Assembly: GCA_000998135.1 (NCBI GenBank) | Contig: LCCV01000001.1 | Coordinates: 8,958 to 72,957 of the forward strand | Direction: 5' to 3' | From: Parcubacteria group bacterium GW2011_GWA2_42_14 | GTDB taxonomy: Bacteria > Patescibacteriota > Minisyncoccia > Sungbacterales > GWA2-42-14 | Length of the DNA stretch: 64,000 bases | Shown: positions 1 to 64,000 of the stretch, piece by piece | How positions within the stretch are numbered: position 1 is the first letter of the stretch | Layout of the letters: every line of letters starts with the position of its first letter | The notes under the pieces: model-generated | What the model was told of the DNA's origin: nothing | Seen by the model: only the letters and a program-made list of their open reading frames with translations | Databases searched by the model: none | Made by a program: the position numbers and the translations under genes

Positions 1-73
1 AGGGTATAGTAACTATCCACCCGAAACACGAATCACTATACGTTAAAAACTAAATTTTACACAGACAACTGAA

Positions 74-1384
74 TTACTCCTTCTTACCCTTTCTAACGCC
101 CGCCCCCTCTCCGTGGATACGTTCTTCAGGTTTCAAAATCGCGTCTATATCAGATTCACTGAGCGAAATAAAATTTTCTGTTGCTTTTACCAAAAGCTGG
201 CGTTTTTCCTCATTGGTCATATATTGTTCGGGGCCGCCTGATGGTTTGCCGTTTCGAACCCATTGCTTAAAATATTCATTAAGCTTATCGAATTGCACTT
301 TTACAAGTGCCAATTCCTGCACAGGGCGCTTCACAAAACTACTTGTTATTTTTATTCGTTCCCGCCCCTCCGCCATTTTACTTTCTTTGCCCAGTCCCCC
401 GCCAACAGTAAACTGAACACCAAGCTTCTTTATGTCAGATTTTAAATTCTCGTCTTCAACAATGATTCCGCGCGCCCGAAATCTTTTTTGCAGACGAAAA
501 TCATACTTAAGAAACGTATCTTCATATGCATTCGCTCTCTGGACGGCAAAGCCAAGCTCCGGATTATCTATAGAAACGCGGGTTAAAAATTCCCGAGCCA
601 TATTCTCGCCCACAACCCCTTTTAAAGTATCCTGCATTTTAGTTTCGTTGATTCGTTTTTCAACACCCGCCATGCCTCCAAAAATCATATCGGCTGTTTT
701 AGATATGCCAAATCTATAACCAAAACACTCAACCAACTCTTTATTATATATATCTTCTATGTCGCGCCGCGCTTCATTCACGGCAATTCGTTTTGAAAGC
801 AATCTCCGAAATCGCGGAGGCATGCTTGATGAAAGCCGGTATTTAATACCCCACCCGTAATCAGCCGCAATATCGCCCAAACTGATATTTTTTTGTTTTC
901 CGTTGTGCTCCACAAAAAACGAGTTGCGGGCCTCATCAAAAGTTATTTCTCTTCGTCCTTCATCTGTCGTTTCCGTATTCCACGTTTTCTCATCAACACT
1001 TATGTCGGCAATCCATAACTTCTTTCTTAAGGATTCCATCCGACTTCGTTTCATAAGGTCAAATTTCAAAATATCAATCCTCCGGTTTATATAATTTACG
1101 AATATAGAACTATCTTCTGAAGAAATGGGGTTCTTCAAAGCAGCTTTCCTTACGACATCTGCGACGCCCTTCGGCAATAGATCGGTTTGTGATTTTAAGC
1201 GCTCGACCCAATATTTAAACCATCCTTTTGTGCTCACTTTCATTTTTAAATCCTTGAGTTCCCGATTGCTGACCACTGACGCGCTTTTCTCGAAAGCGCT
1301 TTCCGTTCCATTATCATTTCCAACGCCATTTTCCGGCTCAGGGATACTTTCCGGCGTATTAAATTGTTTTTCACCTTCTTGCAT
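74..1384 (-). CDS. Hypothetical protein of 436 aa with no motif I recognise.
   Basis: Long ORF in the six-frame track with a hairpin plus T-run downstream at 1428-1462. Confidence 0.4.
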   Translation of the reverse strand: MQEGEKQFNTPESIPEPENGVGNDNGTESAFEKSASVVSNRELKDLKMKVSTKGWFKYWVERLKSQTDLLPKGVADVVRKAALKNPISSEDSSIFVNYINRRIDILKFDLMKRSRMESLRKKLWIADISVDEKTWNTETTDEGRREITFDEARNSFFVEHNGKQKNISLGDIAADYGWGIKYRLSSSMPPRFRRLLSKRIAVNEARRDIEDIYNKELVECFGYRFGISKTADMIFGGMAGVEKRINETKMQDTLKGVVGENMAREFLTRVSIDNPELGFAVQRANAYEDTFLKYDFRLQKRFRARGIIVEDENLKSDIKKLGVQFTVGGGLGKESKMAEGRERIKITSSFVKRPVQELALVKVQFDKLNEYFKQWVRNGKPSGGPEQYMTNEEKRQLLVKATENFISLSESDIDAILKPEERIHGEGAGVRKGKKE

Positions 1385-1427
1385 ATTTCCACCATACCAA
1401 ATTCAGATTAAAAATAACAATAAAAAA

Positions 1428-1462
1428 GACCCTTAACGGGTCCTTAACTTTTTTCTCTTTGC
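1428..1462. terminator. Bidirectional intrinsic terminator.
   Basis: Stem gaccc-ttaa-cgggtc flanked by an A-run on the left and a T-run on the right. Confidence 0.4.
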
Positions 1463-1502
1463 TTTTGGCCGAAAATATCCGCTCCAAGAACCTTTTTTAT
1501 CG

Positions 1503-1685
1503 TTACGCGCCAATTCCCAAAGAATCTTCTTTTTGATAAAGTTCGTCACCTTCCGATTCCCGCGCCATTTTTTCCAAAACAGCTCCGACAATAAACCATG
1601 CCAGCACTGCGCCGCCGATAAATAACCAGCATTTCACTTTCATTGTTGTTCCTCCTTTGTCCTCCGTAGCTTTCTTGCCCGCCAT
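1503..1685 (-). CDS. Small hydrophobic protein, hypothetical.
   Basis: A 60-aa ORF whose central segment WLFIGGAVLAWFIVGAVL is a predicted TM helix. Confidence 0.3.
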   Translation of the reverse strand: MAGKKATEDKGGTTMKVKCWLFIGGAVLAWFIVGAVLEKMARESEGDELYQKEDSLGIGA

Positions 1686-1711
1686 AGCTTCAGTCCTACT
1701 CCGTAGCAGTG

Positions 1712-2080
1712 CTACTGCGAAGGACGTAGCGAAGACGGTGGCGTAGGAGGATTGGCCGTTCTGTTATACGCGTAGTTAGGCCCACGGACTATTCCATCCG
1801 GTGATTTTGGCGGCGTTTCCATCACCTTAAAAAACTCAACGCCTTTTAACTCCGGAAATTTTCCGATTATTCTCAACCTGATGCCAGATTCTATTTCCCT
1901 TTTTTGGCGTCCGGAAACGGAATTCTGCCACAAAACCTCAAGGCAAAGAGTTACCGCGCCATCAATGTCTATAAACAAACCGACTCGTTTAATGTCAAGC
2001 CGCGGTTCAAAAATATATTCCCGCACGGACAAATCAAATTTTTCCAACAACCGCTTGTCGTCATCGGTTATTCCGGCCAA
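1712..2080 (-). CDS. Hypothetical protein whose C-terminal tail is encoded by a dispersed repeat.
   Basis: A 122-aa ORF; its 3' end (1690-1760) belongs to a repeat family also seen at 37640-37760. Confidence 0.35.
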   Translation of the reverse strand: MAGITDDDKRLLEKFDLSVREYIFEPRLDIKRVGLFIDIDGAVTLCLEVLWQNSVSGRQKREIESGIRLRIIGKFPELKGVEFFKVMETPPKSPDGIVRGPNYAYNRTANPPTPPSSLRPSQ

Positions 2081-2280
2081 CGGCTTTTTACCCCGTAAAA
2101 ATTTTCAAATAGCCGCGCGCTAACAGTATCAAAACTCATTGCCCGTGTCAAGATTTTGATAAACCCCGTTAGAGGTTCGAAATTGGACAATGGTTTAAAA
2201 TAATACGCAAAGCGAAAGCGGCTTACGCCTTATATTATTAGATGCAAAAAGGATTATATTAAACCTCTAACGGGATAAAA

Positions 2281-5217
2281 CTACAAAACAAAATTTATCA
2301 GACGGCCAGGAATATAAATAACTTTTTTAACCGGCTTATTTTCCAAATATTTTTTTACTTTTTCACGGCTTAAAACAATTTCGGCAGCGTCTTTTTCCGA
2401 AATTTCAACCGTAACCTCAATAGAATCGCGTACTTTCCCGTTAATCTGCACCACCAGTTCAAAAATATTTTCTTGAATTAGTTTTTGGTCATATTCCGGC
2501 CATTTCTCAAAATGAATAGAATTTAATTGTTTTATATTTTGAATTTTGGAATTTTGAATTTGTTTGGGATTTGGGATTTGGGATTCGGGACTTCCAAAGA
2601 ACTGTTGATATAACTCTTCGGATAGGTGCGGCGCAAACGGCGCTAAAAGTTTTAAAAATATTTTAAGGTACTCAATGGAAACTTTTTCGGAATTTTTCTC
2701 AAACTCATTCAGCAAAATCATCAGCGAAGATATCGCCGTATTATACCGCAAACTTTCAATATCTTCTCCTACTTTTTTTATGGTTTTGTGCAACAGTCGT
2801 TCCAAATCATTTCTAATTTTGGGTTTGGGATTTGGAATTTGTTTGTAATTTGTGATTTGTGATTTATAATTTACAAAACTATATACTCTATTCAAAAACC
2901 TGTATATCCCATTTATCCCTCCGGAATTCCACGGCCCCCCTTGGTCATACGGCCCCATAAACGCCAAATACATTCTTACTGTGTCAGCGCCGTATTTTAC
3001 CACCTCCTTATCCGGGTCAATGACATTGCCGCGCGATTTAGACATTTTCTGAAAATCAGGACCCAGAATTATGCCATGATTCTTTCTGCCGGTAAATGGT
3101 TCCGAAAAATCAACAAAATTCAAATCATATAAAACCTTGATGAAAAAACGGGAATAAAGAAGGTGCATAGTATTATGTTCGGCTCCTCCTATATAAAGAG
3201 GTACGGGCAGCCATAATTTCATTTTTTCTTCGGATGCGAATTTTTGAAAATTTTTCGGATCAACATAACGGATAAAATACCAGGAAGAATCAACAAAAGT
3301 ATCCATAGTATCGGTTTCCCGTTCTGCCGGCCCATTACATTTAGGACACTTCGCACCTGCCCATTTTTCTGCCCTGGCTAAAGGAGAACGCCCGTCGTCA
3401 GTTGGCATAAAATTTTTAAGCAGGGGAAGTTTTACCGGCAAATTTTCTTCGCTGACCGGCTGCCAGCCGCACTTTCTGCAATTAACCATTGGTATGGGAG
3501 TGCCCCAATAACGTTGGCGGGAAATTACCCAATCATGAAGCCGATAATTTACTTTTCTCTCTCCCCTAACAAATTTCGCAATCTCCCACTTCGCATTCTC
3601 TGAATCCATGCCGCTAAATTCTCCGGATTCAATAAGAATTCCGCCATCAATATACGCCCGCTCTTTTCCTTCTAAGCGCACAAGCAATTCGGGAATCTCC
3701 GCGCCTCTTACAAAATCTTTTACTTTTTCTCTCTCTATCCAAACGGCATCGTGTGTTTCTGTTTCCTTTGTAGAAACCGGGAGTTTCTTATCACTCTTCA
3801 GCTCAAAACAGAGTCCGTATACCTCGGATAACCTGTTCTCGCTTTTATGCGCTGCAAAATACTTTGCATAAACGGGCGGACCCAGTTGTTTTACAAAACG
3901 AATATCCATATAGCCGGTTTCTTCTCGTATTTCCCGCATGCCTGCCCCAGCCATATCTTCCCCTTCTTCAACTCCACCAATAATAAAGGTTTGCCAATCA
4001 TATTTTTTCCACTTAAGACATAAATATTTATTTTCGTTCCAGTGTTTTACGATACACTGTACCGTTTTTCTTTTTATCGTAGACGCGCCATCGCGCGGAG
4101 GATTAGTATAATCAACAAATATAGGCGCTACAACATGACAAATAGGAAGATTATATTTCTTCGCAAATTCAAAATCCCGTGAGTCATGGGCCGGAACGGC
4201 CATAATCGCGCCGGTTCCGACATGACCCAGCACGTAATCGGCGACCCAAACCGAAATTTCTTCTTTATTGGCCGGATTTATCGCCTTTACACCTTTTAAT
4301 TCCACGCCGGTTTTTTCTTTCCCTTCGGCTATACGCTCTTCATAATTTTTAACTTTCGCTTTTTTGATATATTCAACAACTTTTCCATAATTCATAATTC
4401 CTAATTCATTATTCTTAAGGAGTGGGTGTTCCGGACCCAAAACCATGTAAGTCGCGCCGAAAAGAGTATCCGAGCGAGTCGTGAATACTTGTATCTTGTA
4501 TCCTGTATCTTGTATCTTAAAATCTATTAATACTCCTTCCGACCTGCCGATCCAGTTTTTTTGTGCAAGTTTTGTGGTTTCCGGCCAATTCAACCCTTGC
4601 ATATCGTTAATTAACCGCTCCGCGTAATCGGTTATCCGAAACATCCATTGTTCAAGTTCTTTTTTAATAACAGAGCTGTCGCACCGCTCGCAACAACCAT
4701 CAACTACCTGTTCATTGGCAAGCACGGTTTTATCCTTAGGGCACCAATTCACCATGGTTTTGGCGCGATACGCCAATCCTTTTTCGAACATCTTCAAAAA
4801 CATCCATTGCGTCCATTTATAATATTCGGGCTCAATGGTTGATACGGTTCTAGACCAATCAAAACTCGCCCCCATGCTTTTTAACTGCTTGGTCATATAC
4901 ATTATATTCTTCTTTGTCCAATCACGGGGATTAATTTTATTTTTAATAGCGGCATTTTCCGCGGGCAGGCCAAAAGCGTCAAAACCAATGGGGTATAAAA
5001 CATTGCGCCCGTTCATTCTTAAAAAACGAACGGAAATATCCGGTACGGCAAACGCGTACCAGTGGCCTATATGCAAATTGCCGGATGGATAAGGAAATTC
5101 CACCAATACCATGTAATTATTTTTCCCGGCAATCTTATCTTTCGTTTCATAAAGCTTCTGTCCCTGCCAGATTTTCTGCCACTTCTTCTCAATTTTTGAA
5201 GAATTATACTTCACCAT
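2281..5217 (-). CDS. leuS: Leucyl-tRNA synthetase carrying an internal Nudix-hydrolase domain.
   Basis: Class I HIGH motif (PSGNLHIGH), KMSKS, the editing-domain TTRSDTLFGATY box and the RQRYWG motif are all present. The start is placed at the ATG giving MVKYNSSKIEKKWQKIW. Residues ~411-560 hold a perfect Nudix box, GGVEEGEDMAGAGMREIREETGY. Confidence 0.95.
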   Translation of the reverse strand: MVKYNSSKIEKKWQKIWQGQKLYETKDKIAGKNNYMVLVEFPYPSGNLHIGHWYAFAVPDISVRFLRMNGRNVLYPIGFDAFGLPAENAAIKNKINPRDWTKKNIMYMTKQLKSMGASFDWSRTVSTIEPEYYKWTQWMFLKMFEKGLAYRAKTMVNWCPKDKTVLANEQVVDGCCERCDSSVIKKELEQWMFRITDYAERLINDMQGLNWPETTKLAQKNWIGRSEGVLIDFKIQDTGYKIQVFTTRSDTLFGATYMVLGPEHPLLKNNELGIMNYGKVVEYIKKAKVKNYEERIAEGKEKTGVELKGVKAINPANKEEISVWVADYVLGHVGTGAIMAVPAHDSRDFEFAKKYNLPICHVVAPIFVDYTNPPRDGASTIKRKTVQCIVKHWNENKYLCLKWKKYDWQTFIIGGVEEGEDMAGAGMREIREETGYMDIRFVKQLGPPVYAKYFAAHKSENRLSEVYGLCFELKSDKKLPVSTKETETHDAVWIEREKVKDFVRGAEIPELLVRLEGKERAYIDGGILIESGEFSGMDSENAKWEIAKFVRGERKVNYRLHDWVISRQRYWGTPIPMVNCRKCGWQPVSEENLPVKLPLLKNFMPTDDGRSPLARAEKWAGAKCPKCNGPAERETDTMDTFVDSSWYFIRYVDPKNFQKFASEEKMKLWLPVPLYIGGAEHNTMHLLYSRFFIKVLYDLNFVDFSEPFTGRKNHGIILGPDFQKMSKSRGNVIDPDKEVVKYGADTVRMYLAFMGPYDQGGPWNSGGINGIYRFLNRVYSFVNYKSQITNYKQIPNPKPKIRNDLERLLHKTIKKVGEDIESLRYNTAISSLMILLNEFEKNSEKVSIEYLKIFLKLLAPFAPHLSEELYQQFFGSPESQIPNPKQIQNSKIQNIKQLNSIHFEKWPEYDQKLIQENIFELVVQINGKVRDSIEVTVEISEKDAAEIVLSREKVKKYLENKPVKKVIYIPGRLINFVL
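2534..2597 (-). repeat. Repeat family A, (GGGATTT)n / caaattcaaaattc, inserted in-frame in leuS.
   Basis: The DNA gaattttggaattttgaatttgtttgggatttgggatttgggatt encodes SPESQIPNPKQIQNSKIQNIKQ. Other copies occur at 2815-2875, 19921-19982, 27031-27146, 51183-51230 and 58164-58232. Confidence 0.8.
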
Positions 5218-5312
5218 ACTATTTACCATAATCAATAAATCGGACATTGACAAGATACAGCTTTTGTGGAACATATCTATCAGGACTTTAAAAAAATGGG
5301 GGCCGTGATTTC

Positions 5313-5828
5313 GTGAAAAAACCAAACATTGAGGAACTAAAAACGCTTCTTTTTGAAATTGGAAAAATTACCCAGCAGCAGCGCATCACCCTTGAATACG
5401 GCCTCAAAGACGAAATGAAAAAACTGAATACGGAATTTAATGAAAAAATAACCGAATGGTCTCAAAAATATAACATCGGAATCTGTGTTGCCGAAACCAT
5501 GCGCTATGTTGAACCCGAAGGAAATCATTTTTATTTCACGCCTCCTCATACGCATTGGCGCCCGCGGGAATCGGGCTCTCCCTACTACCGCGAAAAATAT
5601 AACGCCGAACTGGTTGTTTGTTGTAAAATAGATTTTTCCCGAGGGCACGCCGAAATACTTCCGGACGGAATTAAAGCAATCGTCACGGCAATTCCGGAAG
5701 AATATCAGGAAGAAGACCGCGGAACAGAAGACGAAACGCCGCCGAACCCCTTTAATACTCTTTCCGATAAAGATTTTTTAAAATCCATCGGAATTAAGGA
5801 TAACGAAGAAAAAAAAGACGATAAATAA
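5313..5828 (+). CDS. Hypothetical protein.
   Basis: A 171-aa ORF followed by a strong terminator. Confidence 0.4.
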   Translation: MKKPNIEELKTLLFEIGKITQQQRITLEYGLKDEMKKLNTEFNEKITEWSQKYNIGICVAETMRYVEPEGNHFYFTPPHTHWRPRESGSPYYREKYNAELVVCCKIDFSRGHAEILPDGIKAIVTAIPEEYQEEDRGTEDETPPNPFNTLSDKDFLKSIGIKDNEEKKDDK

Positions 5829-5832
5829 AGAA

Positions 5833-5862
5833 AAAACCCCGCGTTTCGCGGGGCTTATTTAT
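5833..5862. terminator. Bidirectional rho-independent terminator.
   Basis: Sequence aaaaaaccccgcgtttcgcggggcttatttattt, giving stem ccccgcg/cgcgggg with A- and T-runs on either side. Confidence 0.65.
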
Positions 5863-5871
5863 TTAAAAAAA

Positions 5872-6819
5872 TTAAGCCGTAATTCTAAAAATCTTTACCG
5901 CGTTTTGTTTAACAATTTCCGAAATTTTATCAAATTCCATTCCCTTAATTTCTCCTATTCTTTTTGCTGTTTCAATTATAAATTCGGGCTCATTTCGCTT
6001 GCCGCGATAAGGGGCCGGCGCGACATATGGAGCGTCTGTTTCCAACAAAATTCTATCGGAGGGTATATATTTAACGACTTCATCATAATCACTGGTAAAA
6101 GTGACGACCCCGCCGAAAGAAAAAGAAAACCCTAAATCCATAAGTTTTTTAGCATCATGTTTGGTGCCGGAAAAAAAATGAATTATACCAGGAGGAGAAT
6201 TCAAAATATCTTTCCTGGAATCCAGCATTTTTAAAAGATATTCAAGGGCGCTGCTTCCCGCCGCGCCGGAAAGCGAAGTTCTTCCGGAGCGACAATGAAT
6301 CATTAAGGGTTTTTTTACCACATAGGCCAACTCAATATGGCGCAAAAAAACTTTTTTCTGTTTCCCTTTTGTTTGCGGATTCAAGCGATAAAAATCAAAA
6401 CCACATTCTCCAATAGCCACGACTTTCGGATCCTGCGCCAATTGCAAATAATATCCGTAATCAAAATCCTCCCCTTTACTGGTAAATCCTGCCAGACCGC
6501 TATTCTCTAATTCGCGCGAATTAGAGATAGATTGATTAGGAATATCTGAAATAACAGACGAAGCGGGCGACGCACCTAGTTCTTGTGAGTCATGGTAAGA
6601 TTTTTCAGTATGAATCGGGTGCAATCCAACAGTTGCCCATACCCCCTTAGGGTACTTATTGGCAATTTCAACTGCTTTAGCGGAAGTATCACGCTGTGTG
6701 CCGACATTTATAAGCCACACCCCGGCATCTAAGGCCCGCTGAATTACTGCCTCCCTATCTTTATCAAAAGCGGCAAATTGCGCATGCGTATGAACATCAA
6801 AAAGTTTTGGGCTTGACAT
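5872..6819 (-). CDS. TatD-family metal-dependent hydrolase/DNase.
   Basis: N-terminal LFDVHTHAQF (the TatD HxH motif) and a C-terminal GxxFSFGG.. VVLETDAPY segment. An extra low-complexity insertion (SDIPNQSISNSRELENSG) is present. Confidence 0.75.
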   Translation of the reverse strand: MSSPKLFDVHTHAQFAAFDKDREAVIQRALDAGVWLINVGTQRDTSAKAVEIANKYPKGVWATVGLHPIHTEKSYHDSQELGASPASSVISDIPNQSISNSRELENSGLAGFTSKGEDFDYGYYLQLAQDPKVVAIGECGFDFYRLNPQTKGKQKKVFLRHIELAYVVKKPLMIHCRSGRTSLSGAAGSSALEYLLKMLDSRKDILNSPPGIIHFFSGTKHDAKKLMDLGFSFSFGGVVTFTSDYDEVVKYIPSDRILLETDAPYVAPAPYRGKRNEPEFIIETAKRIGEIKGMEFDKISEIVKQNAVKIFRITA

Positions 6820-6959
6820 AAATACTTCCGCCAAGTAACCTTGTCTTAGGCCTTTGGAGTCAACATCAAGGGGTTAGCGAATGAAACCTATCTTTAGAGA
6901 ACTAATAAAGTGGAAACTAAAGTAATTATCAATATCGCGGGACCACATTCCCGCTTTTT

Positions 6960-8456
6960 TTATTTTAGCCGCGGGAATAAATTCCCTCCTTTTTTTATTT
7001 TCAAAATCGAATCATCAACCAATATTTGTTTCTTAATTTTTTCAACTGTTTCCGGCAAAAATGGCGCAAGTAAATTGACTATGGCGCCGATTATATAACT
7101 TACGTTTATTATTATACCACGAAGCTCCTTTTTGTCGCTAATGCCCCACGGCTTTTTATCGTTTATATATTTATCGGCAAAAGAAACAAGCTCCCAAATT
7201 GAAGCTAAGGCCTCATTCAAACGGATTTCTTCAAAGCATGCTTCATATTTTTTGAATGTTTTTTCGGCAATTTCTTTCACACCACTCTCAACGTCCTTCT
7301 GGAAATCAAAATTTATCGGGCTTATTTTTTCTCCAAGAGTCGCAACCCGCGCCACCAAATTTCCAAGGCCATTTGCCAAGTCGCCGTTATAACGGTCTTC
7401 AAATTTTTTGTACGAAAAATCGCCGTCCTCTCCCGAAGGAATTTCACGAAGCAAAAAGTAGCGCACCGAATCCGTTTCGTATTTTTTTACCAATTCTATC
7501 GGATCAATGACGTTGCCAATGGTTTTAGACATTTTTTGGCCTTCAACTGTAACAAAGCCGTGAACAAAAATTGCTTTAGACAAAGAAAGCCCAGCCGACA
7601 AAAGCATTCCCGGCCAAATTGCGGCGTGAAACCGCAAAATATCCTTGCCGATTACGTGCAAATCTGCTGGCCAAAGTTGCTCAAATCCATAATTCCTAAT
7701 TCCTAATTCATAATTCTTCTCTTGGCCGTAGCCGATTGCCGTAATATAATTCGCCAAGGCGTCGCACCAAACATACATAGTATGCTCGGGGTCATTCGGC
7801 ACCGGAATTCCCCACGATAAATCTTTCCGGGGACGCGAAAAACTCACATCCTCCAGTCCGGATTCAATAAGCGATAAAATTTCGTTTTTTCGGGATTCAG
7901 GAATTATTCTTAATTCATTATTCCTGATTCTTAATTCAACTTCTTTGGAATACTTTGAAAGTCGGAAAAAATAATTTTCCTCCTCAATAACTTCCGGCTC
8001 TTTTTGGTGGTCGCGGCATTTGCCTTGAACCAAATCTTTTTCCGTAACAAACGCCTCATGCCCAACGCAATAAAGCCCGCGATACTTTTTCTTATACAAA
8101 TCGCCTGCTTCAAAAAGTTTTAGCCATAATTTTTGCGCTCCTGGCCAATGGCGTTTTTGGTCAGAAGTTCTTATGAAGTCATTCCACGACAAATTAAGAA
8201 CATTTTTAATTTTAAGTTCCCTAAATTTTTCTGAATTCTCATCCACAAAATCTTTCGGGTTTTTTCCCGCCGCTTCCGCGGCTCTTGCGATTTTCGCGCC
8301 GTGTTCATCGGTTCCAGTCAAAAACCAAACATCATCGCCTTTTATACGATGGAAACGGGCCAAAACATCCGCCTGAATTTTTTCCAAAGCATGCCCGATA
8401 TGCGGTTTGGCATTTACATAATCAATTGCTGTTGTAATATAATACTTGCTTGACAT
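6960..8456 (-). CDS. metG: Methionyl-tRNA synthetase.
   Basis: N-terminal ITTAIDYVNAKPHIGHA (HIGH), KMSKT, and an anticodon-binding C-terminus. Start placed at the ATG giving MSSKYY. Confidence 0.95.
   Translation of the reverse strand: MSSKYYITTAIDYVNAKPHIGHALEKIQADVLARFHRIKGDDVWFLTGTDEHGAKIARAAEAAGKNPKDFVDENSEKFRELKIKNVLNLSWNDFIRTSDQKRHWPGAQKLWLKLFEAGDLYKKKYRGLYCVGHEAFVTEKDLVQGKCRDHQKEPEVIEEENYFFRLSKYSKEVELRIRNNELRIIPESRKNEILSLIESGLEDVSFSRPRKDLSWGIPVPNDPEHTMYVWCDALANYITAIGYGQEKNYELGIRNYGFEQLWPADLHVIGKDILRFHAAIWPGMLLSAGLSLSKAIFVHGFVTVEGQKMSKTIGNVIDPIELVKKYETDSVRYFLLREIPSGEDGDFSYKKFEDRYNGDLANGLGNLVARVATLGEKISPINFDFQKDVESGVKEIAEKTFKKYEACFEEIRLNEALASIWELVSFADKYINDKKPWGISDKKELRGIIINVSYIIGAIVNLLAPFLPETVEKIKKQILVDDSILKIKKGGNLFPRLK
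7688..7717 (-). repeat. Repeat family B, AATTCCTAATTCATAATTC, in-frame in metG.
   Basis: Encodes KNYELGIRNYGF. Further copies occur at 7903-7938 in metG (NNELRII), at 4386-4420 in leuS (NNELGIMNYG) and at 27526-27548 inside the tmRNA. Confidence 0.75.
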
Positions 8457-8478
8457 AATAATAGCCCTATGATACATA
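8450..8478 (+). promoter_or_regulatory. Putative sigma70 promoter of secreted-protein paralogue A.
   Basis: TTGACA, a 17-nt spacer, then TACATA(TAA). A block of the same architecture, TTGCAA-17-TACATATAAT, sits upstream of paralogue B at ~9720-9752. Confidence 0.4.
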
Positions 8479-8519
8479 TAACCTGCGTTCTTTTCAAGAT
8501 AATAAAAAGGGTAAACAGG

Positions 8520-9011
8520 ATGCTAAAATTCATCTGGGGGCTCTCCATTTTCACAATTCTCTCACTCTTAACTCTCGCGCTTAATAATCAGGAAAGTATC
8601 AATAAATGGCTTCATGCGCCAAAGCCAGAAGTTCAGAAAATAAAACAGAGCTCGCCCGCTACCGACAAAACCGGACAAAATTCTATCGTTGATAAAATTA
8701 TCAAACAATCCCGGGAATTAAAGGCAAAAAATTTAGAAACGGAAAAACGTATTGGTGATTTTCGAAAGAACGTAGATATTAAATGCACTTTCATGGTAAA
8801 AGCCGAGGATTGCGAAAAGTTTATAGCGATGCTGACCAGTGACGAAGAGGTTATTGATATCTTCAAAAAACTATCAAAAAGCGGGGTTGCTTTATGGATA
8901 TATTACTCATTCGGAACTAGAAATGAAATTTATCTTGACCAGAACGGCAACCTTATAATGACGCAAAAGGCGGATATTTCTAAAATAAGAAAATTTTTAG
9001 GGGTAAAATAG
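8520..9011 (+). CDS. Secreted or membrane-anchored protein, paralogue A.
   Basis: N-terminal signal/TM (MLKFIWGLSIFTILSLLTLA), a PATDKT motif, and a C-terminal KKFLGVK that it shares with the 9806-10294 ORF. Confidence 0.5.
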   Translation: MLKFIWGLSIFTILSLLTLALNNQESINKWLHAPKPEVQKIKQSSPATDKTGQNSIVDKIIKQSRELKAKNLETEKRIGDFRKNVDIKCTFMVKAEDCEKFIAMLTSDEEVIDIFKKLSKSGVALWIYYSFGTRNEIYLDQNGNLIMTQKADISKIRKFLGVK

Positions 9012-9045
9012 GCGCCATTCCGGCGCTCTTTTTTTATTTTCAATA
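9011..9045 (+). terminator. Intrinsic terminator.
   Basis: Stem gcgcc-attcc-ggcgc followed by tctttttttatttt. A byte-identical copy follows paralogue B. Confidence 0.6.
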
Positions 9046-9088
9046 TTTACCGCGCATATCAAAATCCGCCAACAGACGGATTTTGAAA

Positions 9089-9346
9089 TTATCTATAAAT
9101 ATCATGAGTACCAATGTTGATAAAATCTGCGCAATTTGAATTGACAAAAGAAAATATAATTCTATATTGGCTAACTACGCTAAATGACCAGTAATCTTTA
9201 TATTTGCCATGAAGTTTATGAGTTTCGAGGCGGGAGTCAAAAGGATTTGCTATAAAAATTTTTCCTTTTTCTTCGGCGTGTTCTTTTACAAATTTCGGCA
9301 TTTTCTTATAAGATTTCGTGAATTTTGAAGTAACGCGAATTTTCAT
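9089..9346 (-). CDS. RelE/ParE-family type II toxin.
   Basis: An 85-aa protein whose C-terminus (YRIIFSFVNSNCADFINIGTHDIYR) matches the RelE/ParE signature. It begins 11 nt after the upstream small ORF. Confidence 0.7.
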   Translation of the reverse strand: MKIRVTSKFTKSYKKMPKFVKEHAEEKGKIFIANPFDSRLETHKLHGKYKDYWSFSVVSQYRIIFSFVNSNCADFINIGTHDIYR

Positions 9347-9356
9347 AAAATCAATA

Positions 9357-9596
9357 TCAGCGCAACTCGGCTAAAGAATTAATCGTCTTTAGTTTTCCCT
9401 GACGCTTTTCCTTTTTATATATTTTAATCGCCTTATCAGTATCTACTTCTTCCACAAACCACTTTTTAACCATTTTTTGTAAATTCATAAATTCCTCGTA
9501 TTTCTTGCGAGGAATAATAATCAATTCTTTTTCTTTTATTAATTCTTTGGGAATAGTAAGAGTATTCATATTTTCATCATACGGCATCAAAAACAA
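9357..9596 (-). CDS. Putative cognate antitoxin.
   Basis: A 79-aa ORF immediately upstream of the toxin on the same strand, in the usual antitoxin-first arrangement. Assignment rests on position; no family was recognised. Confidence 0.45.
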   Translation of the reverse strand: MFLMPYDENMNTLTIPKELIKEKELIIIPRKKYEEFMNLQKMVKKWFVEEVDTDKAIKIYKKEKRQGKLKTINSLAELR

Positions 9597-9805
9597 AAAA
9601 ACAAGGTGGAGTATTGACCCCGTTAAAAATCTAAATAAAACTTAATTTTATTACGTAAGACGCGAGGCGAAGCCGCTTCGCTTCACACCACCATGTCATT
9701 GCTGTCATGTCGTAAGGATTGCAATAGTAATAGCTATATGATACATATAATTTACGTTCTTTTCAAATATATATCCTAAGCCCCGAGAAAGAGAAAGCGA
9801 TAAAA

Positions 9806-10294
9806 ATGAACAGAATCAGCGCGATTTTAGCATCCCTTGCCGTAATTCTCGTATTTTCCATGTTTATTTTTCCAAACTTTTTTTTCGGCGATAAAGTCCA
9901 AAAAATTCAAGAAATCAAACAGGGCGCGCCTGCTACCGATAAAACCGAAACGAGCTCCCGGCCGGCCAACCAGGCCCGCCTCAACGAAATTATTCAAATG
10001 GCGGAATCAGCCAAACAAAAAGAAAAAGATTTAAACGCGAAGGTTGACGAATTGGCTAAAGCAGTCAAATGCGCCAATACCCTTGAATCGATTTTTTGCG
10101 ACAATACATTAAGAACCCTAGCTCGTGATAAAAAAGTCGCGGAAAGTCTTATCACGCTTTCTAAATCAATACCCATTGTCATCACCGTACACCTATACCC
10201 TTTTGGCAGCATCTATGTCAGTAGTGACGGTTGGCTCATTATAACGGAGGAACCGGATATTGAAGGAGTCAAAAAATTTTTAGGGGTAAAATAG
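9806..10294 (+). CDS. Secreted or membrane-anchored protein, paralogue B.
   Basis: Signal/TM at the N-terminus, the PATDKT motif and the same KKFLGVK C-terminus, with a duplicated promoter and terminator. Confidence 0.5.
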   Translation: MNRISAILASLAVILVFSMFIFPNFFFGDKVQKIQEIKQGAPATDKTETSSRPANQARLNEIIQMAESAKQKEKDLNAKVDELAKAVKCANTLESIFCDNTLRTLARDKKVAESLITLSKSIPIVITVHLYPFGSIYVSSDGWLIITEEPDIEGVKKFLGVK

Positions 10295-10330
10295 GCGCCA
10301 TTCCGGCGCTCTTTTTTTATTTTCAATATT
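10294..10330 (+). terminator. Intrinsic terminator, an identical copy of the one at 9011-9045.
   Basis: Sequence taggcgccattccggcgctctttttttattttcaatatttacc. Confidence 0.6.
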
Positions 10331-10555
10331 TACCTGCGAGCGCGAACCAAAGGGCAAGGCGCGAGCAGTTGTAAATATTGAAACGAGCACTCAATTTAAA
10401 ATCGTGTATTTCTTGTATCAAAACATTTGCTTTCGCGCGTTTTATTGATAAACTTAATTATTATGTATACTAAGCTCAAATTGAATGCTCGGTGCTCAAT
10501 TTTCTAGCATCTCGGCTTCGCAAGCAAGATTGTTTGCCTCGCTAAGAAAATTAGC

Positions 10556-11083
10556 ATGACTTTAACCACCCACATTTTAATCGCCACCGCGGCCGCCAAG
10601 CCGTTTTTCTCCGTGCATCCGGCGCTGGTTTTTGTTGCGGCCATAGCTTCACATTATCTTGCCGATGCCATTCCTCACTGGGACTGGCATTTGTCATCCG
10701 TTAAAGAAGATTTAAGCGACAAACATGACCACAATCTTATTTTAGAAAAAACCATCAATGTTCGTGATCTTCTTAAAATATCTCTTGATATATTTACGGG
10801 CTCGCTAATTGCTTTTTTAATATTACGGCCCGAACTTAACATAAAAGAGCTAACGCCGTTAGCCCTTTCCATTTTCGGAGGAATTCTTCCCGATATGCTT
10901 CAGCCGGTTTTCTGGGTCTGGAAAGAAAAAAATCCGTTTATGTTTATAAAACGCTTCCATAGTTTCATGCACTCAAAAATTTATTTGGGAAGACATTTTT
11001 GGACCGCAAAAAAATATATTATCATCGGCAAAGTTTCTCAAACAATTATTGCGCTTCTGACAATCTGGCTTATTTATTCATGA
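10556..11083 (+). CDS. Membrane protein, possibly of the DUF457/YdjM-like metal-dependent hydrolase family.
   Basis: Several TM helices and a His-rich N-terminus (THILIA...SHYLADAIPHWDWH). Confidence 0.3.
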   Translation: MTLTTHILIATAAAKPFFSVHPALVFVAAIASHYLADAIPHWDWHLSSVKEDLSDKHDHNLILEKTINVRDLLKISLDIFTGSLIAFLILRPELNIKELTPLALSIFGGILPDMLQPVFWVWKEKNPFMFIKRFHSFMHSKIYLGRHFWTAKKYIIIGKVSQTIIALLTIWLIYS

Positions 11084-11138
11084 ATCATAAAACATGAAAC
11101 ATGAAACTTTTTATGTTACATGCTTCATGTTACATGAA

Positions 11139-12197
11139 TCATGCTGAGTGGACTTCTTGCAGCAGCCCTCTCTTTCTCCTGTCAATATCAATTACGAATT
11201 CAACAAGAACCGAAGCAATGGGTACGGCTAAAAACAGTCCAAGAATTCCTCCAAGTTTGGCTCCAACCAGCAAAGCTACAACCACCACCAAGGGATTCAA
11301 ACCGACCGTTTTTCTCATGACCACCGGCACAATCAAATGGCTTTCCATCTGCTGAATAACGAAATAAACCAGAACCACGATTATCGCCAATATCGGGTCC
11401 TGTAAAAAAGCGGTAAAGGCGGCCGGAGCCGCGGCCATAATCGGGCCAATTACGGGAATTAATTCAAATATAGCCGCCACAAAAGCAAGAAGCAAAGCAT
11501 ATTTAACGCCCAAAAATGACAAAGCAGTAAATACCAATATTCCGATCAAAACCCCGAGGAGAAGTTGGGCCCTTAACCAATGGCCCATTTTTTTTTGGGA
11601 ACGAGTCCAAAGGTCAATCATGTATTCCTCGTACTCAAGCGGGGTTACCAGACGCAAAAAATTTTCAATACCGCTTTCCTGCGTTGCCAGATAAAAAGAA
11701 ACAACAATCAAAATCACCACGGATATAAGCCCGCCAAAAATGGCAGAAAGAATTCCAAAAGCGTTTCCCGTAAGCTGCCCTATCGGAATAGAACCGTTCT
11801 CAATAAAATCTTCAGCTCCGTCAGAAAGATAATCAAAAAACGGCAATCCTTCAAATTCCTTAAGTTCGCTTAAAAATTTGGATTGATAGGCATAATAAAC
11901 TTCCCGAAAAGAATCAAATTCTTCGGCAAGCGTAGGAATCAAAAAATAAAAAATAACGGCAAAAATTAAAAATACCGCAAGATAAATTATAATAACCCCC
12001 GCAATACGCGGGATTTTATATTTTTTAAACCAAAATATGACTGGCTCCATGGCCGAAGCAATAACAACCGCGAATAAGAGGGCGGCCAAAACATCCGAAA
12101 GAATATAGAGCAAAAGCGCCCCGCCAACAACGAGAAAAAATTTTATGAAGACTTTATATGATATATCTATGGGGTGAAGAGGGTTTTTGGTGGGCAT
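11139..12197 (-). CDS. AI-2E family (PerM/UPF0118) transporter.
   Basis: Eight predicted TM helices and the LGLFLAVPIASV motif near the C-terminus. The ORF's first ~19 codons lie in a dispersed repeat, so the start is placed at MPTKNP. Confidence 0.75.
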   Translation of the reverse strand: MPTKNPLHPIDISYKVFIKFFLVVGGALLLYILSDVLAALLFAVVIASAMEPVIFWFKKYKIPRIAGVIIIYLAVFLIFAVIFYFLIPTLAEEFDSFREVYYAYQSKFLSELKEFEGLPFFDYLSDGAEDFIENGSIPIGQLTGNAFGILSAIFGGLISVVILIVVSFYLATQESGIENFLRLVTPLEYEEYMIDLWTRSQKKMGHWLRAQLLLGVLIGILVFTALSFLGVKYALLLAFVAAIFELIPVIGPIMAAAPAAFTAFLQDPILAIIVVLVYFVIQQMESHLIVPVVMRKTVGLNPLVVVVALLVGAKLGGILGLFLAVPIASVLVEFVIDIDRRKRGLLQEVHSA

Positions 12198-12290
12198 GCG
12201 CCATTCGCCAATCAGTCGCGAATTATTTCGCAAATGGTTTGATAAACTCACCATAAATATTCGCGAATAAAATTAGAGATTGATTAGAGA

Positions 12291-13556
12291 TCAAAATTTC
12301 AAAATTTTCTCGAATTCTTTCTTTTCTTTATATGGCCCGAGCAGTGCCATGTTTAGAGAAGCAGGCTGAAAAATAAAACGAGCCACTCTATTTATATCAT
12401 TAACGGTAACTTTATCTATTTTACCAAAAACCTCATCAATTGTCAAAGGTTTACCGGTTATAATTTCCTCAATTCCTATAAAATCAGCCACTGCGTCAGA
12501 CGCTTCCATTCCTATAAGCGAAGTACCTTTAATATAATCCTTGGCAAGTTTCAACTCCTTTTGACTAACTCCTTTCCCCCTGAGCTTCTTATATTCATTA
12601 AGAATGGTCTGAATAGCCTTTTTTGCGTTAGAATGATCAACCCCGGCATAAGTAACAAAATATCCACGATTGGAAAAAGAATCCTCAACAGTTCGAACAT
12701 TATAGGCCAAACCAAGTTTTTCGCGTATTGTCTCAAACATTCTAGAACTCCAATTTCCGCCGGTAATTATTGATAAAACCTGAAGCGCGTAAATATCCTT
12801 ATGGCTGACGGGAAACCCCCTGAACCCGATGACGACATGGGTTTGGTCGGTTTCCTTATAACCGATTCCTATCATCGGTTTTTTTTGCCCCTCCATGACC
12901 GTGGGCGAATTTCCGGTTTTCGCAACTCTTATGCTGGAAAAATATTTTTTTATTTTTTCAACAGTTTCTTTTTCATCAAAATTTCCGGCAACAATAACCG
13001 CTGTATTTGCCGAAACATAGTGGGTGCTCCAATAATTTACAAAGTCATTTCTTTTAAGTTTTTTCAAAACCTCTTCCGTTCCGACGATTTCCCATCCGGC
13101 TGGCTGGTCACCATATAAAAGATGTTCCCACATCCTCCAAATAAAAGAGGTTGGCGTATCTTTATACTTGTGAATTTCTTCTATTATTACCTGGCGTTCT
13201 TTTATCAATTCTTCTTCTTTTAATAGAGAATTTTTATAAATATCAGACAAAAGGTCCAAAGAAAAATCCAAATGAATTTTTCCGGCCTTTATGAAGTATC
13301 CCGTGAATTCGTGCGAAGTAAAAGCGTTTGAAATTGAACCAATGGAATCAAGTTCACGCTTAATATCAAGGGGCTTGGGCCTTTTTTTCGTGCCCTTGAA
13401 AATCATATGCTCCAAAAAATGCGAGATGCCGTTATTATTTTTAGTTTCGTAATCCGAACCGGTTCCGACCATAACCAAAGTAGTAACAGTGTTGGTGTCC
13501 TTCATAGGAGCAGTAAGTATTCTTAAGCCATTTGGTAAAACAATTTTTTTAAACAT
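12291..13556 (-). CDS. M16-family (insulinase-like) zinc peptidase.
   Basis: Inverted zinc-binding motif HFLEHMIFKG (HxxEH) near the N-terminus. Confidence 0.8.
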   Translation of the reverse strand: MFKKIVLPNGLRILTAPMKDTNTVTTLVMVGTGSDYETKNNNGISHFLEHMIFKGTKKRPKPLDIKRELDSIGSISNAFTSHEFTGYFIKAGKIHLDFSLDLLSDIYKNSLLKEEELIKERQVIIEEIHKYKDTPTSFIWRMWEHLLYGDQPAGWEIVGTEEVLKKLKRNDFVNYWSTHYVSANTAVIVAGNFDEKETVEKIKKYFSSIRVAKTGNSPTVMEGQKKPMIGIGYKETDQTHVVIGFRGFPVSHKDIYALQVLSIITGGNWSSRMFETIREKLGLAYNVRTVEDSFSNRGYFVTYAGVDHSNAKKAIQTILNEYKKLRGKGVSQKELKLAKDYIKGTSLIGMEASDAVADFIGIEEIITGKPLTIDEVFGKIDKVTVNDINRVARFIFQPASLNMALLGPYKEKKEFEKILKF

Positions 13557-13682
13557 AAAGAAATTTAATCAACGAATAACGAATCTTTTACGAATTTACA
13601 AATAAACGAGTTACGAATAATTCGTTATTCGCTTATTCATTTTTTCGCGATAAATTCGTTGTTCGCTGATTTCTGAAAATTG

Positions 13683-14981
13683 TCACTTTAACCTCTCGCT
13701 GAAATACTGTATCAATTCTTGCACTGAAATCCTTTCCTGTTTTGCCGTATCCCTGTCGCGAACCGTAACAGTATCATCTTCTAATGTCTGAAAGTCAATT
13801 GTAACACACCATGGAGTCCCGATTTCGTCTTGGGCATAATAACGTTTTCCAATATTGCCCCTATCGTCCCAAGCAACAATAAATCCTGAATCGTGAACCA
13901 TTGAGTCCTTTAAACTATCATATACCCTCCTGGCTTTTGTTACCAAATTCTCCTTATTGGCAAGAAGCGGAAAAACCGCGGCCTTTATTGGCGAAATTTT
14001 AGGCGGCAATTTCAAAACAACCCGCTTGCCGCCGTCTTCTTCGGCATATGAATTGACCAAAGCCGCAAGAAATGTGCGGTCAACTCCGAATGTCGGCTCA
14101 ATCACGCGCGGAATAAAGCGTTCTTTTGTTTCTTCGTCATAATACAAAATATCAACACCCGATTTTTCCGCATGGCTTTTTAAATCAAAATCGGTTCGGT
14201 AAGCAATCCCGTAAAGTTCTTCCTTGCCGAAAGGAAAATCAAAATCCAAATCAACCGTGCGCTCGGAATAATGAGCACGCTCTTCATCAGGAACTTCCCG
14301 GTCGTAAATTTTGGAAATGCCGATTGATTCCGCCCAGTTATGCATTTCTTTGAGCCACTCTTCAAAATACTTTTTCCAATCGGACGCTTTAACAAAATAT
14401 TCAATTTCCATCTGCTCAAACTCGCGGGTGCGGAAAATAAAATTTCCTGGAGTAATTTCGTTTCGAAAGGCCTTGCCTATTTGCGCGATTCCAAACGGCA
14501 ATTTCGGATGCATTGAATCAATAACATTTTTAAAATTAATAAACATCCCCTGCGCGGTTTCGGGACGCAGATAAGTTTCTGAAGCGGTATCTTCAACCGG
14601 CCCGACAAAAGTTTTAAACATCATGTTAAAAGAACGGGGTGGCGTAAAATCTTTTATCCCGCATTCCGGGCACCCCTTACTTACGTCAATCTTATCGGCG
14701 CGAAATCTTGCCTTGCATTTTCTGCAATCAACCATCGGGTCAACGAAATTTTTCAGATGCCCCGACGCTTCCCAAACCTTGGCGTTCATCAAAATCGCCG
14801 TATCAACTCCAAAAACATCATCTCGCCCCTGAACAAATCTTTTCCACCACTCTTTCTTAATATTATTTTTCAACTCAACCCCCAACGGACCGTAATCCCA
14901 TGTTCCAGCCAGTCCACCGTAAATCTCGGAGCCGGGATAAATAAAACCCCGCCTTTTTGCCAAAGATACAATCTTGTCCAT
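13683..14981 (-). CDS. glyQS: Glycyl-tRNA synthetase, alpha2 type.
   Basis: MDKIVSLAKRRGFIYPGSEIYGGLAGTWDYGPLGVELKNN is the canonical GlyRS N-terminus, and class II motifs follow. Confidence 0.9.
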   Translation of the reverse strand: MDKIVSLAKRRGFIYPGSEIYGGLAGTWDYGPLGVELKNNIKKEWWKRFVQGRDDVFGVDTAILMNAKVWEASGHLKNFVDPMVDCRKCKARFRADKIDVSKGCPECGIKDFTPPRSFNMMFKTFVGPVEDTASETYLRPETAQGMFINFKNVIDSMHPKLPFGIAQIGKAFRNEITPGNFIFRTREFEQMEIEYFVKASDWKKYFEEWLKEMHNWAESIGISKIYDREVPDEERAHYSERTVDLDFDFPFGKEELYGIAYRTDFDLKSHAEKSGVDILYYDEETKERFIPRVIEPTFGVDRTFLAALVNSYAEEDGGKRVVLKLPPKISPIKAAVFPLLANKENLVTKARRVYDSLKDSMVHDSGFIVAWDDRGNIGKRYYAQDEIGTPWCVTIDFQTLEDDTVTVRDRDTAKQERISVQELIQYFSERLK

Positions 14982-15080
14982 TAAATTCTTTGAACCTGCT
15001 TCCTTATTCATGTTCTTGACAAATAATTTATATAATATATAATTAGAATTGCAAAAGTCCTTTTAAAAACGGGTCTGATA

Positions 15081-15389
15081 ATGCGCAAAATGCTCTACCA
15101 ACTCGCCTCCTTTGCTGTTTTATACTATATCATTGCCCTTGCCGTCGGTACTACCCTATTCTTTGTGCTGGGATGGAAGAGCCTTCTATTCTTATGGCTT
15201 GGTTCGGCATCAGTAAACATCTTCATTATGTGGCTTGTCGACAAAAAAAGACAACGCAATAACCTTCCTCCCCAATGGTTTCTTGATGACCCAAGCGGCG
15301 CCACAATATCTTCTTGTTTAGCAGGACTGTTAGTGCTCCCTTTTACTATTGCCGCCCTATTTGAACGAACTGGACAAATCAATAAATAA
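15081..15389 (+). CDS. Small membrane protein, hypothetical.
   Basis: A 102-aa ORF with three TM segments, followed by a strong terminator. Confidence 0.4.
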   Translation: MRKMLYQLASFAVLYYIIALAVGTTLFFVLGWKSLLFLWLGSASVNIFIMWLVDKKRQRNNLPPQWFLDDPSGATISSCLAGLLVLPFTIAALFERTGQINK

Positions 15390-15427
15390 AAGTATAAAAA
15401 ATAAATTTGCCAAAATATTTTTCAGCG

Positions 15428-15462
15428 GCCGTGCGCCGCTTTTTTCTTTTTAACAAAACTTA
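15428..15462 (+). terminator. Rho-independent terminator.
   Basis: Stem gcggc-cgtgc-gccgc followed by ttttttcttttt. Confidence 0.65.
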
Positions 15463-15859
15463 CCTCAAGCAAATAATGCCACAAAATTTTTCATTGTGGT
15501 ATTTCAAAATAAGATAAACCCGTCATCACGTCCCACCCCCCTCTCTTTTATATTCAAGCGGCCCTGATTTTATTAAGAAAACCATCTCGCAGGCCGAGCG
15601 GGGTCGTGAAGCGACGGGTTGTTCGGAGGACAACCCCGGGCTTTTGCGAGAAGCAAAAGTGGTTCCCGCTATTCAATTAAAATAAATAAAGAGCGGGAGA
15701 GCGAGGGCGAAAAAGTAATGTTATTACTTTTTCGCGGGCATTGCGAGCAGTCAGACCGCAGTCGGACAGCACAGCAGGATGCCCGGGAACGAGAGTGAGC
15801 GCAATTTCCACGCTGGGGAAATTGATAGCGTGTTTTCGTATAAAATCAGGACCACTTCA

Positions 15860-17872
15860 TCACTCCACCACGCTCCAATCCTTGTTCACCGTCTGCAAAT
15901 CTTCTTTCAATTCAGTGGTTACATCATCGGCGATACTTTCAAGGGCGGTTTTAGTAAAAGAATCCACGCCGGCAATTCTTATATTCTTAACCAACAGGGC
16001 GCGGTTGTTCACCGCGTTTTCACCCGGAGTAATGGCGACATTGAAAGCCAAAAACATTCTGGGCCTGACAACGCCGGTTCCGGCAAAAACATCTCCCGCA
16101 TCCCAAATAAGTTCTCCCGAAGACGGATTAAAACTTAATTTTTCTTTTTTATCGCCCGTTATCTGGTCCAGCCACCTTACGTTCCCCGGCAAAGAAGCGT
16201 ATAATTTTACGCCCTTGGCATCACTAGACAGATTGGAAATTTGAAAAACAACAGTATAGCCGGTTTCTCTGCCGACGGCAGGAGGTAGCGTTCCGATATT
16301 TGGACCCAGAGGAGAATTATAAAATACGGCCTTGGACAAAACAGACAATTGCGTTTTTAATTTAATCTCCAGTAAATTTTCGTATTCAAGCTTAATCCCT
16401 TCAAATCCTTCAGGCGCGGTTTTAGTGATGATTTTTGCCAAAGACGATATGACAAAATCTTTATCAAAAAAACTTGTTATTGACGGTTGTTTCTTAACAA
16501 CTGCGGAAAACGTCACATAACCGTTTTCACCAGGATCCAATTCTTTTAATTCCGGAAAAGAGGATGCGTTCCAAACAAGCTCGCGCGATGCCCCGTCAAA
16601 AAAACCTTTTTCAATTTTCAAATCCCTTAAGTCCATGAGCCCCTCGGAAAGGCGCACTCTTATAAAAACGTCTCTCACCGCCACAGGAAGATTGTTTTTG
16701 TAATAAACAGAAAAGTTTAAGGGCTCCCCAAACCTGGCGGCATAATTTTCGGCCCTGTTTACGTCCTGCCTGACAAAAAGAGGAGGAGATGCTAGATGAA
16801 TTTCTCCCACCTTATCAACAAATGTTTTGAATTGCCTTGTCTGGGGATTATATTCTCCGATGCTGGTAATGAATAATTTGACTTCTTCAGGAAAACCGAT
16901 AATTCTGGAGTTAATCGTAATGCGGCGGCTTTCACCCCGGAGCAAATCGCCCAATTTCCAAATACTATTTTCATAATCAGGTTTCTTATTAGAAGATAAA
17001 AATTCCAAACCGGTAGGCCAGTCCACCCTCATATACAAATTATTAAAGTCCACCTTGGAACTTGATGTAACCTCAACCACTATTTTTATGTCTTGTCCGC
17101 TGATAACTTTTTCAGGAATATCATAAAACACCGCAATCGGCACCAAAGAAATCACCATGGAAAAACTTGCCTGTTTTTGAAAACGCGAGGAAATATTTTC
17201 CGGCTGATACAAAAACAGGACCTCCGCTGTTTTTTCTTCGCCTGTATTTCCGAAAATCCGCGCCGTAAAATCAAACTCCCTTTCTTCACCGGGTTTCATT
17301 TCTTCAACCCTTATTTTGCTTCTTAAATTTTTTGAAACGTTTTCGCCGTCAACGGGTACTGCTCCCTTGGGATAGATAAAATTAAGTTCGGAGTTTTTAA
17401 CAGCTACACCAAGATTATTGCGTATAGTTACCGTCCATGTTTGGGTATCACCGGCTTCAACCGCGGCCTCACCCGATATTTCAAGCGTTACCGCGCCTCC
17501 TTTTTGAAAAACTCCGTAATAGACAAAACCCGCCGCGGCAACCACGGACACAAAAAAAACAATTGACGTAAAAATAAAAATTTTTGATTTATAAAAAGAT
17601 TTTTTGGTTTTTGGCATATTGGTAGTTGTTAAAACCGGCTCTTCTCCACCACCCGCTATCCTACGCATTTCTTCGGGTGAAGAAGGCCTAAAAGATCCAA
17701 TTTCATGACGCCCGGCCCCGTCCTCCGCCGAATCAACCACCCTATCTTCCCCATACGTTCTATCGCTATCCGTTTTTTTTCTCTGTACCTCATAGAGTTC
17801 TTTCTGTTTTCGTTCTTTGGGCCCTTTTCTGGAATAAATTTTTTCCTTTAGTTCTTCGAGTTTATCAGACAT
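15860..17872 (-). CDS. Large membrane-anchored, probably extracellular, protein of unknown function.
   Basis: A 670-aa ORF with a charged N-terminus, a single TM (IFIFTSIVFFVSVVAAAGFVYYGVF) and a long beta-rich ectodomain. Confidence 0.5.
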   Translation of the reverse strand: MSDKLEELKEKIYSRKGPKERKQKELYEVQRKKTDSDRTYGEDRVVDSAEDGAGRHEIGSFRPSSPEEMRRIAGGGEEPVLTTTNMPKTKKSFYKSKIFIFTSIVFFVSVVAAAGFVYYGVFQKGGAVTLEISGEAAVEAGDTQTWTVTIRNNLGVAVKNSELNFIYPKGAVPVDGENVSKNLRSKIRVEEMKPGEEREFDFTARIFGNTGEEKTAEVLFLYQPENISSRFQKQASFSMVISLVPIAVFYDIPEKVISGQDIKIVVEVTSSSKVDFNNLYMRVDWPTGLEFLSSNKKPDYENSIWKLGDLLRGESRRITINSRIIGFPEEVKLFITSIGEYNPQTRQFKTFVDKVGEIHLASPPLFVRQDVNRAENYAARFGEPLNFSVYYKNNLPVAVRDVFIRVRLSEGLMDLRDLKIEKGFFDGASRELVWNASSFPELKELDPGENGYVTFSAVVKKQPSITSFFDKDFVISSLAKIITKTAPEGFEGIKLEYENLLEIKLKTQLSVLSKAVFYNSPLGPNIGTLPPAVGRETGYTVVFQISNLSSDAKGVKLYASLPGNVRWLDQITGDKKEKLSFNPSSGELIWDAGDVFAGTGVVRPRMFLAFNVAITPGENAVNNRALLVKNIRIAGVDSFTKTALESIADDVTTELKEDLQTVNKDWSVVE

Positions 17873-17874
17873 AA

Positions 17875-17950
17875 ATCGCTAATCAATCTCTAATTTTATT
17901 CGCGAATGGTTCGACAAGCTCACCATAAATATTCGCGAATGAATTCGTGT
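17875..17950. repeat. Element of about 80 bp with terminal inverted repeats, one of three copies, sitting immediately upstream of minus-strand gene starts.
   Basis: Sequence cgctaatcaatctctaattttattcgcgaatggttcgacaagctcaccataaatattcgcgaat. Near-identical copies occur at 18497-18570 and 12215-12290. The terminal IR is ctaatcaatctctaattttattcgcgaa / ttcgcgaataaaattagagattgattag. Confidence 0.7.
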
Positions 17951-17961
17951 TTGATTCGTGA

Positions 17962-18495
17962 TTATATACCCATTATATCATACTTTGCCCCAAAATGACT
18001 CGCCACCGCCATTTTAATTGATTCTGGCGTAATGCCCGGAGAAGGAAGAAGGCCAAAAATATGAAGAAATCCCGCGTTAAACTCAAACAATATTTTTTCT
18101 AATCCCGGCCCATTTTGAACATCAACCGTATCTAATCTTTCCAACGTTAAATGCATCAAATCAAAAAGGCGCCCATCGCCCCTTTCTTCAAAAACATTGG
18201 AGTCAGTAAGATTAACAATATAAAAAGCGCATCTCAATTTATTCAAATTGCCTCTTAGGTCAATAAAAAAATCCTTGACTTCGGCTGAAGTAATACGGTA
18301 AAAATTTTTTCCAATGACAAAACTTATGGCCGAGTGAGTCAACGGCTCCAAATGCCCCTTAAGCTTGGCCGCTTCTTTTCTCACTCCCTGCGCCATTACT
18401 TTTATTTTCCCGAAATCCTTGGTCAAAATCGTAATCAACAAATCCGCCTCGCCATAAGGTTCTTTTTTTAAGATGATGCCCTCTGTACTATGCAT
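17962..18495 (-). CDS. recO: DNA repair protein RecO, short form.
   Basis: N-terminal OB-fold signature EGIILKKEPYGEADLLITILTKDFGKIKVMAQGVRK. Confidence 0.6.
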   Translation of the reverse strand: MHSTEGIILKKEPYGEADLLITILTKDFGKIKVMAQGVRKEAAKLKGHLEPLTHSAISFVIGKNFYRITSAEVKDFFIDLRGNLNKLRCAFYIVNLTDSNVFEERGDGRLFDLMHLTLERLDTVDVQNGPGLEKILFEFNAGFLHIFGLLPSPGITPESIKMAVASHFGAKYDIMGI

Positions 18496-18595
18496 ACTCG
18501 CTAATCAATCTCTAATTTTGTTCGCGAATGGTTCGACAAGCTCACCATAAATATTCGCGAAATAATTCGCGATTGATTAGTGATTTTATTATCGC

Positions 18596-18632
18596 ATTTT
18601 CCGGACAAAGAAAAAAGGCCGTATGTGCGGCC
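18596..18632 (-). terminator. Intrinsic terminator on the minus strand.
   Basis: Read on the minus strand: ggccgcacatacggcc followed by ttttttctttg. Confidence 0.5.
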
Positions 18633-18635
18633 GAA

Positions 18636-18893
18636 TTAATCATCGTGCGAACAACTATTTTTTAAACTTGATACAAGACAAAAAAAGAAAGGTAAGAAAA
18701 AAACAAACAATATAAGCGTAAATGTAAAGATAACGGCTAAAATCAATAATACGGATAGAAGAGGTGAAAAAATAAGTCTTACGATGCCAAACAAAGAAGT
18801 CGGGCGCGAAAATAGCTCGCCAAGCGGTTCTGCATAAAATCCAACAAAATAATCCTTAATTACAAAGCCGAAATTTTTACTATCAAAGAACAT
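18636..18893 (-). CDS. Small membrane protein, hypothetical.
   Basis: An 85-aa ORF with two TM helices, ending 2 nt before ileS. Confidence 0.35.
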   Translation of the reverse strand: MFFDSKNFGFVIKDYFVGFYAEPLGELFSRPTSLFGIVRLIFSPLLSVLLILAVIFTFTLILFVFFLPFFFCLVSSLKNSCSHDD

Positions 18894-18894
18894 T

Positions 18895-21800
18895 TTACCA
18901 TCCGTTTTCTACTTTTGTTTTGTTGTTTTGATACTCCCTGAATGATAATTTGTCAATCCCCGCCCAAACTTGCTTGCCTTCAATCTCCAGATCGCACTCG
19001 GCTTTAAAAATCTTTTTTCCGCCGATGTAAAATTCTTTAGCGCCCGCTTCAGCCATAATAAATTTTTTCCATTTTTCCAAAACAATATCTAAATCCGGAG
19101 CGACTTTGAGATTCCTCGCTTCGCTCGGAATGACGCCGAAGGGGTTCGAAATGATACCGGAAGAAAATTGTACCCGGATTTTATCTCTGGGATGAAGTCC
19201 TAAATCTTTACGCATTTCCTGAATGTTTCTGACAATTTCACGCATCATTCCTTCTTCTTTTAATTCCGGCGTAATCACCGTATCAAGTTTCAATTCTTTC
19301 CCAAAGGTGATTTCTTTCACATTCACTTCTTCTTTAATCAATTCTAATAAATCCTTGCGGAGTTGTCGGTTGTTGGTTGTAAGTTGTAAGTTGGCAAGCG
19401 GCTGTCTTACTTTAATCCCCACCTCGGCTCTTAACTTCAGCGCCTCGGCAACAACCTTTCGTACTGTTTCCATGTCTTTGAAAAGTTTCTTATCGCCCTC
19501 AGTCATCCTGAGCCGCAGCGAAAGATCTTTTGAGATTCTTCGCCCCGCTGCGGCTCCGCTCAGAATGACACCCGAAGAGGGCCACTCCGCTAAATGTACG
19601 CTCTCCTCCTCGAGTCGTATTTTTTTTCTCAATTCCCGCCATATCGCATCGGAAAGAAAGGGAATAAACGGCGCTGTTAATTTTGAAAGCTGTACTAATA
19701 TATATGCTGTTGTTAGAGCCGCCTCATTTTTTTCAACAATTGTTTTTGGTTTCTGAAATCTTCGCCTAGAACGTCTCAAATACCAATTGGAAAAATCATT
19801 AAGAGTAAATTCTTCAATTGCCCGCGCCGCCCCGGTAATATCATATTTATCAAGTTTTTTTGTGACTTCAACAGCCAAATTTTCCAATTTTAAAATAATC
19901 CATTGATCAAGGAAGTTTCTTTTTTTTGAATTTTGAATTTTGAATTTGTTTGGGATTTGGGATTTGGGATTTGGGATTTTATCTATGTATGTATCAAAAA
20001 ACACAAAACTGTTCCAAAGCGTTCCTAAAAATCCCCGAAGTTTTACCTGCAAATCTTTCTCATCAAATTTTTTTGGCTCACCCGGGGAATTAATCGTATA
20101 AAAATACCAACGTATGGTATCCGCCCCGTATTTATTAATCATATCCTTGGGGTTAATCACATTGCCCTTGGACTTAGACATTTTCTGTCCGTTCTTATCA
20201 AGCACGTGCCCAAGCGATATAACATTTTTATAAGGCGCGCCCTTTCCAAGAAGCGTTGCTACGGCAAGCAAAGTATAAAACCACCCTCGCGTCTGGTCCA
20301 CCGCCTCTGATATGTAGTCGGCCGGATACAATAATGTTGTTGGTTGTTGGTTGTTGGTTGTTGGTTGTTTTGCGAAAGGCCAATGACCTTGAGCAAATGG
20401 CATAGCGCCCGAATCAAACCATACATCAATTATCTCCGGAACTCTCTTCATTTCTCCCCCGCATTTTTTACAAGAAAAAACAACGGCATCAATATAGGGC
20501 CGGTGGAGATTCACAGCGCCGGTAAAATCCCGCGGCAAATTTTTTAACGGCAAATCAAGCGTTTCGGCAAAAAAAATAAAATCATCTTCACGCTTCCCCA
20601 TATGCTCACGAATCGTTTCTTCATTAGACCAGCCCAAGGCCCCGCTAAACATCATCCAAATCGGATATTCATGGCTTACAATAAGAATAGTTTTTCCGGA
20701 GTGTTTTTGTTCCATATCCGCCATAAAATCCATAATCCTCGCCCTAAGCTCCGAAAGAGTTTCACCGTTAGGGGGGCGTTTCGTAAATTTTTCCAGATGC
20801 GATGAAAAATAACTATGATACATATGGTCAGGCCTTTCGTGAAAATCACCGACATTCACTTCCTGAATCCTTTTGTCAAAATGAACCGGAAGTTCAATAA
20901 TTTTTCCGACAATTTCCGCGGTTTCCCTTGTTCGCAAAACCGGCGAAGAAATAATCAAATCAATACCCCTTTTTTTCAAAAGACCGGCTCTTTTTTCAGC
21001 TTGGACTCTGCCTTTCAGCGTCAAAGGATGTCCGTCAATAGAACCGCAGAGATTTTTAATATTGGAAAGCGACTCGCCGTGACGCATAACCATATATTTA
21101 TTTCTGGCGACACCGCTCCTTTCATGAAGTTCTTCAAGAGAACCGACGGCCTCAATATTTTCACATTTCCCGCACCTCCATACCGGCAAGGGCGTTCCCC
21201 AAAATCTCTCACGAGAAAAAGCCCAATCGCGGACTTCCCGCAAAAATTCACCGAAACGGCCGTCCTTGATATGCTCCGGCATCCAATTTATTTTAAAATT
21301 GCCTGACAATAATTTTTCTTTCAGCACTGTCATTTTTATCCACCAGGCATTTTTTGCAAAATACAAAAGCGGCGTATCGCACCGCCAGCAATGCGGGTAA
21401 TCATGCTCATGCGGTTTTACAAAAAATAGCAGATTCCGCTTCTTCAAATATTCAATAATGTCGCGGTCCGCGGTTTTTACAAACTTTCCTTCGCCGACAA
21501 TTCCTTTTTTAACCGTGCCGTCAACATTTACCGTGTGCAGTATCGGATAATTTAGCTGAACGTCATTCTGAGCCACAGGCGAAGAATCCCCTCCTTGAGA
21601 TCCTTCGCTTCGCTCAGGATGACGATAATACGACTTTACCGCCCGCATATCATCATCGCCAAACGCCGGCGCTATATGCACCATGCCCGTTCCTTCCTCC
21701 GTAGAAACAAAATCTCCTGGTATAACGCTAAACCCCGGAGGACTGCCCAAAAAATATTCTTGAGGAACGCTGAATAACGGTTCATATTCCGTCCCCAGCA

Positions 21801-22659
21801 GAGATTTTCCCGAAACTTTTTCAACCACCTCAATTTTTTCCTCGGGGCTGTGAGGCGGTATAGTCGCCGACCACACACAATATCTTCCGCCGCCCGCGGC
21901 CCCGTCACCCACTTCCCATTTAGTGTATTCAATCTTCGGATTAACCGCCACCGCCACATTTGCGGGCAGGGTCCATGGCGTAGTTGTCCAAATAAGCAGG
22001 TATTCATTTCTTTCTCCTTTGATTTTTAATTTAACAAAAACAGAATTTTCTTTTACCGTCCTATATGCTCCCGGCTGGCCCAATTCATGCGTGGAAAGGC
22101 CGGTTTCACACCGCGGGCACCACGGCACCACTTTAAAATCCTGATACAAAAGTTTTTTCTTCCAAATTTCTTTGATAATCCACCATAAACTTTCTATATA
22201 CTTGGTTTCATACGTAATGTAAGGGTTTTCAAGGTCAAGCCAAAAACCGATACGCTTGGTTGATTTTTCCCACTCTTCCTTGAACTGCCACACGGACTGG
22301 CGACATTTTTCGTTGAACGCCGCAATGCCATATTTCTCAATATCCTTTTTGGTTTTAATTCCCAACATCTTTTCCACCTGAATTTCAACCGGCAAACCGT
22401 GCGTATCCCACCCGGCTTTTCTCGGCACAAAAAACCCGCGCATAGTTTTATAACGCGGAATAATATCTTTGAACGAGCGCGACTCCAAATGATGAATTCC
22501 GGGAGCAGCATTGGCAGTAGGCGGACCTTCGTAAAATATAAATGTTTTACCCCGTTTATTTTTGGCAAGCGACTTCTCAAAAATCTTGTTTTTCTCCCAA
22601 AATTCCAAAATTTTTTCTTCCCGTTCGGGCAAACTAAGTTGTTTATTATCATCAGACAT
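18895..22659 (-). CDS. ileS: Isoleucyl-tRNA synthetase with an inserted histidine-phosphatase domain and several in-frame repeat insertions.
   Basis: HIGH-region (PPTANAAPGIHH), WCPRCET zinc motif, KMSKS, and a C-terminal zinc-binding region. Residues ~525-715 carry the RHGESLSN, SSPVLRTRETAEIV and ILIVSHEYP motifs of the PGAM/histidine-phosphatase superfamily. Confidence 0.95.
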   Translation of the reverse strand: MSDDNKQLSLPEREEKILEFWEKNKIFEKSLAKNKRGKTFIFYEGPPTANAAPGIHHLESRSFKDIIPRYKTMRGFFVPRKAGWDTHGLPVEIQVEKMLGIKTKKDIEKYGIAAFNEKCRQSVWQFKEEWEKSTKRIGFWLDLENPYITYETKYIESLWWIIKEIWKKKLLYQDFKVVPWCPRCETGLSTHELGQPGAYRTVKENSVFVKLKIKGERNEYLLIWTTTPWTLPANVAVAVNPKIEYTKWEVGDGAAGGGRYCVWSATIPPHSPEEKIEVVEKVSGKSLLGTEYEPLFSVPQEYFLGSPPGFSVIPGDFVSTEEGTGMVHIAPAFGDDDMRAVKSYYRHPERSEGSQGGDSSPVAQNDVQLNYPILHTVNVDGTVKKGIVGEGKFVKTADRDIIEYLKKRNLLFFVKPHEHDYPHCWRCDTPLLYFAKNAWWIKMTVLKEKLLSGNFKINWMPEHIKDGRFGEFLREVRDWAFSRERFWGTPLPVWRCGKCENIEAVGSLEELHERSGVARNKYMVMRHGESLSNIKNLCGSIDGHPLTLKGRVQAEKRAGLLKKRGIDLIISSPVLRTRETAEIVGKIIELPVHFDKRIQEVNVGDFHERPDHMYHSYFSSHLEKFTKRPPNGETLSELRARIMDFMADMEQKHSGKTILIVSHEYPIWMMFSGALGWSNEETIREHMGKREDDFIFFAETLDLPLKNLPRDFTGAVNLHRPYIDAVVFSCKKCGGEMKRVPEIIDVWFDSGAMPFAQGHWPFAKQPTTNNQQPTTLLYPADYISEAVDQTRGWFYTLLAVATLLGKGAPYKNVISLGHVLDKNGQKMSKSKGNVINPKDMINKYGADTIRWYFYTINSPGEPKKFDEKDLQVKLRGFLGTLWNSFVFFDTYIDKIPNPKSQIPNKFKIQNSKKRNFLDQWIILKLENLAVEVTKKLDKYDITGAARAIEEFTLNDFSNWYLRRSRRRFQKPKTIVEKNEAALTTAYILVQLSKLTAPFIPFLSDAIWRELRKKIRLEEESVHLAEWPSSGVILSGAAAGRRISKDLSLRLRMTEGDKKLFKDMETVRKVVAEALKLRAEVGIKVRQPLANLQLTTNNRQLRKDLLELIKEEVNVKEITFGKELKLDTVITPELKEEGMMREIVRNIQEMRKDLGLHPRDKIRVQFSSGIISNPFGVIPSEARNLKVAPDLDIVLEKWKKFIMAEAGAKEFYIGGKKIFKAECDLEIEGKQVWAGIDKLSFREYQNNKTKVENGW
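19921..19982 (-). repeat. Repeat family A copy inserted in-frame in ileS.
   Basis: The DNA ttgaattttgaattttgaatttgtttgggatttgggatttgggatttgggatt encodes IDKIPNPKSQIPNKFKIQNSKK. Confidence 0.8.
20335..20372 (-). repeat. Repeat family C, (GTTGTTGG)n / (TTGTAAG)n, in-frame in ileS.
   Basis: Encodes KQPTTNNQQPTT. Other copies occur at 19368-19396 (LANLQLTTNNRQL), 44716-44786 (intergenic, rpmI-rplT) and 63838-63940. Confidence 0.75.
21562..21624 (-). repeat. Repeat family D, the palindromic unit gtcattctgagc...gctcagaatgac, in-frame in ileS.
   Basis: The DNA gtcattctgagccacaggcgaagaatcccctccttgagatccttcgcttcgctcaggatgacg encodes HPERSEGSQGGDSSPVAQNDV. Other copies occur at 19502-19571 (SLRLRMTEGDKK), 19108-19135 (VIPSEARNL), 55075-55135, 56900-57045 and 59255-59365. 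Confidence 0.8.
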
Positions 22660-22722
22660 ATTACCAATCATATATAAATTCGGCATAAATGCAAAATAAA
22701 AACGGCTTTTGGGGCCGCATAT

Positions 22723-23109
22723 TTATTTCCAAAGAATCGCCACCAAGGCGCAAACCAAAAATAACAGCGCAACAACCATATTTTTAGCCGGCAGTTCTCC
22801 CAGATAAAGCCATGCCGTAAAAAACATTATCAAGATGCTTGAAAACCAAACCGTAAGCTGAACAAGCCAAACCCTCTCCGAAAACACGTTATGATACCCA
22901 TACCAATAAATGTATGAGTTCAATACACCCATGGGAATAAAAATCGGCAGAAGAATAATGCAATAACCCAACCAAAAAGTCCCGATATTAGGAAATCGCA
23001 TACCTAAAAGTTCAAGTTTAGCGGCGTTTTGTATCTGCCAAAAGACGACGATATTGCCTATAACCTGAACAGCGCTTGCCAGGAAAAAAATCCATAACCA
23101 ACCAAGCAT
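22723..23109 (-). CDS. Membrane protein, hypothetical.
   Basis: A 128-aa ORF with four TM helices. Confidence 0.4.
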   Translation of the reverse strand: MLGWLWIFFLASAVQVIGNIVVFWQIQNAAKLELLGMRFPNIGTFWLGYCIILLPIFIPMGVLNSYIYWYGYHNVFSERVWLVQLTVWFSSILIMFFTAWLYLGELPAKNMVVALLFLVCALVAILWK

Positions 23110-23111
23110 TT

Positions 23112-24740
23112 TTACATCTTCTCCGGCTTAGAAATTCCTAAAAGACCTAATATATTATGTAACACAATTTGAGTTGAGCTGACAAGAACAAGGCGCGCGT
23201 TTTGCAATTCTAAATTTTCAGACAAAACATGCTGCTTTTCGTAAAAATTATGAAAAATTTTGGATAGCTCAAGAGCGTATCGCGTAAGGCGTATAACCTG
23301 AAAATCGCCCGCTGTATCTTCAACAACTTCCGGAAACTGCATCAGTTTTTTAATCAGCATCCGTTCCTCGTCCGTATTTAATAATTTAATAATTTGAATT
23401 TTGCTTGCCCGCCATAGCTTTAGCGAAGGCGGGGATTTTCCCAATATACTACTACATCTTACATACGCATACTGGACATAATACACCGGATTCTTCATTG
23501 ACCTTTCTTTGGCCAATTTCATGTCAAAGTCCATGTGGGTATCGGGCGAATGCATCAAAAAGAAAAAACGCGCCGCGTCCGGCCCCACTTCTTTTATCAA
23601 TTCCTCAAGCGTGATAAACTCTCCCCGGCGCTTGGACATTTTCACTTCTTTGCCGTCTTCAATCAGCCGCACCAGCTGGGTAATTATTATTTTTATTTTA
23701 TCTTGGCCGATGCCAAGCGCCTTCAACGCCGCGACCAAGCGGGGGGCGTAGCCATGATGGTCGGCCCCCCAAATATCAATTACTTTATCAAACTTGCGGA
23801 CCTTAAATTTATTCCAATGGTAAGACAGGTCGGGAAGGGCATATGTCGGCTCCCCTGTTTGCCTGACCAAAACACGGTCTTCAGTATCCCCGTATTCTTT
23901 TGCTTTAAGCCAAAGCGCTCCGTCTTTTTCGTAAACCAGGTTTTTTTTCTTAAGTTCTGCTTGTATTTTTTTTACAAGCCCGCTTTTATAAAGAGATTCT
24001 TCCGAAAAAAACTTATTAAATTTAATTTTAAAAATGTTTTCAATATTCACTTGGTTTTCTTTCTGAATTTTTTGCGTTAAAGCAAAACCGACTTCCCCCT
24101 CCATATTTCTCGGATTTTTTGACTTAATTTCTGAAATAATTTTTCTGAATTCCGGGCTTTGAAACTTTTCTTTTACGTATGGCGAAAGATAGCTCATTCC
24201 CCTGCCCAAAGCCGTTTTCCCCAATTCTTTAATTTGCGTGCTGGATTTGGCGTCGTTAATATAATATTCACGGCAAACCTTGGCGCCGAAAAATTCAAGA
24301 ACATTCGCAAGAACATCCCCCAAAAAAGCGCCTCTAGCATTTCCCATGGTAATAGGGCCTGTCGGATTGGCGGAAATGAATTCTATATTTATTGATTGTA
24401 GTTTGTGGATTGTGGTTTGTGGTTTACCATAAATGTTTTTCTTCTTTAAAATCTCTTGAAACTCGCTCTCAAGCGTCTCTTCTGATAATCGGAAATTAAT
24501 AAAACCGGGCGGAGCTGTTTCCGCCTCCCACATTCCACCCCCCACATTCTCTTTAAGAATACCCGCGATTTCCAACGGATTTTTATTCAAAATTTTAGAC
24601 AAAAGCAGGGCGATATTAGCGGAATAATCGCCGTGCGCCGGATTTTCCGGCGCCTCAACCAAAAATTCCGGCATTAAAATATTGCCGAATTTTTCAACAA
24701 CGGCTTTAAGAACGGCTTTTTTGATTTCTGTTCTAATCAT
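23112..24740 (-). CDS. argS: Arginyl-tRNA synthetase.
   Basis: EFISANPTGPITMGNARGA and a C-terminal NPVYYVQYAYVRC segment are standard ArgRS signatures. Confidence 0.9.
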   Translation of the reverse strand: MIRTEIKKAVLKAVVEKFGNILMPEFLVEAPENPAHGDYSANIALLLSKILNKNPLEIAGILKENVGGGMWEAETAPPGFINFRLSEETLESEFQEILKKKNIYGKPQTTIHKLQSINIEFISANPTGPITMGNARGAFLGDVLANVLEFFGAKVCREYYINDAKSSTQIKELGKTALGRGMSYLSPYVKEKFQSPEFRKIISEIKSKNPRNMEGEVGFALTQKIQKENQVNIENIFKIKFNKFFSEESLYKSGLVKKIQAELKKKNLVYEKDGALWLKAKEYGDTEDRVLVRQTGEPTYALPDLSYHWNKFKVRKFDKVIDIWGADHHGYAPRLVAALKALGIGQDKIKIIITQLVRLIEDGKEVKMSKRRGEFITLEELIKEVGPDAARFFFLMHSPDTHMDFDMKLAKERSMKNPVYYVQYAYVRCSSILGKSPPSLKLWRASKIQIIKLLNTDEERMLIKKLMQFPEVVEDTAGDFQVIRLTRYALELSKIFHNFYEKQHVLSENLELQNARLVLVSSTQIVLHNILGLLGISKPEKM

Positions 24741-24798
24741 GAATACACTCTAACAAAATTCAACCAATAAAAAAAGGCGGTTTTCCGCCTCCTATATT

Positions 24799-25062
24799 TT
24801 ATCCTCGTTTTCCTTCAGTTACATATAAAAACGCGCCTTCAAGAATATGCTCGTCTTCAAGTTCGCGCCACCCGCCGAACCCTTCTTCGGTATTCAAAAG
24901 CTGGCGTTCAACTAAATTATAAAATTCTCCGCATCCAAAACAAGAAAGTTCAAAAAGATATTCTGTGCCAAGCCACGAAACACCGCATCGTTCCCGTTCG
25001 CGCAGGATATACGTCTTGATGGCTTCCATTTTTTCTTCACGCGAACGCGCCATTTCAAGCAT
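24799..25062 (-). CDS. Small Cys-containing hypothetical protein, likely translationally coupled to purF.
   Basis: Its ATG overlaps the purF TAA stop, forming TAATG. It contains CGVSW...CFGCGEFY. Confidence 0.35.
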   Translation of the reverse strand: MLEMARSREEKMEAIKTYILRERERCGVSWLGTEYLFELSCFGCGEFYNLVERQLLNTEEGFGGWRELEDEHILEGAFLYVTEGKRG

Positions 25063-26480
25063 TATGTTTCTTTCCCGAATATCCCGTCTTTCAACGGAAT
25101 ATGATAATTTCCTGAAAAACAAGCGTCGCAAAAGTTATTCGCCTTTAATTTGTTTCCAGGAACTTCCATAACCGAACGCCTTAAACCTTCCAAGCTAAGA
25201 TAATGAAGCGAATCCGCGCCAATTTCTTTTCTAATTGCTTCAACGTCGCCGTTCAGCCGTTTGGCGATTAATTCATTTTCAACCCTGTAAGTATCAATCC
25301 CGTAGTAACATGGATATTTATACGGCGGGGAACTAATTCGCGTATGAATTTCTCGCGCTCCCGCCTCCCTTAACATGTTAATTACTCGCTTGATTACGGT
25401 AGAACGCACAATAGAATCATCAACCACAACCACACGCTTTCCTTCCACTAATTCCGGAATAACATTCAATTTTATACGCATTCCTTTTTCTCGACGCTCC
25501 TGAAGAGGCTCGATAAAGGTGCGCCCCACATAGTGAGAACGAAACAAAGCCATCTCTATCGGCAGGCCCGCTTCTTTAGCCAATCCGCAGGCGGCAAAAT
25601 TTCCTGAATCAGGAACCGGAACAACAATGTCGGCATCAACCGCGGATTCGCGCCACAAATTCCGCCCCATCTCCTCACGGACCCTTTGGGCTCTGCGGCC
25701 ATCAAATATGCTATCCGGACGCAAAAAATAAACATATTCAAAAACACAAAACTTCTGCTTTTGAAACGCTTCTGCAGTTGAACAAAACATCTGGTCTCCA
25801 TACGCTCCGGAAAGCGAACCTTGTTTCATCACAATTATTTCTCCGGGCCTGACGTCAAAAAGATATTTCATCCCAAGCACGTCGCAAGTGGCGCTCTCCG
25901 AAGCCAATACTTTAATGCCTCTGCCCTCGCCGTAAACCAGTGGCCTGTTGCCGGTTAAATCGCGCATGCCATAAATCACATCTTTATATAAAACAACCAG
26001 CGCATATGTTCCTTCTACGCGCGATAACGCCCGATACAAAGCTTCTTCAAATCCAAAAGATTCATTAAAATAAATCAAGGACGCAATAATTTCGGTGTCG
26101 GTTGTCGTGCGGAAAAAATATCCCTGCTTGACGCATTCCTGACGAAGCTTTTTTGTATTGGTAAGATTGCCATTGTGGGCGATCCAAAAAGGAACACTCT
26201 TAAATAAACCCTGAATTGGCTGAACATTCTCAAGAGTAGAACCGCCGGCAGTAGAATAACGAACATGGCCAATACCTATTTTCCCGAGAAGTCCGGAAAG
26301 AACTTCTCCCCCAAACACAACCTCAACAGTTCCCATGCCGCGCTTTTCATGATAAACGTTCCCATCATACGTCGCAATCCCCGCGCCCTCCTTTCCTCGG
26401 TGCTGAAGCGACCAAAGCCCGGCATAAATATCCTGAGATACTTCGCCGCTTTCAGAAACAATCCCCAGAATTCCGCACAT
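25062..26480 (-). CDS. purF: Amidophosphoribosyltransferase.
   Basis: N-terminal MCGILGIV places the catalytic Cys1 of an Ntn amidotransferase. The FEYVYFLRPDS and DDSIVRST PRTase motifs are present. Confidence 0.85.
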   Translation of the reverse strand: MCGILGIVSESGEVSQDIYAGLWSLQHRGKEGAGIATYDGNVYHEKRGMGTVEVVFGGEVLSGLLGKIGIGHVRYSTAGGSTLENVQPIQGLFKSVPFWIAHNGNLTNTKKLRQECVKQGYFFRTTTDTEIIASLIYFNESFGFEEALYRALSRVEGTYALVVLYKDVIYGMRDLTGNRPLVYGEGRGIKVLASESATCDVLGMKYLFDVRPGEIIVMKQGSLSGAYGDQMFCSTAEAFQKQKFCVFEYVYFLRPDSIFDGRRAQRVREEMGRNLWRESAVDADIVVPVPDSGNFAACGLAKEAGLPIEMALFRSHYVGRTFIEPLQERREKGMRIKLNVIPELVEGKRVVVVDDSIVRSTVIKRVINMLREAGAREIHTRISSPPYKYPCYYGIDTYRVENELIAKRLNGDVEAIRKEIGADSLHYLSLEGLRRSVMEVPGNKLKANNFCDACFSGNYHIPLKDGIFGKET

Positions 26481-26579
26481 AATCCACCTCTTTTTCAAAA
26501 AACAAAGTTTTATAAATATACCACATTTAAAATTAACTTTCAAGGTTTAAAATTTTTATTCAATGCTATAATTAAAGCT

Positions 26580-27032
26580 GTGAAAGTTATTGCCACAAAT
26601 AAACGCGCTTATTTTGACTACGAAATCCTGGAAACATACGAAGCGGGATTAGAATTATTCGGCTTTGAGGTAAAATCAATCAAAACCGGGCACGCAAATC
26701 TCGGCGGGTCTTTTATAGTGATTCAAGCTAAAACCGCCGGCTCGCCCGAGGCATGGCTTTTGAACGCCCACATTCCTCCATATCAGCCGAAAAACACTCC
26801 GGCAAGTTTTGACCCCTACCGAACCCGCCGACTGCTTTTACACAAATCAGAAATCCGGGAACTAATTGGCAAATCGGCCCAAAAGGGCTTGACTTTAGTG
26901 CCTCTTCGGGTATATAATAAAGGCGCACGGATAAAAATTGAATTCGGCTTGTCAAGACACAAGAAAAAGGAAGATAAGAGAGAAACGATTAAAGAAAGGG
27001 AAACCAAAAGAGAGATTGATCGATATAAATAA
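26580..27032 (+). CDS. smpB: SsrA-binding protein SmpB.
   Basis: IATNKRAYFDYEILETYEAGLELFGFEVKS...DPYRTRRLLLHKSEI is the SmpB signature. The probable start is a GTG at 26580, 7 nt downstream of a TATAAT at 26567-26572, so the mRNA may be leaderless. Confidence 0.85.
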   Translation: MKVIATNKRAYFDYEILETYEAGLELFGFEVKSIKTGHANLGGSFIVIQAKTAGSPEAWLLNAHIPPYQPKNTPASFDPYRTRRLLLHKSEIRELIGKSAQKGLTLVPLRVYNKGARIKIEFGLSRHKKKEDKRETIKERETKREIDRYK

Positions 27033-27159
27033 AATCCCAAATTCCAATTTCCAAATCTCAAATAAATTCTAAAATCAAATGTTCAAAATTTTTTTTGAAT
27101 TTTGGATTTCGGTAATTCGATATTATTTAGGATTTGATGCTTAGAATTTGGGATTTCAC

Positions 27160-27205
27160 CCCCCGAAATTATTTAATCGCGATTAAATAATTTCGGGGGG
27201 TGACA
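27160..27205. repeat. Perfect 21-bp-arm palindrome whose right arm is the 5' acceptor strand of the tmRNA.
   Basis: Sequence caccccccgaaattatttaatcgc|gattaaataatttcggggggtg. Confidence 0.7.
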
Positions 27206-27653
27206 GGCTTCGACAGGTCATTGAAAGCATTAAAAATCGGGTGGAAGACGTGGAGTAACTTCCTAAAATAATCTTCACAAAAATAAGTGCAAACTTATTG
27301 TCACGAGCAAAAGCAGTTTTTGCGTCAATTTTTGACACAACCGACTCATTTGCTCCAGCTTTTGCCTAACGGTAAAAGCGACTTGTTGCGATAGTAATAT
27401 CGCAACCATCGTCATAACTGGCGCTTGACCGGTTATCAAACGGTGTCATATACTCAAGCTTAATCGATTGATTTTTTCGGGATTAGTCGATGACAAATTT
27501 TCCGAAAGGGATTATGAGTGTTTTGCCTAATTCATAATTCATAATTCCCTGCCCCGAGTTAAATCGAGGGGTTAAACAATAATTCGGCTATCGCCCGTAC
27601 AAATTTTTGATGTAATATGCATCTGGACATGGGTTCGATTCCCATCACTTCCA
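27195..27653 (+). ncRNA. ssrA: tmRNA (ssrA).
   Basis: The 5' end GGGGGUGACAGGCUUCGACAGG matches the tmRNA consensus. The 3' end has a T-arm (auggg-UUCGAUU-cccau) followed by an acceptor strand CACUUCC and a discriminator A, then the sequence continues UCG, so no CCA is encoded. The acceptor stem pairs with a G3.U70 wobble, the Ala identity element. A resume-codon context AAAUAAGUGCAAAC resembles E. coli AAUAGUCGCAAAC. The gene lies immediately downstream of smpB. Confidence 0.8.
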
Positions 27654-27667
27654 TCGAATAAAAATAA

Positions 27668-27706
27668 AACTACCTATTGGGTAGTTTTATTTTTGTGCGA
27701 TTCAAA
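27668..27706 (+). terminator. Terminator downstream of the tmRNA.
   Basis: Stem aaactacc-tatt-ggtagttt followed by tatttttgtg. Confidence 0.6.
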
Positions 27707-27836
27707 TGGAATCTTCCGTTAAACCGCTGAAATTTTGTGTGAATTAGGGTCTTATGTTACTTTTTTGAGACGTATTCGATAATTTTATCCCAATCTAGAT
27801 TATCTTTGATGTAAAAAAGATTAACCACGTCCTTTG

Positions 27837-28028
27837 TCATTTCGTTGGTTTTCTTAAACCTAAAGAATAATCGATTGCTTCATCAATAACATCATACCAA
27901 GAAATCCTATCTCCTATTGGTTCAATTACCTTTTCTATTTCATTCTTGGTTAACCGCCTCCCATAAGTTTCTTTTGCTACTTGTTGAATATCTGTAACGG
28001 TAAGTTTGTAGATCGTCTTGTTTTTCAT
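27837..28028 (-). CDS. Small hypothetical protein.
   Basis: A 63-aa ORF at the edge of the island downstream of ssrA. Confidence 0.3.
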   Translation of the reverse strand: MKNKTIYKLTVTDIQQVAKETYGRRLTKNEIEKVIEPIGDRISWYDVIDEAIDYSLGLRKPTK

Positions 28029-28284
28029 GGTGTATTTAATTTAGAAATAAAAAATATTTTCACGATGCCATCGAGTTGAACTTCGATGCGGGTAGATTTC
28101 TTTTCTCTTTGGCAAAATAATTTTGTAGCCTTTACTCGATAAAACCCTAATGAAGTCATAATTTCCCATTCTCCCAAAATTAGACGGTAGAGAACTTACT
28201 TTCGGTGAAACTTTAATCTTGGAAAAATGTGCCTGGTGACTGACATCATTTTCATTTTTCTAACACCATTTTTTCTTTTTAGAA

Positions 28285-29136
28285 CTAAGCAACAAACCCT
28301 GAAGAAGCAATACCTGAATCATTTATTCTTTTTAATGCAAGTTTACAATAATGTTTATTATTATCTATGCCTATAAATTTTCTGCCGGTCATTTGAGCTA
28401 CAACAGGAAGAGTGCCGCTGCCCATAAATGGGTCAATAATAATATCTCCTTTATTGCTTGTACCGACGACTAGACGATTTATAAGCTCGACTGGTTTTTG
28501 TGAAGGATGTTTGCCATGTCTTTTTTCAGAAATAGAGGTTGATGGTATATCCCACATGTTTCTCATTTGTATACCGCCGTTTATTTCCTTAAGTTTTTTA
28601 TAATTAAAAATCCAGTTTTTTGCATTTTTTTTAGTTTCGTTCACAGCCCAAATTATATGCTCCGTACTTTCGCATAACATTCGCTGAGTAACATTAGGGA
28701 AAGCATTCCGCTTATACCAGATAATAGAATTTATCAATTTGCGATTTAGGTTTTGTAAGATAGTGCCAATTTGATATATGTTGTGATACGAACCGAAAAC
28801 AATAATATTGCCGTTTGGTTTGACAACCCTAGCCACTTCAAAAAGCCAATCTTTAGTGAATGATAAGTAATCGTCATCTGAAAATTTATCCCACCCTGCA
28901 TCGATTTTTGAAAAGTTTTTCTCTTTTGTCCAAACCTCATTAGATTGGAGCCAGCCGATTTTTTTCTTATGATCATAGCCAGAAATATTATAAGGCGGAT
29001 CGGTAATACAGTGGTCAACTGAATGACTCGGAAGCGACCTAAGAATTTTAATGGCATCGCCAAAAACCAAAGAACTTTCTCGGGTAGTGTCAATTTCCTC
29101 TTTTAATGATATGCTTTTCATCGATGAATACTTCAA
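28285..29136 (-). CDS. DNA methyltransferase of the beta class (N6-adenine or N4-cytosine).
   Basis: Motif IV DPPY (HCITDPPYNI) lies N-terminal and motif I FxGSG (DPFMGSGT) C-terminal, the beta-class order. A ParB/SPOUT-free core of about 280 aa. Confidence 0.8.
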   Translation of the reverse strand: MKYSSMKSISLKEEIDTTRESSLVFGDAIKILRSLPSHSVDHCITDPPYNISGYDHKKKIGWLQSNEVWTKEKNFSKIDAGWDKFSDDDYLSFTKDWLFEVARVVKPNGNIIVFGSYHNIYQIGTILQNLNRKLINSIIWYKRNAFPNVTQRMLCESTEHIIWAVNETKKNAKNWIFNYKKLKEINGGIQMRNMWDIPSTSISEKRHGKHPSQKPVELINRLVVGTSNKGDIIIDPFMGSGTLPVVAQMTGRKFIGIDNNKHYCKLALKRINDSGIASSGFVA

Positions 29137-30101
29137 ACGTAGACAATCTTATAAATCAGTTGAAACAACTTCAATCCGATTTCCATGCTACATTCGGCGT
29201 TACCGATATTATAACAAATAGTAAGATATTTGAGATCCTCATTGCCAACTCCCTTGACCATATTCTTATTCCTGGTCATTCAGGATCTCGCGACGCAAAA
29301 GACGCTACGGGCAAAGAATTCGAATATAAACATTATAAGGAAAGTAGCTCAAATCATTCGTGGACTTTTAATGACTTCTCCGACACTACTATTACCAAAC
29401 TAGCCAATACTAAGGCGGTTATTTTTGCACATATACAGGATGCGGATTTGCCGTTTCCAAAATTTGACTGGTATTACGAAGTGTCAGGCCGAGTAATATC
29501 AGATTATTTGGCAAAAGCTACCCGGAAAATAAAAAATAACAGGAAAATGATCAATGTGAGTCCTAAGCAAATTGAAGAACGCATGGGACTCACCAAACAG
29601 ATAGTAAGTCATTCCTCCGGCCGTTATTCTTCTTGGATCAAACGCATTATTGATGTTGCCGGTAAGATTGAAATTGAAGTCGGTACGGTCGGTATTCTCA
29701 CGAGTAATAAATTTTGGGAAGTTTTAGTTGCGCTTAAGTTGGGTCATAGGGTTCAATCCGAACAGGCCAAACATGACGCCACCGATAAAGCCGGCAATAT
29801 GTACGAGTATAAAGTGGCAAAAGGATCAAGTTGGAGTTTCCAAGATATTTCAAATGATGTTTTGCGTAAATATCTTTCCGACCAAAATATTATTTTGGCT
29901 TGTGTCGATAAGGACGATTTTTTGGTTAAGAAAATATATGTTGCCAACACTAAAAAGATTGTTGGCTTGTTAAGAAAAAAACTGCGTGAAAAAAAACGAC
30001 GGTACTCTCTACTGGGAAAGGAAGTTCGGCGAAAACAAATATCACTTACTGTAAAAGATCTAAGAAATATTCGAACAAAACTGATATATTCGGCTGACTA
30101 A
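29106..30101 (+). CDS. Putative restriction endonuclease: a tandem-duplicated PD-(D/E)xK domain on a single chain.
   Basis: Two internally repeated halves each carry D-x(n)-E-Y-K (GSRDAKDATGKEFEYKHYKESSSNHSWTFNDF and EQAKHDATDKAGNMYEYKVAKGSSWSFQDI). The gene is divergently overlapped with one methyltransferase and convergent with the second. Confidence 0.45.
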   Translation: MICFSSMNTSNVDNLINQLKQLQSDFHATFGVTDIITNSKIFEILIANSLDHILIPGHSGSRDAKDATGKEFEYKHYKESSSNHSWTFNDFSDTTITKLANTKAVIFAHIQDADLPFPKFDWYYEVSGRVISDYLAKATRKIKNNRKMINVSPKQIEERMGLTKQIVSHSSGRYSSWIKRIIDVAGKIEIEVGTVGILTSNKFWEVLVALKLGHRVQSEQAKHDATDKAGNMYEYKVAKGSSWSFQDISNDVLRKYLSDQNIILACVDKDDFLVKKIYVANTKKIVGLLRKKLREKKRRYSLLGKEVRRKQISLTVKDLRNIRTKLIYSAD

Positions 30102-31432
30102 AATAATTTTTTAGGTAAATTTTCTATTCTGTCCAATGATTGTTTCCAATACTGTTTTGATATCTCAAAACCAATATAATTTCTTTTCGCTTCGATACAA
30201 GCAACTGCGGTGGTCCCGCTACCCATAAATGGATCGAGAACCACATCCCCCTCTTTTGTGGTTAAGTTGATTAGTTTTTTAATCAACTCGACGGGTTTTT
30301 GTGTTGGGTGTATTCTACTTTTTCCTTTTGGTGCTTGAATTTTGATAATATTATGTTCGTAGGTGCTATTCCATACGGCCCCGGGCCTCTTTCCGATCAC
30401 TACCGCTTCCCACGCATTAAGAAATCTGGACTTTGCGTTTAGGGGAATGGGGTCTGGTTTTTGCCAAACAAGAACATCTATTGCTATAAATCCATTTTTT
30501 TCTAAACCATCAATAAAAAATCCGACATCTTTTTTTGCACAAAAGGTCATCATCCAACCCTTTGTCTTTTTTAACGCAATATCAAACCACTCTTTATTAA
30601 ACGTATCCCATTCACCAAAGTTAAAATTTAATTTTGCTGTCGTTCCGAGTCTTTGGCCCTTACAATTAAGCTCCCTGCTAATACCGTATGGGGGATCTGT
30701 TACTATCAAATCAACAGATTCATTGGGAAATTTTTGTAATTCTGCTACAGCATCTCCGCAAATAATTTTATTCAACGGTAGTTTTGAATATTGTTGTACC
30801 AATATTGCGGGCTTAGATTGATTAATTGGAGTAGTACTTTCATTTCTAATAACATCAACGACTATTCCCTGAATGGTGATCTCACGACCATTTTGTAATA
30901 TAATCGGTTCCATGCCTCTATTCGCCGGTTGCAAACGAATATGCCCACGCTCTTTATAAAATTTCTTTAGAGTTGCTTCGTGATTGTCTATAAGAGCTAC
31001 CACCTTCTGTCCGTTCTCGGCTGTTTCTTGTTGACGGACCAAAACAACATCACCGTCGTTGATATTTTCATCCACCATACTATTTCCAACCACGCGGAGA
31101 GCATAAACACCTGACGCATGAGGAAATTTACTTTTTGGTACAGCAATCATCTCTTTTTCTTGGACTGCTTCAATTGGCTCTCCGGCTGCAATAGTTCCCA
31201 ATAAAGGAATTCTTACTAACTTTTCTGTTTTTGAAACTTCGATGCTTCTTCGTTGATTTTTTTGCTTATCCAAATAACCTTTTGTCTTCAATGCTTCAAC
31301 GTGCTGATGAACAGTCGCAACAGATGACAAATGAAAACCCCTCTTAATCTCCTCCAGGGATGGGGAATAACCATATTTCTTATTGTATCCCTTAATAAAA
31401 TCCAGTATTTGTTTTTGTCTTTTTGTAAACAT
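30098..31432 (-). CDS. Fusion of a LexA-like repressor (HTH plus S24 peptidase) to a DNA methyltransferase.
   Basis: Residues 1-~205 contain a LexA winged HTH (RQKQILDFIKGY...VHQHVEALKTKGYL), the AAG cleavage site (IAAGEPIEA), the S24 catalytic Ser (VVGNSMVD) and Lys (ATLKKF). Residues ~206-444 contain DPPY (LIVTDPPYGI) followed by FxGSG (DPFMGSGT). Confidence 0.8.
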   Translation of the reverse strand: MFTKRQKQILDFIKGYNKKYGYSPSLEEIKRGFHLSSVATVHQHVEALKTKGYLDKQKNQRRSIEVSKTEKLVRIPLLGTIAAGEPIEAVQEKEMIAVPKSKFPHASGVYALRVVGNSMVDENINDGDVVLVRQQETAENGQKVVALIDNHEATLKKFYKERGHIRLQPANRGMEPIILQNGREITIQGIVVDVIRNESTTPINQSKPAILVQQYSKLPLNKIICGDAVAELQKFPNESVDLIVTDPPYGISRELNCKGQRLGTTAKLNFNFGEWDTFNKEWFDIALKKTKGWMMTFCAKKDVGFFIDGLEKNGFIAIDVLVWQKPDPIPLNAKSRFLNAWEAVVIGKRPGAVWNSTYEHNIIKIQAPKGKSRIHPTQKPVELIKKLINLTTKEGDVVLDPFMGSGTTAVACIEAKRNYIGFEISKQYWKQSLDRIENLPKKLF

Positions 31433-31716
31433 GTTGATTTTATTATAAAATATACTATACCGAAAGAAAACCGAAAGTTATCCACAGTTAAGCACTTGTA
31501 CTTACGAATAACTGTTATAGAATAATTTTGAAACGCGTTTTTTATAAGGATGGCGGGAATGAAATGACCATCCATGCAACTCTGCTACGCGGGGGGTCAT
31601 TAGGCCTGTTGCTTATTAAGATTTTAGCCGTTTTTTTAAAAAATTAGTGGCTTAAAATAAGGGTTTTTTGCATCAAATTTTCCCAAAAAATTATTAAGCA
31701 ACATCATATTTTTCCA

Positions 31717-32376
31717 GTGTCCTGGTATCCGGATTCAACCCCCGAAAACCTTGAAAAATGGACTGCTCCTTCCTGTGAAGAGTGTAATCAGAAACTTGGA
31801 AAAATTGAATCTGAAATATGCCTTCGGGTTGGACCTGCTACAAATCCATCTGATTCGGCCGCATCAGGGATTGCCGAGTCAACCATGCGAAGAATTAAGC
31901 CCGATTTAGCCCGAGATTCGCGAAGCAAGGGAAGAAAGATTGCCGAATTAAAAAAACTTTTTAAGGAGTTCGTAGTAACGACAAATTTACCTCCTGCGAT
32001 AATGAAAAACTTTGGCCCAAGTAATAAAAGCACACGTTATCATATTCTTTTCCTCCCTTATGATAAACTACTTGATCCTTTTGCTGAAAAAATTATTAGG
32101 GGACTTGAATATAAATTATACAATCGATTTGTAACCCGTGATAAAATCATAAGACCAGTATATCTTCCGGACTCAACCCATTTTAATGAAATCGAACAAC
32201 TAAAAGAAATTATTAAACAAAACGGAAAAGAAACAAATCGGGGTCCGGGATTTATTATTGAACATGCACACGACAAACATGGTACGTTTTTATATCACAT
32301 AACAATCTGGGGTAAATTTAAATTTTGGGCTGATGTGACTTCTAAGCATTTGGAGGGTGGTTCTAACCAAATCTGA
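31717..32376 (+). CDS. Hypothetical protein.
   Basis: A 219-aa ORF with a GTG start, adjacent to the R-M module. Confidence 0.35.
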   Translation: MSWYPDSTPENLEKWTAPSCEECNQKLGKIESEICLRVGPATNPSDSAASGIAESTMRRIKPDLARDSRSKGRKIAELKKLFKEFVVTTNLPPAIMKNFGPSNKSTRYHILFLPYDKLLDPFAEKIIRGLEYKLYNRFVTRDKIIRPVYLPDSTHFNEIEQLKEIIKQNGKETNRGPGFIIEHAHDKHGTFLYHITIWGKFKFWADVTSKHLEGGSNQI

Positions 32377-32736
32377 AATTTCTTAAAAAATCACAAATTA
32401 GCGTTTGTATTACACCGTGCCCCCAACAAATTCATATTAAAAATGATAGTTTTCTGAAAAGAAACAGGTTCTCCTCCTTCGTTAAAACTTAGGCGGACAA
32501 GTAACTTGATTCATTAACCTCCATGCTAAAACAAAAAATCCCTCAAGAGATTTTTTGTTCGCATACACGCGCCTTCGGCAAATTAGGACACCATTTTTTG
32601 AAAAAGGCCGCCTGTCTTCCATACCTAACGGCTTTTCCAGTGCAACAATAAGATTTTTTTGCTGAAGCTCAAGGTTTTCCACCATAGAAACGGCGAGTAT
32701 GCGTTTAAAATATCTTTTTTGCAATTACAAAAAGTT

Positions 32737-32768
32737 GACACCCATTTTTTCCGCCGTGTTATAATAAA
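32737..32768 (+). promoter_or_regulatory. Putative promoter for the permease gene; the transcript may be leaderless.
   Basis: TTGACA, then (tg)TTATAAT after a 17-19-nt spacer. The ATG at 32772 lies about 5 nt after the -10 element. Confidence 0.4.
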
Positions 32769-32771
32769 TTC

Positions 32772-33593
32772 ATGCCCGTAACATTCATCCCAACCCTTCT
32801 TGAATACGCAGGGGCCATACTCCCGTGGCTTGTTTTTGGTTCATTTATTGCCTACGCTGTTGAACGCCGCGTTTCGAAAGAAAGAATCAAAAAATACTTC
32901 GGCACGGCGACGGTGGGTAAATTTGTTTTCGCGCAGATTTTGGGAATGATTTCGCCGTTAAGCATCATGTCACAGTTGCCAGTTGCCGGTTCACTCGTGA
33001 AACTCGGAGCGCACCCCGGGCTTCTCTTGAGCTTCTTCGTCGCTGAGCGCGCGTACGACTTACAGTCGTTTCCCATTATCATCGGATTATTCGGGTTGAA
33101 ATTCGCCGTTCTGAACGCGGCAGCGATTTTCTTATCATTGCTTATAGCCGCCCTCGCGGTTCGCAATCTTTCCCTAACCGTAAAATCAGGCGCGGCTCCG
33201 GACTATAGCGGTTTTTGGACACGGCAAGGTAAAATCGCGGGCGTCGTGGTCATTGGCATCATAATTGGCGCAGCGCTCCGGGCGCTCGCGCCCGAAAACG
33301 CGTTCCGCGAAATCACGCATGAACCATTCGGCGGAATTCTAACGGCGCTTGCGATCGGTTTTGTGCTTTACTTCGGCACCATTCTCGGCAATTACCCGAC
33401 TGCAAAAGCATTTGCCGATCTTGGCATGCATCCTGCCGGCGTATTCGCCTTCATGACCGTTTCTCCCGTTTTCAATATAGTCATCATGTTCTTATTTGCC
33501 TCGGCTATACAGCCCCGATTCATCTTCCGGCAATTCGGCATCTACGCGATAACCGCGCTCTTGCTTACCGTCGCCTCCTCTTTACTATTATAA
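32772..33593 (+). CDS. Predicted permease of the COG0701/DUF318 (YraQ-like) family.
   Basis: A 273-aa protein with eight TM helices. Its GC content is well above the surrounding genome. Confidence 0.45.
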   Translation: MPVTFIPTLLEYAGAILPWLVFGSFIAYAVERRVSKERIKKYFGTATVGKFVFAQILGMISPLSIMSQLPVAGSLVKLGAHPGLLLSFFVAERAYDLQSFPIIIGLFGLKFAVLNAAAIFLSLLIAALAVRNLSLTVKSGAAPDYSGFWTRQGKIAGVVVIGIIIGAALRALAPENAFREITHEPFGGILTALAIGFVLYFGTILGNYPTAKAFADLGMHPAGVFAFMTVSPVFNIVIMFLFASAIQPRFIFRQFGIYAITALLLTVASSLLL

Positions 33594-33750
33594 ATATAAA
33601 ATCTTGTTTGTCTGTCATATAGACAAATTCAAAATCCAAACACAAATTCTGTCATTCAACAGAATCCCCTCGACACAGTTCAAGACAGACAACTTGTTAC
33701 GGCATTGCATAATTCAGAAAAACTGTTAGAATGACGGCAGCCCAATAATA

Positions 33751-34242
33751 ATGGGGAAGAAGATACGCATGCTTCAACCAAAAGTAGTATCCGACTCAAG
33801 CATGGAATTTTACCCGTATGAGATATTTCCCAACGACCTTAATCCTAATAACACGGTATTCGGCGGCACGGTTTTACAACTGATAGACCGCATAGCAGGC
33901 GGCATTGCCCAGCGCCACACGAGCAAAGTATGCGTAACGCTTTTTATTGATTCCGTAAGATTTTTAGCTCCAGGACGGCAAGGTGAAACACTTGTCTTTA
34001 AAGGCGCGGTTAATCGCGCATGGAACACCTCAATGGAAATAGGAATCAAGGTCTATGCGAAGAATTTTCGCACAGGAGAAGAACGGCATATTGTTTCAGC
34101 ATATCTTACATTCGTCGCCCTTGACGACAACGGACACCCGACCCCAATACCGCCAATTATGCCAAAAACAGAGGACGAAAAGCGCCGGTTCAACGAAGCC
34201 CAAACCCGCCGGGAACACCGGCTTGCCGTCGGAAAAAGATAA
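33751..34242 (+). CDS. Acyl-CoA thioesterase of the hotdog fold (YciA/4HBT-like).
   Basis: IFPNDLNPNNTVFGGTVLQLIDRIAGGIAQRH...VTLFIDSVRFLAPGRQGETLVFKGAVNRAWNTSMEIGIKV matches the family signature. Confidence 0.75.
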   Translation: MGKKIRMLQPKVVSDSSMEFYPYEIFPNDLNPNNTVFGGTVLQLIDRIAGGIAQRHTSKVCVTLFIDSVRFLAPGRQGETLVFKGAVNRAWNTSMEIGIKVYAKNFRTGEERHIVSAYLTFVALDDNGHPTPIPPIMPKTEDEKRRFNEAQTRREHRLAVGKR

Positions 34243-34259
34243 GATTTATTCGCCGCACT

Positions 34260-34634
34260 TTGCGGCTTTTTTATTTTTTACTCTTACACCGTAAACCCTC
34301 TGTATTCATTCTGAATTTTATAGTATACTGTAACTATTACATGAACACTATTATTAAAGCAGATATTTTTTTCTTCATTACCACGATTGCGGTTATTGCG
34401 CTTTCCGCTGTTTTTGTGGTAATTTTGATATATGTAATCCGCATTTTAAGGAATGTTAAAGATATTTCCGGGGACGTAAAACACATCTCGGACCAGGCGC
34501 GAAAAGGAAGCGATGTGCTCGCTAAAGATATATCCGAATTAAGAAATGATGTTAAAAAAAGGGGCGTAAGATTGAAAGAATTGCTTAATTTTTTCAAAAA
34601 TATTTTTATCATAAACAAAGGTCGAAAACGTTAA
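34260..34634 (+). CDS. Small TM protein, hypothetical.
   Basis: A 124-aa ORF with two TM helices. Confidence 0.3.
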   Translation: MRLFYFLLLHRKPSVFILNFIVYCNYYMNTIIKADIFFFITTIAVIALSAVFVVILIYVIRILRNVKDISGDVKHISDQARKGSDVLAKDISELRNDVKKRGVRLKELLNFFKNIFIINKGRKR

Positions 34635-34650
34635 TTCAAAACAAATCAAC

Positions 34651-35007
34651 ATGAAAAAAATAACAAAAATAAAAATTGCCACGGGGGTCAAAATTGGAGC
34701 CGCGACTGCAGCGGCCGCGGGAGTAGCCGCCGGAATATATCTTCTCTCCGGAAAACACGGCGCGAAAAACCGTAAAAAACTTAAAGGATGGGCGACCAAG
34801 GCGCGAAAAGAAGTTGCTTATGAAATGAAGCGCCTTAAAAAATTTGACAGGAAAGCATACGAAAAAATACTCCAAGGAGTCGCCATGAGGTATAAATCCC
34901 TAAGGGGGGTTAGCTCTCAGGAAATTAAAAAGGTTTTAGGAGAACTCCGGGGGGACTGGAAAAATATACAAAAACACGTTTCGCAAATCGCGCAAAATAA
35001 AAAATAG
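34651..35007 (+). CDS. Hypothetical, YtxH-like: N-terminal TM followed by a Lys-rich helical tail.
   Basis: A 118-aa ORF followed by a strong terminator. Confidence 0.35.
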   Translation: MKKITKIKIATGVKIGAATAAAAGVAAGIYLLSGKHGAKNRKKLKGWATKARKEVAYEMKRLKKFDRKAYEKILQGVAMRYKSLRGVSSQEIKKVLGELRGDWKNIQKHVSQIAQNKK

Positions 35008-35059
35008 CCCCATATACCCGCGCAAAACAGTTCTAAAGAATATATCTAATGTGTATTAA

Positions 35060-35097
35060 AAAAGGCCAGCATATATGCTGGCCTTTTTGGTTATCAA
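35060..35097. terminator. Bidirectional intrinsic terminator.
   Basis: Sequence aaaaaaggccagcatatatgctggcctttttgg. Confidence 0.65.
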
Positions 35098-35179
35098 ATT
35101 AATTGTGAAAGGAAGAGATAATACGATTGAAAAACTATATTAAAAAATCCAGTAAATACTGGTTTTTTCGCACGTGCTA

Positions 35180-35207
35180 TTGACTTTTTATTTTAAAAAT
35201 GCTATAA
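35180..35207 (+). promoter_or_regulatory. Near-consensus sigma70 promoter.
   Basis: TTGACT at 35180-85, a 16-nt spacer, TATAAT at 35202-07. It is followed by a ~120-nt leader containing a 16-bp imperfect hairpin (cttgcgacacaatagg...ccttattgcgtcgcaag) and the SD aaggag. Confidence 0.55.
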
Positions 35208-35334
35208 TTAAATTACAAAAAATAGTTCTTTTTCATACCACTTTTCTTGCGACACAATAGGTTAGAAAGAATTCTGCCTTATTGCGTCGCAAGAAATCAA
35301 CGAAACAAAACCCAAACCATTACGAAGGAGCGAG

Positions 35335-35622
35335 ATGACACGGGAAGAGTTTGCCGCACGAATCCATTGGTCCTGGATAATCTGGTTTTTGGGTATTGTC
35401 AACATCGTCGCGGTGCTGCCGCAGTTCGCGCAGCTCTGGCTGACGAGAAAAACTGAGGGTTTGTCGCTCACGATGTTCACTCTCATTTTCCTCGTACAGG
35501 TGGCATATAGCCTGCAGGGATTCTTCAGGCGAGATGCCATGCTGATGTGGACCGTAGGACTTGCCGGCATCCTTTCACTCGCCACGATATTCTCGGCTCT
35601 CTTCATGCGATACTTCAACTAA
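35335..35622 (+). CDS. SemiSWEET / PQ-loop family small transporter.
   Basis: A 95-aa, 3-TM protein with the PQ motif in TM1 (VAVLPQFAQLWLTRKTEGLSLTMF). A strong SD, aaggag, precedes it. GC content is ~55-60%, versus under 40% for the genome. Confidence 0.55.
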   Translation: MTREEFAARIHWSWIIWFLGIVNIVAVLPQFAQLWLTRKTEGLSLTMFTLIFLVQVAYSLQGFFRRDAMLMWTVGLAGILSLATIFSALFMRYFN

Positions 35623-35644
35623 AAAGAAACCCGGCAAAGGAGGA

Positions 35645-36061
35645 ATGATCATGAATGACCTACGTGTTATGGCGGCTCTCGCTGGAATATTCTTTGGTCT
35701 ATGGCCGCTCTTCATGAACCGAAGCGGCCTCACGGGAAACGTGTCATCTGCCGCGTTCTGCGTTGCGGCCTTCATAGGGGTGCTGCCATTCGCTATCAAG
35801 AGCGGCGTGGCATCGCTTGCCACAGCCAATTGGCTGATGGTGGCATTCGCGGGTCTGTTCGGGGCTCTCGGTCTGTTGTCCTTCAATGGCATGCTAGCCG
35901 GATCCTCGATTCAGAACGTCGGAAACATGTTCGTCCTCATGACTGTTGTACAAATCGTCGTGGCGTCGGTGTATCAAGCCATGATGAACGGACACGTGTC
36001 CATCGACAAAATTGGTGGATATGTTGCTGCTGCGATGGCGGCGTACTTGCTACTTCGCTGA
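35645..36061 (+). CDS. Four-TM small membrane protein of the SMR/DMT type, hypothetical.
   Basis: SD aaggagg 5-7 nt upstream. High GC. Overlaps the end of the SemiSWEET gene. Confidence 0.4.
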   Translation: MIMNDLRVMAALAGIFFGLWPLFMNRSGLTGNVSSAAFCVAAFIGVLPFAIKSGVASLATANWLMVAFAGLFGALGLLSFNGMLAGSSIQNVGNMFVLMTVVQIVVASVYQAMMNGHVSIDKIGGYVAAAMAAYLLLR

Positions 36062-36177
36062 ACAACCACCACAATACCGCCGGACAAACCCCTTCGAGGA
36101 AAACCTCAGGGTAAGTCCGGCGGGATTTTCTTTTTCAGACAAACTTAAAATCAAAACTCAAATATCGGCACCGTATT

Positions 36178-36852
36178 CTAATTCCACCTGATTTCCTCTA
36201 TTCCATGCTCTTTTAGATACAGGTTGGCTTTGCTGAAATGCCGGCAACCGAAAAAACCGTTATTCGCGGAAAACGGCGACGGATGCGCGGCTTCAAGCAC
36301 CAGGTGTTTTTTGCGGTCAATTATCATCCCTTTATTTTTTGCGTAGTTGCCCCACAGCATAAAAACGAGGTGTTCGCGCCCACTTGATAATTTTGCGATA
36401 GCGGCGTCGGTAAATTTTTCCCACCCCCTGTTCTGATGCGAACCGGGAATATTTGCCCGAACCGTCAGCGTTGCGTTTAAAAGCAACACCCCCTGTTTTG
36501 CCCAACGCGACAAATCCCCGCCACTCTCAGGGACCATATGGAGGTCTGTTTCAATTTCTTTAAAAATATTTTGTAAGGACGGCGGAAAAGTGATGTGTTC
36601 GTTCACCGCAAAACAAAGTCCATTTGCTTGTTTTGCTCCGTGATAAGGGTCCTGGCCCAAAATAACCACTTTTACCCGGTCATATGGACACATATCAAAT
36701 GCCCGAAATACGTCTTTCGGGTGAGGATAAATCTTATGTTTTACATATTCTTCCCGCACGAAACACGAAAGCTCTTTGAAGTACGGCTTTTCAAACTCCT
36801 CTGTAAGGGCATTTTTCCATAACGGTTCCATGCGTATGGTTGCCACTGTCAT
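36178..36852 (-). CDS. ung: Uracil-DNA glycosylase, family 1.
   Basis: VVILGQDPYHG, GVLLLNATLTV and HPSPFSA motifs are all present. Confidence 0.95.
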   Translation of the reverse strand: MTVATIRMEPLWKNALTEEFEKPYFKELSCFVREEYVKHKIYPHPKDVFRAFDMCPYDRVKVVILGQDPYHGAKQANGLCFAVNEHITFPPSLQNIFKEIETDLHMVPESGGDLSRWAKQGVLLLNATLTVRANIPGSHQNRGWEKFTDAAIAKLSSGREHLVFMLWGNYAKNKGMIIDRKKHLVLEAAHPSPFSANNGFFGCRHFSKANLYLKEHGIEEIRWN

Positions 36853-37029
36853 GGGTTGATTGTAGCGAGAATCATTTTCAATAACAACCCCCTTTATCCC
36901 GAAAATTTGTGAAACGAATAGTCGGAAATTAAAAAACTTTATTAAAAATTATTTGACTTTTGAATAATTGGTTATATAGTGTTTATATAATACGGATATA
37001 TTATTTAACATAAACAGGGGATACAAAAA

Positions 37030-37566
37030 ATGATGGATTGTAAACGGTTCATTGAATACATCTCCTTTGCCGCAACGGCTCATCAAGAAAAAGTATTGCC
37101 TACCGCTAAGGCGCTGCGCACATTTCCAAGCGGAGAAAAGACGCCATATTTTACGCACCCTCTTTGGTGCGCGGTAATGCTTTGGCTTGATTCCGATTTA
37201 CCTGAAAGCATCCGTTACCCCGGCGCAGAAACGCTTCTCTTCCATGATATCCTTGAAGATACGTCAGCGCCGTTGCCGGAAGATATCTCGGACGAAGTAA
37301 AACATCTTGTTCAAGAAATGACATACCAAGGCGGTTTTAACGAAGAAAAAACGGCTGTTCTAACCAAACCGCCTTTAATTCAATTATTAAAGCTCTACGA
37401 TAAAACCGCGACACTATACGATGGCGATATAAAACCGGGAAGAATTCAAGAGTGGACGGAGTTTATGCTGAAACTTATCAATACTGTAGAGCGCGAATAT
37501 GGAACCCTGAATATCGTTCTCTTCGCGCGAGAACTTATCAAAAAATACCGAGCACCAGCTCAATAG
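37030..37566 (+). CDS. HD-domain phosphohydrolase resembling the (p)ppGpp-hydrolase domain of SpoT/RelA (small-alarmone-hydrolase-like).
   Basis: YFTHPLWCAVML...ETLLFHDILEDT matches the H...HD(V/I)xEDT signature. The protein is 178 aa. Confidence 0.5.
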   Translation: MMDCKRFIEYISFAATAHQEKVLPTAKALRTFPSGEKTPYFTHPLWCAVMLWLDSDLPESIRYPGAETLLFHDILEDTSAPLPEDISDEVKHLVQEMTYQGGFNEEKTAVLTKPPLIQLLKLYDKTATLYDGDIKPGRIQEWTEFMLKLINTVEREYGTLNIVLFARELIKKYRAPAQ

Positions 37567-37849
37567 ATGGCCGGGAATACCCGGCTTTTTTTATTCTCCT
37601 TCGCCGAATACCGACCGGCTTGGTTTACTCCGCCGAAGTAGCTTCGCCCGTCCTCCGTCCATCCTTCACAGCCGAAGCGGCTGCTTCGGCGGAGTAGGCC
37701 AGTAGCTCTGCTACGTAGGATGGAGCTACGAAGACTGGGCTGGTCGGAGCTTCATTTCGTCCGCAAGCAATTCGCTTCGCTAACGTGAAGTGAATCCGCG
37801 CCGCTTGTCGGGACTGGATACGAAAACGAAGTGAAAATTTTTTCCAAAA

Positions 37850-37885
37850 AAAATAAAAACCCGTTAGGGTTTTTTGGGTTTAAAT
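37850..37885. terminator. Bidirectional terminator.
   Basis: Sequence aaaaaaaataaaaacccgttagggttttttgggttt. Confidence 0.5.
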
Positions 37886-38997
37886 AGATTAGGAGCGTAT
37901 CGCGCGGAGGGGTGCCACACAATCCATGAATCCATGCCGAGATCGTTTAAAGGACGTATCTGCTCGCGAAACCTCTTGGGATCTTTTTCATATTCCACAA
38001 TCGCGCCCTTTTTTCCTTTAATGCCAATTGTTTTACCTTCTTTGTTTTTGCCGAGCCCGCACCCGTTTATGTTTGGGAGATTAAAGCCCTGAAGCCACAT
38101 GATAAATTCCGTGTTAGCAAAACCCTTCGCATTCAAATACGCGCGTGCCTTCATAGTCGTTTTTCTATAAATAACATAGGGAACATAACTCGGGTCAGGA
38201 GCTTCATCATTACACGAATAGTGGGTGGGATAAGCCATACAGGAAATAATAAAGCCGTATAACGCGAAATCATCAAGATATTGCCCGACGCCCGGCTCAA
38301 AGCCGTAACATGCATAACCGAAAACCGATGCCGCAAGCGGTACATCAGGATACTCTTTACGAATCCCCGTAACCATCCTTCCGAGAAACAAATTCATTAC
38401 GCGCCGCTTCTCAACATTGCGTTCGTGTGAGGGATCGCCTGCGCGTTTTTTGGGGGCCGGAGGATATTTCGTATCCCGCGTATTACCGTCGCGCGGAGAA
38501 GGAAGCCGGATATAGTCAAAATTCAGAGAATCACAGCCGTCGCGGATTGCGCGAAGCGACACCTCAATAATATAGTCCGATGTTCCTTCAAGCGCCGGAT
38601 CAAGATATTTGCTTCCGCGCCTATCGGTCCATGCGCGTCCCTGCCTCGACATGCTTTTGAGCGTCAAACCCGCACCGTTCTGGCTTTTCGCGTAAACATT
38701 ATCTTTAAGGGCCACAATCCGGCACATAATGCCAGCACCGCTTGCCCGAAATGGAGCAATAAGTTTCTTAAAATAATCCCTTGACACTTCAATTCCGTTA
38801 TCATCTTTTTTATCAATAACTATTGTATTGATTTCGGTTTTTTTGAGAAGCTCAACAAGATTCGCGATCCGGCCACTATCGCCGAATTTATTTGACCCGT
38901 AATACACTCCCCTTACCGGTTCATTCGCCAAAGCGGCTGCCCCGCCGAATAATGTTATGAACGCGGCGGCAACAACAGCCGAGATTTTCACCTTCAT
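37864..38997 (-). CDS. Secreted protein, putative glycoside-hydrolase-like (GHL10/DUF4015-type).
   Basis: Signal peptide MKVKISAVVAAAFITLFGGAAALA, a (beta/alpha)-barrel-like composition, and GC higher than the genome average. Confidence 0.35.
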   Translation of the reverse strand: MKVKISAVVAAAFITLFGGAAALANEPVRGVYYGSNKFGDSGRIANLVELLKKTEINTIVIDKKDDNGIEVSRDYFKKLIAPFRASGAGIMCRIVALKDNVYAKSQNGAGLTLKSMSRQGRAWTDRRGSKYLDPALEGTSDYIIEVSLRAIRDGCDSLNFDYIRLPSPRDGNTRDTKYPPAPKKRAGDPSHERNVEKRRVMNLFLGRMVTGIRKEYPDVPLAASVFGYACYGFEPGVGQYLDDFALYGFIISCMAYPTHYSCNDEAPDPSYVPYVIYRKTTMKARAYLNAKGFANTEFIMWLQGFNLPNINGCGLGKNKEGKTIGIKGKKGAIVEYEKDPKRFREQIRPLNDLGMDSWIVWHPSARYAPNLFKPKKP

Positions 38998-39536
38998 AAG
39001 CCGTGCGCCTCCTTCGAGGTATAAGATGTCTTTTTCAAAAAGCAAAATACTTATTAATATAGTAAACATTTAAGGATACTTTTCAAGTGCGAAAAAATTA
39101 AGGGGCCGGAAAACCCCCATCAAAAAATAAATATCGGCATTTCTTCATTTTTTTAAAGAGCTTAGTGAATAATGCATAAAATCGTTACTTTTCGATCGGC
39201 CACCGAAAGCGGCGAGTCGATAGTTCGATAAACTCACCACAGGGAAATACACATAAAACGTAAACTTTTCGACTTCGCTTTGCCTCGCTCGAAGAATAAA
39301 ATGCGGCAAAATTCAATTATTCACCAAACTCCGGACGCTAAATTGACATCCTCCAAAAAATATGCAATAATAGAAAACTATCGGCTCATCCGGGCCGTAT
39401 TTGTTTGAAGATATAAATATGAATCCAGTTAGAGGCCGCGGTCGCAGGCTATTCTTACGGGAACTTAAATAGTTTTAACAAAAATCATGGTATAAAAGAC
39501 AGGCTCCGCGTCTGACCGCGACCTGCCTCTAACGGG

Positions 39537-41354
39537 ATGAACATCAGAAACGTCGCAATTATCGCCCATGTTGACCACGGCAAAACTACTCTTGTCGATT
39601 CTTTGCTTAGGCAGTCAAAAACAAAGCTTTCCAAGGAAAACGCGGAACGCGAATTCATTATGGATTCAAACGAACTGGAACGGGAACGCGGCATTACCAT
39701 ATTTTCAAAAAATGCTTCCGTGGAATGGCGGGGAACAAAAATAAATATTATTGACACGCCGGGACACGCGGACTTCGGAGGCGAGGTTGAACGGGTGCTT
39801 TCCATGGCCGACGGATGCCTCCTTTTGGTGGATGCCAAAGAAGGGCCCATGCCGCAAACCCGATTCGTTTTAAAACAAGCGCTTGCTAAAAAACACCGCA
39901 TCATTGTGGTAATCAATAAAATAGACAGGCCCGATGCCCGTCCCGATTTTGTTTTGAACAAAACATTTGACCTTTTCGTGGAACTCGGCGCGAGCGACGC
40001 TATTGCCGATTTTCCGGTTATTTACGCCTCGGCCAAACAAGGAAAAGCGGGCCAGTCCCCCATTTTGAATTCCATGACCGATATTTCTCCGATATTTGAG
40101 GCCATCCTTGAATATATTCCCGCTCCGGAAGCAAATGAATCAGCTCCGCTTCAAATGCTTATCACCACAATCAGCGGAGATGTTTTCAAGGGCAGAATCG
40201 CGACCGGCAGAATCGCTAACGGCATTCTTAAAGCAAACCAGGATGTCGTGCATATTTCGCGCTCGGGCGTTATGAAAAAATACCGCCCGCCTTCGGTCAT
40301 GACATTCACGGGACTGGAGCGGATTGACGCCAAAGAAGTAAGGGCAGGAGATATTGCGGCAATTTCCGGAATTCCCGATATCACCATCGGCGAAACAATT
40401 GCCGACCCCGATAATCCTTCGGCCCTGCCCCTTTTAAAAATTGAAGAGCCGACGGTCAAAATGAATTTCAGCGTAAACGATTCTCCGTTTTGCGGAAAAG
40501 AGGGGGAATTCAGCACTTCCCGCCAAATACGCGAAAGATTGTATCGAGAATTGGAAATAGACACGGCGCTTTTGGTTGAAGACGCTCCAAATGGAAACTG
40601 GATTGTATCGGGCAGAGGAGAACTGCACCTGGCAATTTTAATAGAACGGATGCGAAGAGAAGGATATGAATTTCAGGTATCGCGCCCGCGAGTTATTACC
40701 AAAGAAACTGACGGAAAAATAATGACTCCATACGAACAGGCCTTCATTGAAGTACCGGAAGCGTATAACGGAATCATCATCCAAAAACTCGGGGCAAGGC
40801 ACGGAGAAATTCAGGACATGAGAAGCGAAGAAGGAATAACGTTCCTTGAATTTTTGATTCCTACACAAGGGCTTTTGGGATACCGCTCTGAATTTCTGAC
40901 CGATACCAAGGGTCTCGGAATTTTAAATACGATATTTTACGGATACAAAGAAGACCCGGGCGGATGGAAAGAACGAAACCAAGGGTCTCTAGTGGCGCAC
41001 GAAACAGGAGTTACCAACATGTACGGCCTCATAAACGTGCAGGACCGCGGAGTACTTTTTCTGGGGCCGGCGATAAATGTATATAAAGGACAGGTAGTGG
41101 GACAAAACTCCAGAAGCAATGATTTAAGCGTGAATGTGTGCAAAACAAAAGAACTTTCCAATATGCGTTCAAGAAATGACGCGGCCGCGGAACACTTCAA
41201 CACTCCCCGCGACATGGACCTTGAAGACGCGCTTGAATACATCGGGGACGACGAGCTGGTAGAAGTTACGCCCAAAACCGTTCGCATAAGAAAAATGGTT
41301 CTTGATGAAGCCGATGAAAAAAGAAAAAAAGCATTGGGGTTAATCTCACGTTAA
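39537..41354 (+). CDS. typA: Ribosome-associated GTPase TypA/BipA.
   Basis: RNVAIIAHVDHGKTTLVD (G1), DTPGHADF (G3), NKID (G4), and an EF-G-like C-terminus. Confidence 0.95.
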   Translation: MNIRNVAIIAHVDHGKTTLVDSLLRQSKTKLSKENAEREFIMDSNELERERGITIFSKNASVEWRGTKINIIDTPGHADFGGEVERVLSMADGCLLLVDAKEGPMPQTRFVLKQALAKKHRIIVVINKIDRPDARPDFVLNKTFDLFVELGASDAIADFPVIYASAKQGKAGQSPILNSMTDISPIFEAILEYIPAPEANESAPLQMLITTISGDVFKGRIATGRIANGILKANQDVVHISRSGVMKKYRPPSVMTFTGLERIDAKEVRAGDIAAISGIPDITIGETIADPDNPSALPLLKIEEPTVKMNFSVNDSPFCGKEGEFSTSRQIRERLYRELEIDTALLVEDAPNGNWIVSGRGELHLAILIERMRREGYEFQVSRPRVITKETDGKIMTPYEQAFIEVPEAYNGIIIQKLGARHGEIQDMRSEEGITFLEFLIPTQGLLGYRSEFLTDTKGLGILNTIFYGYKEDPGGWKERNQGSLVAHETGVTNMYGLINVQDRGVLFLGPAINVYKGQVVGQNSRSNDLSVNVCKTKELSNMRSRNDAAAEHFNTPRDMDLEDALEYIGDDELVEVTPKTVRIRKMVLDEADEKRKKALGLISR

Positions 41355-41494
41355 TAAAACAAAGGGGCTTGTCTGAATCGGAATTTTGGAAAAAATGGCT
41401 GGAATAGAAAACTTTAACAAAACGCCCCCTTGACATTAAAAATAAATCCTATACACTTGAACTTACAATAGTTCTTTGCTCCTATAAAAGGAAA

Positions 41495-41719
41495 ATGGGC
41501 GCCATGGAAGCAAGGTGGCACTTCCACCCGGAAACCGGACTTGAGGTTTTTGGAACTCTCATTGAAAAAGGAACTCGGCTCGAAAAAGATGATGTATATG
41601 ATTCCACCAGCGGCAAATGGGAAAAATGCCCTTGTCCGGGAGCCGTCCTGCAAACATCAGAACCGAATGTTATTTGGATAAGGCCATGTTCTCCACGAAA
41701 ACCCGAGCAAGCCAATTAA
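41495..41719 (+). CDS. Small Cys-containing hypothetical protein.
   Basis: A 74-aa ORF followed by a terminator at 41740-41768. Confidence 0.3.
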   Translation: MGAMEARWHFHPETGLEVFGTLIEKGTRLEKDDVYDSTSGKWEKCPCPGAVLQTSEPNVIWIRPCSPRKPEQAN

Positions 41720-41774
41720 TTTTTCATTTAGTTTTCTATAATACCCGCCAAAACACCGGCGGGTTTTTCTTTTT

Positions 41775-41832
41775 ATAAAAACTGTCTTTGTTTTGTTTCA
41801 ATGTATTAATACATTGAAACAAAACAAAAAAC
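41775..41832. repeat. Long perfect palindrome.
   Basis: Sequence tttgttttgtttcaatgtattaa|ttaatacattgaaacaaaacaaa. A second palindrome, ttgtatcaatatactgataca, lies at 41855-41876. Confidence 0.6.
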
Positions 41833-41942
41833 CTGACAAAGATTCAAAATAGTTTTTGTATCAATATACTGATACACTGATACAAAGAAAAAATATAAAG
41901 AACTGCTTTTTTTAACATGCATTTTAATGTAAATTATAAATA

Positions 41943-43088
41943 ATGGGCATTTTAAAAAACATTTTAATACCGGCTTCGGCTATTTTTGTTTTGGGCGTTT
42001 TATTGGTTATGAATTTACTGAAACCCTCACCGAACATATCTTCCTTGTCCGAAACTCATAATATAACAAAAATTCTACAAGAAGAAACAAAGCAAACGCC
42101 AATTTTCGGTTCTGATACCGCGCCAACTCCGCAGAAACCGCTATCAACAACAAAACCTTATCCCCTGCCGCAACCCACGCCTCCAAAAACTTCAAAAATT
42201 AAAACACCGCAAGCCATTATTGCTCCAAAACCAACACCGCCGGCGTCAATACCATCGGCCATATTGCCGTTACCATTGGAAATTTCTGCTCTTATACCAA
42301 CAATAGTTGAAATGCCATCTGCGCCAACACCAGCACCACCAACAATTACTCCGGTAAACGAAGATGATTTAATGAGTTCAATAGTAAGAATCCGCTGCGG
42401 AAACATTTTTGGCTCCGGTTTTTCCGTAAACCCCAAAGGCCTTGTGCTTAGCGTAGCCCATGTGGTAATTGAAGCTATTGAGAAGGGCGGGGAAACCTGC
42501 GATATTATTTTTCCGGCAAAACACCCGAGTTTCGGATTTTATTCCGAGGCCCATTATAGAAAAGGGGCAATACTCTTGCCCCATGAAACAAAAAAACTTT
42601 ATAAAGAACAAGCGCTTGATGTGGCATTGCTTCAAACATCCTTTCTTGAAAATGACCCTGTTTTTCCGCAATCCTTTCCTTATATAAATTATCCTTTTTG
42701 CGAACCAGATACATTGGGAGACAAAATTCTTCTTTTTGGTTATGCGGCTAATTTGGGAACAAGCGCCATATCCCCCGGCTCAATATTGTCGCGCTTCAAA
42801 GGAGAAGTTCTGCAATACGAAGACATAACCGGAGTAAAACCGGATTATTTTCCGGAATCCGCAGGCACGCTGGATGATTCAATACAGCACCCTATAACCA
42901 TAATTTTCAGCAATAATAATTTTTCCGGAGCATCCGGAGGCCTTGTTTTCAACATTTCAAAAAATTGCATCGTCGGGGCGAATAGCGCCGTAGGAATTGT
43001 TTCCGGAGACCCGAAAGTATACGGCTTTATATTTAATTTCAATTTTCCTCAAGTAAAAAATTGGATTGGGCCGTTTCTCAATCAGTAA
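41943..43088 (+). CDS. Secreted trypsin-like serine protease with a Pro-rich linker.
   Basis: N-terminal TM, a PTPPKTSK-rich linker, LSVAHVV (His), and GASGGLVF (the catalytic Ser box). Confidence 0.55.
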   Translation: MGILKNILIPASAIFVLGVLLVMNLLKPSPNISSLSETHNITKILQEETKQTPIFGSDTAPTPQKPLSTTKPYPLPQPTPPKTSKIKTPQAIIAPKPTPPASIPSAILPLPLEISALIPTIVEMPSAPTPAPPTITPVNEDDLMSSIVRIRCGNIFGSGFSVNPKGLVLSVAHVVIEAIEKGGETCDIIFPAKHPSFGFYSEAHYRKGAILLPHETKKLYKEQALDVALLQTSFLENDPVFPQSFPYINYPFCEPDTLGDKILLFGYAANLGTSAISPGSILSRFKGEVLQYEDITGVKPDYFPESAGTLDDSIQHPITIIFSNNNFSGASGGLVFNISKNCIVGANSAVGIVSGDPKVYGFIFNFNFPQVKNWIGPFLNQ

Positions 43089-43191
43089 ATTCAAAAAGCT
43101 AAACCCTACCCGTCTCTTTAAATTTAATTGCTTTCTATCAAATACCTGCTAATATCGAAAACAGTAGCTTTCCAACAGAATTATATCGGTC

Positions 43192-43785
43192 ATGACCGAA
43201 ATCCGCTACGCCACCACTAATCAGGCCAAGGTTTTGTCGCTCAAGCGAAGAATCGAAAAATACGCTATAAAAATAATCCAGATTCCCCTAAAAATGCCCG
43301 AACCGCGCTCGTACGACGTAGAAGAAATCGCCAAGGCCAAAATAGAATTTGCCTACAAGCAAATCAGAAAACCTGTGGTGGTGCTTGATGCAGGATTTTA
43401 TATTCCTTCATTAAACGGGTTTCCGAGAGCATTTGTTAATTTCGCGCTTGATACGATAGACATAGAGGGAATTTTGAAACTTGTTGAAAACAAGCCGCGC
43501 TCCTGCGAATTTGTGGAATGCCTTGCCTATCACGACGCTTCGCTAAGCGAACCGAAATTATTCACTGCCAAAATCAAGGGCGAGCTTTCCGATTCTCCGG
43601 CCGGAACAATACAACCGCATCAATGGTCAAAATTAAGTCTAATATTCATTCCCCTGGGCCACGACAAAACGCTTGCCGAAATGTCCAAAGAAGAATATCT
43701 CAACTGGTCAGACGTAACCCTTAAAGAATCGGCATCAAAAATGTTCATTGATTGGTTTATAAAATCTGGAAATTATTCCGGTTAA
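43192..43785 (+). CDS. Non-canonical purine NTP pyrophosphatase (Ham1/RdgB family), divergent.
   Basis: IRYATTNQAKV corresponds to ATGNxGK and VVLDAGFYIPSLNGFPRAFV to DDSGL..AL.G.PG..S.R. Confidence 0.45.
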   Translation: MTEIRYATTNQAKVLSLKRRIEKYAIKIIQIPLKMPEPRSYDVEEIAKAKIEFAYKQIRKPVVVLDAGFYIPSLNGFPRAFVNFALDTIDIEGILKLVENKPRSCEFVECLAYHDASLSEPKLFTAKIKGELSDSPAGTIQPHQWSKLSLIFIPLGHDKTLAEMSKEEYLNWSDVTLKESASKMFIDWFIKSGNYSG

Positions 43786-43789
43786 TTAA

Positions 43790-43826
43790 TATTGCCCGTC
43801 GTAAAAAAGACGGGCTTTTGAATCTT
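43790..43826 (+). terminator. Intrinsic terminator.
   Basis: Stem cccgtc-gtaaaaaa-gacggg followed by cttttg. Confidence 0.5.
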
Positions 43827-43979
43827 TTTAATTTGACTTTCAAACGAATATAAGTTAATTTTACTGTATTACGTAAAAATTAAATTAAAAGGATTAGCGT
43901 CTGAATCAGCGGTAATTAACGCCAATCAGCGCCTAATCCGCATATTTTTATACAAAAACGGTATCGCACAAATCAATAT

Positions 43980-44477
43980 ATAAGAATATCGCCCGTTCAG
44001 GTAATTGATGAAAGCGGAAAAAATCTCGGTGTCATGGACACTTACGAGGCCTTGCGCATTGCGCAGGAACGAGGCCTTGACTTGATTGAAATTGCCCCGA
44101 CCGTAAGACCGCCGGTTTGCAAAATCATGGATTTCGGCAAATTCAAATATCAGCGCGAGAAAGGAGAACGGGAGCACGGAAAAAAACAAAAAGAAACGGA
44201 AATAAAATCGCTCCGCATCGGATTTACCACGGGCAAACACGATCTGGAATTAAGGGCGAAACAGGCTGAAAAATTTTTAGCAGAAGGCGATAAGGTAAAA
44301 ATAGACATGATCCTTCGCGGCAGAGAAAAATCACTCAGGGACTTTGCCCAGAAAAAATTCGGTCAGTTCCTGGAAATGATTCCTGAAAAAGAATTAGAAC
44401 AAGCATTAAAAAGAACGCCTCAGGGATTTATTGCGATAATAAAACCACAAATAAAAACACGAATTTCTCACGAATAA
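43980..44477 (+). CDS. infC: Translation initiation factor IF-3, with a non-AUG (AUA/AUU) start.
   Basis: ISPVQVIDESGKNLGVMDTYEALRIAQERGLDLIEIAP...PPVCKIMDFGKF matches the IF3 N- and C-domains. The frame is open back to 43920 with no in-frame ATG upstream, so an ATA at 43980/43986 or an ATT at 43944 is the likely start, as in the classical infC autoregulation case. Confidence 0.8.
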   Translation: MRISPVQVIDESGKNLGVMDTYEALRIAQERGLDLIEIAPTVRPPVCKIMDFGKFKYQREKGEREHGKKQKETEIKSLRIGFTTGKHDLELRAKQAEKFLAEGDKVKIDMILRGREKSLRDFAQKKFGQFLEMIPEKELEQALKRTPQGFIAIIKPQIKTRISHE

Positions 44478-44523
44478 CACAAAAGCTTTAATTCGTAAGA
44501 TTCGCAAAAAAAATTGTGATTGA

Positions 44524-44715
44524 TTGATGGCCAAAGGCAAACCTAACAAATCCATTCTAAAGCGAATAAGGTTTTCCAAGGGAGGAAAAATTTCCAAACG
44601 GAAGGCCGGTTTGAATCATTTTAACGCCAAAGCGTCTAGATGCTCCCAGCACCGGAAAAACCAGCCCGCGACTTTTTCAAAAGCGTTTGAGAGAAAAATT
44701 AAACAGATGATATAA
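44524..44715 (+). CDS. rpmI: Ribosomal protein L35.
   Basis: A 63-aa, highly basic protein (KGKPNKSILKRIRFSKGGKISKRKAG) in the conserved infC-rpmI-rplT gene order. Confidence 0.85.
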   Translation: MMAKGKPNKSILKRIRFSKGGKISKRKAGLNHFNAKASRCSQHRKNQPATFSKAFERKIKQMI

Positions 44716-44785
44716 CCGACAACCAACAGCCAACAACCAACAACACAAAAAGTTGTAAGTTGTAAGTTGTAAGTTGTAAGTTGTT

Positions 44786-45133
44786 TTGACACGAGTTAAA
44801 CGAGGAGTAATTGCCCACAAAAGAAGAGAAAAACTGCTGAAACACGCCAAGGGTTTCATGTGGGGCAGAAAATCAAAAGAACGGCTGGCAAGAGAAGCCC
44901 TGCTCCACGCTTGGTCCAATAAATTTGCCGGAAGAAAGCTTAAAAAAAGAGACATGCGGTCCTTATGGCAGATTAAAATAAACGCGGGCGTTCGCGAACA
45001 TGGCTTAAATTACAGCCGGTTTATCCATAAATTAAAAACAAAGAATATTCAGCTTGATAGAAAAATCCTGGCAGACTTAGCAGAAAACTATCCGGCTGTA
45101 TTCAAAAAAGTGGTTGAGGCCACAACAAAATAA
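44786..45133 (+). CDS. rplT: Ribosomal protein L20, with a TTG start directly abutting a tandem repeat.
   Basis: (M)TRVKRGVIAHKRREKLLKHAKGF is the L20 N-terminus. No SD is present; the gene is preceded by (ttgtaag)n. Confidence 0.9.
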   Translation: MTRVKRGVIAHKRREKLLKHAKGFMWGRKSKERLAREALLHAWSNKFAGRKLKKRDMRSLWQIKINAGVREHGLNYSRFIHKLKTKNIQLDRKILADLAENYPAVFKKVVEATTK

Positions 45134-45304
45134 TTCATAAGTTCACCAAAAATCCGATATCTATACAGATATCGGATTTTGTTTTGGCTTATTTTAAAGA
45201 GTTTTTACGCTTTTTTACCTATCCTCATTGCCCGTGGCACTTCTTATATTTCTTAGCGTACCAGCATAAAATCCCATCCCCGCCAAAACAAATGGCGGTT
45301 TTTA

Positions 45305-46069
45305 TTATCCCTTTTTAAAAACTAAAGATACGATAAATAGTCCTACTCCCAGTAAAATAATTGCCGGGCCGGGAAGAAGGTGGAATGAAGAAGCAATAAA
45401 AAGTCCGCCCACAGCGATAACTCCGCCAAAAACCAAACTTAAAACTACATACCAGGTCATATTACGAGAAAAATTTTTGGCGACAGATGCGGGAATAATT
45501 GTTAAAGCGCCCATAAGAAGCGTGCCGACCAATTTGATGCCAAGGGCCACAGTAAAAGCAAAAATCAAAAGAAACAGCAAATTAATCCGAGGGCCCCATT
45601 TTTCGGCCTTAGCCAATTCGGGAGATATAATGTAAAAAATTATTTTTTGTGAAAATTTAAGCAAAAGAAAAGTCAGCAAAATGGCCGAGCCGATAAAAAA
45701 CCAAAACTCAATCACACTCAATCGCGGAAACTCGCCAAAAAGCGACTCAAGAATTTCCGTATCCGGAATCAATAAAATGCCAATGGCTAAGCTTGCTGTA
45801 AATAAAAGACCGATAACCGCGTCAGTCGGAAGTTTTGTTTTACCCTCAAGCCACCAAACAAGAACCGCGGCCGAAAGCAAAAAAACCAAAACGCCCCAAA
45901 ATGGGTCAATTGAATAAACCAAGGCCAGAGCAATACCAGGAAGCGCTACATGAGAAAGCGCGTCACCGACCAAAGCCATCCTTTTCAAAATTATAAAACT
46001 GCCCACAAAGCCCGAGGTTATTCCCACAATAAGCGCAATGATGTATGGTTGATAAAAATTAAAATCCAT
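45305..46069 (-). CDS. ABC-3 family metal (Zn/Mn) transporter permease.
   Basis: LVGDALSHVALPGIA motif and eight TM helices (the ZnuB/MntB family). Confidence 0.85.
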   Translation of the reverse strand: MDFNFYQPYIIALIVGITSGFVGSFIILKRMALVGDALSHVALPGIALALVYSIDPFWGVLVFLLSAAVLVWWLEGKTKLPTDAVIGLLFTASLAIGILLIPDTEILESLFGEFPRLSVIEFWFFIGSAILLTFLLLKFSQKIIFYIISPELAKAEKWGPRINLLFLLIFAFTVALGIKLVGTLLMGALTIIPASVAKNFSRNMTWYVVLSLVFGGVIAVGGLFIASSFHLLPGPAIILLGVGLFIVSLVFKKG

Positions 46070-46072
46070 TTT

Positions 46073-46789
46073 TTATTTAGGCAATTGATGCATATGAAGA
46101 TAAAATTTACCTTCCCCATATAACTTGGCAAGCTGTTCAGGGCTCAAAACCTCTCTTGGCTCACCCTGGCAAACCATTGATTTATTAACACAAAGCACCT
46201 TGGTTGCATATCGATAAATTACATTAAGATCGTGGGAAATAAGCAAAATGGTTGTTCTCCGTTCATCCTGCAATTTATGCATGACGCTATAAATGGTTTC
46301 CTCCGACCCGATGTCAATTCCGGCAGTCGGCTCGTCAAAAAGCAAAACATCGGGATGAGCCAAAAGCGACCAGGCAATAAGCACCCTTTGAAAAAGCCCC
46401 ACAGAAATCTCTCCCAATCTTTTTTTAAGAATATCCGCACCAATACCAACTAAAGACAACTCGTGGCTTAAATGCTCACGAAATTTTTTTTCGGGAAACC
46501 AAAAATTTTTGGATTTAAGCAAAAAAAATTCCTCTACGCTCAAAGGAAAACTCCGCTCCACATAAAGTTTTTGCGGAACATATCCGATTTTAATTCCCTC
46601 TTTCCATTGGATAGAGCCGGAAAAAGGCACCAGGCCGAGAAGCGCCCGAAATAAAACTGTCTTGCCGGCGCCATTCGGCCCGATAATAGCGAGGGCTTCC
46701 CCCCGACCCACTTCAAAAGAAAGCTCTTTTAAAAGCTCCTCGCCATCCAGGGTTACCGATAAATTTTTTACTTCTAAAATTTTATCCAT
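46073..46789 (-). CDS. ABC transporter ATP-binding protein (ZnuC/MntA-like).
   Basis: Walker A GPNGAGKT, the LS(V)G signature and Walker B LLFDEP. It lies 4 nt downstream of the permease. Confidence 0.9.
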   Translation of the reverse strand: MDKILEVKNLSVTLDGEELLKELSFEVGRGEALAIIGPNGAGKTVLFRALLGLVPFSGSIQWKEGIKIGYVPQKLYVERSFPLSVEEFFLLKSKNFWFPEKKFREHLSHELSLVGIGADILKKRLGEISVGLFQRVLIAWSLLAHPDVLLFDEPTAGIDIGSEETIYSVMHKLQDERRTTILLISHDLNVIYRYATKVLCVNKSMVCQGEPREVLSPEQLAKLYGEGKFYLHMHQLPK

Positions 46790-47073
46790 GAATATTTTTT
46801 CAAATTTACTCTTCTATTTTTTATCAAAACTCCTTCTTTTACTAAAAGACATATTTTCTTTTTTACTCCCCTGTTATAACCCCCGACAAAACCGTCTTTT
46901 CGTAGCACCCGATGACAGGGAATATCTTTGCTGTGATTTTTATTAAGAGTGTTGCCTACCGCACGAAACGAGCGCGGATTGCCTATGAAACAGGCAATAT
47001 CGGAATATGCCGCTACTCTGCCGCGCTTAATCTTTCTAACCGTATTATACACCTTTTTCTCGAATTCAGTCAT
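46774..47073 (-). CDS. MGMT-family protein, the short form carrying only the Ogt DNA-binding/active-site domain.
   Basis: The active-site motif IPCHRV is present, in a 99-aa protein. Confidence 0.75.
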   Translation of the reverse strand: MTEFEKKVYNTVRKIKRGRVAAYSDIACFIGNPRSFRAVGNTLNKNHSKDIPCHRVLRKDGFVGGYNRGVKKKICLLVKEGVLIKNRRVNLKKYSWIKF

Positions 47074-47149
47074 CTTTTAATAACCGTGGATTTACGCGTA
47101 GTTAATAAAATCCGGCTTCAATAGTTCTTTGATAGTTTTTTATTTTTAT

Positions 47150-47185
47150 CCCTACTATACGCTTAAGCGTATAGTAGGGATATTT
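47150..47185. repeat. Perfect 16-bp-arm palindrome.
   Basis: Sequence tccctactatacgc|ttaa|gcgtatagtaggga, sitting between the Nudix and MGMT genes. Confidence 0.6.
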
Positions 47186-47199
47186 TAATTTTCTTTCAA

Positions 47200-47649
47200 T
47201 TATGAAGTTGCTAATAAATAATTTTTCAAAAATTTTTCTGCTTTCTCTGTCGCTTTTTTCATAGATGGTAACGTAATTCTTTTACGGGCACCCTTATACG
47301 CCAACCATTCATATTTATCATGTTCCCATGATAGTTTTACACGATTTGTCTTGGTTTCCCCCAAAAACATAGCCACAAATTTGGGAACCGGTTTTCCGTT
47401 CCTCCGGGTAAAATATCGCACGGTTGCCTTAAAATTCGGCATCAATTCAATTTTTTTAATACCTGTTTCCTCTTTTAATTCGCGCCGGGCCGCCTCAAGA
47501 CCCTTCTCTCCCTTGTCCAAAATCCCCTTGGAGAAATCCCAAAAATCGGGTTTGGGAATATGTTTTTGCGCCACGCGAATAACCAAATACTTCCTTCCTT
47601 GCGGGGTATTACGAAAAATTATTATTCCGGCTGAACGCTCGACTGGCAT
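47200..47649 (-). CDS. Nudix hydrolase (MutT/Ap4A-hydrolase-like).
   Basis: Nudix box GILDKGEKGLEAARRELKEETGI, which fits Gx5Ex7REUxEExGU. Confidence 0.8.
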   Translation of the reverse strand: MPVERSAGIIIFRNTPQGRKYLVIRVAQKHIPKPDFWDFSKGILDKGEKGLEAARRELKEETGIKKIELMPNFKATVRYFTRRNGKPVPKFVAMFLGETKTNRVKLSWEHDKYEWLAYKGARKRITLPSMKKATEKAEKFLKNYLLATS

Positions 47650-47738
47650 AACTAATATAGTAACATTGATTTGAACAAAAACAAAAATGGGCCTAATGGC
47701 CCAAAACTTTTTAATTAATTTCCGTGTCTAATTCGTGA

Positions 47739-48362
47739 TTACTCCCGCGCTTCATCTTTCTTATGCTTCGCCGGGTTATAAAAAGTTACGTCTTTATAAT
47801 CGCCAACTTTATCCAACATCTTAAACGGCTGAGGCAAAAACTGATTACGGGCAATCGCGTGAAGACGCCAAAAACGTTTTTTGGATTCCTGTAAATGCTT
47901 GCGGGTTCGGCAAAGCCAGTTTTCAAAATTTGCGACATCTTCACAGAAAATAGAAGTAGGGACTGCTTCACCCGAAACAAAACCTCTCAAAATCTCTAAA
48001 AGTCTTTTCTCTTCAGAGCAGTTGTAAAAAAAACTTCTTGCCAACACCCCCAAACAATCATCAACTTTCCGCTGAAGCGCATCTCTTGCTTCCGGCGTTA
48101 CCGGCGGCAAAAATTTGAATTCTTTTCTGAATTTGCGAATCGCGTTAAACGGCTTAATAATAAATGTGCCCGCACCGACCACAAAAACGTAACCCAATAA
48201 AAAGACAGTAAAAGCAAAAAACACATCATTATTTGCGCGCGTGTCCTCAAACCAAAAAGATAAACCAAATAAACAAAAACTAATACCCATTATAAAAAAT
48301 AACACGCTAGCACCAATACGCTTAGGCGAACTCTGCCATAAAATCCTAAACGCTTCTCTCAT
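47739..48362 (-). CDS. Hypothetical membrane protein.
   Basis: A 207-aa ORF with two N-terminal TM helices and a strong SD (gaaggaggg). It is preceded by a ~230-nt GC-rich leader. Confidence 0.4.
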   Translation of the reverse strand: MREAFRILWQSSPKRIGASVLFFIMGISFCLFGLSFWFEDTRANNDVFFAFTVFLLGYVFVVGAGTFIIKPFNAIRKFRKEFKFLPPVTPEARDALQRKVDDCLGVLARSFFYNCSEEKRLLEILRGFVSGEAVPTSIFCEDVANFENWLCRTRKHLQESKKRFWRLHAIARNQFLPQPFKMLDKVGDYKDVTFYNPAKHKKDEARE

Positions 48363-48600
48363 GAATCCCTCCTTCAGGAATCAGCCGTTCTTCGGCTGGT
48401 TTTTTTGCGGCATCGATGGTTCTTCCATCGCAAGGCCGGACTTTCGTCCATGGTGTTCTTATCACCGCCTCACACCGCTTTTAGCGAACCTCGCCGGTTG
48501 GCGAGCCGCTCGGCCTCTCGTTTTTTCGAGTCAGGCCGGTATGTAAAGGAGCTGACGATTGCGTTTCTTGGCCGCAACCGTCAGATTGACAATACCATTT
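48363..48600 (-). promoter_or_regulatory. Structured GC-rich 5' leader, a candidate riboswitch or cis-regulatory RNA, with a putative promoter at its upstream end.
   Basis: On the minus strand there is a TTGACA with an 18-nt spacer and an extended -10, tgGTATTGT, at about 48625-48592. Downstream lie nested hairpins (gacggttgcg/cgcaatcgtc, ggac-GAAA-gtcc, ctcgcc-aacc-ggcgag, cgatgg/ccatcg, cagccg-aagaa-cggctg) and then the SD. Confidence 0.35.
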
Positions 48601-48687
48601 TTATTCTATATTTGTCAAATTGACTTAAATTAACTTAGGTTTTAACATGTTTTTATAATTGCTCTTTAAAATCTAAAAGAGGGGGCC

Positions 48688-49122
48688 ATGAAAATCCTTG
48701 TTTTTTTCCTGCTTATTTCAATTAATCTTCTGTCCCCCATACAACTATTCGCCGAAAATTATCCTTCCAAAATTCAAGAGTTAATTGAAAAAGCAGATCA
48801 AAAAGTGGTTTGCGAAACGGAAAAACCACGCAGAGTTGGAACGATTTTTTACAGAAAAACCAAAAAGGATTGGCTGGTACGTATTTTTACCAAAGACGGC
48901 CAAGAGTTAGAAATCTGGCAAAACGATAACGAACACTGGCTTACCGGATATTACAGTCCGGATAAAGTTTTTTATAATGTACCTGGTCGCGGGTGGATAA
49001 ACCAAAGAAATGTTCCCCCCGATGATGCGGAAAAATTTGATAAACGGCTTAAATTTACGCGCGACGAACTCAAATTTTTCAAGTCATGCCTCGAAGAAAA
49101 AAATAAGGGAATAAAAAAATGA
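48688..49122 (+). CDS. Secreted hypothetical protein.
   Basis: Signal peptide MKILVFFLLISINLLSPIQLFA. Confidence 0.4.
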   Translation: MKILVFFLLISINLLSPIQLFAENYPSKIQELIEKADQKVVCETEKPRRVGTIFYRKTKKDWLVRIFTKDGQELEIWQNDNEHWLTGYYSPDKVFYNVPGRGWINQRNVPPDDAEKFDKRLKFTRDELKFFKSCLEEKNKGIKK

Positions 49123-49541
49123 AAATTAGGGGTATTATCTTTATTAGCATACTGCTCTTAACGGGTTGTGCTTCTTTCAAACCCCCATGGCCCCTTGATT
49201 CATACCAAACAGTTAAAACGTGCGAAACAAAAAATTTAAAACTCACGTTCCTGATTAAGGGAGCAGACGCAAGTTCGGCTGATGATATATTCATACGCGA
49301 ACTTATTATCAAGGCAAAACTTCGCCATGAAGAATACGGAAAAATTCAAATATGGCTTTATTACCCAAAAATGAGCGCGCCGGAAGTTCGCACTCTTCCG
49401 GAATATCCGCCGGAAAAAATCTATGTACAAATGGAATTCGGAGAAAAGAGAGGAAAAACAAAAAATTTCCTGAAAATCTGGAAACAATTCTTAACCGCCG
49501 ACCGCCTTACGTTTATTGAAAACTGCGTTTATGAATTCTAA
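49119..49541 (+). CDS. Lipoprotein, hypothetical.
   Basis: Lipobox LLLTGCAS after an N-terminal signal. The gene overlaps its upstream neighbour by 4 nt. Confidence 0.45.
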   Translation: MKIRGIIFISILLLTGCASFKPPWPLDSYQTVKTCETKNLKLTFLIKGADASSADDIFIRELIIKAKLRHEEYGKIQIWLYYPKMSAPEVRTLPEYPPEKIYVQMEFGEKRGKTKNFLKIWKQFLTADRLTFIENCVYEF

Positions 49542-49953
49542 AAGGAGGAATGTAATGCGACAAATTCTTTTTCCCCGCGATATTTTCCTGGTCGGAAAAA
49601 GAACGATATGCAAACTTGATAAAAAGGGGCTTCTGATAAATATAGAGCTTTACTTTGAAAAATCGGATTTATTCTTCCACGGCCAGTTTATAGGAGAGCG
49701 TGTTATAATGGCATCAGAAGATAAAACTATGTTTTTGGGAATTTCCAAAATTATATCTCCCGAAGGATATAAGACCCATTACCGGGAATACGAAGACGGC
49801 AAATTTAAAGCGATTTCGGAGGAAAGCGCGGAAAAAATAATCAGAACATTTGAAAAAGAATTTCAGGAAAAATATGAAATTATAATTACCGGCGAAGAAA
49901 CCGATGAGCTTATTTGTCAAAAAATAGATTCTGCCAAATGGCAATATTTTTAA
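49516..49953 (+). CDS. Hypothetical protein.
   Basis: A 145-aa ORF with a terminator (aaacggcttcttttaagccgctttttt) at 49957-49992. Confidence 0.35.
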   Translation: MKTAFMNSKRRNVMRQILFPRDIFLVGKRTICKLDKKGLLINIELYFEKSDLFFHGQFIGERVIMASEDKTMFLGISKIISPEGYKTHYREYEDGKFKAISEESAEKIIRTFEKEFQEKYEIIITGEETDELICQKIDSAKWQYF

Positions 49954-49993
49954 AAAACGGCTTCTTTTAAGCCGCTTTTTTGTTTCAAAATCA

Positions 49994-50671
49994 TCAGCGC
50001 CTTTTCAAACGGCTCGCCGTTCTTGCGCTTCTTTCCCGGACAACGCTTGAATACACGATTTTTCCGCGTTCAAAAACATGAAAATCTCCCGTTTCCTCGG
50101 AAAGGGTATAAACAGCAGTATTTTTAAAAATATAAGACGCGCTAATCGCGGAAAGGTGCCGGGCATGCACTTTCGTTTTAAAACCGAAGACTGCTGAAAG
50201 ATCGGATTTATGGTTGTGTCCCGGATAAAGTTTTTCAGCAATTGTTTTAGGGCGAAGCCCTTCAATATAAACGCCGGAATCAACAATAACGCCATGCTTG
50301 TCAATTAAAATTGCTCCGTCAAATTTAATCAGTTTGGCAATATGGCGCGACATAAATCTGTCTTCGCTTAAATCCTGAAGTTCTTTTTTATGGAATTCAA
50401 AAACGCGAACATGATGATTTTTAAAAATATTCTGGGTTATATCGGGCGTATCGGCAAAATCCTTCCATTTCTGCCGCCAGCCAAAAATGATAAAAATACC
50501 GAATTTTTTATGGAACCGCTTTTTTAATCGGATAACGAATTCCGCTATCCTAAGTTTATAAAAAAGCGGCAGGTCTATTTTTGACCCAATAAAAGATTTT
50601 TCGATTTTTTTAATCGCATTCCCGACTGAACGGTCTTTTTTAATTTTTTGATACCACTCTTGAGAAAACAT
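49994..50671 (-). CDS. Diadenylate cyclase (DAC/DisA_N domain; CdaA-like c-di-AMP synthase).
   Basis: The segment FDGAILIDKHGVIVDSGVYIEGL...KVHARHLSAISASYIFKNTAVYTLSEETGDFHVFERGKI carries the DGA..., RHR/RHL and SEETG motifs of the DAC domain. Confidence 0.5.
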   Translation of the reverse strand: MFSQEWYQKIKKDRSVGNAIKKIEKSFIGSKIDLPLFYKLRIAEFVIRLKKRFHKKFGIFIIFGWRQKWKDFADTPDITQNIFKNHHVRVFEFHKKELQDLSEDRFMSRHIAKLIKFDGAILIDKHGVIVDSGVYIEGLRPKTIAEKLYPGHNHKSDLSAVFGFKTKVHARHLSAISASYIFKNTAVYTLSEETGDFHVFERGKIVYSSVVRERSARTASRLKRR

Positions 50672-50695
50672 AAATATATAAATTTATTGAACTAA

Positions 50696-52534
50696 TTATT
50701 TCAAAAACTTCAGCATTTTTTCAAGAGACCATCCGTTGATAATATCCTTACGTTCCGCCCATCCTCTTCTGGCTTGCGCAATTCCAAACTCCAACATTTT
50801 AAAATGCTGAATTGAATGCGCATCAGAATCAATTGACATTTTTACTCCTGCCCTAACGCATTTTCTAATATATTCATCTTTTATATCGGCGCGATTAGGA
50901 TACGCGTTGACTTCCAAAATGGTTCCGGTACGTTTCGCGGCCGCGATAATTTCATCAATATCCAACTCAATCGGCTCGCGTTTATTGATAAGACGACCGG
51001 TAAGATGAAAAATAATATCAACATTCGTATTTTCCATGGCGCGGATAATGCGTTTGGTTTGTTCTTGGCGCGAAAGGTTAAAATGACTATGAACGGCCGC
51101 GCCAACAACATCCAATTTTGCCAAAACCTCGTCTTTGATGTCCAGCTCACCGTTTTTCCCAATATTTACTTCCGCTCCCTTTAATATTTTGAATTTGGAA
51201 TTTGGAATTTGTTTGGAATTTAGCTTGTCTATATATGCCATTTGTTTCAAAAGTTTCTTCTCGTCCGAACCGCCGGTCATGGCAAGGGAACGGGTATGGT
51301 CCGTAATCACAATATATTGAAGTCCGGCTTCCATAGCCGCTTTGGCCATTTCTTCAATAGAATTTTCTCCGTCGGTCCAATCGGTTTGAACTTGCATATC
51401 GCCTTTTAAATCGCCATATTTGATTAAATCCGGTAGCAAGGGCCCGACCCGTGCGCGACCAAGGTCGGACCTTGCATGTATAACGAGTTTACCCTGAGCA
51501 TGTCGAAGGGCCGCTTCAATTTCTCCTGTATTTTCACGCATTTCCGGCTCGATATAACTAAGTCCAAGGGCCTTATATAATTCTTCCTCGGTTTTTCCGG
51601 CAACCAATATCTCCGCTGAACCACGCAGACCGTTTCCGCGACTGTCTGCGTCCTGTCCGCGTGAGTCCGCGCTTCGAAAGAGACCATATTCATTAAGCTT
51701 CCACCCTTTCTTAATCGCAATTTGCCGCAAAGCGACATTATGGTCTTTTGAGCCGGTAAAATAATTAAGGGCCGCGCCGAATGATTCCTTTGGCACGACG
51801 CGCAAATCCGCATCAAGACCATTTTTTAATTTCACGGCTGTTTTGGTTTTGCCGTGCGCGTAAACATGGGCAATAAAAAGCAAACCCAGAAATCTCTCCA
51901 TTACTATTTCCGGCTTTGATGACGTAACCAAAATATCAATATCACCAATGGTTTCTTTGCTCCTCCTAACTGAACCGGCCACAACCGCCTTTTCAACTTC
52001 GGGAAACGACTGAATCATTTTTTCAAGCGTACGAATTTCCGGCAAAATAAATCCCAAAACAGCTCTTCCGCCGGATTTTTTCAAAAATTCAATTCCTTTT
52101 AAAATTTTTTGCTCTGATTTATCTCCAAAGTGTTCAAGTTTCCGGATTTTCCCGGCTTTAGCCGCTTTTTCCAAATCCGCCAAGTTGCGAATTCTTAATT
52201 TCTGCCATAGTGTTTTTACCATTCTGGGCCCAACGCCTTCCACCGCAGTCAATTCAGAAATATTCACCGGAATTTTTTTCTTCAATTTTTCATATTCGTC
52301 AAAATTTCCTTTTTCCAAAAGCTGTTTGATATGAAAAGCAATTCCTTTTCCCACGCCGGGAATTTCCAAAAGAGCTTTTTCTCCTCCTTCTTTATAAATT
52401 TCTTTTACTTCTTGAGCAAGCGATTCAACACCCAATGCCGCCTTCTCATAAGCGCGCGGTTTAAATAAAACTCCTTCCATTTCGTACAATACAGCCATCT
52501 CATTTAATATTTTAGCAATCTCACTATTGGTCAT
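50696..52534 (-). CDS. Family X DNA polymerase with a C-terminal PHP domain (PolX).
   Basis: N-terminal HhH motifs (LLEIPGVGKGIA, LTAVEGVGPRMVKTLW), the palm motif GSVRRSKETIGDIDILV, and a C-terminal PHP region (HARSDLGRA, ITDHTRS, HSHFNLS...DSDAHS). Confidence 0.85.
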   Translation of the reverse strand: MTNSEIAKILNEMAVLYEMEGVLFKPRAYEKAALGVESLAQEVKEIYKEGGEKALLEIPGVGKGIAFHIKQLLEKGNFDEYEKLKKKIPVNISELTAVEGVGPRMVKTLWQKLRIRNLADLEKAAKAGKIRKLEHFGDKSEQKILKGIEFLKKSGGRAVLGFILPEIRTLEKMIQSFPEVEKAVVAGSVRRSKETIGDIDILVTSSKPEIVMERFLGLLFIAHVYAHGKTKTAVKLKNGLDADLRVVPKESFGAALNYFTGSKDHNVALRQIAIKKGWKLNEYGLFRSADSRGQDADSRGNGLRGSAEILVAGKTEEELYKALGLSYIEPEMRENTGEIEAALRHAQGKLVIHARSDLGRARVGPLLPDLIKYGDLKGDMQVQTDWTDGENSIEEMAKAAMEAGLQYIVITDHTRSLAMTGGSDEKKLLKQMAYIDKLNSKQIPNSKFKILKGAEVNIGKNGELDIKDEVLAKLDVVGAAVHSHFNLSRQEQTKRIIRAMENTNVDIIFHLTGRLINKREPIELDIDEIIAAAKRTGTILEVNAYPNRADIKDEYIRKCVRAGVKMSIDSDAHSIQHFKMLEFGIAQARRGWAERKDIINGWSLEKMLKFLK

Positions 52535-52736
52535 ATGAATTTAGAAGCGAATAGACGCAGATACGTTGTTAGCTGGGAGCTGACAACGCAGATATACGCG
52601 GATACCCTTTACTGTTCGAGTGAAATCGGGAACGTTACAATAACGTAGCTTCTCGACCCGGCTCGAAGAATAAAATTAATATCAAAGCTTTTTATTTCTT
52701 CATTACTATCGTACCAAAAAGAAAAAGGGCCGCCTA

Positions 52737-52764
52737 TTGACAAATTCTGTGGATTTGGTATAAT
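52737..52764 (+). promoter_or_regulatory. Consensus sigma70 promoter pointing into the non-coding GC-rich region.
   Basis: TTGACA at 52737-42, a 16-nt spacer, TATAAT at 52759-64, predicting a transcription start near 52771. Confidence 0.6.
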
Positions 52765-52770
52765 TAAAGT

Positions 52771-54337
52771 AATCTAGAATGGTGCTGGGAAGCACTAAAA
52801 CGCTGGAGGGGATCGAGGCCCGTATGGGCTTCGGCAAGGGAAAAAAACCCGGCAATTGCGTCAGGAAGAAACATTACCCTTGTGAGGGCGGATAGTGGCG
52901 GATTCCCCGGCAGAAATGCCGCAGAAACCACAATTCCAACATCCTATTTTTGCCTCCCATTTTTCTTGACAAAAAATCCTGTATAGACTACATATTAAAG
53001 TCCAACCTTAAAAACATAAAAAACAGGCCGTTTGGCGAAAAAAGCCCATAATTCCTACATTAAGCAACACTCAGTGTTGCTAAGGGGTGTCGGCTGGCCA
53101 AAGACGCCGCTCCCACAAAAGAAGTATTTTTATCGTCAAAAAAAGCTCGTAATAATACCCTGAAGATCTAGGATTGAAGCATTCACAAATTCATATTTGT
53201 TAGAGAATAGCAGAAATTTACGGGTTTTTTCCGCCGATAAAAGGCGAAAAGTTTACCGCAGTTCAAAATACACCGACGGGTGTAGGGTGCTCGGAATGCC
53301 CGTGGCATCCCTGCGGTTCTGCTTAGCAGCCAAACCGGCTGCAAACAAAAACTTGGGCTAGGCGGGAAGGTCGCACCAGGAACACAAGCGTAAAGGTACC
53401 AGCCCGCCGAAAGGATCGGAAGTAGGTCTGCCCAAGCGGGGCCGGGAGATATTAGGACAGAAATAAAGTCAAAAATCTCCCGGCTCCACCCTTTTTTTAA
53501 AAATTAAAAATAAAAAATCGGCTGTTGATTAATGGATAACTCGTTACATGTTTCATGTCACATGTTTCAGGAAAATCTATTAATCAGCCGCCGATACCAG
53601 CCCTAACTCCACTAAAGCGCAATGCGCTGGAAGGACTGGTCAAAACGGTGGCTCAAAATACAATACTGCGGCTGTTGCTTGACTGCGCGCGAAAGCGAAG
53701 CAGAAAGGCGATAGAAGAGGTAGCCCCTCTTACCGGCCGGCCTTGGATTATTGGCCGGTTCCGCAAAAAAATCGCAAACTGGGCCTTGAGTTTCGCGGCG
53801 AAATTTAACGCGAAGTACGAGGGGACGCTCCTCACTCGCCGCGCAACTGACAAACGGACCCCAACAAGAAGGGTTCGGGCCAAACTACAAACAGCTTCTT
53901 GGTGGGAATGTGGAGCGTCCTGTACAGGTGTTCGCAAACGAACAAACCGCCTGAAAAGACCGGTCCTGTACACCCAGCAACCCTCCACCAAGAACCATCT
54001 TCGGCGCCGCTTACCGCGGACGCCGAAGGACTCGCCAACCAAGGCGGGTCATTTCAACCCCTCGACGCCAGACCGAGACCGAGAAGGCTTATAAAATCGG
54101 CGTCGAGCATCGCCGTACCCGGAAAACGGGAAGCGGCAGCGCAGGGACGAATCCGCAAGGGTACGGAGCACACACCAGCACCAGCCGCTCCACCCAATTC
54201 GGGCCCGCGCAACCAACCCGCCCGACCGATTACAAATCAGTTTAGGGCGGGTCCCAAAAAAAACCGTCCCTCCCGCTTGCGGGAGGGACGACAAAATAAT
54301 TCAAGAAGCCTTGTCTCGCGACAAGGCCTGTTTTTTA
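52771..54337 (+). ncRNA. Candidate large structured non-coding RNA of about 1.57 kb, or two RNAs split near 53500. I could not assign it to any known family.
   Basis: No credible ORF; only overlapping spurious ORFs on both strands, as expected for GC-rich sequence. GC content is far above the genomic background. A consensus promoter lies upstream and a strong intrinsic terminator downstream. There are many nested GC helices with GNRA/tetraloop caps: gtgct-GGGA-agcac, cggca-GAAA-tgccg, gcaacac-tca-gtgttgc, gcagcc-aaac-cggctgc, cttcggcg...cgccgaag, ctcgacgcc...ggcgtcgag, gtaccc...gggtac, and ccgtccctcccgc-ttg-cgggagggacg. Confidence 0.5.
54303..54337 (+). terminator. Strong rho-independent terminator.
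   Basis: Stem gccttgtc-tcgcg-acaaggc followed by ctgttttttattt. Confidence 0.7.
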
Positions 54338-54358
54338 TTTATTTGTTTCAATATGAGG

Positions 54359-55021
54359 TTAAATCTGCTTTTGGCCGTAAAATTGGGCAAGGTCATGCGG
54401 AACTTTTGGTTTAATATAAGGCCTCAAAAAAATAAGTATTATTAATCCGATAAGGCTGAAAGTTCCGCTGACAAAAAAAATCGGGCGAATCCCGACAATG
54501 GCCGCAAGAATTCCGGAAAACAAACTTCCCAAAGCAGTTCCTGCTCCAATGGAAAAACTTGACCAAAGCGACCATTCAAATGCTTCCTTGTCTTTATCCA
54601 AATGGCGTGAAAACATTCCAAAAAAAGGCGGAACATACAGCGCGTACCCGACCGCTAACAAAATTTGAAGAAAATAAATTTGCCAGACCGAGCCGACAAA
54701 ATAATACATAAATTGCACAACCATAATAACGGCAAGGCCTATAAGCATTGAATAATAATCATCAATTTCTCCGTGGTTTTTATCAAGCTGGCGGGCAACC
54801 GGCAGCTGCACTATTGATTTTACCGCCCAAAAAATTGCCACGGCAATTCCCACGACGGTTACCGGCGCCAAAATATCATTCACGATAAACAGCGCAAAGA
54901 GAGGCGTAATGAAAGCCGTTGAAGCCCCAATGACAAATTCGGCAAAAATAATAATCAAAATAACCTGATTTATTTGGGGAAATGAAAATTTTGGAAAATT
55001 TACGTTAAATATAAATTTCAT
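54359..55021 (-). CDS. Membrane transporter-like protein (MFS-type half); the N-terminus of the tracked ORF comes from a repeat.
   Basis: Six TM helices. The start is placed at MKFIFNV because upstream codons fall in repeat family D. Confidence 0.4.
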   Translation of the reverse strand: MKFIFNVNFPKFSFPQINQVILIIIFAEFVIGASTAFITPLFALFIVNDILAPVTVVGIAVAIFWAVKSIVQLPVARQLDKNHGEIDDYYSMLIGLAVIMVVQFMYYFVGSVWQIYFLQILLAVGYALYVPPFFGMFSRHLDKDKEAFEWSLWSSFSIGAGTALGSLFSGILAAIVGIRPIFFVSGTFSLIGLIILIFLRPYIKPKVPHDLAQFYGQKQI

Positions 55022-55246
55022 GTTTTTATTGAAACTATCAAATAATTTATTGCCCGAGCCTGTCGAAGGCATACCTTAAGAATCTATAGAATAATGTAAC
55101 CCTTCGACTTCGCTCGGCTTCGCTCAGGGAATAATTCAACACTCTTATTTATTATAGCAAAAAATCAAAAGCCCCGCTATAAGCGGAGCTTTTGGCTTAA
55201 AAATATCTGTGTTAATCCGCGTTATTATCAGTGTTTATCCGCGTTT

Positions 55247-56422
55247 CTATTGAACAGCGAGATTCGCCCTTACTCTTCCCCAGCCGTAATCATTGTCTTT
55301 TCCTGACTTTCCCAAATCCTTGGCCGTAGAAAGCAAAGCATTTTGCACTTGAGCTACTGTCAAAGTCGGATGTGCGGATTTAACTAAGGCCACAGTTCCC
55401 GAAACAACTGGTGTAGCCATGCTTGTTCCGCTCCAAGAAGCATAGCTTGAACCGAGTGTTGAAGAATAAATGGTAACTCCCGGCGCGGAAATATCAACCG
55501 CACTCCCCCTTCCAGAAAAACTGGCGACCTTATCAAAGTCATTAACAGCGCCAACCGTAGTTGAATAACTTATACATCCTGGAATGGAAACTCCTGCCCT
55601 GCCGCTGTTTCCGGCAGCCACCACAACCAAAACTCCGTGGTCAACGGCATATTTAATCGCCGCAGTTAAAGAAGGCAGTACACTATCACAAAATCCTTTA
55701 TAAACATAGGGCTTTCCTGTTCCAAGACTCAAACTAATGGCATCAACAACAACATCATCGCTAGTACCTGCCAAACCATCTGCTCCTTTAGTAGCCACAT
55801 CAACCGCCCAATAAATCGCTTCTTCCACATCGCTGAAATATCCCGAACCGGCGGCATCAAGAACTTTTCCGGCAATTACTCCTGCATCGGGCGCTACGCC
55901 CTTGGCAGTTGCATTTACCCCATCAGCAGTAATAATTCCCGCAACATGACTGCCGTGCCCATTATCGTCTGCCGGGTCATCATCATTATTTACAAAATCT
56001 TTTCCTCCGAGGTAGCTTGAAGAAAGTTCCGGATGACCGTAGTTATAACCGGTATCCAAAACAACAACTTTTCTACCGCTACCCGTGTTTCCATTGGTTT
56101 GAACCGCATTGGCTCCAATCTGGGCATTGGCCGTAGAATCCTGCGCAAAAACCCTTATATCTTCCTGAAGTCCAAGTTGTGTTCCTATATTAGGGTCGCA
56201 ACTTAACACGGTAAGCGCCTTTCCGCTTTCTTTAACTTTCTTACATCCCATAGCAATTCCTTGAGCTGCCCGTTCCGGAAGTTCTGTTACAAAGCGCGCT
56301 TTTGGGCCTTTATCCGGCGAAGCAAGAGTTATTTGATACAGACCCCATAGCAAAAGGGCTCCTATTAATACAAAAATAAATGAATAAAATAATGCTTTTT
56401 GCTTATTGAGCGTATTTATCAT
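55247..56422 (-). CDS. Secreted subtilisin-like serine protease (S8).
   Basis: Signal peptide, then the catalytic triad motifs VVVLDTGY (Asp), HGSHVAGI (His) and GTSMATPVVSG (Ser). Confidence 0.9.
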   Translation of the reverse strand: MINTLNKQKALFYSFIFVLIGALLLWGLYQITLASPDKGPKARFVTELPERAAQGIAMGCKKVKESGKALTVLSCDPNIGTQLGLQEDIRVFAQDSTANAQIGANAVQTNGNTGSGRKVVVLDTGYNYGHPELSSSYLGGKDFVNNDDDPADDNGHGSHVAGIITADGVNATAKGVAPDAGVIAGKVLDAAGSGYFSDVEEAIYWAVDVATKGADGLAGTSDDVVVDAISLSLGTGKPYVYKGFCDSVLPSLTAAIKYAVDHGVLVVVAAGNSGRAGVSIPGCISYSTTVGAVNDFDKVASFSGRGSAVDISAPGVTIYSSTLGSSYASWSGTSMATPVVSGTVALVKSAHPTLTVAQVQNALLSTAKDLGKSGKDNDYGWGRVRANLAVQ

Positions 56423-56685
56423 AAATTTTGTTAAAAAGTTGCTGTTTTGCCAAGAAAAATGGATTATTTATAAGCTAAATTTCCTTTGCAAAAAGCTGTT
56501 TTAGATTATGTTTTAATTATACTATAAAATTTATTAAAAGTCAATAGTTCAGGCGTTATGCTGCTTTCCTCAATCGGGTATCAAAAATCGCCAAAACATA
56601 GGCACAAACAACGGCAATGATTCCCGCGATGGCAACACTAAATAATATGTCCGCAAAAAGGTTAAAAATACCTGAACACATAAAA

Positions 56686-56883
56686 TTATAAAGCCGAATC
56701 TATTTCGTCTTTAATGATGTGGAGCTGATTGCGAATTGCTTCATCTATTCGAGCCCTATCTAATCCGCCAAGAAAACGAGAAAATTCTATTAGTTTATCC
56801 AATGTTTCTGTGTTTTTCTCTTTCTCCCTTGCCTCCTGTCTTATATTGTATGGTGGTTTCGGCCCGCCTTCCATAAAACCCAT
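56686..56883 (-). CDS. Small hypothetical protein.
   Basis: A 65-aa ORF. Confidence 0.3.
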   Translation of the reverse strand: MGFMEGGPKPPYNIRQEAREKEKNTETLDKLIEFSRFLGGLDRARIDEAIRNQLHIIKDEIDSAL

Positions 56884-56899
56884 AGATTTATAAAATTAG

Positions 56900-57045
56900 C
56901 CTAATACGGGGCTGTCCCAAAACTGTCATTCCGAATTTTGTAAAGAATCTCAATTATTTAGAAACGGCTTAAATACAAGATTCTTCGCTTCGCTCAGAAT
57001 GACGAAAATACTGTTTTCGTAGTTTTGGGACAGCCCCAATACATA
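56900..57045. repeat. Composite inverted-repeat element of the GTCATTCTGAGCGAAGCGAAGAATC family.
   Basis: Outer arms ggggctgtcccaaaac / gttttgggacagcccc. Inner arms tgtcattccgaa / ctcagaatgacg flank attcttcgcttcgctcagaatgac. Confidence 0.6.
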
Positions 57046-57113
57046 GGTTCTTTATAAAGCTTAACACCAATCCAAATTATAGTTTAATTAAAAAATAATG
57101 CAAGCGGAGTTAT

Positions 57114-58424
57114 TCAGAAGAGGCTCGCCTGTTTGGAAATCTCTCTCCTCTCCCCTTCCTCGAAAATTCTCACTTTGCCGTAAAGACCGTCGTAGCCGGG
57201 CTCTATATGAAGCCGCCCCTCGCGAACCCGCATAATACCCTCAACAATTTCCGGCTTAATTTTTCCTTCAAGGTCAGCGCGGGAAACATCAAATAGTACC
57301 GATATCTCGTTTCCGAATTCAGCAACAATATTCTTAAACTCCTCCTGAATTTTTTTTGTCGTAGCCGAAGCAACCCCTAATGACTCGGCAATAATCTCAT
57401 CAAGCGGAACCATATTTTTATACGGAATCGCTTTTTCCGGTTTAAATCCTTCAGATTTAAATCCTTCCGGTCTATCCGCCAATTCTTCCACACGGCTCAT
57501 CACTCCCACGGTAACCTTTTTTCCGCACTTGGGGCAAAGGCCTTTTAATTTTCTGGTTTCTTCGGGAGCAAGCCTGATATTGCAATCCCTATGGCCGTCA
57601 TAGTGATAAATCCCCTCTTCCGGAAAAAATTCTATGGTGGAAAGAAAACGTTTGGGGTCTTTAGATTTTATTGCTTCAATAATCCCGTTATATGAAAGTT
57701 CTGCGTCAAAAATATTCGCTTCTCGCCCAATGCGTCTTAAAGAATGGCTGTCGGAATTGGAAATCAGCGCATATTTATCAAGCGCTGAAACCCGCCAATT
57801 CATGGCCGGGTCACTAGACAAACCCGTTTCCAGAGCAAAAATATGCTTTGAGTACTCATCAAAACATTCTTCAATTGAATCAAAACCGGATTTGGAACCG
57901 AACACGGAAAACCAAGGGGTCCATATATGCGCCGGAACAAAAAAACAATTGGGGTCGGCATTTAAGACAATCTTCAAAAGCTCTTTAGAATCAAGCCCCA
58001 AAATCGGCCGGCCATCGGATTTAATATTTCCGCGGATATTCAACTGCGCGTTTATTTTTTCCGCCGTCTCAACTGACGACGCAAAAATCAGATTGTGAAT
58101 TCTTCTAACCTTCCCGCCTTTGGAATAAATGCTTGAAATTTCCACCGTCAGCATAAAACGCGTTTTGGAATTTGAGTTTTGGTCATTTGAATTTATTAGG
58201 GATTTGGGATTTGGGATTTGGGATTTTAGTTTAAAGATTCCTTGCTCCGCCGGCTCCAGTTTCTCTTTAATTTCTTTTATCCATTTAGGATGCGTAAAAT
58301 CTCCAGTCCCCATAACCGTAATTCCCTTGAGCCCTGCCCAATAATCCAAATTCTCCAAAGTCATTTCTTTGGAAACCGCGCGCGCGTATGGCGAATGAAT
58401 ATGAAAATCAGCAATTATTCTCAT
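57114..58424 (-). CDS. PHP-domain protein with a Zn-ribbon (EndoQ-like / TIGR00375-type).
   Basis: MRIIADFHIHSPYA marks the PHP N-terminus; the HIWTPWFSVFG, DSHSLRRIG and CPKCGKK motifs follow. An in-frame repeat A insertion, KSQIPNPKSLINSNDQNSNSK, is present. Confidence 0.5.
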   Translation of the reverse strand: MRIIADFHIHSPYARAVSKEMTLENLDYWAGLKGITVMGTGDFTHPKWIKEIKEKLEPAEQGIFKLKSQIPNPKSLINSNDQNSNSKTRFMLTVEISSIYSKGGKVRRIHNLIFASSVETAEKINAQLNIRGNIKSDGRPILGLDSKELLKIVLNADPNCFFVPAHIWTPWFSVFGSKSGFDSIEECFDEYSKHIFALETGLSSDPAMNWRVSALDKYALISNSDSHSLRRIGREANIFDAELSYNGIIEAIKSKDPKRFLSTIEFFPEEGIYHYDGHRDCNIRLAPEETRKLKGLCPKCGKKVTVGVMSRVEELADRPEGFKSEGFKPEKAIPYKNMVPLDEIIAESLGVASATTKKIQEEFKNIVAEFGNEISVLFDVSRADLEGKIKPEIVEGIMRVREGRLHIEPGYDGLYGKVRIFEEGERREISKQASLF

Positions 58425-58476
58425 ACGGACATATTGTAAAGTATTTTTGAAAAGAAAAAAAGCCGTTAAAACGGCT

Positions 58477-58854
58477 TTACTTACTCTCTGCTTTTTCCTG
58501 GGCCGATAATTCAAAAAAAGTTATTACAAAATTAACTAAGGCCAAAACCACAAAAAAGAGAGCTAATCCCAGATAACCAAACATAAAAAACTCTTCCATC
58601 GCAATTCCCCACCAAAGGGCAACCACGCCAAATATTACCGCAACTACCGCCCAATAAATCGCCCAAAAGGTTAAAACAAACGGCATCCGCTTAGTATCAA
58701 CCATACGATCAAAACCATAAATCATCCATCCCCATACAACCACCAAAATCGAGGGAATAACCTGAACAAACTCAAGGTTCGGCCAAATTTTAAAGTACGT
58801 AAAGAACAATCCGGCACTCATTAAAAATAACCCAGCCGCGTTCCACTTTCGCAC
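58477..58854 (-). CDS. Membrane protein, hypothetical.
   Basis: A 125-aa ORF with four TM helices. Confidence 0.4.
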   Translation of the reverse strand: MRKWNAAGLFLMSAGLFFTYFKIWPNLEFVQVIPSILVVVWGWMIYGFDRMVDTKRMPFVLTFWAIYWAVVAVIFGVVALWWGIAMEEFFMFGYLGLALFFVVLALVNFVITFFELSAQEKAESK

Positions 58855-58927
58855 TGTATTTTCTCCTTATTTTTAAAGGCCTATCAGCATAATAATTAAT
58901 CCGTAAAAATAGTCAAGTATTGTATTT

Positions 58928-58965
58928 TTTACTATACCCCTTATTCGCGCGAATAAGGGGTATAG
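58928..58965. repeat. Perfect palindrome.
   Basis: Sequence ctatacccttattcgcgcgaataaggggtatag. Confidence 0.6.
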
Positions 58966-59033
58966 TTTAACGCGCAAAAATTTGGCCGGCAATTAAAAAG
59001 CCGCGGGCAAACGCGGCACTGACTAAAAATTAT

Positions 59034-59258
59034 TTATTTATTTTCTTTATCTTCTTCCAAACTATTATTCTCCGGCTTTTTAAACCATTTTTTAAAATAA
59101 TTTCCTCCGCCGAAAAGCCATAAACCGGCGACAATCAAAAGAATGCCCGGAACAAACGGAACAAAAAGAGATAATATCCCGAGAAAAATCAAAACCAGTC
59201 CTAAAAATTTTCTGAATAAATTTAAAAACCAAGAAAACATAAAATCTTTTTTCGTCAT
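59034..59258 (-). CDS. Small membrane protein, DUF454/YbaN-like.
   Basis: The core, MTKKDFMFSWFLNLFRKFLGLVLIFLGILSLFVPFVPGILLIVAGLWLFGGGNYF, fits the family. The tracked ORF's N-terminal 35 codons are encoded by a palindromic repeat and are excluded. Confidence 0.45.
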   Translation of the reverse strand: MTKKDFMFSWFLNLFRKFLGLVLIFLGILSLFVPFVPGILLIVAGLWLFGGGNYFKKWFKKPENNSLEEDKENK

Positions 59259-59512
59259 TGCGAGGAGCGAAGTAATACGGCAATCCCACACATAAATCAT
59301 ACATAAATCCAAAAGATTGCTTCCCGCCACGCTCCCCTCGGTCGCTCGCGGTCGCAATGACACGAAACGCGTAAGTCCTAATATTTTTAAAAAGTATCCG
59401 CGTATATCCGCGTATCCGCCTCGATTATCCCCCGGATAATCAAGTCCGCTTCTACGAGCCGCAGACCATAATTAAAATGCAAAAGAAAGTTGCCAAACAA
59501 GATAAACAAATA

Positions 59513-62176
59513 TTATCTCCTATGAAACAGGAAAAATTTCAGAACTTCCGCAACCAACAATGAGCCCAACCCGTAACTGACTATAATAGCCCAATCGGAA
59601 AAATTCAAGGGAACTGTTTTAAGAAGCGATTGCAAAAACGGAACATAAACCGCCGACAAAAGCATTAAAAACCCTATTACAATAGACGGTATCATATAAG
59701 GATTTTCTTTTAAAGAAACTTTCCAAAAGGGCTTATGAAAATTCCTGATGCTTAAAATATAAAAAAGGGAGTCCCCGCCGACAAAAAGAAACAGCATAGT
59801 TCTGATATAAGAAATATCCCTGCCCTGCGAAAGAAAAAGCAGAAAAAAAGAAATAATAACGGAGATAGTAATCAGTCCGAAAAACAGGGTCAGTAAAAAA
59901 GAGCGCCGGTCAAAAAGCTTGCGAAAAAATTCCGGTTTTTCTTTCATAACCTCCCCATTGCCCTCTTCAAAAGCAAGGGCGGTATTGGGCAAAGTGTCCT
60001 CTACCAAATTTATCCAAAGAATCTGTGCCGGAAGTAAGGGAAGGGGGTATCCCATAATGATGCTAAAAGAAACCAGAATTGTTTCGGCAAAGGCGTCTGA
60101 CAGCAAAAAAACAACAATCTTCCTGATATTTTCAAAAATTATTCTCCCCTCTTTGATAGCCGTAACAATTCCGGAAAAGCTGTTGTTAATTAAAACTATA
60201 TCCGATGCTTCTTTGGCCAAGTCGGTTCCGGAACCAAGCGCCACCCCGATATCGGCCCTGCGAAGGGCGGGTGCATCATTTACCCCGTCTCCGGTCATGG
60301 CTAAAACATCGCCGTGTTTCTGCCAGCCCTCAACAATGCGCAATTTCTGCTCCGGAGTAACTCTGGCAAAAACGTCAATTTTGGAGACCCTTTTTTGAAA
60401 ATCCGCATCCGACATTTTATCAAATTCTTTTCCGTCAATAATATGAGTGCGATGGCTTTCGGTAATAATTCCGACCTCTTCGGCAATTGCTTCAGCCGTA
60501 AAACGATGGTCTCCGGTAATCAAGACCGTGCCAATGCCGGCTTCATGCGCAATTCTTACCGCTTCTTTGGCATCAGAACGAAGCGGGTCGCGAAGCGCTA
60601 TAAGCCCAACAAAAACAAAGTCCTCCAAAAGATGTTCGGAATCATCAAGGGAATCTTTTTGGCTTAAACGGAATCCGGCGGCAATAACCCGAAGACCTTT
60701 TTGGGTGAGCCCTTCAAAATGGCGGAGAATTTCTCCTCTTTTGTTTTCGGTTAAAACTCCGTATGAACCATCAAGCTGAATTGAGCTGGAGCGGGAAAGA
60801 ATTATTTCAGGCGCTCCCAGCATAAATACAACATTCCGGTTTTGGTTAAGGTCGCGATGAAGAGCATAAGAATATTTCCGACCGGAATCAAAAGGAACAA
60901 AATCAATTCTGGGAAATTCTTTTAAAATATTTTCTTTCCTTAATCCTGTTTCAAATGCGGCCTTAACCAATGCTTTTTCCGTAGGATTGCCGTGAAGCTT
61001 CAATTCCTCAAGTTCGGCATCGGGATTTTCGATTTCCGCTTCCGAAAGCATCAAAGCAACGCGCAAAAGCGTTACATGGGAATTTTCTTTTTCCTCGGGA
61101 AACGGCTTTAAATATTTCTTCCCGTCATGAAGCAATTCTCCGGTTCCGGTAAGAAGCTGGGATACCTGCATATTCGCCTCGGTAAGAGTTCCTGTTTTAT
61201 CGGTCGCGATTAAAGACACCGAGCCCAAGGTTTGCGCCGCAAAAAGATGCCGCACTAAGGCCTGTTTTTTAAAAAGCTTCTGCATCCCGATAGCCATTAC
61301 AATGGTTACTGAAATGGCCAGGCCTTCTGGAACAGCGGCCACTGCCAAAGCGGCTGACGAAAGAAACATTTCCAAAGCATTTATATGGCGCCAAAATACG
61401 CCGAGCAAAAATAACGAAGACATAACAAAAACTATGGCCAGAGTAATATAGGAGGTAAGCGTTTTTAATTCTTTTTCCAGAGGGGTTTTTGTTTCCTCCA
61501 CTTCCGATACAAGTTCGGCAATTTTACCGATCTCGGTATTACTGCCGGTCGCGACCACCACACCTCTGCCCGCGCCCTCGGTAATAATGGTTCCGGCAAA
61601 AGCCATATTGGAACGGCTTAATAAATTAGTGCCTATCGGGATCATATTGGTATTTTTTTTAACTGCCAGCCATTCTCCGGTAAGGATTGCTTCATCAGCC
61701 AAAAAATTTTTGGAGGCAATAATTCTTGCATCCGCCGGAATTTTTTCTCCTGCCCTAAAAACAACAATATCTCCGGGCACGACCTCTTCTCTTTTTAACA
61801 AAAGCTCTTTTCCGTCCCGAATCACATAAGCCGATTCCTCCAGCGCCCTTTTTAAAGAAACAAAAGATTTTTCCGCTTTAGCTTCCTGCCAGAAACCAAG
61901 AAAAATATTGACCAGCACGGCCGCGCCGATTATTATGGCATCGGTATTATCCCCCAAAAAAAATGAAATGACCCCGGCCCCGACCAGAATTAAAATAAAG
62001 GCATTTTTAAACTGCCCCAAAAATATGGATAAAAAAGAGCGCCCTGCTCCGGTTTTAAATTCATTGGGGCCGTATTTTTCCAGGCGCTTTTTTGCTTCCT
62101 CAATCGAAAGGCCCGAGGGAGAAGTATGCAGTTTTTTTAGAACCGAATCAGCGGATTCGGCATGCCAGTTTTCCAT
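59513..62176 (-). CDS. P-type cation-transporting ATPase, Ca2+-type (IIA-like).
   Basis: The phosphorylation-site motif DKTGTLT, the hinge motif TGDGVNDAPALRRADIGVA, PEGL in TM4, and ten TM helices. Start placed at MENWHAES. Confidence 0.9.
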   Translation of the reverse strand: MENWHAESADSVLKKLHTSPSGLSIEEAKKRLEKYGPNEFKTGAGRSFLSIFLGQFKNAFILILVGAGVISFFLGDNTDAIIIGAAVLVNIFLGFWQEAKAEKSFVSLKRALEESAYVIRDGKELLLKREEVVPGDIVVFRAGEKIPADARIIASKNFLADEAILTGEWLAVKKNTNMIPIGTNLLSRSNMAFAGTIITEGAGRGVVVATGSNTEIGKIAELVSEVEETKTPLEKELKTLTSYITLAIVFVMSSLFLLGVFWRHINALEMFLSSAALAVAAVPEGLAISVTIVMAIGMQKLFKKQALVRHLFAAQTLGSVSLIATDKTGTLTEANMQVSQLLTGTGELLHDGKKYLKPFPEEKENSHVTLLRVALMLSEAEIENPDAELEELKLHGNPTEKALVKAAFETGLRKENILKEFPRIDFVPFDSGRKYSYALHRDLNQNRNVVFMLGAPEIILSRSSSIQLDGSYGVLTENKRGEILRHFEGLTQKGLRVIAAGFRLSQKDSLDDSEHLLEDFVFVGLIALRDPLRSDAKEAVRIAHEAGIGTVLITGDHRFTAEAIAEEVGIITESHRTHIIDGKEFDKMSDADFQKRVSKIDVFARVTPEQKLRIVEGWQKHGDVLAMTGDGVNDAPALRRADIGVALGSGTDLAKEASDIVLINNSFSGIVTAIKEGRIIFENIRKIVVFLLSDAFAETILVSFSIIMGYPLPLLPAQILWINLVEDTLPNTALAFEEGNGEVMKEKPEFFRKLFDRRSFLLTLFFGLITISVIISFFLLFLSQGRDISYIRTMLFLFVGGDSLFYILSIRNFHKPFWKVSLKENPYMIPSIVIGFLMLLSAVYVPFLQSLLKTVPLNFSDWAIIVSYGLGSLLVAEVLKFFLFHRR

Positions 62177-62258
62177 TCTGTAGAAGCTGATTCGTCGCTG
62201 ATTAGTACGCTGATTAAACGCTGATTCAGCGTATTTCGGCGTACTCAATCAGCGTATT

Positions 62259-63401
62259 TCAGCTTCTAATAATATGCATTATCTCCCACCCAATTCCTAA
62301 TATAAACATTGCCGCTAGAGCATAAATTACTGTTTTTGATAAAGATAAAGAATACTCCGGAATTCTTTTGCCTAATTTTTTCGCTTTTTGAAATACCGCC
62401 AAAGTGAGAATAGCGTCAATTCCTCCGGTTACCGCTCCCAAAAAACCGATTATAACTATAAAATTAGCCACGCCCAAAACAAAAAGCAGTAACGGAAAAA
62501 AAGACGTTACGGCCCAGGAAACCCAATGGCGCATGCCAAAATCAAAATATAAAGTTTCTTTAAGCGTAAGTCCTATAACAATAAAGGATGTAAATGCGGC
62601 AAGAATCCCAACAACCATGCCAAGATTCAAAAGATAAGAAGGCAAAAACCCCATAACTCCCGAAAGAGCGTCAGGCGAAGTGTTTATTCCTGAAACACCG
62701 GCCACCGATAACGCAAAGAAAAAATAAAGAACAGCCGGAATGACAGTGCCGAAAATTATTATGAACTTAAGCAAACTGCCGGAGTTTTTGCCGACCAATG
62801 CTCTCACTTCCGGAACGGCAGTAGCCCCGGCCAAAGAAAAAAGCAAAACTCCATACGGAAGGAAAACATTATCAAAACTATAAAGAGGCGGGGTTATTTC
62901 ACGAAAATAAGGCAGCGCCCCAAAAACAAAATAAGCAAGAAAGCCCACCAATAAAGTATTGATTAATGTATCAATCAATCCCAACTGTCTGATGCTGAAA
63001 AAAATAAATACGGTTCCGGCGGCCCAGAAAATAATTTCGCCTCCGAAATTCGGCAAATTTAGAAGATTATTCAAAAATTTACCGCCAATCACGATATAAA
63101 CCAGCAAAGCCCCCATGAGCCCTATCAAATAAGAAAAAGACGAAAAAAACTTTAAGCGCTTTCCAAAATAAATATTTACGTAGCCGGGCAAGCGATGAAT
63201 GGTATCGGTTCGCAAAAGTATTTCGCCGTAAGCCAGATGAATAACGGTTAAAGCCGCCGTAATAATAAGAAGTTCCATGGCCCCTACGATAAAACCAGCT
63301 TTAGAAAACACAAAAGGGATGCCAAACATCCCCACGCCAATAATCGTTCCGGAAAGAAGAAACACCCCTTGAATAAATTTCTTATTAAAAAACTTAATCA
63401 T
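62259..63401 (-). CDS. Amino-acid permease-like transporter (aromatic amino acid / TnaB-Mtr-TyrP-type).
   Basis: Eleven predicted TM helices and the N-terminal GTIIGVGMFGIPFVFSKAGF motif. Confidence 0.5.
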   Translation of the reverse strand: MIKFFNKKFIQGVFLLSGTIIGVGMFGIPFVFSKAGFIVGAMELLIITAALTVIHLAYGEILLRTDTIHRLPGYVNIYFGKRLKFFSSFSYLIGLMGALLVYIVIGGKFLNNLLNLPNFGGEIIFWAAGTVFIFFSIRQLGLIDTLINTLLVGFLAYFVFGALPYFREITPPLYSFDNVFLPYGVLLFSLAGATAVPEVRALVGKNSGSLLKFIIIFGTVIPAVLYFFFALSVAGVSGINTSPDALSGVMGFLPSYLLNLGMVVGILAAFTSFIVIGLTLKETLYFDFGMRHWVSWAVTSFFPLLLFVLGVANFIVIIGFLGAVTGGIDAILTLAVFQKAKKLGKRIPEYSLSLSKTVIYALAAMFILGIGWEIMHIIRS

Positions 63402-63837
63402 TTTTATGAGCGCTATGAAAATACGGCTCAAACCATCTCAAAACCCTAAGAACAAAAATAGCAAGAAAAGAAGCAAAAATAGAAATCCAATACATTTTTA
63501 CCGCCACGCTCATGCCAACGGCGGCAGAAATCCAAAGACCGGCCGCGGTAGTTAACCCCTGAATCTCGTTAGCGCGAAGAAAAATCAGACCGGCGCCGAT
63601 AAAACCAATGCCCACAACGACCTGCGAGGCAATACGGGAAGGGTCAAAGCCCACGGGCGCGAATTCCCGAAAACCATAAATTGAAATTATGGTAAAAAGA
63701 CAGGCGCCCAATGACACCAAAGAATAAGTGCGAAGACCGGCGGCTTTGCCGTGAACTTCGCGCTCCATTCCTATACCCGCCCCCAAAAACATCGCGAGCG
63801 CCAATTGGAAGAAAAATTGTAGAGTTAATTCGTCCAA
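63394..63837 (-). CDS. MgtC/SapB family membrane protein.
   Basis: N-terminal LALAMFLGAGIGMEREVHGKAAGLRTYSLVSLGACLF is the MgtC signature. Confidence 0.85.
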   Translation of the reverse strand: MDELTLQFFFQLALAMFLGAGIGMEREVHGKAAGLRTYSLVSLGACLFTIISIYGFREFAPVGFDPSRIASQVVVGIGFIGAGLIFLRANEIQGLTTAAGLWISAAVGMSVAVKMYWISIFASFLAIFVLRVLRWFEPYFHSAHKND

Positions 63838-63937
63838 CCCTTTCGTAACCTATAACTTACAACAAACAACGTACAACACATAACATAATAAGTCGTTTGT
63901 TGTTGGTTATCGGTTGTTGGTTGTTAGTTAGGCCTTC

Positions 63938-64000
63938 TTGTATACTACATCTCCTTCCTTCGCCTTTCCGTCCACTTTAATCGCTACATCCTCTCCGGCT
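63938..64000 (-). CDS. C-terminal fragment of a gene that runs off the window edge.
   Basis: The reverse strand ends ...AGEDVAIKVDGKAKEGDVVYKKA followed by a stop. Confidence 0.3.

Follow-up and report, generated by a model that had tools for sequence, protein, structure and literature searches.

A stretch of 64 kb from the Parcubacteria/Sungbacteria MAG GW2011_GWA2_42_14 (the window, which is all that was seen of the source genome) contains seven copies of a single repeat of about 60 nt, five of them within genes and two intergenic. The coding copies lie in frame in four housekeeping genes, two in leuS and one each in ileS, the PolX gene and the gene for an EndoQ homologue. On balance, we lean towards the view that the feature belongs to a family of interspersed repeats, short, non-autonomous and built from heptanucleotides, which are selfish or neutral, spread by templated patching combined with slippage, and are tolerated in surface loops.

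All seven copies have the architecture (AAATCCC)n-AAA[C/T]AAATTC-(AAAATTC)n, that is, tandem heptanucleotides interrupted by an AAAYAAATTC junction that is out of phase with them, with the same order of arrays on either side in 7/7 copies. An nhmmer profile run on the window returned exactly seven significant copies (E 1e-14 to 4e-7; Table 1), and independent repeat finding yielded one family, D1, with six 65-nt copies (at 2529, 2808, 19915, 27092, 51178 and 58162) and inverted matches to 27025-27088 as well. The sequence TTGGGATTTGGGATT, allowing up to two mismatches, occurs 15 times in the window against 0.7 expected, a number that none of 100 shuffles reached. Perfect arrays of at least three units number seven for period 7 and zero for periods 5, 6 and 9 to 15, and TRF reports period 7 at every site, with 3.4–4.6 copies and 83–100% match. 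The ileS and leuS copies share an identical block of 37 nt that spans the junction. The architecture and junction held in common suggest that the seven copies have a common origin. The coding copies are single arms of 43–63 nt with no internal inverted repeat, a palindrome being present only at the intergenic pair (27032-27157); neither the heptanucleotide build nor this half-element character had been recognized in an earlier note on this DNA. Heptamer repeats with several unrelated units are also over-represented in the window.

Table 1. Repeat copies and their host genes in the window
Feature	Start	End	Strand	Basis
leuS, leucyl-tRNA synthetase with inserted NUDIX domain (host gene)	2281	5247	-	
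leuS-1 copy	2532	2594	-	nhmmer, translation
leuS-2 copy	2811	2872	-	nhmmer, translation
ileS, isoleucyl-tRNA synthetase with inserted His_Phos_1 domain (host gene)	18895	22671	-	
ileS copy	19924	19979	-	nhmmer, translation
Intergenic left arm	27032	27090	+	nhmmer
Intergenic right arm	27095	27157	-	nhmmer
PolX-family DNA polymerase with PHP domain (host gene)	50696	52534	-	
PolX patch	51181	51223	-	nhmmer, translation
EndoQ (endonuclease Q) homologue (host gene)	57114	58424	-	
EndoQ-homologue copy	58164	58226	-	nhmmer, translation

No stop codon interrupts any of the three frames of the sense (A/C-rich) strand of the repeat, whereas every frame of the antisense strand contains stops; five of the five coding copies are in the sense orientation, a count that applies to the window, and translation shows each of them open in the frame of its host. 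Since 3 x 7 = 21, the encoded peptide has a period of seven residues and is identical whichever frame is read, and because three successive heptamers pass through every frame, unrelated proteins come to share SQIPNPK and FKIQNSK, within peptides of the KSQIPNP / KFKIQNS type. The earlier note had placed the same repeat DNA at these unrelated sites, with the frame always kept, and had discounted convergent evolution of the proteins. Its positions and peptides are borne out by translation and repeat searches, apart from two boundaries given below, and convergence is rejected here as well, as the shared features, including the 37-nt block and the common junction, exist at the level of DNA.

The leuS-1 copy, whose 63 nt correspond to 21 codons and nine heptamer lengths, encodes SPESQIPNPKQIQNSKIQNIK, placed where the anticodon-binding domain gives way to the C-terminal one, in a region that measures 57 aa in the window as against 35–36 aa in most of 36 aligned orthologues. 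Here 28 residues stand opposite five in T. thermophilus LeuRS (1H3N), in the interdomain gap of solved LeuRS structures. Judged from these alignments, it is the sole clean net insertion among the coding copies (+21 aa, 63 nt). Against the aligned orthologues, no target-site duplication is visible at leuS-1. The proposal of a recent insertion is upheld at this site as to insertion and not as to recency, because the closest leuS orthologue (60% protein identity) carries an orthologous copy; in the orthologous copy of L129 the unit is AAATCAC, with CCC changed to CAC in nearly every unit. The leuS-2 copy, (AAATCAC/AAATTAC)3-AAACAAATTC-CAAATCCCAAACCC, encodes NYKSQITNYKQIPNPKPKIR in a variable loop that follows RFLNRVY and exceeds its usual 50–52 aa by about 8–10 aa, and heptamer-type peptides are found at this site in three orthologues (P0133, P0141 and P0177).

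In ileS, the sense strand, (AAATCCC)4-AAACAAATTC-(AAAATTC)2-AAAA, places KIPNPKSQIPNKFKIQNS in the loop that follows FFDTYIDK; this loop seems to correspond to the one that holds leuS-2, the two enzymes being paralogous class Ia synthetases. Recent insertion does not hold for ileS either: a relative at ~82% nucleotide identity has an element of the same length at the site, and in IleRS orthologues with 51–61% protein identity the site is occupied by an element of this kind whose junction is the same and whose heptamer unit is different. In the relative L128 the array is (AAATCCC)2(AAATTCC)2, with its length unchanged. The copy is identical at 59/62 positions (95%), compared with 562/695 (81%) in the flanks (Fisher p = 0.003), which hints at a constraint on the nucleotide sequence that a purely neutral element would not show. 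A strain that is 99.5% identical (L005) has three AAATCCC units in place of the four in the window, the only indel across 13.9 kb, and this allele splits ileS; it is represented by one contig, whereas the intact four-unit allele is present in at least 12 contigs, from all other assemblies. The difference points to slippage or a local error and, as a shift of one heptamer in an essential gene would be expected to kill the cell, the variant may be an assembly or sequencing error. When metagenomes were scanned for alleles of the ileS array, a single diverged relative came up, and no series of strains.

The PolX patch carries the AAAYAAATTC junction and comprises about 43 nt, CTAAATTCCAAACAAATTCCAAATTCCAAATTCAAAATATTAA, encoding LNSKQIPNSKFKIL; the earlier note was right to see an in-frame repeat here and had drawn it too long, at 51183-51230. 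At this position, non-repeat DNA encodes LNEKFKDLKFKIL in one orthologue, L002 (74% aa identity), and INRTFRSSKFKVL in another, L003, and the net difference from them is +1 aa, 24 bases standing in place of 21 native ones. By this comparison, the PolX copy is best described as a replacement patch that overwrote native sequence, with no true addition, so that the insertion reading fits leuS-1 and not PolX. The EndoQ-homologue copy, (AAATCCC)4-TAATAAATTC-AAATGACCAAAACTCAAATTCC, has 63 nt, of which the nhmmer match covers 58166-58226, and encodes residues 67-87, KSQIPNPKSLINSNDQNSNSK. The fold of its host matches P. furiosus EndoQ (TM 0.83), and in the AlphaFold model the segment is a coil between strands with pLDDT 59-71, against 94-97 for the neighbouring blocks. 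This segment has 57 aa in the window and 55 aa in 27/33 orthologues, a difference of +2 aa from the family norm, though the two closest homologues put it at +13 and +7 aa. Peptides similar to those of the window do occur in relatives, but repeat DNA encodes them, and the finding is not overturned by their presence.

The two intergenic arms lie between smpB and the tmRNA gene. The left arm begins at the final base of the smpB stop codon, and the arms, with their tails facing each other, form an imperfect hairpin of ~125 nt located 39 nt upstream of the tmRNA gene. An inverted pair before the tmRNA had been described at 27031-27146; the pair is confirmed and its end is not, as it runs to 27157. 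No Rfam family was detected in the region 26900-27260 at an E-value threshold, and a promoter/terminator consensus scan around the pair gave no terminator and no convincing promoter. BLAST comparison of the window pair with phages and of a full hairpin with plasmids gave no match, although the low-complexity filter may hide matches.

In other genomes, a degenerate pattern scan located at least 120 loci with the architecture of the window copies, distributed over many phyla, including Patescibacteria, Planctomycetota, Verrucomicrobiota, Acidobacteriota, Omnitrophota, Desulfobacterota and others, which contradicts the idea of a repeat private to one lineage. Host GC ranges from 28 to 67%, that of the element is ~30% even in 67%-GC hosts, and in GC-rich hosts the elements reside inside long contigs, including a 5.3-Mb chromosome. 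The junction is exact or near-exact in 49 further copies that were chosen without regard to it. Elsewhere the loci are mostly intergenic (about 60% of copies appear non-coding by a crude ORF criterion), and many are palindromes of 130-180 nt; about two thirds consist of one arm only, with outer ends of variable length. Adjacent inverted pairs share one polarity in 31/31 cases. Many copies use GGAATTT, GTGATTT or GTAATTT units, and in L001 the unit AAAATCC recurs in four arrays of a single gene. Copies are more similar within genomes (64.6%) than between them (57.1%), a difference that 0/2000 permutations reach. There is no recurrent gene family within ~4 kb of the copies, the largest cluster covering 6/117 loci, and no linked transposase was found near the 117 loci. 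At the Rfam gathering threshold, the window and 16 hairpin-bearing loci gave only tmRNA and one group I intron, with only miRNA-like hairpin matches below threshold; accordingly, no Rfam covariance model places the element in a structured RNA family. Only one contig in IMG/VR matched the pattern, so the element is not phage-borne. A length difference between L003 and L004 was considered as an empty versus a filled site and rejected, the region being an unrelated DGR template/variable-repeat region. A full-text search of 8 million papers with the repeat sequence returned only an unrelated primer match, and word searches of the literature on heptanucleotide repeats and on interspersed repeats in the candidate phyla radiation (CPR) yielded nothing on this element.

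According to the reading that we favour, the element would behave as selfish or neutral DNA, one arm of ~60-70 nt consisting of an A/C-rich array (AAATYMM)n, the fixed out-of-phase junction and a second heptamer run, and two arms joined tail to tail would give the 130-180-nt palindrome (compare the smpB-ssrA pair). New sites would be written by templated patch copying from another copy, as the PolX patch and the shared junction suggest; A-rich microhomology would seed this copying, as gene conversion or template switching, and it would either add ~63 nt or overwrite a similar length. The arrays then change by slipped-strand mispairing and homogenisation of units, as is shown by near-identical strains that differ by one unit and by orthologous copies whose unit has changed over the whole array. 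In a gene-dense genome, as is partly observed, copies would survive only where harmless, that is, in permissive surface loops or linkers and with a total length that is a multiple of three; survivors would be in the sense orientation because the A/C-rich strand, stop-free in three frames, encodes hydrophilic peptides of Lys, Ser, Gln, Ile, Pro and Asn. Loops that host copies are hot spots in orthologues too. No gain or loss between close relatives was caught, and we infer the copying mechanism and the ends of the element. That an AT-rich consensus persists in hosts with up to 67% GC is difficult to account for unless the element is often transferred horizontally or has a function. A broader proposition, which we regard as possible and offer only tentatively, is that of an undescribed, cross-phylum family of heptamer-built palindromic elements, with ~65-nt arms, a fixed junction, ~30% GC even in 67%-GC hosts and constraint at the nucleotide level, that would propagate by templated patch conversion (able to overwrite coding sequence) without transposition, remodel particular surface loops of essential enzymes over and over in the streamlined genomes of CPR bacteria and occasionally split those genes by single-unit slippage.

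Conservation of the consensus across phyla despite host GC of 28-67%, together with the 95% identity of the ileS copy against 81% in its flanks, would also be compatible with a functional cis-element under selection as DNA or RNA, the coding copies being by-products or exaptations. We consider this unlikely, though the likeliest of the alternatives. As candidate functions, the hairpin might terminate transcription in both directions or stabilise transcripts, the C-rich strand, being free of G, might load Rho, the GGGATTT strand might form a G-quadruplex, or the array might bind a protein. The position of the window pair directly after the smpB stop codon fits such a role, as does the location of 76% of intergenic copies between same-direction genes, but single intergenic arms point either way about equally often with respect to flanking genes (24 vs 23), and neither a terminator nor a convincing promoter was identified by the consensus scan. 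The uniform polarity of the 31 pairs means that a transcript from either side would begin with the A/C-rich arm and end with the U/G-rich one; a single palindromic element of any kind would, however, show a fixed polarity too, the hairpin arms are ~75% identical with no excess of G.U-compatible mismatches (112 G.U-type vs 110 A.C-type, symmetric), and no Rfam family corresponds to them. Although (GGGATTT)4 fits the G3N4 quadruplex pattern, and the related GGGAATC heptamers of Xanthomonas have been studied for this property (PMC4692102), the GGAATTT, GTGATTT and GTAATTT units of many copies cannot form G-quadruplexes. Rather less probable still is that each array arose in situ as an independent microsatellite, by its own slippage and a bias for A-rich heptamers, with no movement of DNA between sites. 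Heptameric simple repeats are documented as over-represented in prokaryotes (cited in PMC4692102), and the unrelated over-represented units of the window, the one-unit slippage between L005 and the window, and the different units at one orthologous LeuRS site, (GATACAA)4 vs (GAATTCA)4, all accord with it. It leaves unexplained, however, a junction and array order common to all seven copies and to junction-unselected copies elsewhere, the 37-nt ileS/leuS block that spans the junction, and the presence of that junction in the PolX patch, where the ancestral sequence was no heptamer array of that unit; stepwise growth by 7 nt in essential genes would, moreover, mean passage through frameshifts.

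Selection on the peptides themselves, as flexible hydrophilic linkers or an interaction motif, with the repetitiveness of the DNA secondary, seems to us quite improbable. Similar peptides do occupy the same IleRS and LeuRS loops in many orthologues, and the segments are coil or linker regions, but the peptide varies with the unit (KSQIPNP, KLQITNY, KSKIQNP) while the periodicity of the DNA persists, many orthologues have short, unrelated loops, and the majority of copies elsewhere, by the crude criterion given above, appear non-coding. An assembly or binning artefact, through collapse of repeats or chimeric joins, is rejected as having next to no likelihood. It could account for the ENA contigs of which one is off by one heptamer and another breaks within leuS-2 and then runs into a different copy, but identical ileS, leuS, PolX and EndoQ proteins are found in independent NCBI, JGI and ENA assemblies (up to 11 contigs), the arrays of at most 31 nt are far below read and k-mer lengths, the host genes keep their reading frames, diverged genomes contain orthologous copies, and GC-rich hosts carry elements well within long contigs. 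The earlier note had named collapse or expansion of the repeats between assemblies as a sign of an artefact; the difference of a single heptamer in one assembly does not amount to this, as several independent assemblies agree.

In the favoured reading, that of a patch-copied selfish or neutral repeat, even the most conserved proteins encoded by very small genomes acquire loops and linkers from repeat DNA, which goes on rewriting them. The element would be a concrete explanation for the low-complexity strings KSQIPNP, KFQIPNS and ITNYKLQ and for the antisense products GIWDLGF and WNLEFGI, all of which we presume to be frequently met in metagenomic protein sets. Its arrays break contigs, lead to split or frameshifted gene calls in essential genes and generate spurious antisense ORFs, and they could serve as strain markers. 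One ~65-nt AT-rich consensus extends over many phyla with no linked transposase found.

Among known systems, the Rickettsia palindromic elements (RPEs), reportedly described by Ogata and colleagues in 2000, are said to be short selfish repeats located in frame inside housekeeping genes. RPEs add surface peptide segments while host function is kept, have intergenic copies too, and are full palindromes of 100-150 bp. The parallel drawn to them in the earlier note is fair as an analogy, since both systems combine in-frame coding copies that keep the host frame with intergenic ones; here, however, the coding copies are single non-palindromic arms of ~60 nt made of tandem heptamers, the family occurs in many phyla instead of one genus, and at least the PolX copy replaces native sequence instead of adding to it. 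Homology to RPEs is unlikely given the heptamer make-up, and the host here is not one of the Rickettsiales but a Parcubacteria/Sungbacteria MAG. The small dispersed repeats (SDRs) of Nostoc, according to what Elhai and colleagues reportedly found in 2008, are very short mobile sequences of 21-27 nt, tied to heptameric arrays, that are said to take the place of about as much DNA as they bring, so that the site grows no longer. The PolX patch likewise replaces a similar length, but sequence, size and host group (cyanobacteria) differ. In the contingency loci of Haemophilus and Neisseria, a coding repeat whose unit is not a multiple of three throws the reading frame out when one unit is gained or lost. 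The three-unit allele splits ileS in the same manner, but the hosts here are essential housekeeping genes and not surface or restriction genes, and an adaptive on/off switch at the ileS array is implausible.

MITEs and REP/REPIN sequences (Correia, ERIC, REPINs) are non-autonomous, dispersed and form hairpins in pairs (PMC3116915). The present family resembles them in these respects, in being mostly intergenic and in its genome-specific flavours; it differs in that its outer ends are heptamer arrays of variable length instead of fixed terminal repeats. No terminal signature came to light, nor any target-site duplication at leuS-1 or any recurrent transposase or RAYT gene within ~4 kb of the copies at 117 loci. 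Heptameric simple repeats, namely the cyanobacterial STRR and the GGGAATC (Xanthomonas) and GGGGA(T/C)T (Nostoc) repeats (Rehm et al. 2015, PMC4692102), are also tandem heptamers of similar composition (GGGAATC and GGGGATT, compared with GGGATTT and GGAATTT here), vary in length among strains, include some inverted pairs and are mostly intergenic. They are, however, described as plain intergenic arrays of particular genera, whereas the present family is composite, crosses phyla and is found in frame in essential genes of CPR. Variation in unit number of the STRR kind was seen once, as the three versus four units of L005, a single case in which assembly error is possible, and the arrays are not plain, for the junction and the order of the arms are fixed.

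The same repeat DNA had been reported in ileS, twice in leuS, in the PolX and EndoQ-like genes and intergenically just before the tmRNA gene (family A), and motif count, repeat search and profile search bear this out. With up to two mismatches, TTGGGATTTGGGATT occurs 15 times in the window against 0.7 expected, the repeat search returned one 65-nt family with six copies plus inverted matches, and the profile search yielded exactly seven significant copies. In each of the five coding copies the host frame stays open, and translation reproduces the peptides that the earlier note quoted. What that note missed is the heptanucleotide make-up of the family: TRF reports period 7 at every family A site, and perfect arrays of at least three units occur seven times in the window at period 7 and never at periods 5, 6 or 9–15. 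In coding sense all copies share the order (AAATCCC-type)n, AAA(C/T)AAATTC, (AAAATTC-type)n, the junction in the middle being in effect a shortened unit that puts the two heptamer runs out of phase. Since three heptamers make 21 nt and cycle through all three frames, an array gives one 7-residue period (KSQIPNP; KFKIQNS) in any frame, which is why unrelated proteins have peptides in common. Every sense frame of the pristine ileS copy is free of stops and every antisense frame contains at least one; the leuS-1 and EndoQ copies are 63 nt apiece, or nine heptamer lengths and 21 codons.

Host genes and other features of the window
Feature	Position	Strand	Remark
leuS	2281-5247	-	family A host
ileS	18895-22671	-	family A host
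PolX polymerase with PHP domain	50696-52534	-	family A host
smpB	end at 27032		
tmRNA gene	27196-27656		
Second heptamer family (AACAACC/ACAACTT)	19360-19392, 20335-20370 (both ileS); 24396-24425; 44714-44784 (intergenic); 63891-63937		
Third heptamer family (GAATTAT/GGAATTA)	4384-4416 (leuS); 7686-7718, 7907-7939 (gene 6960-8477); 27524-27556 (inside tmRNA gene)		
GC-rich palindromic repeats (GTCATYCTGAGCGAAGCGAAGRATCTC...GCTCAGRATGAC)	ileS 21559-21624, 19495-19575, 19102-19152; 56978-57011; PolX 51611-51676, 51443-51508		
~92-nt intergenic repeat (TTCGCGAATGGTTCGACAAGCTCACCATAAATATTCGCGAA...)	17876-17967, 18498-18589, 12227-12271		
Direct repeat pairs	8952-9051 + 10235-10334 (100 nt); 8450-8497 + 9719-9766 (48 nt)		

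The ileS product matches KKS38949.1 ('Parcubacteria group bacterium GW2011_GWA2_42_14') at 100% and is identical in Candidatus Sungbacteria RIFCSP MAGs. The fourth family A host is the EndoQ homologue, a 436-aa protein without a Pfam match whose AlphaFold model (pLDDT 90) matches Pyrococcus furiosus endonuclease Q (TM 0.83). NCBI labels this protein 'DNA helicase UvrD'; its two closest homologues carry intein-like insertions of ~360–400 aa, and the others are mostly ~1100 aa, with an alignment consensus running on into helicase-like motifs (GPGTGKT). IleRS contains an internal PF00300 histidine-phosphatase domain and LeuRS an internal PF00293 NUDIX domain, both common to most CPR orthologues listed; some LeuRS have additional hydrolase domains.

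The view of the copies as insertions holds for leuS-1 and fails for PolX. The leuS-1 region has 57 aa in the window and 35–36 aa in most of 36 aligned orthologues, and against Thermus thermophilus LeuRS 28 residues stand opposite 5 where the anticodon-binding domain meets the C-terminal domain. The leuS-2 and ileS copies add ~8 aa in a naturally variable loop that, as we read the alignments, is equivalent in these two paralogous enzymes. The EndoQ segment measures 57 aa; 27 of 33 orthologues have 55 aa there, but compared with its two closest homologues it is longer by 13 and 7 aa. It is modelled as coil (pLDDT 59–71; surrounding blocks 94–97). At the PolX site a 74%-identical orthologue (contig L002) has LNEKFKDLKFKILKG from ordinary DNA, and L003 is similar; 21 nt are replaced in the window by 24 nt bearing the family junction.

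Nor are the copies in general recent, as had been supposed, the ileS and leuS-1 elements lying at the same sites in diverged relatives. A metagenome contig ~82% identical in ileS has an element of equal length, (AAATCCC)2(AAATTCC)2-AAACAAATTC..., with 59/62 positions identical against 562/695 in the flanks (Fisher p = 0.003). In ileS orthologues of 51–61% protein identity the same loop holds heptamer DNA with the same junction, built instead of AAAATCC, AAATTAC or AAATTCC; the closest leuS orthologue (60%) has AAATCACAAATCACAAACCACAAATCAC-AGACAGATTC-AAAATTC... at the leuS-1 site (nhmmer E = 5e-7), which is this element with CAC in place of CCC in nearly all units. Same-site elements with altered units show that copies persist long at a site while the array is homogenised. 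Within-genome copy similarity is 64.6% versus 57.1% between genomes (0 of 2000 permutations as large). IleRS and LeuRS alignments show several hot spots at which heptamer-type or GC-rich repeat peptides differ by orthologue, others having short loops.

Family A is not private to this lineage, as matches elsewhere show. The pattern AAATYMMAAATYMMAAAYAARTTC, for which we estimate about one chance occurrence per 596 Gb, matches at least 120 loci; hosts among the matches listed include Patescibacteria, Desulfobacterota/'Deltaproteobacteria', Acidobacteriota, Bacteroidota, Planctomycetota, Verrucomicrobiota, Omnitrophota, Aminicenantes and Nitrospirota, and one match lies within a 5.3-Mb chromosome. 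In the matches listed, flanks outside the search pattern carry the same consensus, ...AAATTCCAAATYCC(AAGCACC)AAATTCCAAAYAAATTCCAAATTCCAATGACCAAAAC, and 49 additional copies in these loci, not pattern-selected, mostly keep the junction. Adjacent inverted pairs among them have the A/C-rich arm 5' and tails facing in 31/31 cases, and fold into 130–180-nt hairpins. Among the same matches, host GC is 28–67% and element GC 30 ± 6%, 72/123 copies are intergenic by a simple ORF criterion, and clear in-frame copies occur in the CPR genes for LeuRS, ArgRS and MnmA. A Desulfobacterales MAG (L108 1138-1569) has the composite unit AAATCACAAATTCCAAATAAATTCCAAATTCC itself in many tandem repeats, and a Clostridia MAG (L065 196-380) long (AAATCCC)n and (AAATTCC)n arrays.

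The best-supported reading makes family A an interspersed repeat that is non-autonomous and either selfish or neutral, with copies that derive from one another, as their junction, arm order and identical blocks show; independent microsatellite growth fits worse. So does peptide-level selection. New copies would be written by templated patch copying, as PolX and the same-length replacements mainly suggest, and they change by slippage and homogenisation, as comparison between strains and between orthologues shows; where genes are dense, selection would retain only sense orientation, multiple-of-three lengths and permissive loops. An assembly artefact also fits worse. The slippage case is an ENA contig with 99.5% identity across 13.9 kb, whose single indel is one AAATCCC missing from ileS, splitting the gene call (924 + 330 aa), and all other assemblies have four units; collapse is unlikely because the 31-nt array is much shorter than the k-mer, and an error is possible. 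A second ENA contig exits leuS within leuS-2 and runs on into another copy.

A functional reading stays alive on two results: the ileS copy is conserved at nucleotide level, and the AT-rich consensus persists in GC-rich hosts. Hairpin-arm mismatches show no G·U excess (112 versus 110), intergenic single arms no orientation bias (24 versus 23), the window and hairpin-bearing loci no Rfam match to the element, the surroundings of the intergenic pair no consensus terminator or promoter, and 117 loci no gene recurring beside copies. An IMG/VR pattern scan gave one match, and plasmid and phage BLAST none, though the low-complexity filter may hide matches. Literature searches found no published description of this element. 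The proposed likeness to Rickettsia palindromic elements stands for the in-frame selfish repeat but not for palindromy, which the coding copies lack. Cyanobacterial STRR and Xanthomonas/Nostoc GGGAATC-type repeats (PMC4692102) are likewise heptamer-built, but family A differs in its conserved composite architecture and coding copies; MITEs and REPINs resemble it in dispersal and pairing, whereas no duplication or transposase was seen for family A.

Other repeats accompany it. The second heptamer family encodes QPTTNNQQPTT and LQLTTNNRQL in ileS and adjoins itself in opposite orientation at its intergenic site. The third gives NNELGIMNYG, NYELGIRNYG and ELRIRNNELRI at unchanged length versus orthologues, and its tmRNA array lies within a helix of the pseudoknot region. 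The conserved LeuRS β-hairpin FKIQDTGYKIQ is (GATACAA)4 in the window (4488-4518) and (GAATTCA)4, at identical length, in the 60%-identical orthologue (L129 ~2955-2990), so different perfect heptamer arrays occupy one structural element. The GC-rich repeats, inserted in frame as RHPERSEGSQ...AQNDV and VILSGAAAGRRISKDLSLRLRMT at sites with other repeats in orthologues, are nearer to the Rickettsia elements than family A because they are full palindromes. The ~92-nt repeat lies on both sides of gene 17962-18495, with partial inverted copies near 12259, and the 3' arm of a perfect 24+24-nt palindrome (27156-27203; TCACCCCCCGAAATTATTTAATCG/CGATTAAATAATTTCGGGGGGTGA) extends into the start of the tmRNA gene. 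Both direct repeat pairs (83–84% identity, ~1.28 kb apart) suggest local duplication of a gene end with a terminator-like hairpin. In a Sungbacteria relative (L003/L004 ~13700-16400) a diversity-generating retroelement (bAvd, reverse transcriptase, template and variable repeats) adjoins ileS, and its template/variable repeat joins differ between the two assemblies.

Follow-up and report, generated by a model that had tools for sequence, protein, structure and literature searches.

Introduction

The closest described relatives of the repeat analysed here are the CGTC-tagged REPs, a superfamily with the families CGTC-1 to -4 that includes dRS3 of Neisseria (Di Nocera, De Gregorio & Rocco 2013, BMC Genomics 14:522; PMC3733652). 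They are defined by a terminal unpaired CGTC (TGTC or CCTC being allowed) and by a stem starting with A-T in the first two positions; the stem has 8–9 bp, the loop 4–5 nt and the unpaired tail 3 nt with the consensus CCA (PMC3733652). Their dimers are mostly inverted, of one polarity and with spacers of about 20–100 bp, and the dimer peptides VIAGLDPAI...DARVKPGHD imply that the tags face outward (PMC3733652). Copies inside genes are found in frame, tRNA synthetase genes included, and no dedicated transposase accompanies them; Rickettsia RPE-4 and RPE-6 were assigned to the superfamily, and in vivo expression was reported for R. conorii proteins with RPE-1 (PMC3733652).

GTAG REPs and REPINs, which are mobilised by RAYT, are hairpins with a conserved unpaired terminal tetranucleotide, whose inverted doublets form a larger hairpin; they leave no target-site duplication and decay from doublets to singlets. 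Rickettsia palindromic elements lie in frame in many genes, essential ones included, and add short peptides to the products; their hosts have reduced genomes with little intergenic space. Finally, small non-autonomous inverted-repeat elements of the MITE type are able to add peptide segments in frame, as in Coxiella burnetii (PMC5896051).

A sequence-only reading of a 64-kb stretch of patescibacterial DNA (the window below) had proposed that a REP-like hairpin repeat lies in frame in ileS and also occurs between genes and at gene starts. This proposal holds. Insertion in the reading frame of an aminoacyl-tRNA synthetase had been called unusual there, but it is already on record for CGTC REPs (PMC3733652). 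What is new is the host, Patescibacteria, a loop subfamily that is near-identical across more than 15 phyla and in viral contigs, and the presence of three copies in one gene.

Results and Discussion

Copies of the repeat in the window

Table 1. Copies of the repeat in the window and the gene hosting three of them
Feature	Position	Strand	Location	Structure	Reading in IleRS
ileS (isoleucyl-tRNA synthetase)	18895-22686	minus		1263-aa ORF	
Copy A	21556-21624 (element proper 21561-21625)		ileS	tags-outward dimer of two CGTC-tagged hairpin units	RHPERSEGSQGGDSSPVAQNDVQ, aa 355-377, CP1 editing domain
Copy B	19501-19572		ileS	tags-outward dimer, enlarged inner stems	GVILSGAAAGRRISKDLSLRLRMT, aa 1039-1062
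Copy C	19102-19158	minus	ileS	one intact unit (19108-19135, CGTCATTCCGAGCGAAGCGAGGAATCTC on minus strand) plus degenerate duplicate of its tagged end	GIISNPFGVIPSEARNLKV, aa 1177-1195, 19 codons
Copy D	56908-57037		intergenic	dimer 56922-57006 nested in perfect 17-nt inverted repeat GGGGCTGTCCCAAAACT (56908-56924 / 57021-57037)	
Copy E	59254-59364		over listed start of small membrane-protein ORF 59034-59363	CGTC/TGTC-tagged dimer, compensated stem variant ATTGC/GCAAT, enlarged loops	
F	55053-55130		over start of MFS ORF 54359-55072	untagged relative; loops GAGCCTGTCGA and GAGCGAAGCCGAGCGAAGTCGA	

Inspection of the sequence at the coordinates given in the earlier reading found what had been described there (Table 1). 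The window copies belong to one repeat family and are related at the nucleotide level. The 25-mer GATTCTTCGCTTCGCTCAGAATGAC has three sites in the window at ≤2 mismatches (19110, 21599 and 56979; Hamming scan), whereas shuffled windows give about one match even at ≤8 mismatches. An arm profile run over the whole window with nhmmer returned 21597-21625 (copy A, E = 6e-10), 56978-57005 (copy D, E = 2e-9), 19108-19135 (copy C, E = 8e-8), 19502-19528 and 19553-19570, all at E = 6e-10 to 2e-3, and no further window match below E = 0.03.

Several of the copies differ in detail from the first description. What had been taken for a half-copy at 19108-19135 does contain an intact unit, but the actual insertion of copy C is 57 nt long and includes the partial duplicate of the tagged end. 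The sequence listed at 59255-59365 (copy E) is a true tagged dimer. The one listed at 55075-55135 (F) has the same stem-loop build, with a GAGC...CGA loop and a match of GAGCCTGTCGA, but carries no YGTC-AT tag and so is a relative and not a member. In copy D a perfect consensus arm (56978-57005) faces a decayed partner arm, and stop codons occur in six of six frames.

For the 'gtagcttcg' sequences rich in GC (1690-1760 and 37600-37790), proposed earlier as a related family, no sequence relationship to the ileS repeat could be demonstrated. They are intergenic and share the mini-palindrome GTAGC-N3-GCTAC, and only CGAAG-like words are common to both kinds of sequence; a single family for the two was rejected. 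A known structured RNA family was rejected for the repeat as well: in the whole window only tmRNA reached the Rfam gathering score, and around copy D only chance-level miRNA-like matches were seen at E ≤ 10.

Repeat-derived, false N-termini had been suggested for the ORFs at copy E and at F. The Pfam matches begin at residue 42-53 of the 109-aa ORF overlapping copy E and at residue 36-42 of the MFS ORF (MFS_1 at 42), which is consistent with such N-termini in both, but F covers only about the first five codons of the MFS ORF.

Structure of the repeat unit

As DNA, copies A (-16.6 kcal/mol, z = -4.8), B (-16.9 kcal/mol, z = -3.1), D (-32.7 kcal/mol, z = -8.1, outer inverted repeat included) and E (-19.8 kcal/mol, z = -3.2) as well as F (-14.1 kcal/mol, z = -3.0) fold better than expected by chance. 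The single arm C folds as a long hairpin no better than expected by chance (z = 0.2). The functional unit is the single arm hairpin of ~27 nt and not merely the long palindrome. A pair of units can also form the long hairpin of two arms described earlier, but each arm is a hairpin by itself, as demonstrated by covariation in 48 arms which were not chosen via the search pattern. In these arms 96.7% of the cells are paired, and five of the seven pairs contain changes on both sides. Double-change cells number 41, against 9.2 +/- 2.7 in shuffles (0/500 shuffles). Slid registers give covariation scores of ≤0.125, compared with 0.376 for the actual one.

The unit consists of an unpaired YGTC tag, a covarying 5-bp stem starting with AT, the loop GAGCGAAGCGA, the returning stem and a C-T-C tail. 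The loop contains d(GCGAAGC), an extraordinarily stable DNA mini-hairpin (PMC13037366). The interior of the unit is formed by tandem G.A juxtapositions followed by a G-C/C-G inner stem closed by GAA, giving nine stacked positions (5 Watson-Crick, 2 G.A and 2 Watson-Crick) and a 3-nt GAA loop. Among 179 arms with at least 4/5 stem pairs the tag is TGTC in 142, CGTC in 30, GGTC in 5 and AGTC in 2; in the window, CGTC is the tag of copies A and C, of the right arm of D and of the left arm of E. Most arms have A at position 8 (95%) and T at position 9 (97%), with the pairs 8-28 and 9-27 being A-U in 39/48 and U-A in 46/48 arms, respectively. The tail 3' of the stem is C (100%), T (78%), C (55%).

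Paired units are oriented mostly with tags outward (72 pairs, vs 11 tags-inward and 11 tandem) and are separated by a spacer of 2–99 nt (median 29.5). The pair length is uniform modulo 3 (21/22/29). Single arms make up 207 of the 351 counted, and many of these are intact.

The inverted-repeat architecture with a variable centre, together with the termini TG...CA where the tag is TGTC, would also suit a classical MITE, i.e. an internally deleted IS whose arms are TIRs bound by a DDE transposase and which duplicates its target site. The boundaries of the units point the other way. Flanking direct repeats were found in 1/72 dimers at k = 2 and k = 3, which is the chance level, and direct repeats of 2–6 nt beside the tags in 0–1/72, or in 6/72 for 2-mers offset by one base, values at the chance level or close to it. 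A DDE-type MITE was rejected because of this lack of target-site duplication. Moreover, a transposase-binding TIR has no need of arms which are covarying hairpins in themselves, and the high share of single, often intact arms does not fit either. Within 1.5 kb of the copies no neighbour gene recurs in 120 loci (all-against-all BLAST of ORFs; the largest cluster comprises 9 loci), and both a GIY-YIG nuclease and a transposase were rejected as recurrent neighbours. No transposase, Y1 included, was found among the ten of 56 window ORFs scanned with Pfam. Taken together, this makes the MITE reading highly unlikely.

Insertions in ileS

The ileS product comprises the Pfam domains tRNA-synt_1, Anticodon_1 and DUF5915. 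His_Phos_1 is also inserted in this protein. The insert-bearing IleRS is 100% identical to a protein of Parcubacteria group bacterium GW2011_GWA2_42_14 that is on 9 contigs from several sources, and no relative above 64% identity was found in the protein search apart from these identical records. The alignment covers 58 orthologues of 48–64% identity. Against them, sites A, B and C are in-frame insertions of 19–24 codons each. Site A belongs to the CP1 editing domain; B and C both fall within the C-terminal anticodon-binding/DUF5915 region. As the idea of inserted DNA implies, nearly all orthologues do without the peptide segments: the insert at site A is missing from most of them, that at site B from all but P0011, in which a copy of its own occupies the same site, and at site C every aligned orthologue has zero residues.

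A surface-loop location, raised earlier as a question, agrees with AF2 models, in which all three sites come out as low-confidence coil. At site A residues 357-374 are coil with pLDDT <50 between the helix 344-354 and the strand 381-383. In the fragment modelled for site B the coil comprises residues 343-357 (pLDDT <50). In that for site C residues 478-496 are mostly coil with one 3-residue helical turn, 10-residue block means of 56–58, and flanks formed by the strand 471-477 and the helix 500-506. The three encoded peptides are apparently floppy surface loops between confidently modelled elements. Their translation is suggested by the intact ORF, and most likely they are disordered loop decorations without a function of their own.

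All three inserts preserve the frame and are free of stops in the frame read. Copies A and B have four of six frames open, and each arm two of three. Since the pair lengths of the family are uniform modulo 3, frame-keeping and stop-free genic copies are a signature of selection on the translated sequence. This is hard to reconcile with inserts kept out of the mature protein by ribosomal bypass or RNA excision (a translational hop or a mini-intron). Stable hairpins within a coding region do call such a process to mind, and known bypass elements, e.g. T4 gene 60 and the yeast mitochondrial 'byp' elements, are hairpin-associated. But copy D, which is intergenic, has no open frame at all, unlike the in-gene copies, and neither an intron nor another Rfam family matches the repeat. 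The probability of this explanation is very small.

The origin of the sequence from a metagenome-assembled genome raises the question of an assembly or binning artefact, with repeats coming from mis-assembled reads. Such an artefact is scarcely conceivable in view of the identical protein on contigs of several sources and of inserts that keep the frame at loop positions; besides, the repeat is also present in the isolates Edaphobacter aggregans DSM 19364 and Chloroflexales bacterium ZM16-3.

The ileS gene, which accounts for 5.9% of the window, contains three of its four clear copies (P about 8e-4), and this clustering is not obviously predicted by pure random insertion and survivorship. It would be accounted for, as would the recurrence of the repeat in other CPR ileS genes, if the hairpins were functional cis-elements selected in place and acting in ileS mRNA or DNA. 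The roles considered are stabilisation of the mRNA, attenuation, a pause in translation for domain folding, and sites of replication or supercoiling. For REPs in other bacteria, transcription and an effect on mRNA fate have been reported (PMC3733652; PMC12306157). Among other CPR IleRS genes the repeat is present at the DNA level in P0011 (site B), P0026 (site A) and P0032 (a fourth loop), and P0047 has the fourth-loop insert of P0032 at the peptide level only. The nearest relatives of P0011 have no insert at site B, nor do those of P0026 at site A, and these same-loop copies probably arose independently. However, 53 of the 58 aligned orthologues have no copy, partner arms are decaying, as for example on the left side of A and D, and the same repeat is scattered in intergenic DNA across phyla. 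In addition, the same IleRS loops carry unrelated simple-repeat inserts in other lineages, which indicates permissive sites and not a required hairpin. We consider a cis-element selected in place to be improbable.

Comparison with known systems and proposed origin

The ileS repeat corresponds to the superfamily of CGTC-tagged REPs (Di Nocera et al. 2013). Shared with it are the terminal unpaired tag (CGTC or TGTC), the A-T, T-A start of the stem, the short tail, the prevalence of tags-outward inverted dimers with frequent singletons, and the apparent lack of an associated transposase gene; the in-frame peptides are alike as well (VIPAKAGI in CGTC-1, VIPSEARNL in the ileS repeat). In contrast to the continuous 8–9-bp stem with a 4–5-nt loop, the interior of the ileS repeat is GA-GC-GAA-GC-GA with a 3-nt loop, of comparable size but of a somewhat different form, and its tail is CTC instead of the published CCA. 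The ileS repeat also has hosts that PMC3733652 does not list for CGTC repeats, among them Patescibacteria, Acidobacteriota, Chloroflexota, Nitrospirota, Verrucomicrobiota and Firmicutes.

The tagged hairpin, the inverted doublets forming a larger hairpin, their decay to singlets and the lack of target-site duplication are common to the GTAG REPs/REPINs. But the tag is YGTC and not GTAG, a RAYT/Y1 transposase is absent near the copies (120 loci) and among the ten window ORFs scanned, and GTAG REPs are largely species-specific, whereas the unit described here is near-identical across phyla. Rickettsia palindromic elements share the in-frame residence in essential genes; they differ in sequence family and host phylum, and RPE-1 is longer (100–150 bp). 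The link to them is drawn from behaviour and from the assignment of RPE-4/-6 in PMC3733652. From the in-frame MITEs, which possess terminal inverted repeats and target-site duplications due to DDE transposition, the ileS repeat is distinguished by the absence of such a duplication.

Very probably, the ileS repeat is a small non-autonomous palindrome of the CGTC superfamily which spread without a transposase of its own and whose genic survivors lie in tolerant loops of ileS. The copies would have spread, now or formerly, without target-site duplication and, by analogy with REP/REPIN, most likely as single-stranded hairpin DNA. They would have been handled in trans by a tyrosine transposase of the HUH type or by some other enzyme of the host or of a mobile element. 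Mobility itself is suggested by the multicopy dispersal and by presence and absence among orthologues at ≤64% identity. Long ORFs occupy about 82% of the window, and in so gene-dense a genome many landings would fall inside genes. A genic copy would survive only if its length kept the frame, the frame read contained no stop and the 19–24 residues came to lie in a tolerant surface loop; ileS would be the gene in which three survivors have accumulated. In this way the Rickettsia-style 'selfish DNA inside essential genes' may be extended to the candidate phyla radiation, whose genomes are also reduced and gene-dense, with repeated landing in the same loops of one enzyme, IleRS.

For annotation this means that several ORF starts of the window may be repeat artefacts and that length differences of IleRS among CPR bacteria are in part repeat-derived. 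Peptides such as VILSEAKNL, RHPERSEGS, ILRFAQND and FASLRMT can be expected to give rise to spurious 'hypothetical proteins' and to false homologies between phyla.

Occurrence in other organisms

Literature searches for the encoded peptides or the DNA words of the repeat returned nothing, and those for palindromic or REP repeats in CPR/Patescibacteria nothing relevant. In sequence records the GAGCGAAGCGA-loop unit is near-identical across at least 15 phyla, including the six named above, and in 68 viral contigs. One 21-mer is identical in Acidobacteriota, Saccharimonadales, rumen Firmicutes and viral contigs.

It might be supposed that the GAGCGAAGCGA-loop hairpin is one essentially pan-bacterial element, kept near-identical by a universal host function that recognises a d(GCGAAGC)-cored ssDNA hairpin, and that its insertion is targeted and not merely filtered by selection. 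We regard this as unlikely. If it were true, a replication or priming factor or a widespread HUH enzyme, and not a dedicated transposase, would be the candidate recogniser, and the targets could be e.g. particular loop-coding sites of ileS or replication-exposed hairpin-prone DNA. For the CGTC REPs in general the question is what moves repeats without a transposase; here the cross-phylum identical 21-mer around the most stable known DNA mini-hairpin offers a sharply defined substrate for biochemical fishing. The pair of arms at locus L093 is mixed: one is of CGTC-1 type (GTCATTCCCGCGAAGGCGGGAATC), the other belongs to the GAGCGAAGCGA-loop family.

Insertion of the repeat into ileS

The window belongs to a CPR genome, and its ileS product shares 100% identity with a Parcubacteria group bacterium GW2011_GWA2_42_14 protein recorded on nine contigs. 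Alignment of this product with 58 orthologues (48–64% identity) demonstrates that the peptides encoded by copies A, B and C of the repeat (sites A, B and C, see Table) are all extra sequence in the query IleRS, i.e. in-frame insertions, as the sequence-only reading had claimed. That reading took copy C for a half copy at 19108–19135. One intact unit is indeed present there, but the insertion is 57 nt long and includes a degenerate copy of the tagged end of the unit, because no aligned orthologue has residues at site C. The possibility raised earlier that the sites are surface loops is consistent with AlphaFold2 models of the N- and C-terminal parts of IleRS, built from orthologue alignments, where all three sites model as flexible loops. 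In the N-terminal model (pLDDT of the editing domain >90) insert A (aa 357–374) is a coil (pLDDT <50) flanked by helix 344–354 and strand 381–383. The C-terminal model renders insert B as coil (pLDDT <50) and most of insert C likewise (block means 56–58), the latter with a strand on one side and a helix on the other.

All sequences listed by that reading are present in the window, which confirms the observation, and its central interpretation is supported. Allowing ≤2 mismatches, the 25-mer GATTCTTCGCTTCGCTCAGAATGAC is present in three places, whereas shuffled windows contain ~1 occurrence even at ≤8. The profile of the arm (single hairpin unit) gives significant matches at four loci only in 64 kb, the three in ileS and the dimer (inverted pair of arms) of copy D. 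DNA folds of copies A, B and D (the latter with its outer repeat) reach −16.6, −16.9 and −32.7 kcal/mol, well below shuffles (z = −4.8, −3.1 and −8.1). The arms of copy A are unlike each other (ATTCT...AGAAT and ATCCT...AGGAT), each being internally compensated; in copies B and E a longer GC-rich stem-loop replaces the inner GC-GAA-GC. Of the two ORFs said to owe their N-termini to the repeat, the 109-aa ORF overlapping copy E probably has a repeat-derived listed N-terminus, since its Pfam matches start only at residue 42–53. Of the MFS ORF, whose Pfam match runs from residue 42, the untagged relative F covers only ~5 codons.

Coordinates of the repeat copies and other features
Feature	Position	Strand	Description
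ileS	18895–22686	minus	ORF, 1263 aa
Copy/site A	21556–21624; aa 355–377		RHPERSEGSQGGDSSPVAQNDVQ; insertion vs orthologues
Copy/site B	19501–19572; aa 1039–1062		GVILSGAAAGRRISKDLSLRLRMT; insertion vs orthologues
Copy/site C	19102–19158; aa 1177–1195		GIISNPFGVIPSEARNLKV; insertion
Copy D	56922–57006		intergenic dimer
Copy E	59254–59364		genuine tagged dimer, stem variant ATTGC/GCAAT
F	55053–55130		no tag; loop GAGCCTGTCGA
P0011 IleRS	site B		dimer, DNA level
P0026 IleRS	site A		cluster, DNA level
P0032 IleRS	fourth loop		dimer, DNA level
P0047 IleRS	fourth loop		same insert as P0032, peptide level
Tandem tagged-end duplication	19136–19160		also public loci L003, L024, L032, L036, L042, L054, L058, L081, L092
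Outer inverted repeat of dimers	56908–57037 (similar)		public loci L004, L008, L052, L060, L112
Tandem-repeat inserts in IleRS	20335–20367, 19924–19977, 19360–19389		(CAACCAA)n, QPTTNNQQPTT; (ATCCCAA)n, IPNPKSQIPNKFKIQNSK; third stretch, LQLTTNNRQL
His_Phos_1 domain in IleRS	20602–21090; aa 533–695		Pfam, E = 6e-35
GC-rich clusters	1690–1760, 37600–37790		intergenic
Third repeat family	12210–12295, 17875–17950, 18497–18590		~90-nt nested palindrome
GC-rich segment	~53200–54400		GC up to 0.62 (window mean 0.41)
tmRNA gene	27196–27656		Rfam, 117 bits
Palindrome; inverted repeat	27156–27203; 27646–27708		perfect, 25 nt; 29 nt
Methylase/endonuclease ORFs	28285–30101		N6_N4 DNA methylase, E = 2e-49

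Anatomy and organization of the repeat unit

Loci in public genomes were collected by the exact 21-mer CTTCGCTTCGCTCRGRATGAC, found at at least 120 loci, whereas chance alone would give ~1 in 596 Gb. Every arm forms a hairpin of its own (YGTC - ATYCT - GA GC GAA GC GA - AGRAT - C-T-C), and its 5-bp stem covaries (ATTCT/AGAAT, ATCCT/AGGAT, ATTCC/GGAAT, ATGCT/AGCAT, ATTTC/GAAAT, GTCCT/AGGAC, ACCCT/AGGGT). Among 48 arms independent of search-pattern selection, pairing is seen in 96.7% of cells and both-side changes in 5 of 7 pairs; double-change cells number 41 against 9.2 ± 2.7 in shuffles (0/500), and covariation scores 0.376, slid registers reaching ≤0.125. The loop core, GCGAAGC, is a DNA mini-hairpin of extraordinary stability described by Hirao and colleagues (PMC13037366). 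Some family copies have a longer GC-rich stem-loop instead of the inner GC-GAA-GC.

In 188 loci and the window (351 arms) 72 inverted pairs have tags outward and 11 inward, and 11 pairs are tandem; the spacer median is 29.5 nt (range 2–99). Direct repeats flank the pairs at chance level (1/72 at 2 nt, 1/72 at 3 nt), pair length modulo 3 is uniform (21/22/29), and no recurrent protein family was found within 1.5 kb of the copies in the 120 loci compared. Therefore, the element is non-autonomous, without target-site duplication and without an intrinsic coding-compatible length. It would spread without duplication and without a transposase of its own, most likely as a single-stranded DNA hairpin mobilized in trans.

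Beside many single arms the tagged end is tandemly duplicated together with 6–9 nt of flank (GCTCAGGATGACAgtaagtGCTCAGGATGACAgtaag), a degenerate version being present at copy C (TTCGAAATGATA); it may be a footprint of element copying or nicking. Some dimers lie within an outer inverted repeat GGCTGCGGAAAA...TTTTCCGCAGCC (7/212 flanks, 0 in controls), in Acidobacteriota and Saccharimonadales alike. That of copy D, GGGGCTGTCCCAAAACT, resembles those of other nested dimers, and the outer repeats suggest a larger composite element.

The consensus arm has two of three frames open per strand, the third meeting TGA; the open frames encode VILSEAKNL or CHSERSEES in the G-loop arm and EILRFAQND or RFFASLRMT in the C-loop arm. 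Four of six frames are open in the in-gene copies A and B, whereas each of the six frames of the intergenic copy D contains stops. Selection on the translated sequence predicts such open in-gene frames along with family lengths uniform modulo 3, and both observations argue against bypass of the inserts by the ribosome or their excision from RNA.

Recurrence in other IleRS genes

The same element is found in other CPR IleRS genes, with DNA-level confirmation for three (Table). In the query the fourth loop holds a (CAACCAA)n-encoded QPTTNNQQPTT segment in place of the element. The site A and B inserts are missing from the closest aligned relatives of the query, of P0011 and of P0026, so independent gain is the more parsimonious reading, although repeated loss may account for the pattern at such distances. 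In other lineages site A carries unrelated low-complexity inserts, which speaks for survivorship in a permissive loop rather than for a hairpin that is required. Random insertion plus survivorship does not readily predict that 3 of the 4 clear copies in 64 kb fall in ileS, 5.9% of the window (P about 8e-4).

Other in-frame IleRS inserts derive from short tandem DNA repeats; KSQIPN-type peptides also occur in window genes 57114–58514 and 50696–52534 and, in other lineages, at site A of IleRS. The protein is an aaRS-phosphatase fusion with His_Phos_1 inserted mid-sequence; precomputed PF00300 is present in nearly all of the best 120 IleRS homologues, all from Parcubacteria/Sungbacteria-like CPR.

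Relation to CGTC-tagged REPs

The element matches, with an imperfect fit, the CGTC-tagged REP superfamily defined by Di Nocera, De Gregorio and Rocco (BMC Genomics 2013, PMC3733652). There the hairpins carry a CGTC or, often, a TGTC tag, the stem begins with A-T pairs, the tail has 3 nt, and dimers are in the majority of one inverted polarity (HH) with spacers of 20–100 bp, their published peptides implying outward tags; a dedicated transposase is lacking (PMC3733652). In-frame intragenic copies are known, REP insertions are listed in tRNA synthetase genes, and the CGTC elements include RPE-4 and RPE-6 of R. conorii and dRS3 of Neisseria (PMC3733652). The published CGTC-1 peptide VIPAKAGI (PMC3733652) corresponds in the same frame to VIPSEARNL or VILSEAKNL of the ileS element; it translates GTCATTCCCGCGAAGGCGGGAATC, and in public locus L093 a GTCATTCCCGCGAAGGCGGGAATC arm forms a pair with one of the ileS family. 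In contrast to the 8–9 bp stem, 4–5 nt loop and CCA tail of CGTC REPs, the ileS element has 5 Watson-Crick pairs, tandem G.A and 2 Watson-Crick pairs, a 3-nt loop and a CTC tail. As the features match yet stem, loop and tail differ, it is filed as a further family inside the superfamily. Elements of this kind, and their in-frame behavior, are thus previously described; new are the host phylum, the loop subfamily and the triple hit in one essential gene.

CGTC repeats were listed only for Proteobacteria, Chlorobi, Bacteroidetes, Spirochaetes and Thermotogae (PMC3733652). Among the matches listed for the exact 21-mer, Acidobacteriota are richest in hits; the other groups are Nitrospirota, Bacteroidales, Chloroflexota, Verrucomicrobiota, Gemmatimonadota, Lachnospiraceae, Oscillospiraceae, Ignavibacteria, Bdellovibrionales, Omnitrophica, WOR-3, Eremiobacterota, Nitrospinota, Sphingopyxis, Gracilibacteria, Saccharimonadales and other Patescibacteria; some records bear no MAG label, e.g. 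Edaphobacter aggregans DSM 19364. The 21-mer is also present in 68 IMG/VR predicted viral contigs (L121–L188), some with 2–3 copies. This host breadth and the near-invariant loop go beyond the published CGTC range.

Other repeats and features of the window

The GC-rich clusters, previously regarded as a related family, show no sequence relation to the ileS element. They share GTAGC-N3-GCTAC (2 exact copies against 0.34 expected at ≤1 mismatch), contain nested inverted repeats in a 41% GC genome and may be GTAG-type REP-like sequences. Copies of a third family each directly precede the start codon of a gene (12254, 17872, 18495). On either side of its core hairpin ATGGT-GAGCTTGTCGA-ACCAT (AT-rich version at 12254) are TTCGCGAA boxes and AATCAATCTCTAATT arms; a 5-bp stem and GAGC-NNN-KCGA loop are common with the ileS element, but the YGTC tag is absent.

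The segment ~53200–54400 lacks a convincing ORF: the only ORFs on its two strands overlap and are Arg/Pro-rich, and the one scanned against Pfam (53555–54094) has no match. Rfam gives no family there at E ≤ 0.01, and the segment may be foreign DNA, a decayed gene or an unknown RNA. A tmRNA gene bracketed by a palindrome and an inverted repeat (Table) is detected by Rfam, although ARAGORN finds neither tRNA nor tmRNA in the window. The methylase gene overlaps a weak PvuII-like endonuclease ORF, likely forming a type II restriction-modification pair.

Follow-up and report, generated by a model that had tools for sequence, protein, structure and literature searches.

An isoleucyl-tRNA synthetase (IleRS) encoded in the window, by which we mean the whole 64-kb stretch of DNA that was analysed and which comes from a very small bacterium of groundwater, contains a genuine branch-1 histidine phosphatase, small and of the PhoE/CobC/PspA type, nested in one of its surface loops. 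The architecture is ancient and clade-wide in Parcubacteria and not peculiar to the genome from which the window comes, and the phosphatase is repeatedly linked, both physically and genetically, to adenylate-forming enzymes of the tRNA pathway. A sequence-only reading of the same DNA had proposed an IleRS with an internal domain of this kind, and the proposal is borne out by profile matches, residue conservation, the predicted fold and comparison with canonical IleRS. The features discussed are collected in Table 1.

Table 1. Positions in the window of ileS, its nested domain and motifs, and other genes discussed in the text.
Feature	Position	Strand	Remarks
leuS	2281-5325	(-)	NUDIX domain at aa 440-535, E=1e-8
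recO-like gene	17962..18495	(-)	downstream neighbour of ileS
ileS	18895..22686	(-)	1263 aa, type-2 (T. thermophilus/eukaryote-like) isoleucyl-tRNA synthetase
KMSKS signature of synthetic site	20170..20184	(-)	intact, downstream of insert
Second Cys pair, C739-K-K-C742	20461..20472	(-)	CP3 zinc knuckle, downstream of insert
Native IleRS segment LPRDFTGAVNLHRPYID	20488..20538	(-)	resumes immediately 3' of insert
Nested histidine-phosphatase (His_Phos_1) domain	20539..21114	(-)	aa 525-716, 192 aa
SHEYPIW motif	20656..20676	(-)	second catalytic histidine H672, with E673, Y674, W677
IQEVNVG motif	20848..20868	(-)	general acid/base E609; E in 79/81, D in 2
LRTRETAE motif	20914..20937	(-)	second phosphate-binding arginine R585; 80/81
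RHGES motif	21070..21084	(-)	R535, nucleophile H536, G537; 81/81
First Cys pair, C505-G-K-C508	21163..21174	(-)	CP3 zinc knuckle, just upstream of insert
CP2-CP3 linker RDWAFSRERFWG	21196..21231	(-)	28 residues upstream of insertion point
argS	23112..24740	(-)	upstream neighbour of ileS

Results

The host synthetase and the site of insertion

The ileS gene is a single uninterrupted frame in which all of the core motifs of the synthetase are intact, including the HIGH-like PGIHH, the TTPWT and GTGMVH of the editing domain, and KMSKS. Pfam recognizes tRNA-synt_1, Anticodon_1, DUF5915 and PF00300 His_Phos_1, and the class I signatures, CP1 editing motifs, Anticodon_1 domain and a C-terminus of the DUF5915 type, not the zinc-binding type-1 form, place the protein among the type-2 enzymes. 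Its best PDB matches are the IleRS of T. thermophilus (3.7e-226) and a 1032-aa IleRS (1e-224), compared with 1e-92 for the 921-aa type. The protein is 100% identical to P0121 (Isoleucine-tRNA ligase, Parcubacteria group bacterium GW2011_GWA2_42_14), which is present on 9 contigs, and no second ileS was found within the 64-kb window. An AlphaFold (AF2) model of aa 1-1200 has a pLDDT of 86.4 and a pTM of 0.83, with confidence for the phosphatase domain as high as for the IleRS core.

The phosphatase occupies the zinc-knuckle loop of the CP3 subdomain, a zinc motif that has been described in IleRS (PMC7191050). The first Cys pair, which aligns with 'VCQAC' of T. thermophilus IleRS and is kept in 75 of 81 homologues, precedes the insert and the second pair follows it. 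Further upstream lies the CP2-CP3 linker, which in yeast IleRS lines the pocket for the tRNA CCA-end and reveromycin (PMC7955072). Boundaries were set by comparison with insert-less relatives, which have no extra residues at this point and in which 16 residues separate '...EL' from 'LHRPY', in agreement with the 15-20 residues that had been given for canonical IleRS; the native segment that resumes after the insert is also found in insert-less P0174, P0192 and P0215. The sequence-only reading had located the domain between the same flanks, at aa 525-715 (20542-21114), and the comparison moves its C-terminal limit by one residue. When aligned with 1ILE, aa 18-524 of the window protein correspond to residues 9-480 and aa 726-1046 to residues 489-797, such that about 200 aa stand where 1ILE has about 8.

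The nested domain is a branch-1 histidine phosphatase

The PF00300 profile matches aa 533-695 at E=6.2e-35 (121.1 bits, against a gathering threshold of 21.7) over profile positions 3-170 of 194, and the excised segment alone scores 125.7 bits. AF2 predicts the domain with pLDDT values of 93-98 over the insert, and of 82-96 within the model of aa 1-1200, and it has the alpha/beta/alpha fold of the PGM/PhoE type, for which Foldseek returns PspA, GpgP, CobC and PhoE at a probability of 1.0 (TM 0.72-0.79 on target). Its closest PDB sequence matches are CobC (1e-12) and PhoE (4e-12). Profile, catalytic-residue conservation and predicted fold together rule out an IleRS insertion of some other fold.

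A more specific assignment is not reached by any of the curated families. The closest NCBIfam similarities are dPGM_arch, PspA, CobC and GpmB, and these, like SixA, were rejected because each score falls below the curated cut-off: 91 against 225 (NF038349) and 27.6 against 81.7 (TIGR01258) for dPGM, 79.8 against 162.9 for the alpha-ribazole phosphatase CobC (TIGR03162), 80.7 against 350 for the phosphoserine phosphatase PspA (NF045917) and 30.6 against 74.5 for SixA (TIGR00249). The ERHYG and HGN motifs of dPGM are also absent, the domain reading QEVNVG and SHEYP at these places. Hence the earlier description of the domain as PGAM-like holds at the level of the superfamily and not at that of the named families.

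The three hallmark motifs picked out from the sequence, RHGESLSN (535-542), SSPVLRTRETAEIV (580-593) and ILIVSHEYPI (667-676), are all present, and conservation was counted over 81 homologues. R535, H536, G537, R585, E609 and H672 align with the catalytic residues of PhoE and CobC, with RHGES corresponding to RHGET in both and IQEVNVG to REIHLG of PhoE. H672 is found in 81/81, and the subfamily-specific E673, Y674 and W677 in 79/81, 75/81 and 80/81, respectively; in variants with multiple copies the catalytic residues are kept in each copy. Judged from this intact active site, the domain is apparently catalytically competent. By analogy with the family, H536 would attack a phosphomonoester held by R535 and R585, E609 would protonate the leaving group, and H672 would support the phospho-histidine intermediate.

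Distribution, losses and evolution

The fused architecture was sought in related genomes, as had been recommended, and at least 564 genomes in Parcubacteria match it, in alternation with a separate gene adjacent to ileS. PF00300 is present in 116 of the 120 best full-length homologues. At all 80 genome loci checked (80/80), which come from independent assemblies, the N-terminal part, the insert and the C-terminal part lie in one frame, and this, together with the occurrence of the identical protein on 9 contigs, shows that the gene is not an assembly artefact. Identity is 44% for the insert and 52% for the core (r=0.63); the domain has been inherited vertically, is under purifying selection and co-diverges with its host. 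At least four lineages have lost it cleanly, and it is therefore dispensable; at the loci of insert-less IleRS nested in the fused clade no hisP gene is found beside ileS. Trees, which were by neighbour-joining only, give 4-7 changes between the fused and free states, and a second fused group carries the domain at exactly the same CP3 site with a 'free-type' NNYFILRHGEA signature.

The phosphatase as a separate gene

Sister lineages encode this phosphatase on its own, as a very basic protein whose gene directly precedes an ileS that lacks the insert; P0012 and P0009, for example, lie immediately 5' of such genes. Among 80 metagenome loci the phosphatase is upstream-adjacent in 51, fused in 15, convergent-adjacent in at least 5 and nearby in 2, with a median hisP-ileS intergenic distance of 1.5 bp and seven 4-bp overlaps. 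The free gene in these split relatives sits between argS and ileS, and the order argS-(hisP)-ileS-recO-DUF11 is common to them and the window. At one locus (L173) the domain remains with argS while ileS is absent, and part of the linkage between phosphatase and IleRS could be inherited synteny.

Free forms have a median net charge of +9.9 per 100 aa, whereas the values are +1.75 in neighbouring ORFs and +1.5 in the fused domains (p=1.5e-8). The extra positive charge is diffuse over the whole domain and is not focused at the pocket. It hints at a polyanion as the binding partner, and it could equally reflect binding to IleRS or mere composition.

Other insertion sites, fusion partners and the LeuRS Nudix domain

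Within IleRS, close relatives of the domain are also nested in the anticodon-binding domain, where they occupy its first loop (site B). Other IleRS insertions follow the second Cys pair or WFESG...HYPF, and tandem copies also occur. A ValRS contains at least four copies of a related domain, and terminal fusions join it to ArgRS and to Sua5/TsaC. Among the 150 nearest representatives, drawn from 1.84 billion, 88 are fused to an aminoacyl-tRNA synthetase (aaRS) or TsaC. The IleRS loops used for insertion also hold junk repeat DNA in the window protein (aa 774-784 and 904-922).

The sequence-only reading had noted a Nudix domain in leuS of the same window and had suggested a lineage-specific strategy by which hydrolases are placed inside class I synthetases. 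The Nudix domain is there (Table 1), with a perfect Nudix box, and the recurrence of His_Phos in IleRS, ValRS and ArgRS agrees with the suggestion. The LeuRS-Nudix architecture, however, is rare, being found in three other clusters, and it uses the C-terminal part of CP1, unlike the IleRS insert; a free Nudix homologue adjoining leuS was looked for and no linkage was seen.

Discussion

The aaRS are among the best-studied enzymes and, to our knowledge, the catalytic modules known to be nested within them serve in editing, where they hydrolyse mischarged aminoacyl esters. Our literature search found no description of a histidine phosphatase nested in IleRS. A chemically unrelated second active site, that of a phospho-histidine phosphatase, is conserved within IleRS or next to it over a large bacterial radiation, and it turns up again in ValRS, in ArgRS and in the t6A enzyme Sua5/TsaC. 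This points to an undescribed phosphate-removing step tied to tRNA charging in ultra-small symbiotic bacteria and, at a minimum, it is a striking consolidation of enzymes in minimal genomes. The formats also offer a natural series for the origins of nested insertions, with a stand-alone gene, a nested domain, several copies and clean loss all represented, and CP3 and three other loops are marked as permissive sites for the engineering of class Ia synthetases.

The intact active site, clade-wide linkage and clean loss of the domain argue that it is a real, dispensable and catalytically intact partner phosphatase. Our favoured explanation, to which we give about an even chance of being right, is a Parcubacteria-wide partnership of this phosphatase subfamily with class I synthetases, IleRS above all, in which the phosphatase acts on a phosphate of a ligand of the charging reaction, most likely a nucleotide or the 3'-end of the tRNA. 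The partnership is found in interchangeable genetic formats, comprising a free gene upstream of ileS with which it is translationally coupled, insertion in CP3, insertion in other loops of IleRS or ValRS, and terminal fusion. The synthetase would provide proximity to the substrate in the fused forms, and the free form would gain it through its own strongly basic surface. That the insertion point follows the CP2-CP3 linker was counted in favour of the tRNA-end reading. Every structural neighbour that has been characterised takes a small metabolite as its substrate, which counts against a nucleotide or tRNA end as substrate here, and our literature search found no report of a branch-1 histidine phosphatase acting on RNA ends. 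The insertion sites are moreover far apart (CP3 and the anticodon-binding domain) and the phosphatase also occurs free, which means that its exact placement with respect to the tRNA 3'-end cannot be essential.

In a more specific version of this proposal, which we consider decidedly unlikely, the phosphatase would clean the 3'-end by stripping a 2'- or 3'-phosphate from A76 of tRNA(Ile), allowing the synthetase to charge it, with tRNA(Val) or tRNA(Arg) as the target in other lineages. Such a phosphate might arise from ribotoxin cleavage or from partial hydrolysis of a 3'-pyrophosphate of the type that toxSAS toxins add to tRNA (bioRxiv 10.1101/2021.04.30.441581; PMC11559606). The Nudix domain nested at the CP1 editing domain of LeuRS, which is RppH/Ap4A-hydrolase-like, could then supply a complementary pyrophosphohydrolase step. 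An aaRS with a resident tRNA repair or anti-toxin function would, if this is true, represent a new class of such activities.

The main competitor to the partnership, somewhat unlikely in our estimation, is that an ordinary small-molecule phosphatase or mutase, such as the cell's phosphoglycerate mutase, a phosphoserine phosphatase or a broad-specificity PhoE, lay by chance beside ileS in the ancestor of Parcubacteria and was taken up by surface loops that tolerate insertions, so that co-expression and stoichiometry in a streamlined genome would be its sole link to IleRS. The closest families and structures are indeed those of metabolite phosphatases, the conserved order argS-hisP-ileS-recO means that adjacency could account for fusion to either neighbour, ArgRS included, the same loops take junk repeat DNA and so may simply be permissive, and the domain has been cleanly lost several times. 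No equivalog cut-off is reached, however, and the dPGM motifs are absent; adjacency leaves unexplained the four or more internal sites, the occurrence of copies in tandem or in fours, the presence in ValRS and the Sua5 fusion; it is not obvious why a metabolic enzyme should need a net charge of +10 per 100 aa that is relaxed upon fusion; and the share of nearest representatives fused to aaRS or TsaC also speaks against it.

Two other activities would involve the synthetase more directly. The domain might hydrolyse PPi, AMP or other nucleotides and thereby pull amino-acid or threonylcarbamoyl activation forward, and all of the fusion partners (IleRS, ValRS, ArgRS and Sua5/TsaC) do use ATP and release PPi and AMP. 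We know of no pyrophosphatase among branch-1 histidine phosphatases, though, AMP hydrolysis would be wasteful in a salvage-dependent organism, and nothing in this idea accounts for the free forms being so basic; we judge it quite improbable. We regard as highly improbable a guard function in which the domain frees IleRS or neighbouring translation factors of inhibitory phosphorylation, such as HipA/HipT-like or eukaryote-type Ser/Thr kinases might introduce. The superfamily includes the protein phosphatases SixA, PGAM5 and Sts-1, phosphoserine phosphatases are among the nearest structures and aaRS are established targets of Hip-type kinases; against this, the SixA model scores far under its cut-off, we know of no kinase that targets IleRS and no conserved kinase gene occurs at the examined ileS loci. 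The unusual position of the insert, taken alone, might suggest something non-functional: a chimeric assembly, a mobile insertion akin to an intein, a pseudo-enzyme that has decayed into a spacer, or some other fold already known as an IleRS insertion. Such a reading is almost certainly wrong given the continuous frame at independent loci, a Pfam scan across the protein without any Hint or endonuclease domain, an insert that co-diverges with its host, catalytic residues kept in 79-81 of 81 homologues and a fold predicted with high confidence, which refute the chimera, intein and pseudo-enzyme variants.

Comparison with known systems

The window IleRS is collinear with that of T. thermophilus (1ILE/1JZQ) across the catalytic, editing and anticodon-binding body, and the two have the same four CP3 cysteines and the C-terminal DUF5915 in common; they differ in that about 8 residues of the T. 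thermophilus enzyme are replaced by a 192-aa enzyme domain. That domain resembles PhoE/YhfR (1EBB, 1H2E), CobC (6NRU, 6E4B), PspA/iPSP1 (4IJ5) and GpgP Rv2419c (4PZ9) in fold, in size (~190-210 aa) and in the catalytic set RHG...R...E...H, at 20-25% identity. The known enzymes stand alone and take metabolites as substrates, whereas the window domain is nested in a synthetase and has a signature of its own in SHEYPIW, N529 and Y531. Covalent joining of a CobC-like phosphatase to a nucleic-acid enzyme has a precedent in the Rv2228c-type bifunctional RNase H/acid phosphatase (NF005567), which is the second-best NCBIfam similarity of the domain (87 bits, cut-off 326), although there the fusion is terminal and the partner is RNase H, while here it is a nested insertion into an aaRS. 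Architectural parallels lie within the synthetases themselves, where the CP1 editing domain of IleRS, ValRS and LeuRS and the INS domain of ProRS likewise bring a second hydrolase active site into the Rossmann fold by way of a connective-peptide loop, and editing-type modules also occur free-standing in other lineages as YbaK- and AlaX-like trans-editing factors. Editing modules hydrolyse aminoacyl esters and sit in CP1, whereas the domain described here has an unrelated fold, phosphomonoester/phospho-histidine chemistry and a place in CP3.

Domain architecture and insertion site

The ileS gene of the window encodes a class I synthetase in which the Pfam domain tRNA-synt_1 is split into two stretches, and between them lies His_Phos_1 (PF00300; E = 6.2e-35, 121 bits against a cut-off of 21.7, and 125.7 bits for the insert segment cut out alone). 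An internal histidine phosphatase had been proposed from the sequence alone, and this is borne out by the Pfam match, a confident AlphaFold2 fold and the Foldseek neighbors; all three motifs then quoted are present in the insert. The alignment to Thermus thermophilus IleRS (1ILE, E = 3.7e-226) pairs residues 18-524 with 9-480 and 726-1046 with 489-797, leaving about 200 residues in the window enzyme in place of about 8 in Thermus, and the CGKC and CKKC cysteine pairs in the insert flanks align as counterparts of the Thermus zinc knuckle. In published IleRS structures the knuckle is assigned to subdomain CP3, after the CP2-3 linker RDWxxSRxRYWG, which in yeast IleRS lines the tRNA CCA-end/reveromycin pocket (PMC7191050, PMC7955072).

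In four insert-less homologs, ...GSxAELxKxxG is joined straight to LPxDxxGEVNLHRPYVD, a junction that fixes the bounds of the insert; the segment originally proposed (20542-21114, residues 525-715) was correctly located, and its end moves to residue 716. The database protein P0121, 'Isoleucine-tRNA ligase [Parcubacteria group bacterium GW2011_GWA2_42_14]', is 100% identical to the window IleRS, is present on 9 contigs and already has PF00300 in its precomputed Pfam list.

Coordinates of the domains, genes and repeats discussed in the text
Feature	Nucleotides (strand)	Residues	Basis or remark
ileS (IleRS)	18895-22686 (-)	1263 in total	ORF
tRNA-synt_1, first stretch		25-524	Pfam
Insert	20539-21114	525-716	insert-less homologs
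His_Phos_1		533-695	Pfam
Anticodon_1		927-1097	Pfam
DUF5915		1133-1219	Pfam
argS	23112-24740		synteny with split loci
recO	17962-18495		synteny with split loci
Membrane ORF (predicted)	22723-23109 (-)	128 in total	argS-ileS gap
leuS (LeuRS)	2281-5325 (-)
NUDIX domain of LeuRS	3721-4008	440-535
Nudix box	3910-3978
tmRNA gene	27196-27656 (+)		461 nt
GAGCGAAGCGAAGGATCTC... repeats	21559-21621, 19492-19557, 19108-19125 (ileS); 56977-57011
TTGAATTTTGAATTTTGAATTTGTTTGGGATTTGGGATTTGGGATTT repeats	2529-2593, 2808-2872 (leuS); 19915-19979 (ileS); 27092-27156; 51178-51242 (polX-like gene); 58162-58226		65 nt
GTTGTTGGTTGTTGG/TCCATAATTCATAATTCC repeats	19361-19393, 20335-20381 (ileS); 44751-44783; 63891-63937; 4384-4416 (leuS); 7686-7718, 7907-7939 (metS); 27524-27556
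Intergenic repeats	17876-17967, 18498-18589; 12227-12271 (partial)		92 nt
Repeat pair	8952-9051, 10235-10334		100 nt

Identity of the phosphatase domain

The solved sequences nearest to the insert are CobC (6NRU, 1e-12), PhoE/YhfR (1EBB and 1H2E, 4e-12) and the Hydrogenobacter phosphoserine phosphatase (4IJ5), whose motifs RHGET, REIxLG and THG/SHG align with RHGES, QEVNVG and SHE of the insert. Structure prediction gave a histidine-phosphatase fold, with pLDDT 93-98 over the insert in a model of residues 476-770 (pLDDT 88.4, pTM 0.87) and insert confidence equal to that of the IleRS body in a model of residues 1-1200 (pLDDT 86.4, pTM 0.83). Foldseek matched the insert to PspA, GpgP, CobC, PhoE and a riboflavin-pathway histidine phosphatase (probability 1.0, TM 0.72-0.79 on the target). 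As judged from alignment and model, the insert is a bona fide phosphatase of the PhoE/CobC/PspA class with an intact active site, located within CP3 of a type-2 IleRS that is otherwise normal. None of the curated functional subfamilies among the NCBIfam models was reached, with dPGM_arch (91 against a cut-off of 225), RNase H/acid phosphatase (87 against 326), PspA (81 against 350), CobC (80 against 163) and SixA (31 against 74.5) all rejected, so the earlier description as PGAM-like holds for the superfamily and fails for the subfamily.

Distribution, conservation and loss of the nested form

One genome per GTDB species was scanned with two insert-specific peptide patterns, giving at least 599 matches and, by tblastn, at least 564 confirmed relatives, numbers that, as in all the pattern-based scans here, favor the subclades that supplied the patterns. 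The best 80 of these relatives are all Patescibacteria/Parcubacteria MAGs (Sung-, Jorgensen-, Nomura-, Wolfe-, Yonath-, Portnoy-, Taga-, Lipton-, Campbell- and Yanofskybacteria) and include the complete genome CP011209; the closest among the matches listed is a Sungbacteria genome at 66% identity. Some MAG labels ('uncultured Candidatus Saccharibacteria', 'Spirochaetia') are those of the depositors and are perhaps generic or mis-binned. The architecture sought in related Patescibacteria, with IleRS N-part, insert and IleRS C-part in this order in one reading frame, is present in all 80 loci checked.

Across 81 sequences (the window and these 80), R535, H536, G537 and H672 are each invariant (81/81), R585 is kept in 80 and E609 in 79, the remaining two having D, while N529, Y531, E673, Y674 and W677 form a conserved subfamily signature. 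Mean pairwise identity is 44% for the insert and 52% for the IleRS core, and the correlation between the two (r = 0.63) argues that the insert co-diverges with its host under purifying selection. Six homologs in alignment A1 (P0005, P0007, P0018, P0006, P0022 and P0033) retain the phosphatase and lack one or both CP3 cysteine pairs, and in a fragment, P0023, Tyr replaces the second catalytic His (ILIVTYEGP).

PF00300 is present in 116 of the 120 best full-length homologs and absent from 4, which occupy four separate positions within the insert-bearing clade (neighbor-joining tree, 726 core columns, without bootstrap support); no phosphatase gene adjoining ileS was found at their loci. From this scatter and the lack of an adjoining gene, the domain is judged dispensable, with at least four clean losses. 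All trees used here are neighbor-joining trees of modest alignments.

Free-standing homologs beside ileS

The closest free-standing homologs (P0012 and P0009, about 185 residues, 38-42% identical to the insert) are encoded directly upstream of insert-less ileS genes, one with a 4-bp overlap and the other with a 23-bp gap, in the order argS-hisP-ileS-recO-DUF11, a synteny common to the window. A metagenome scan with an alignment of the free forms yielded 80 loci, in which hisP, the free-standing gene, lies on the same strand immediately 5' of ileS in 51 and farther upstream in 2, the domain is nested at the exact CP3 site in 15, and at least 5 have hisP adjoining ileS yet convergent, the remainder being too short to classify. 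Median hisP-ileS spacing is 1.5 bp over the 32 loci with an assignable start codon, 14 of which overlap, 7 by the classical 4 bp. On neighbor-joining trees of the phosphatase or the IleRS N-part, fused and split states cluster strongly, needing 4-7 changes where shuffled labels need about 24, and a second fused group carries the 'free-type' signature NNYFILRHGEA at the identical CP3 position. In the window the position of free hisP in split relatives is filled by a predicted membrane ORF, and the argS-ileS gap of insert-less relatives contains small ORFs (93-114 aa) that lack annotation.

Other hosts and the LeuRS NUDIX domain

An exhaustive HMMER search with the insert against 1.84 billion cluster representatives gave 14,184 matches, the best 150 of which include 85 IleRSs or IleRS fragments and 56 free-standing proteins (≤260 aa). 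Some IleRSs carry two copies, either in tandem around a DLHKxxVD strand (P0305, P0369), in CP3 and the first loop of the anticodon-binding domain (P0285, P0375, P0341, P0368), or after the second Cys pair and after WFESG...HYPF (P0306). Further hosts are a ValRS with at least four copies (P0254; best PDB match 1GAX, 6e-70) and, each with a C-terminal copy, a complete ArgRS (P0324; locus L173, 5001-7070, from which ileS is absent) and a Sua5/YrdC (TsaC, t6A pathway) protein (P0287; locus L172, 977-2140). The R-H...R...E...H set is retained in every copy. All of the fusion partners use ATP to form adenylates, and all act in the charging or modification of tRNA.

The Nudix domain that the sequence-only reading saw in the LeuRS of the window is confirmed (E = 1e-8), with a perfect box, GGVEEGEDMAGAGMREIREETGY. 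It is inserted in the C-terminal part of the CP1 editing domain, after a 20-residue stretch, and is weakly similar to RppH and Ap4A hydrolase. Only three other clusters that combine an editing domain with NUDIX were found, and the free NUDIX homolog P0397 does not adjoin leuS. Given this rare architecture and the unlinked free homolog, the insertion, once suggested to share one lineage-specific strategy with that of IleRS, is a separate and much younger event.

Repeats within the window

The GC-rich hairpin repeats GAGCGAAGCGAAGGATCTC... lie in frame in ileS, where they encode HPERSEGSQGGDSSPVAQNDV, GAAAGRRISKDLSLRLRMTEGD and ..SEARNL.. in segments that are missing from 76-80 of 80 homologs and modeled as disordered (pLDDT <50); either strand of the tested copy (21560-21620) folds into a strong hairpin (z about -4.2). 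They resemble Rickettsia palindromic elements, which are located within protein-coding genes. The TTGAATTTTGAATTTTGAATTTGTTTGGGATTTGGGATTTGGGATTT repeat, in frame within essential genes and encoding IPNPKSQIPNKFKIQNSKK-like peptides, forms a 24-bp G-U-rich hairpin on the + strand only (-13.4 kcal/mol, z = -4.5), antisense to these genes, the mRNA strand being unstructured; its ileS copy occupies the same loop as the second phosphatase domain of other IleRSs. Two further short families occur in coding regions, GTTGTTGGTTGTTGG (encoding QPTTNNQQPTT) and TCCATAATTCATAATTCC, and the ileS short-repeat copy at residues 774-784 is disordered in the model, in the loop that hosts a phosphatase in P0306. 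The tmRNA gene (Rfam, 117 bits), missed by ARAGORN, contains a TAATTCATAATTC repeat copy (27524-27556), has a 65-nt repeat copy just upstream, and was perhaps lengthened by insertions of these same repeats. The 92-nt repeats (92% identical) flank the recO-like gene, and at the end of the 100-nt pair (84% identical) is a GC hairpin of terminator type with a T-run after it.

Functional interpretation

The median net charge of free-standing forms is +9.9 per 100 residues, compared with +1.75 for neighboring ORFs of the same loci (5th-95th percentile -1 to +6), and fused domains have +1.5, with 0.0 in the main fused clade (Mann-Whitney p = 1.5e-8). A free enzyme would have to reach a polyanion (RNA) or dock onto the synthetase unaided, a need that tethering would relax. 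The basic charge fits such a search or docking, and only suggestively so because it is diffuse over the entire domain.

This phosphatase subfamily and class I synthetases are partners across the clade, and the nested insert is one of the forms that their partnership takes. We infer that the partnership is functional, beyond mere synteny, because of the multiple independent insertion points, the copy-number expansions, the four different hosts and an adjacency that survives inversion. More tentatively, the substrate may be a phosphate borne by a ligand that takes part in charging, for instance a nucleotide or the 3' end of the tRNA. Dephosphorylation or repair of that end in particular, for example after toxSAS pyrophosphorylation, seems unlikely. 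The main competing account, capture of an ordinary phosphatase or mutase of metabolites from the neighboring gene into loops that tolerate anything, is possible but not favored; the same loops of the window IleRS hold junk repeat insertions, and the ArgRS fusion indicates that adjacency alone is able to yield fusions. Among the lower-probability readings, removal of product, with the domain acting on PPi or AMP, is quite improbable, and a role as protein phosphatase marginally more so.

Public since 2015, the sequences have the domain in their automatic Pfam annotation. Full-text searches of the literature found no description of a histidine phosphatase within an aaRS or next to one. The system is experimentally tractable, and both the fold and, as a kind, the aaRS with a nested accessory hydrolase are already known.
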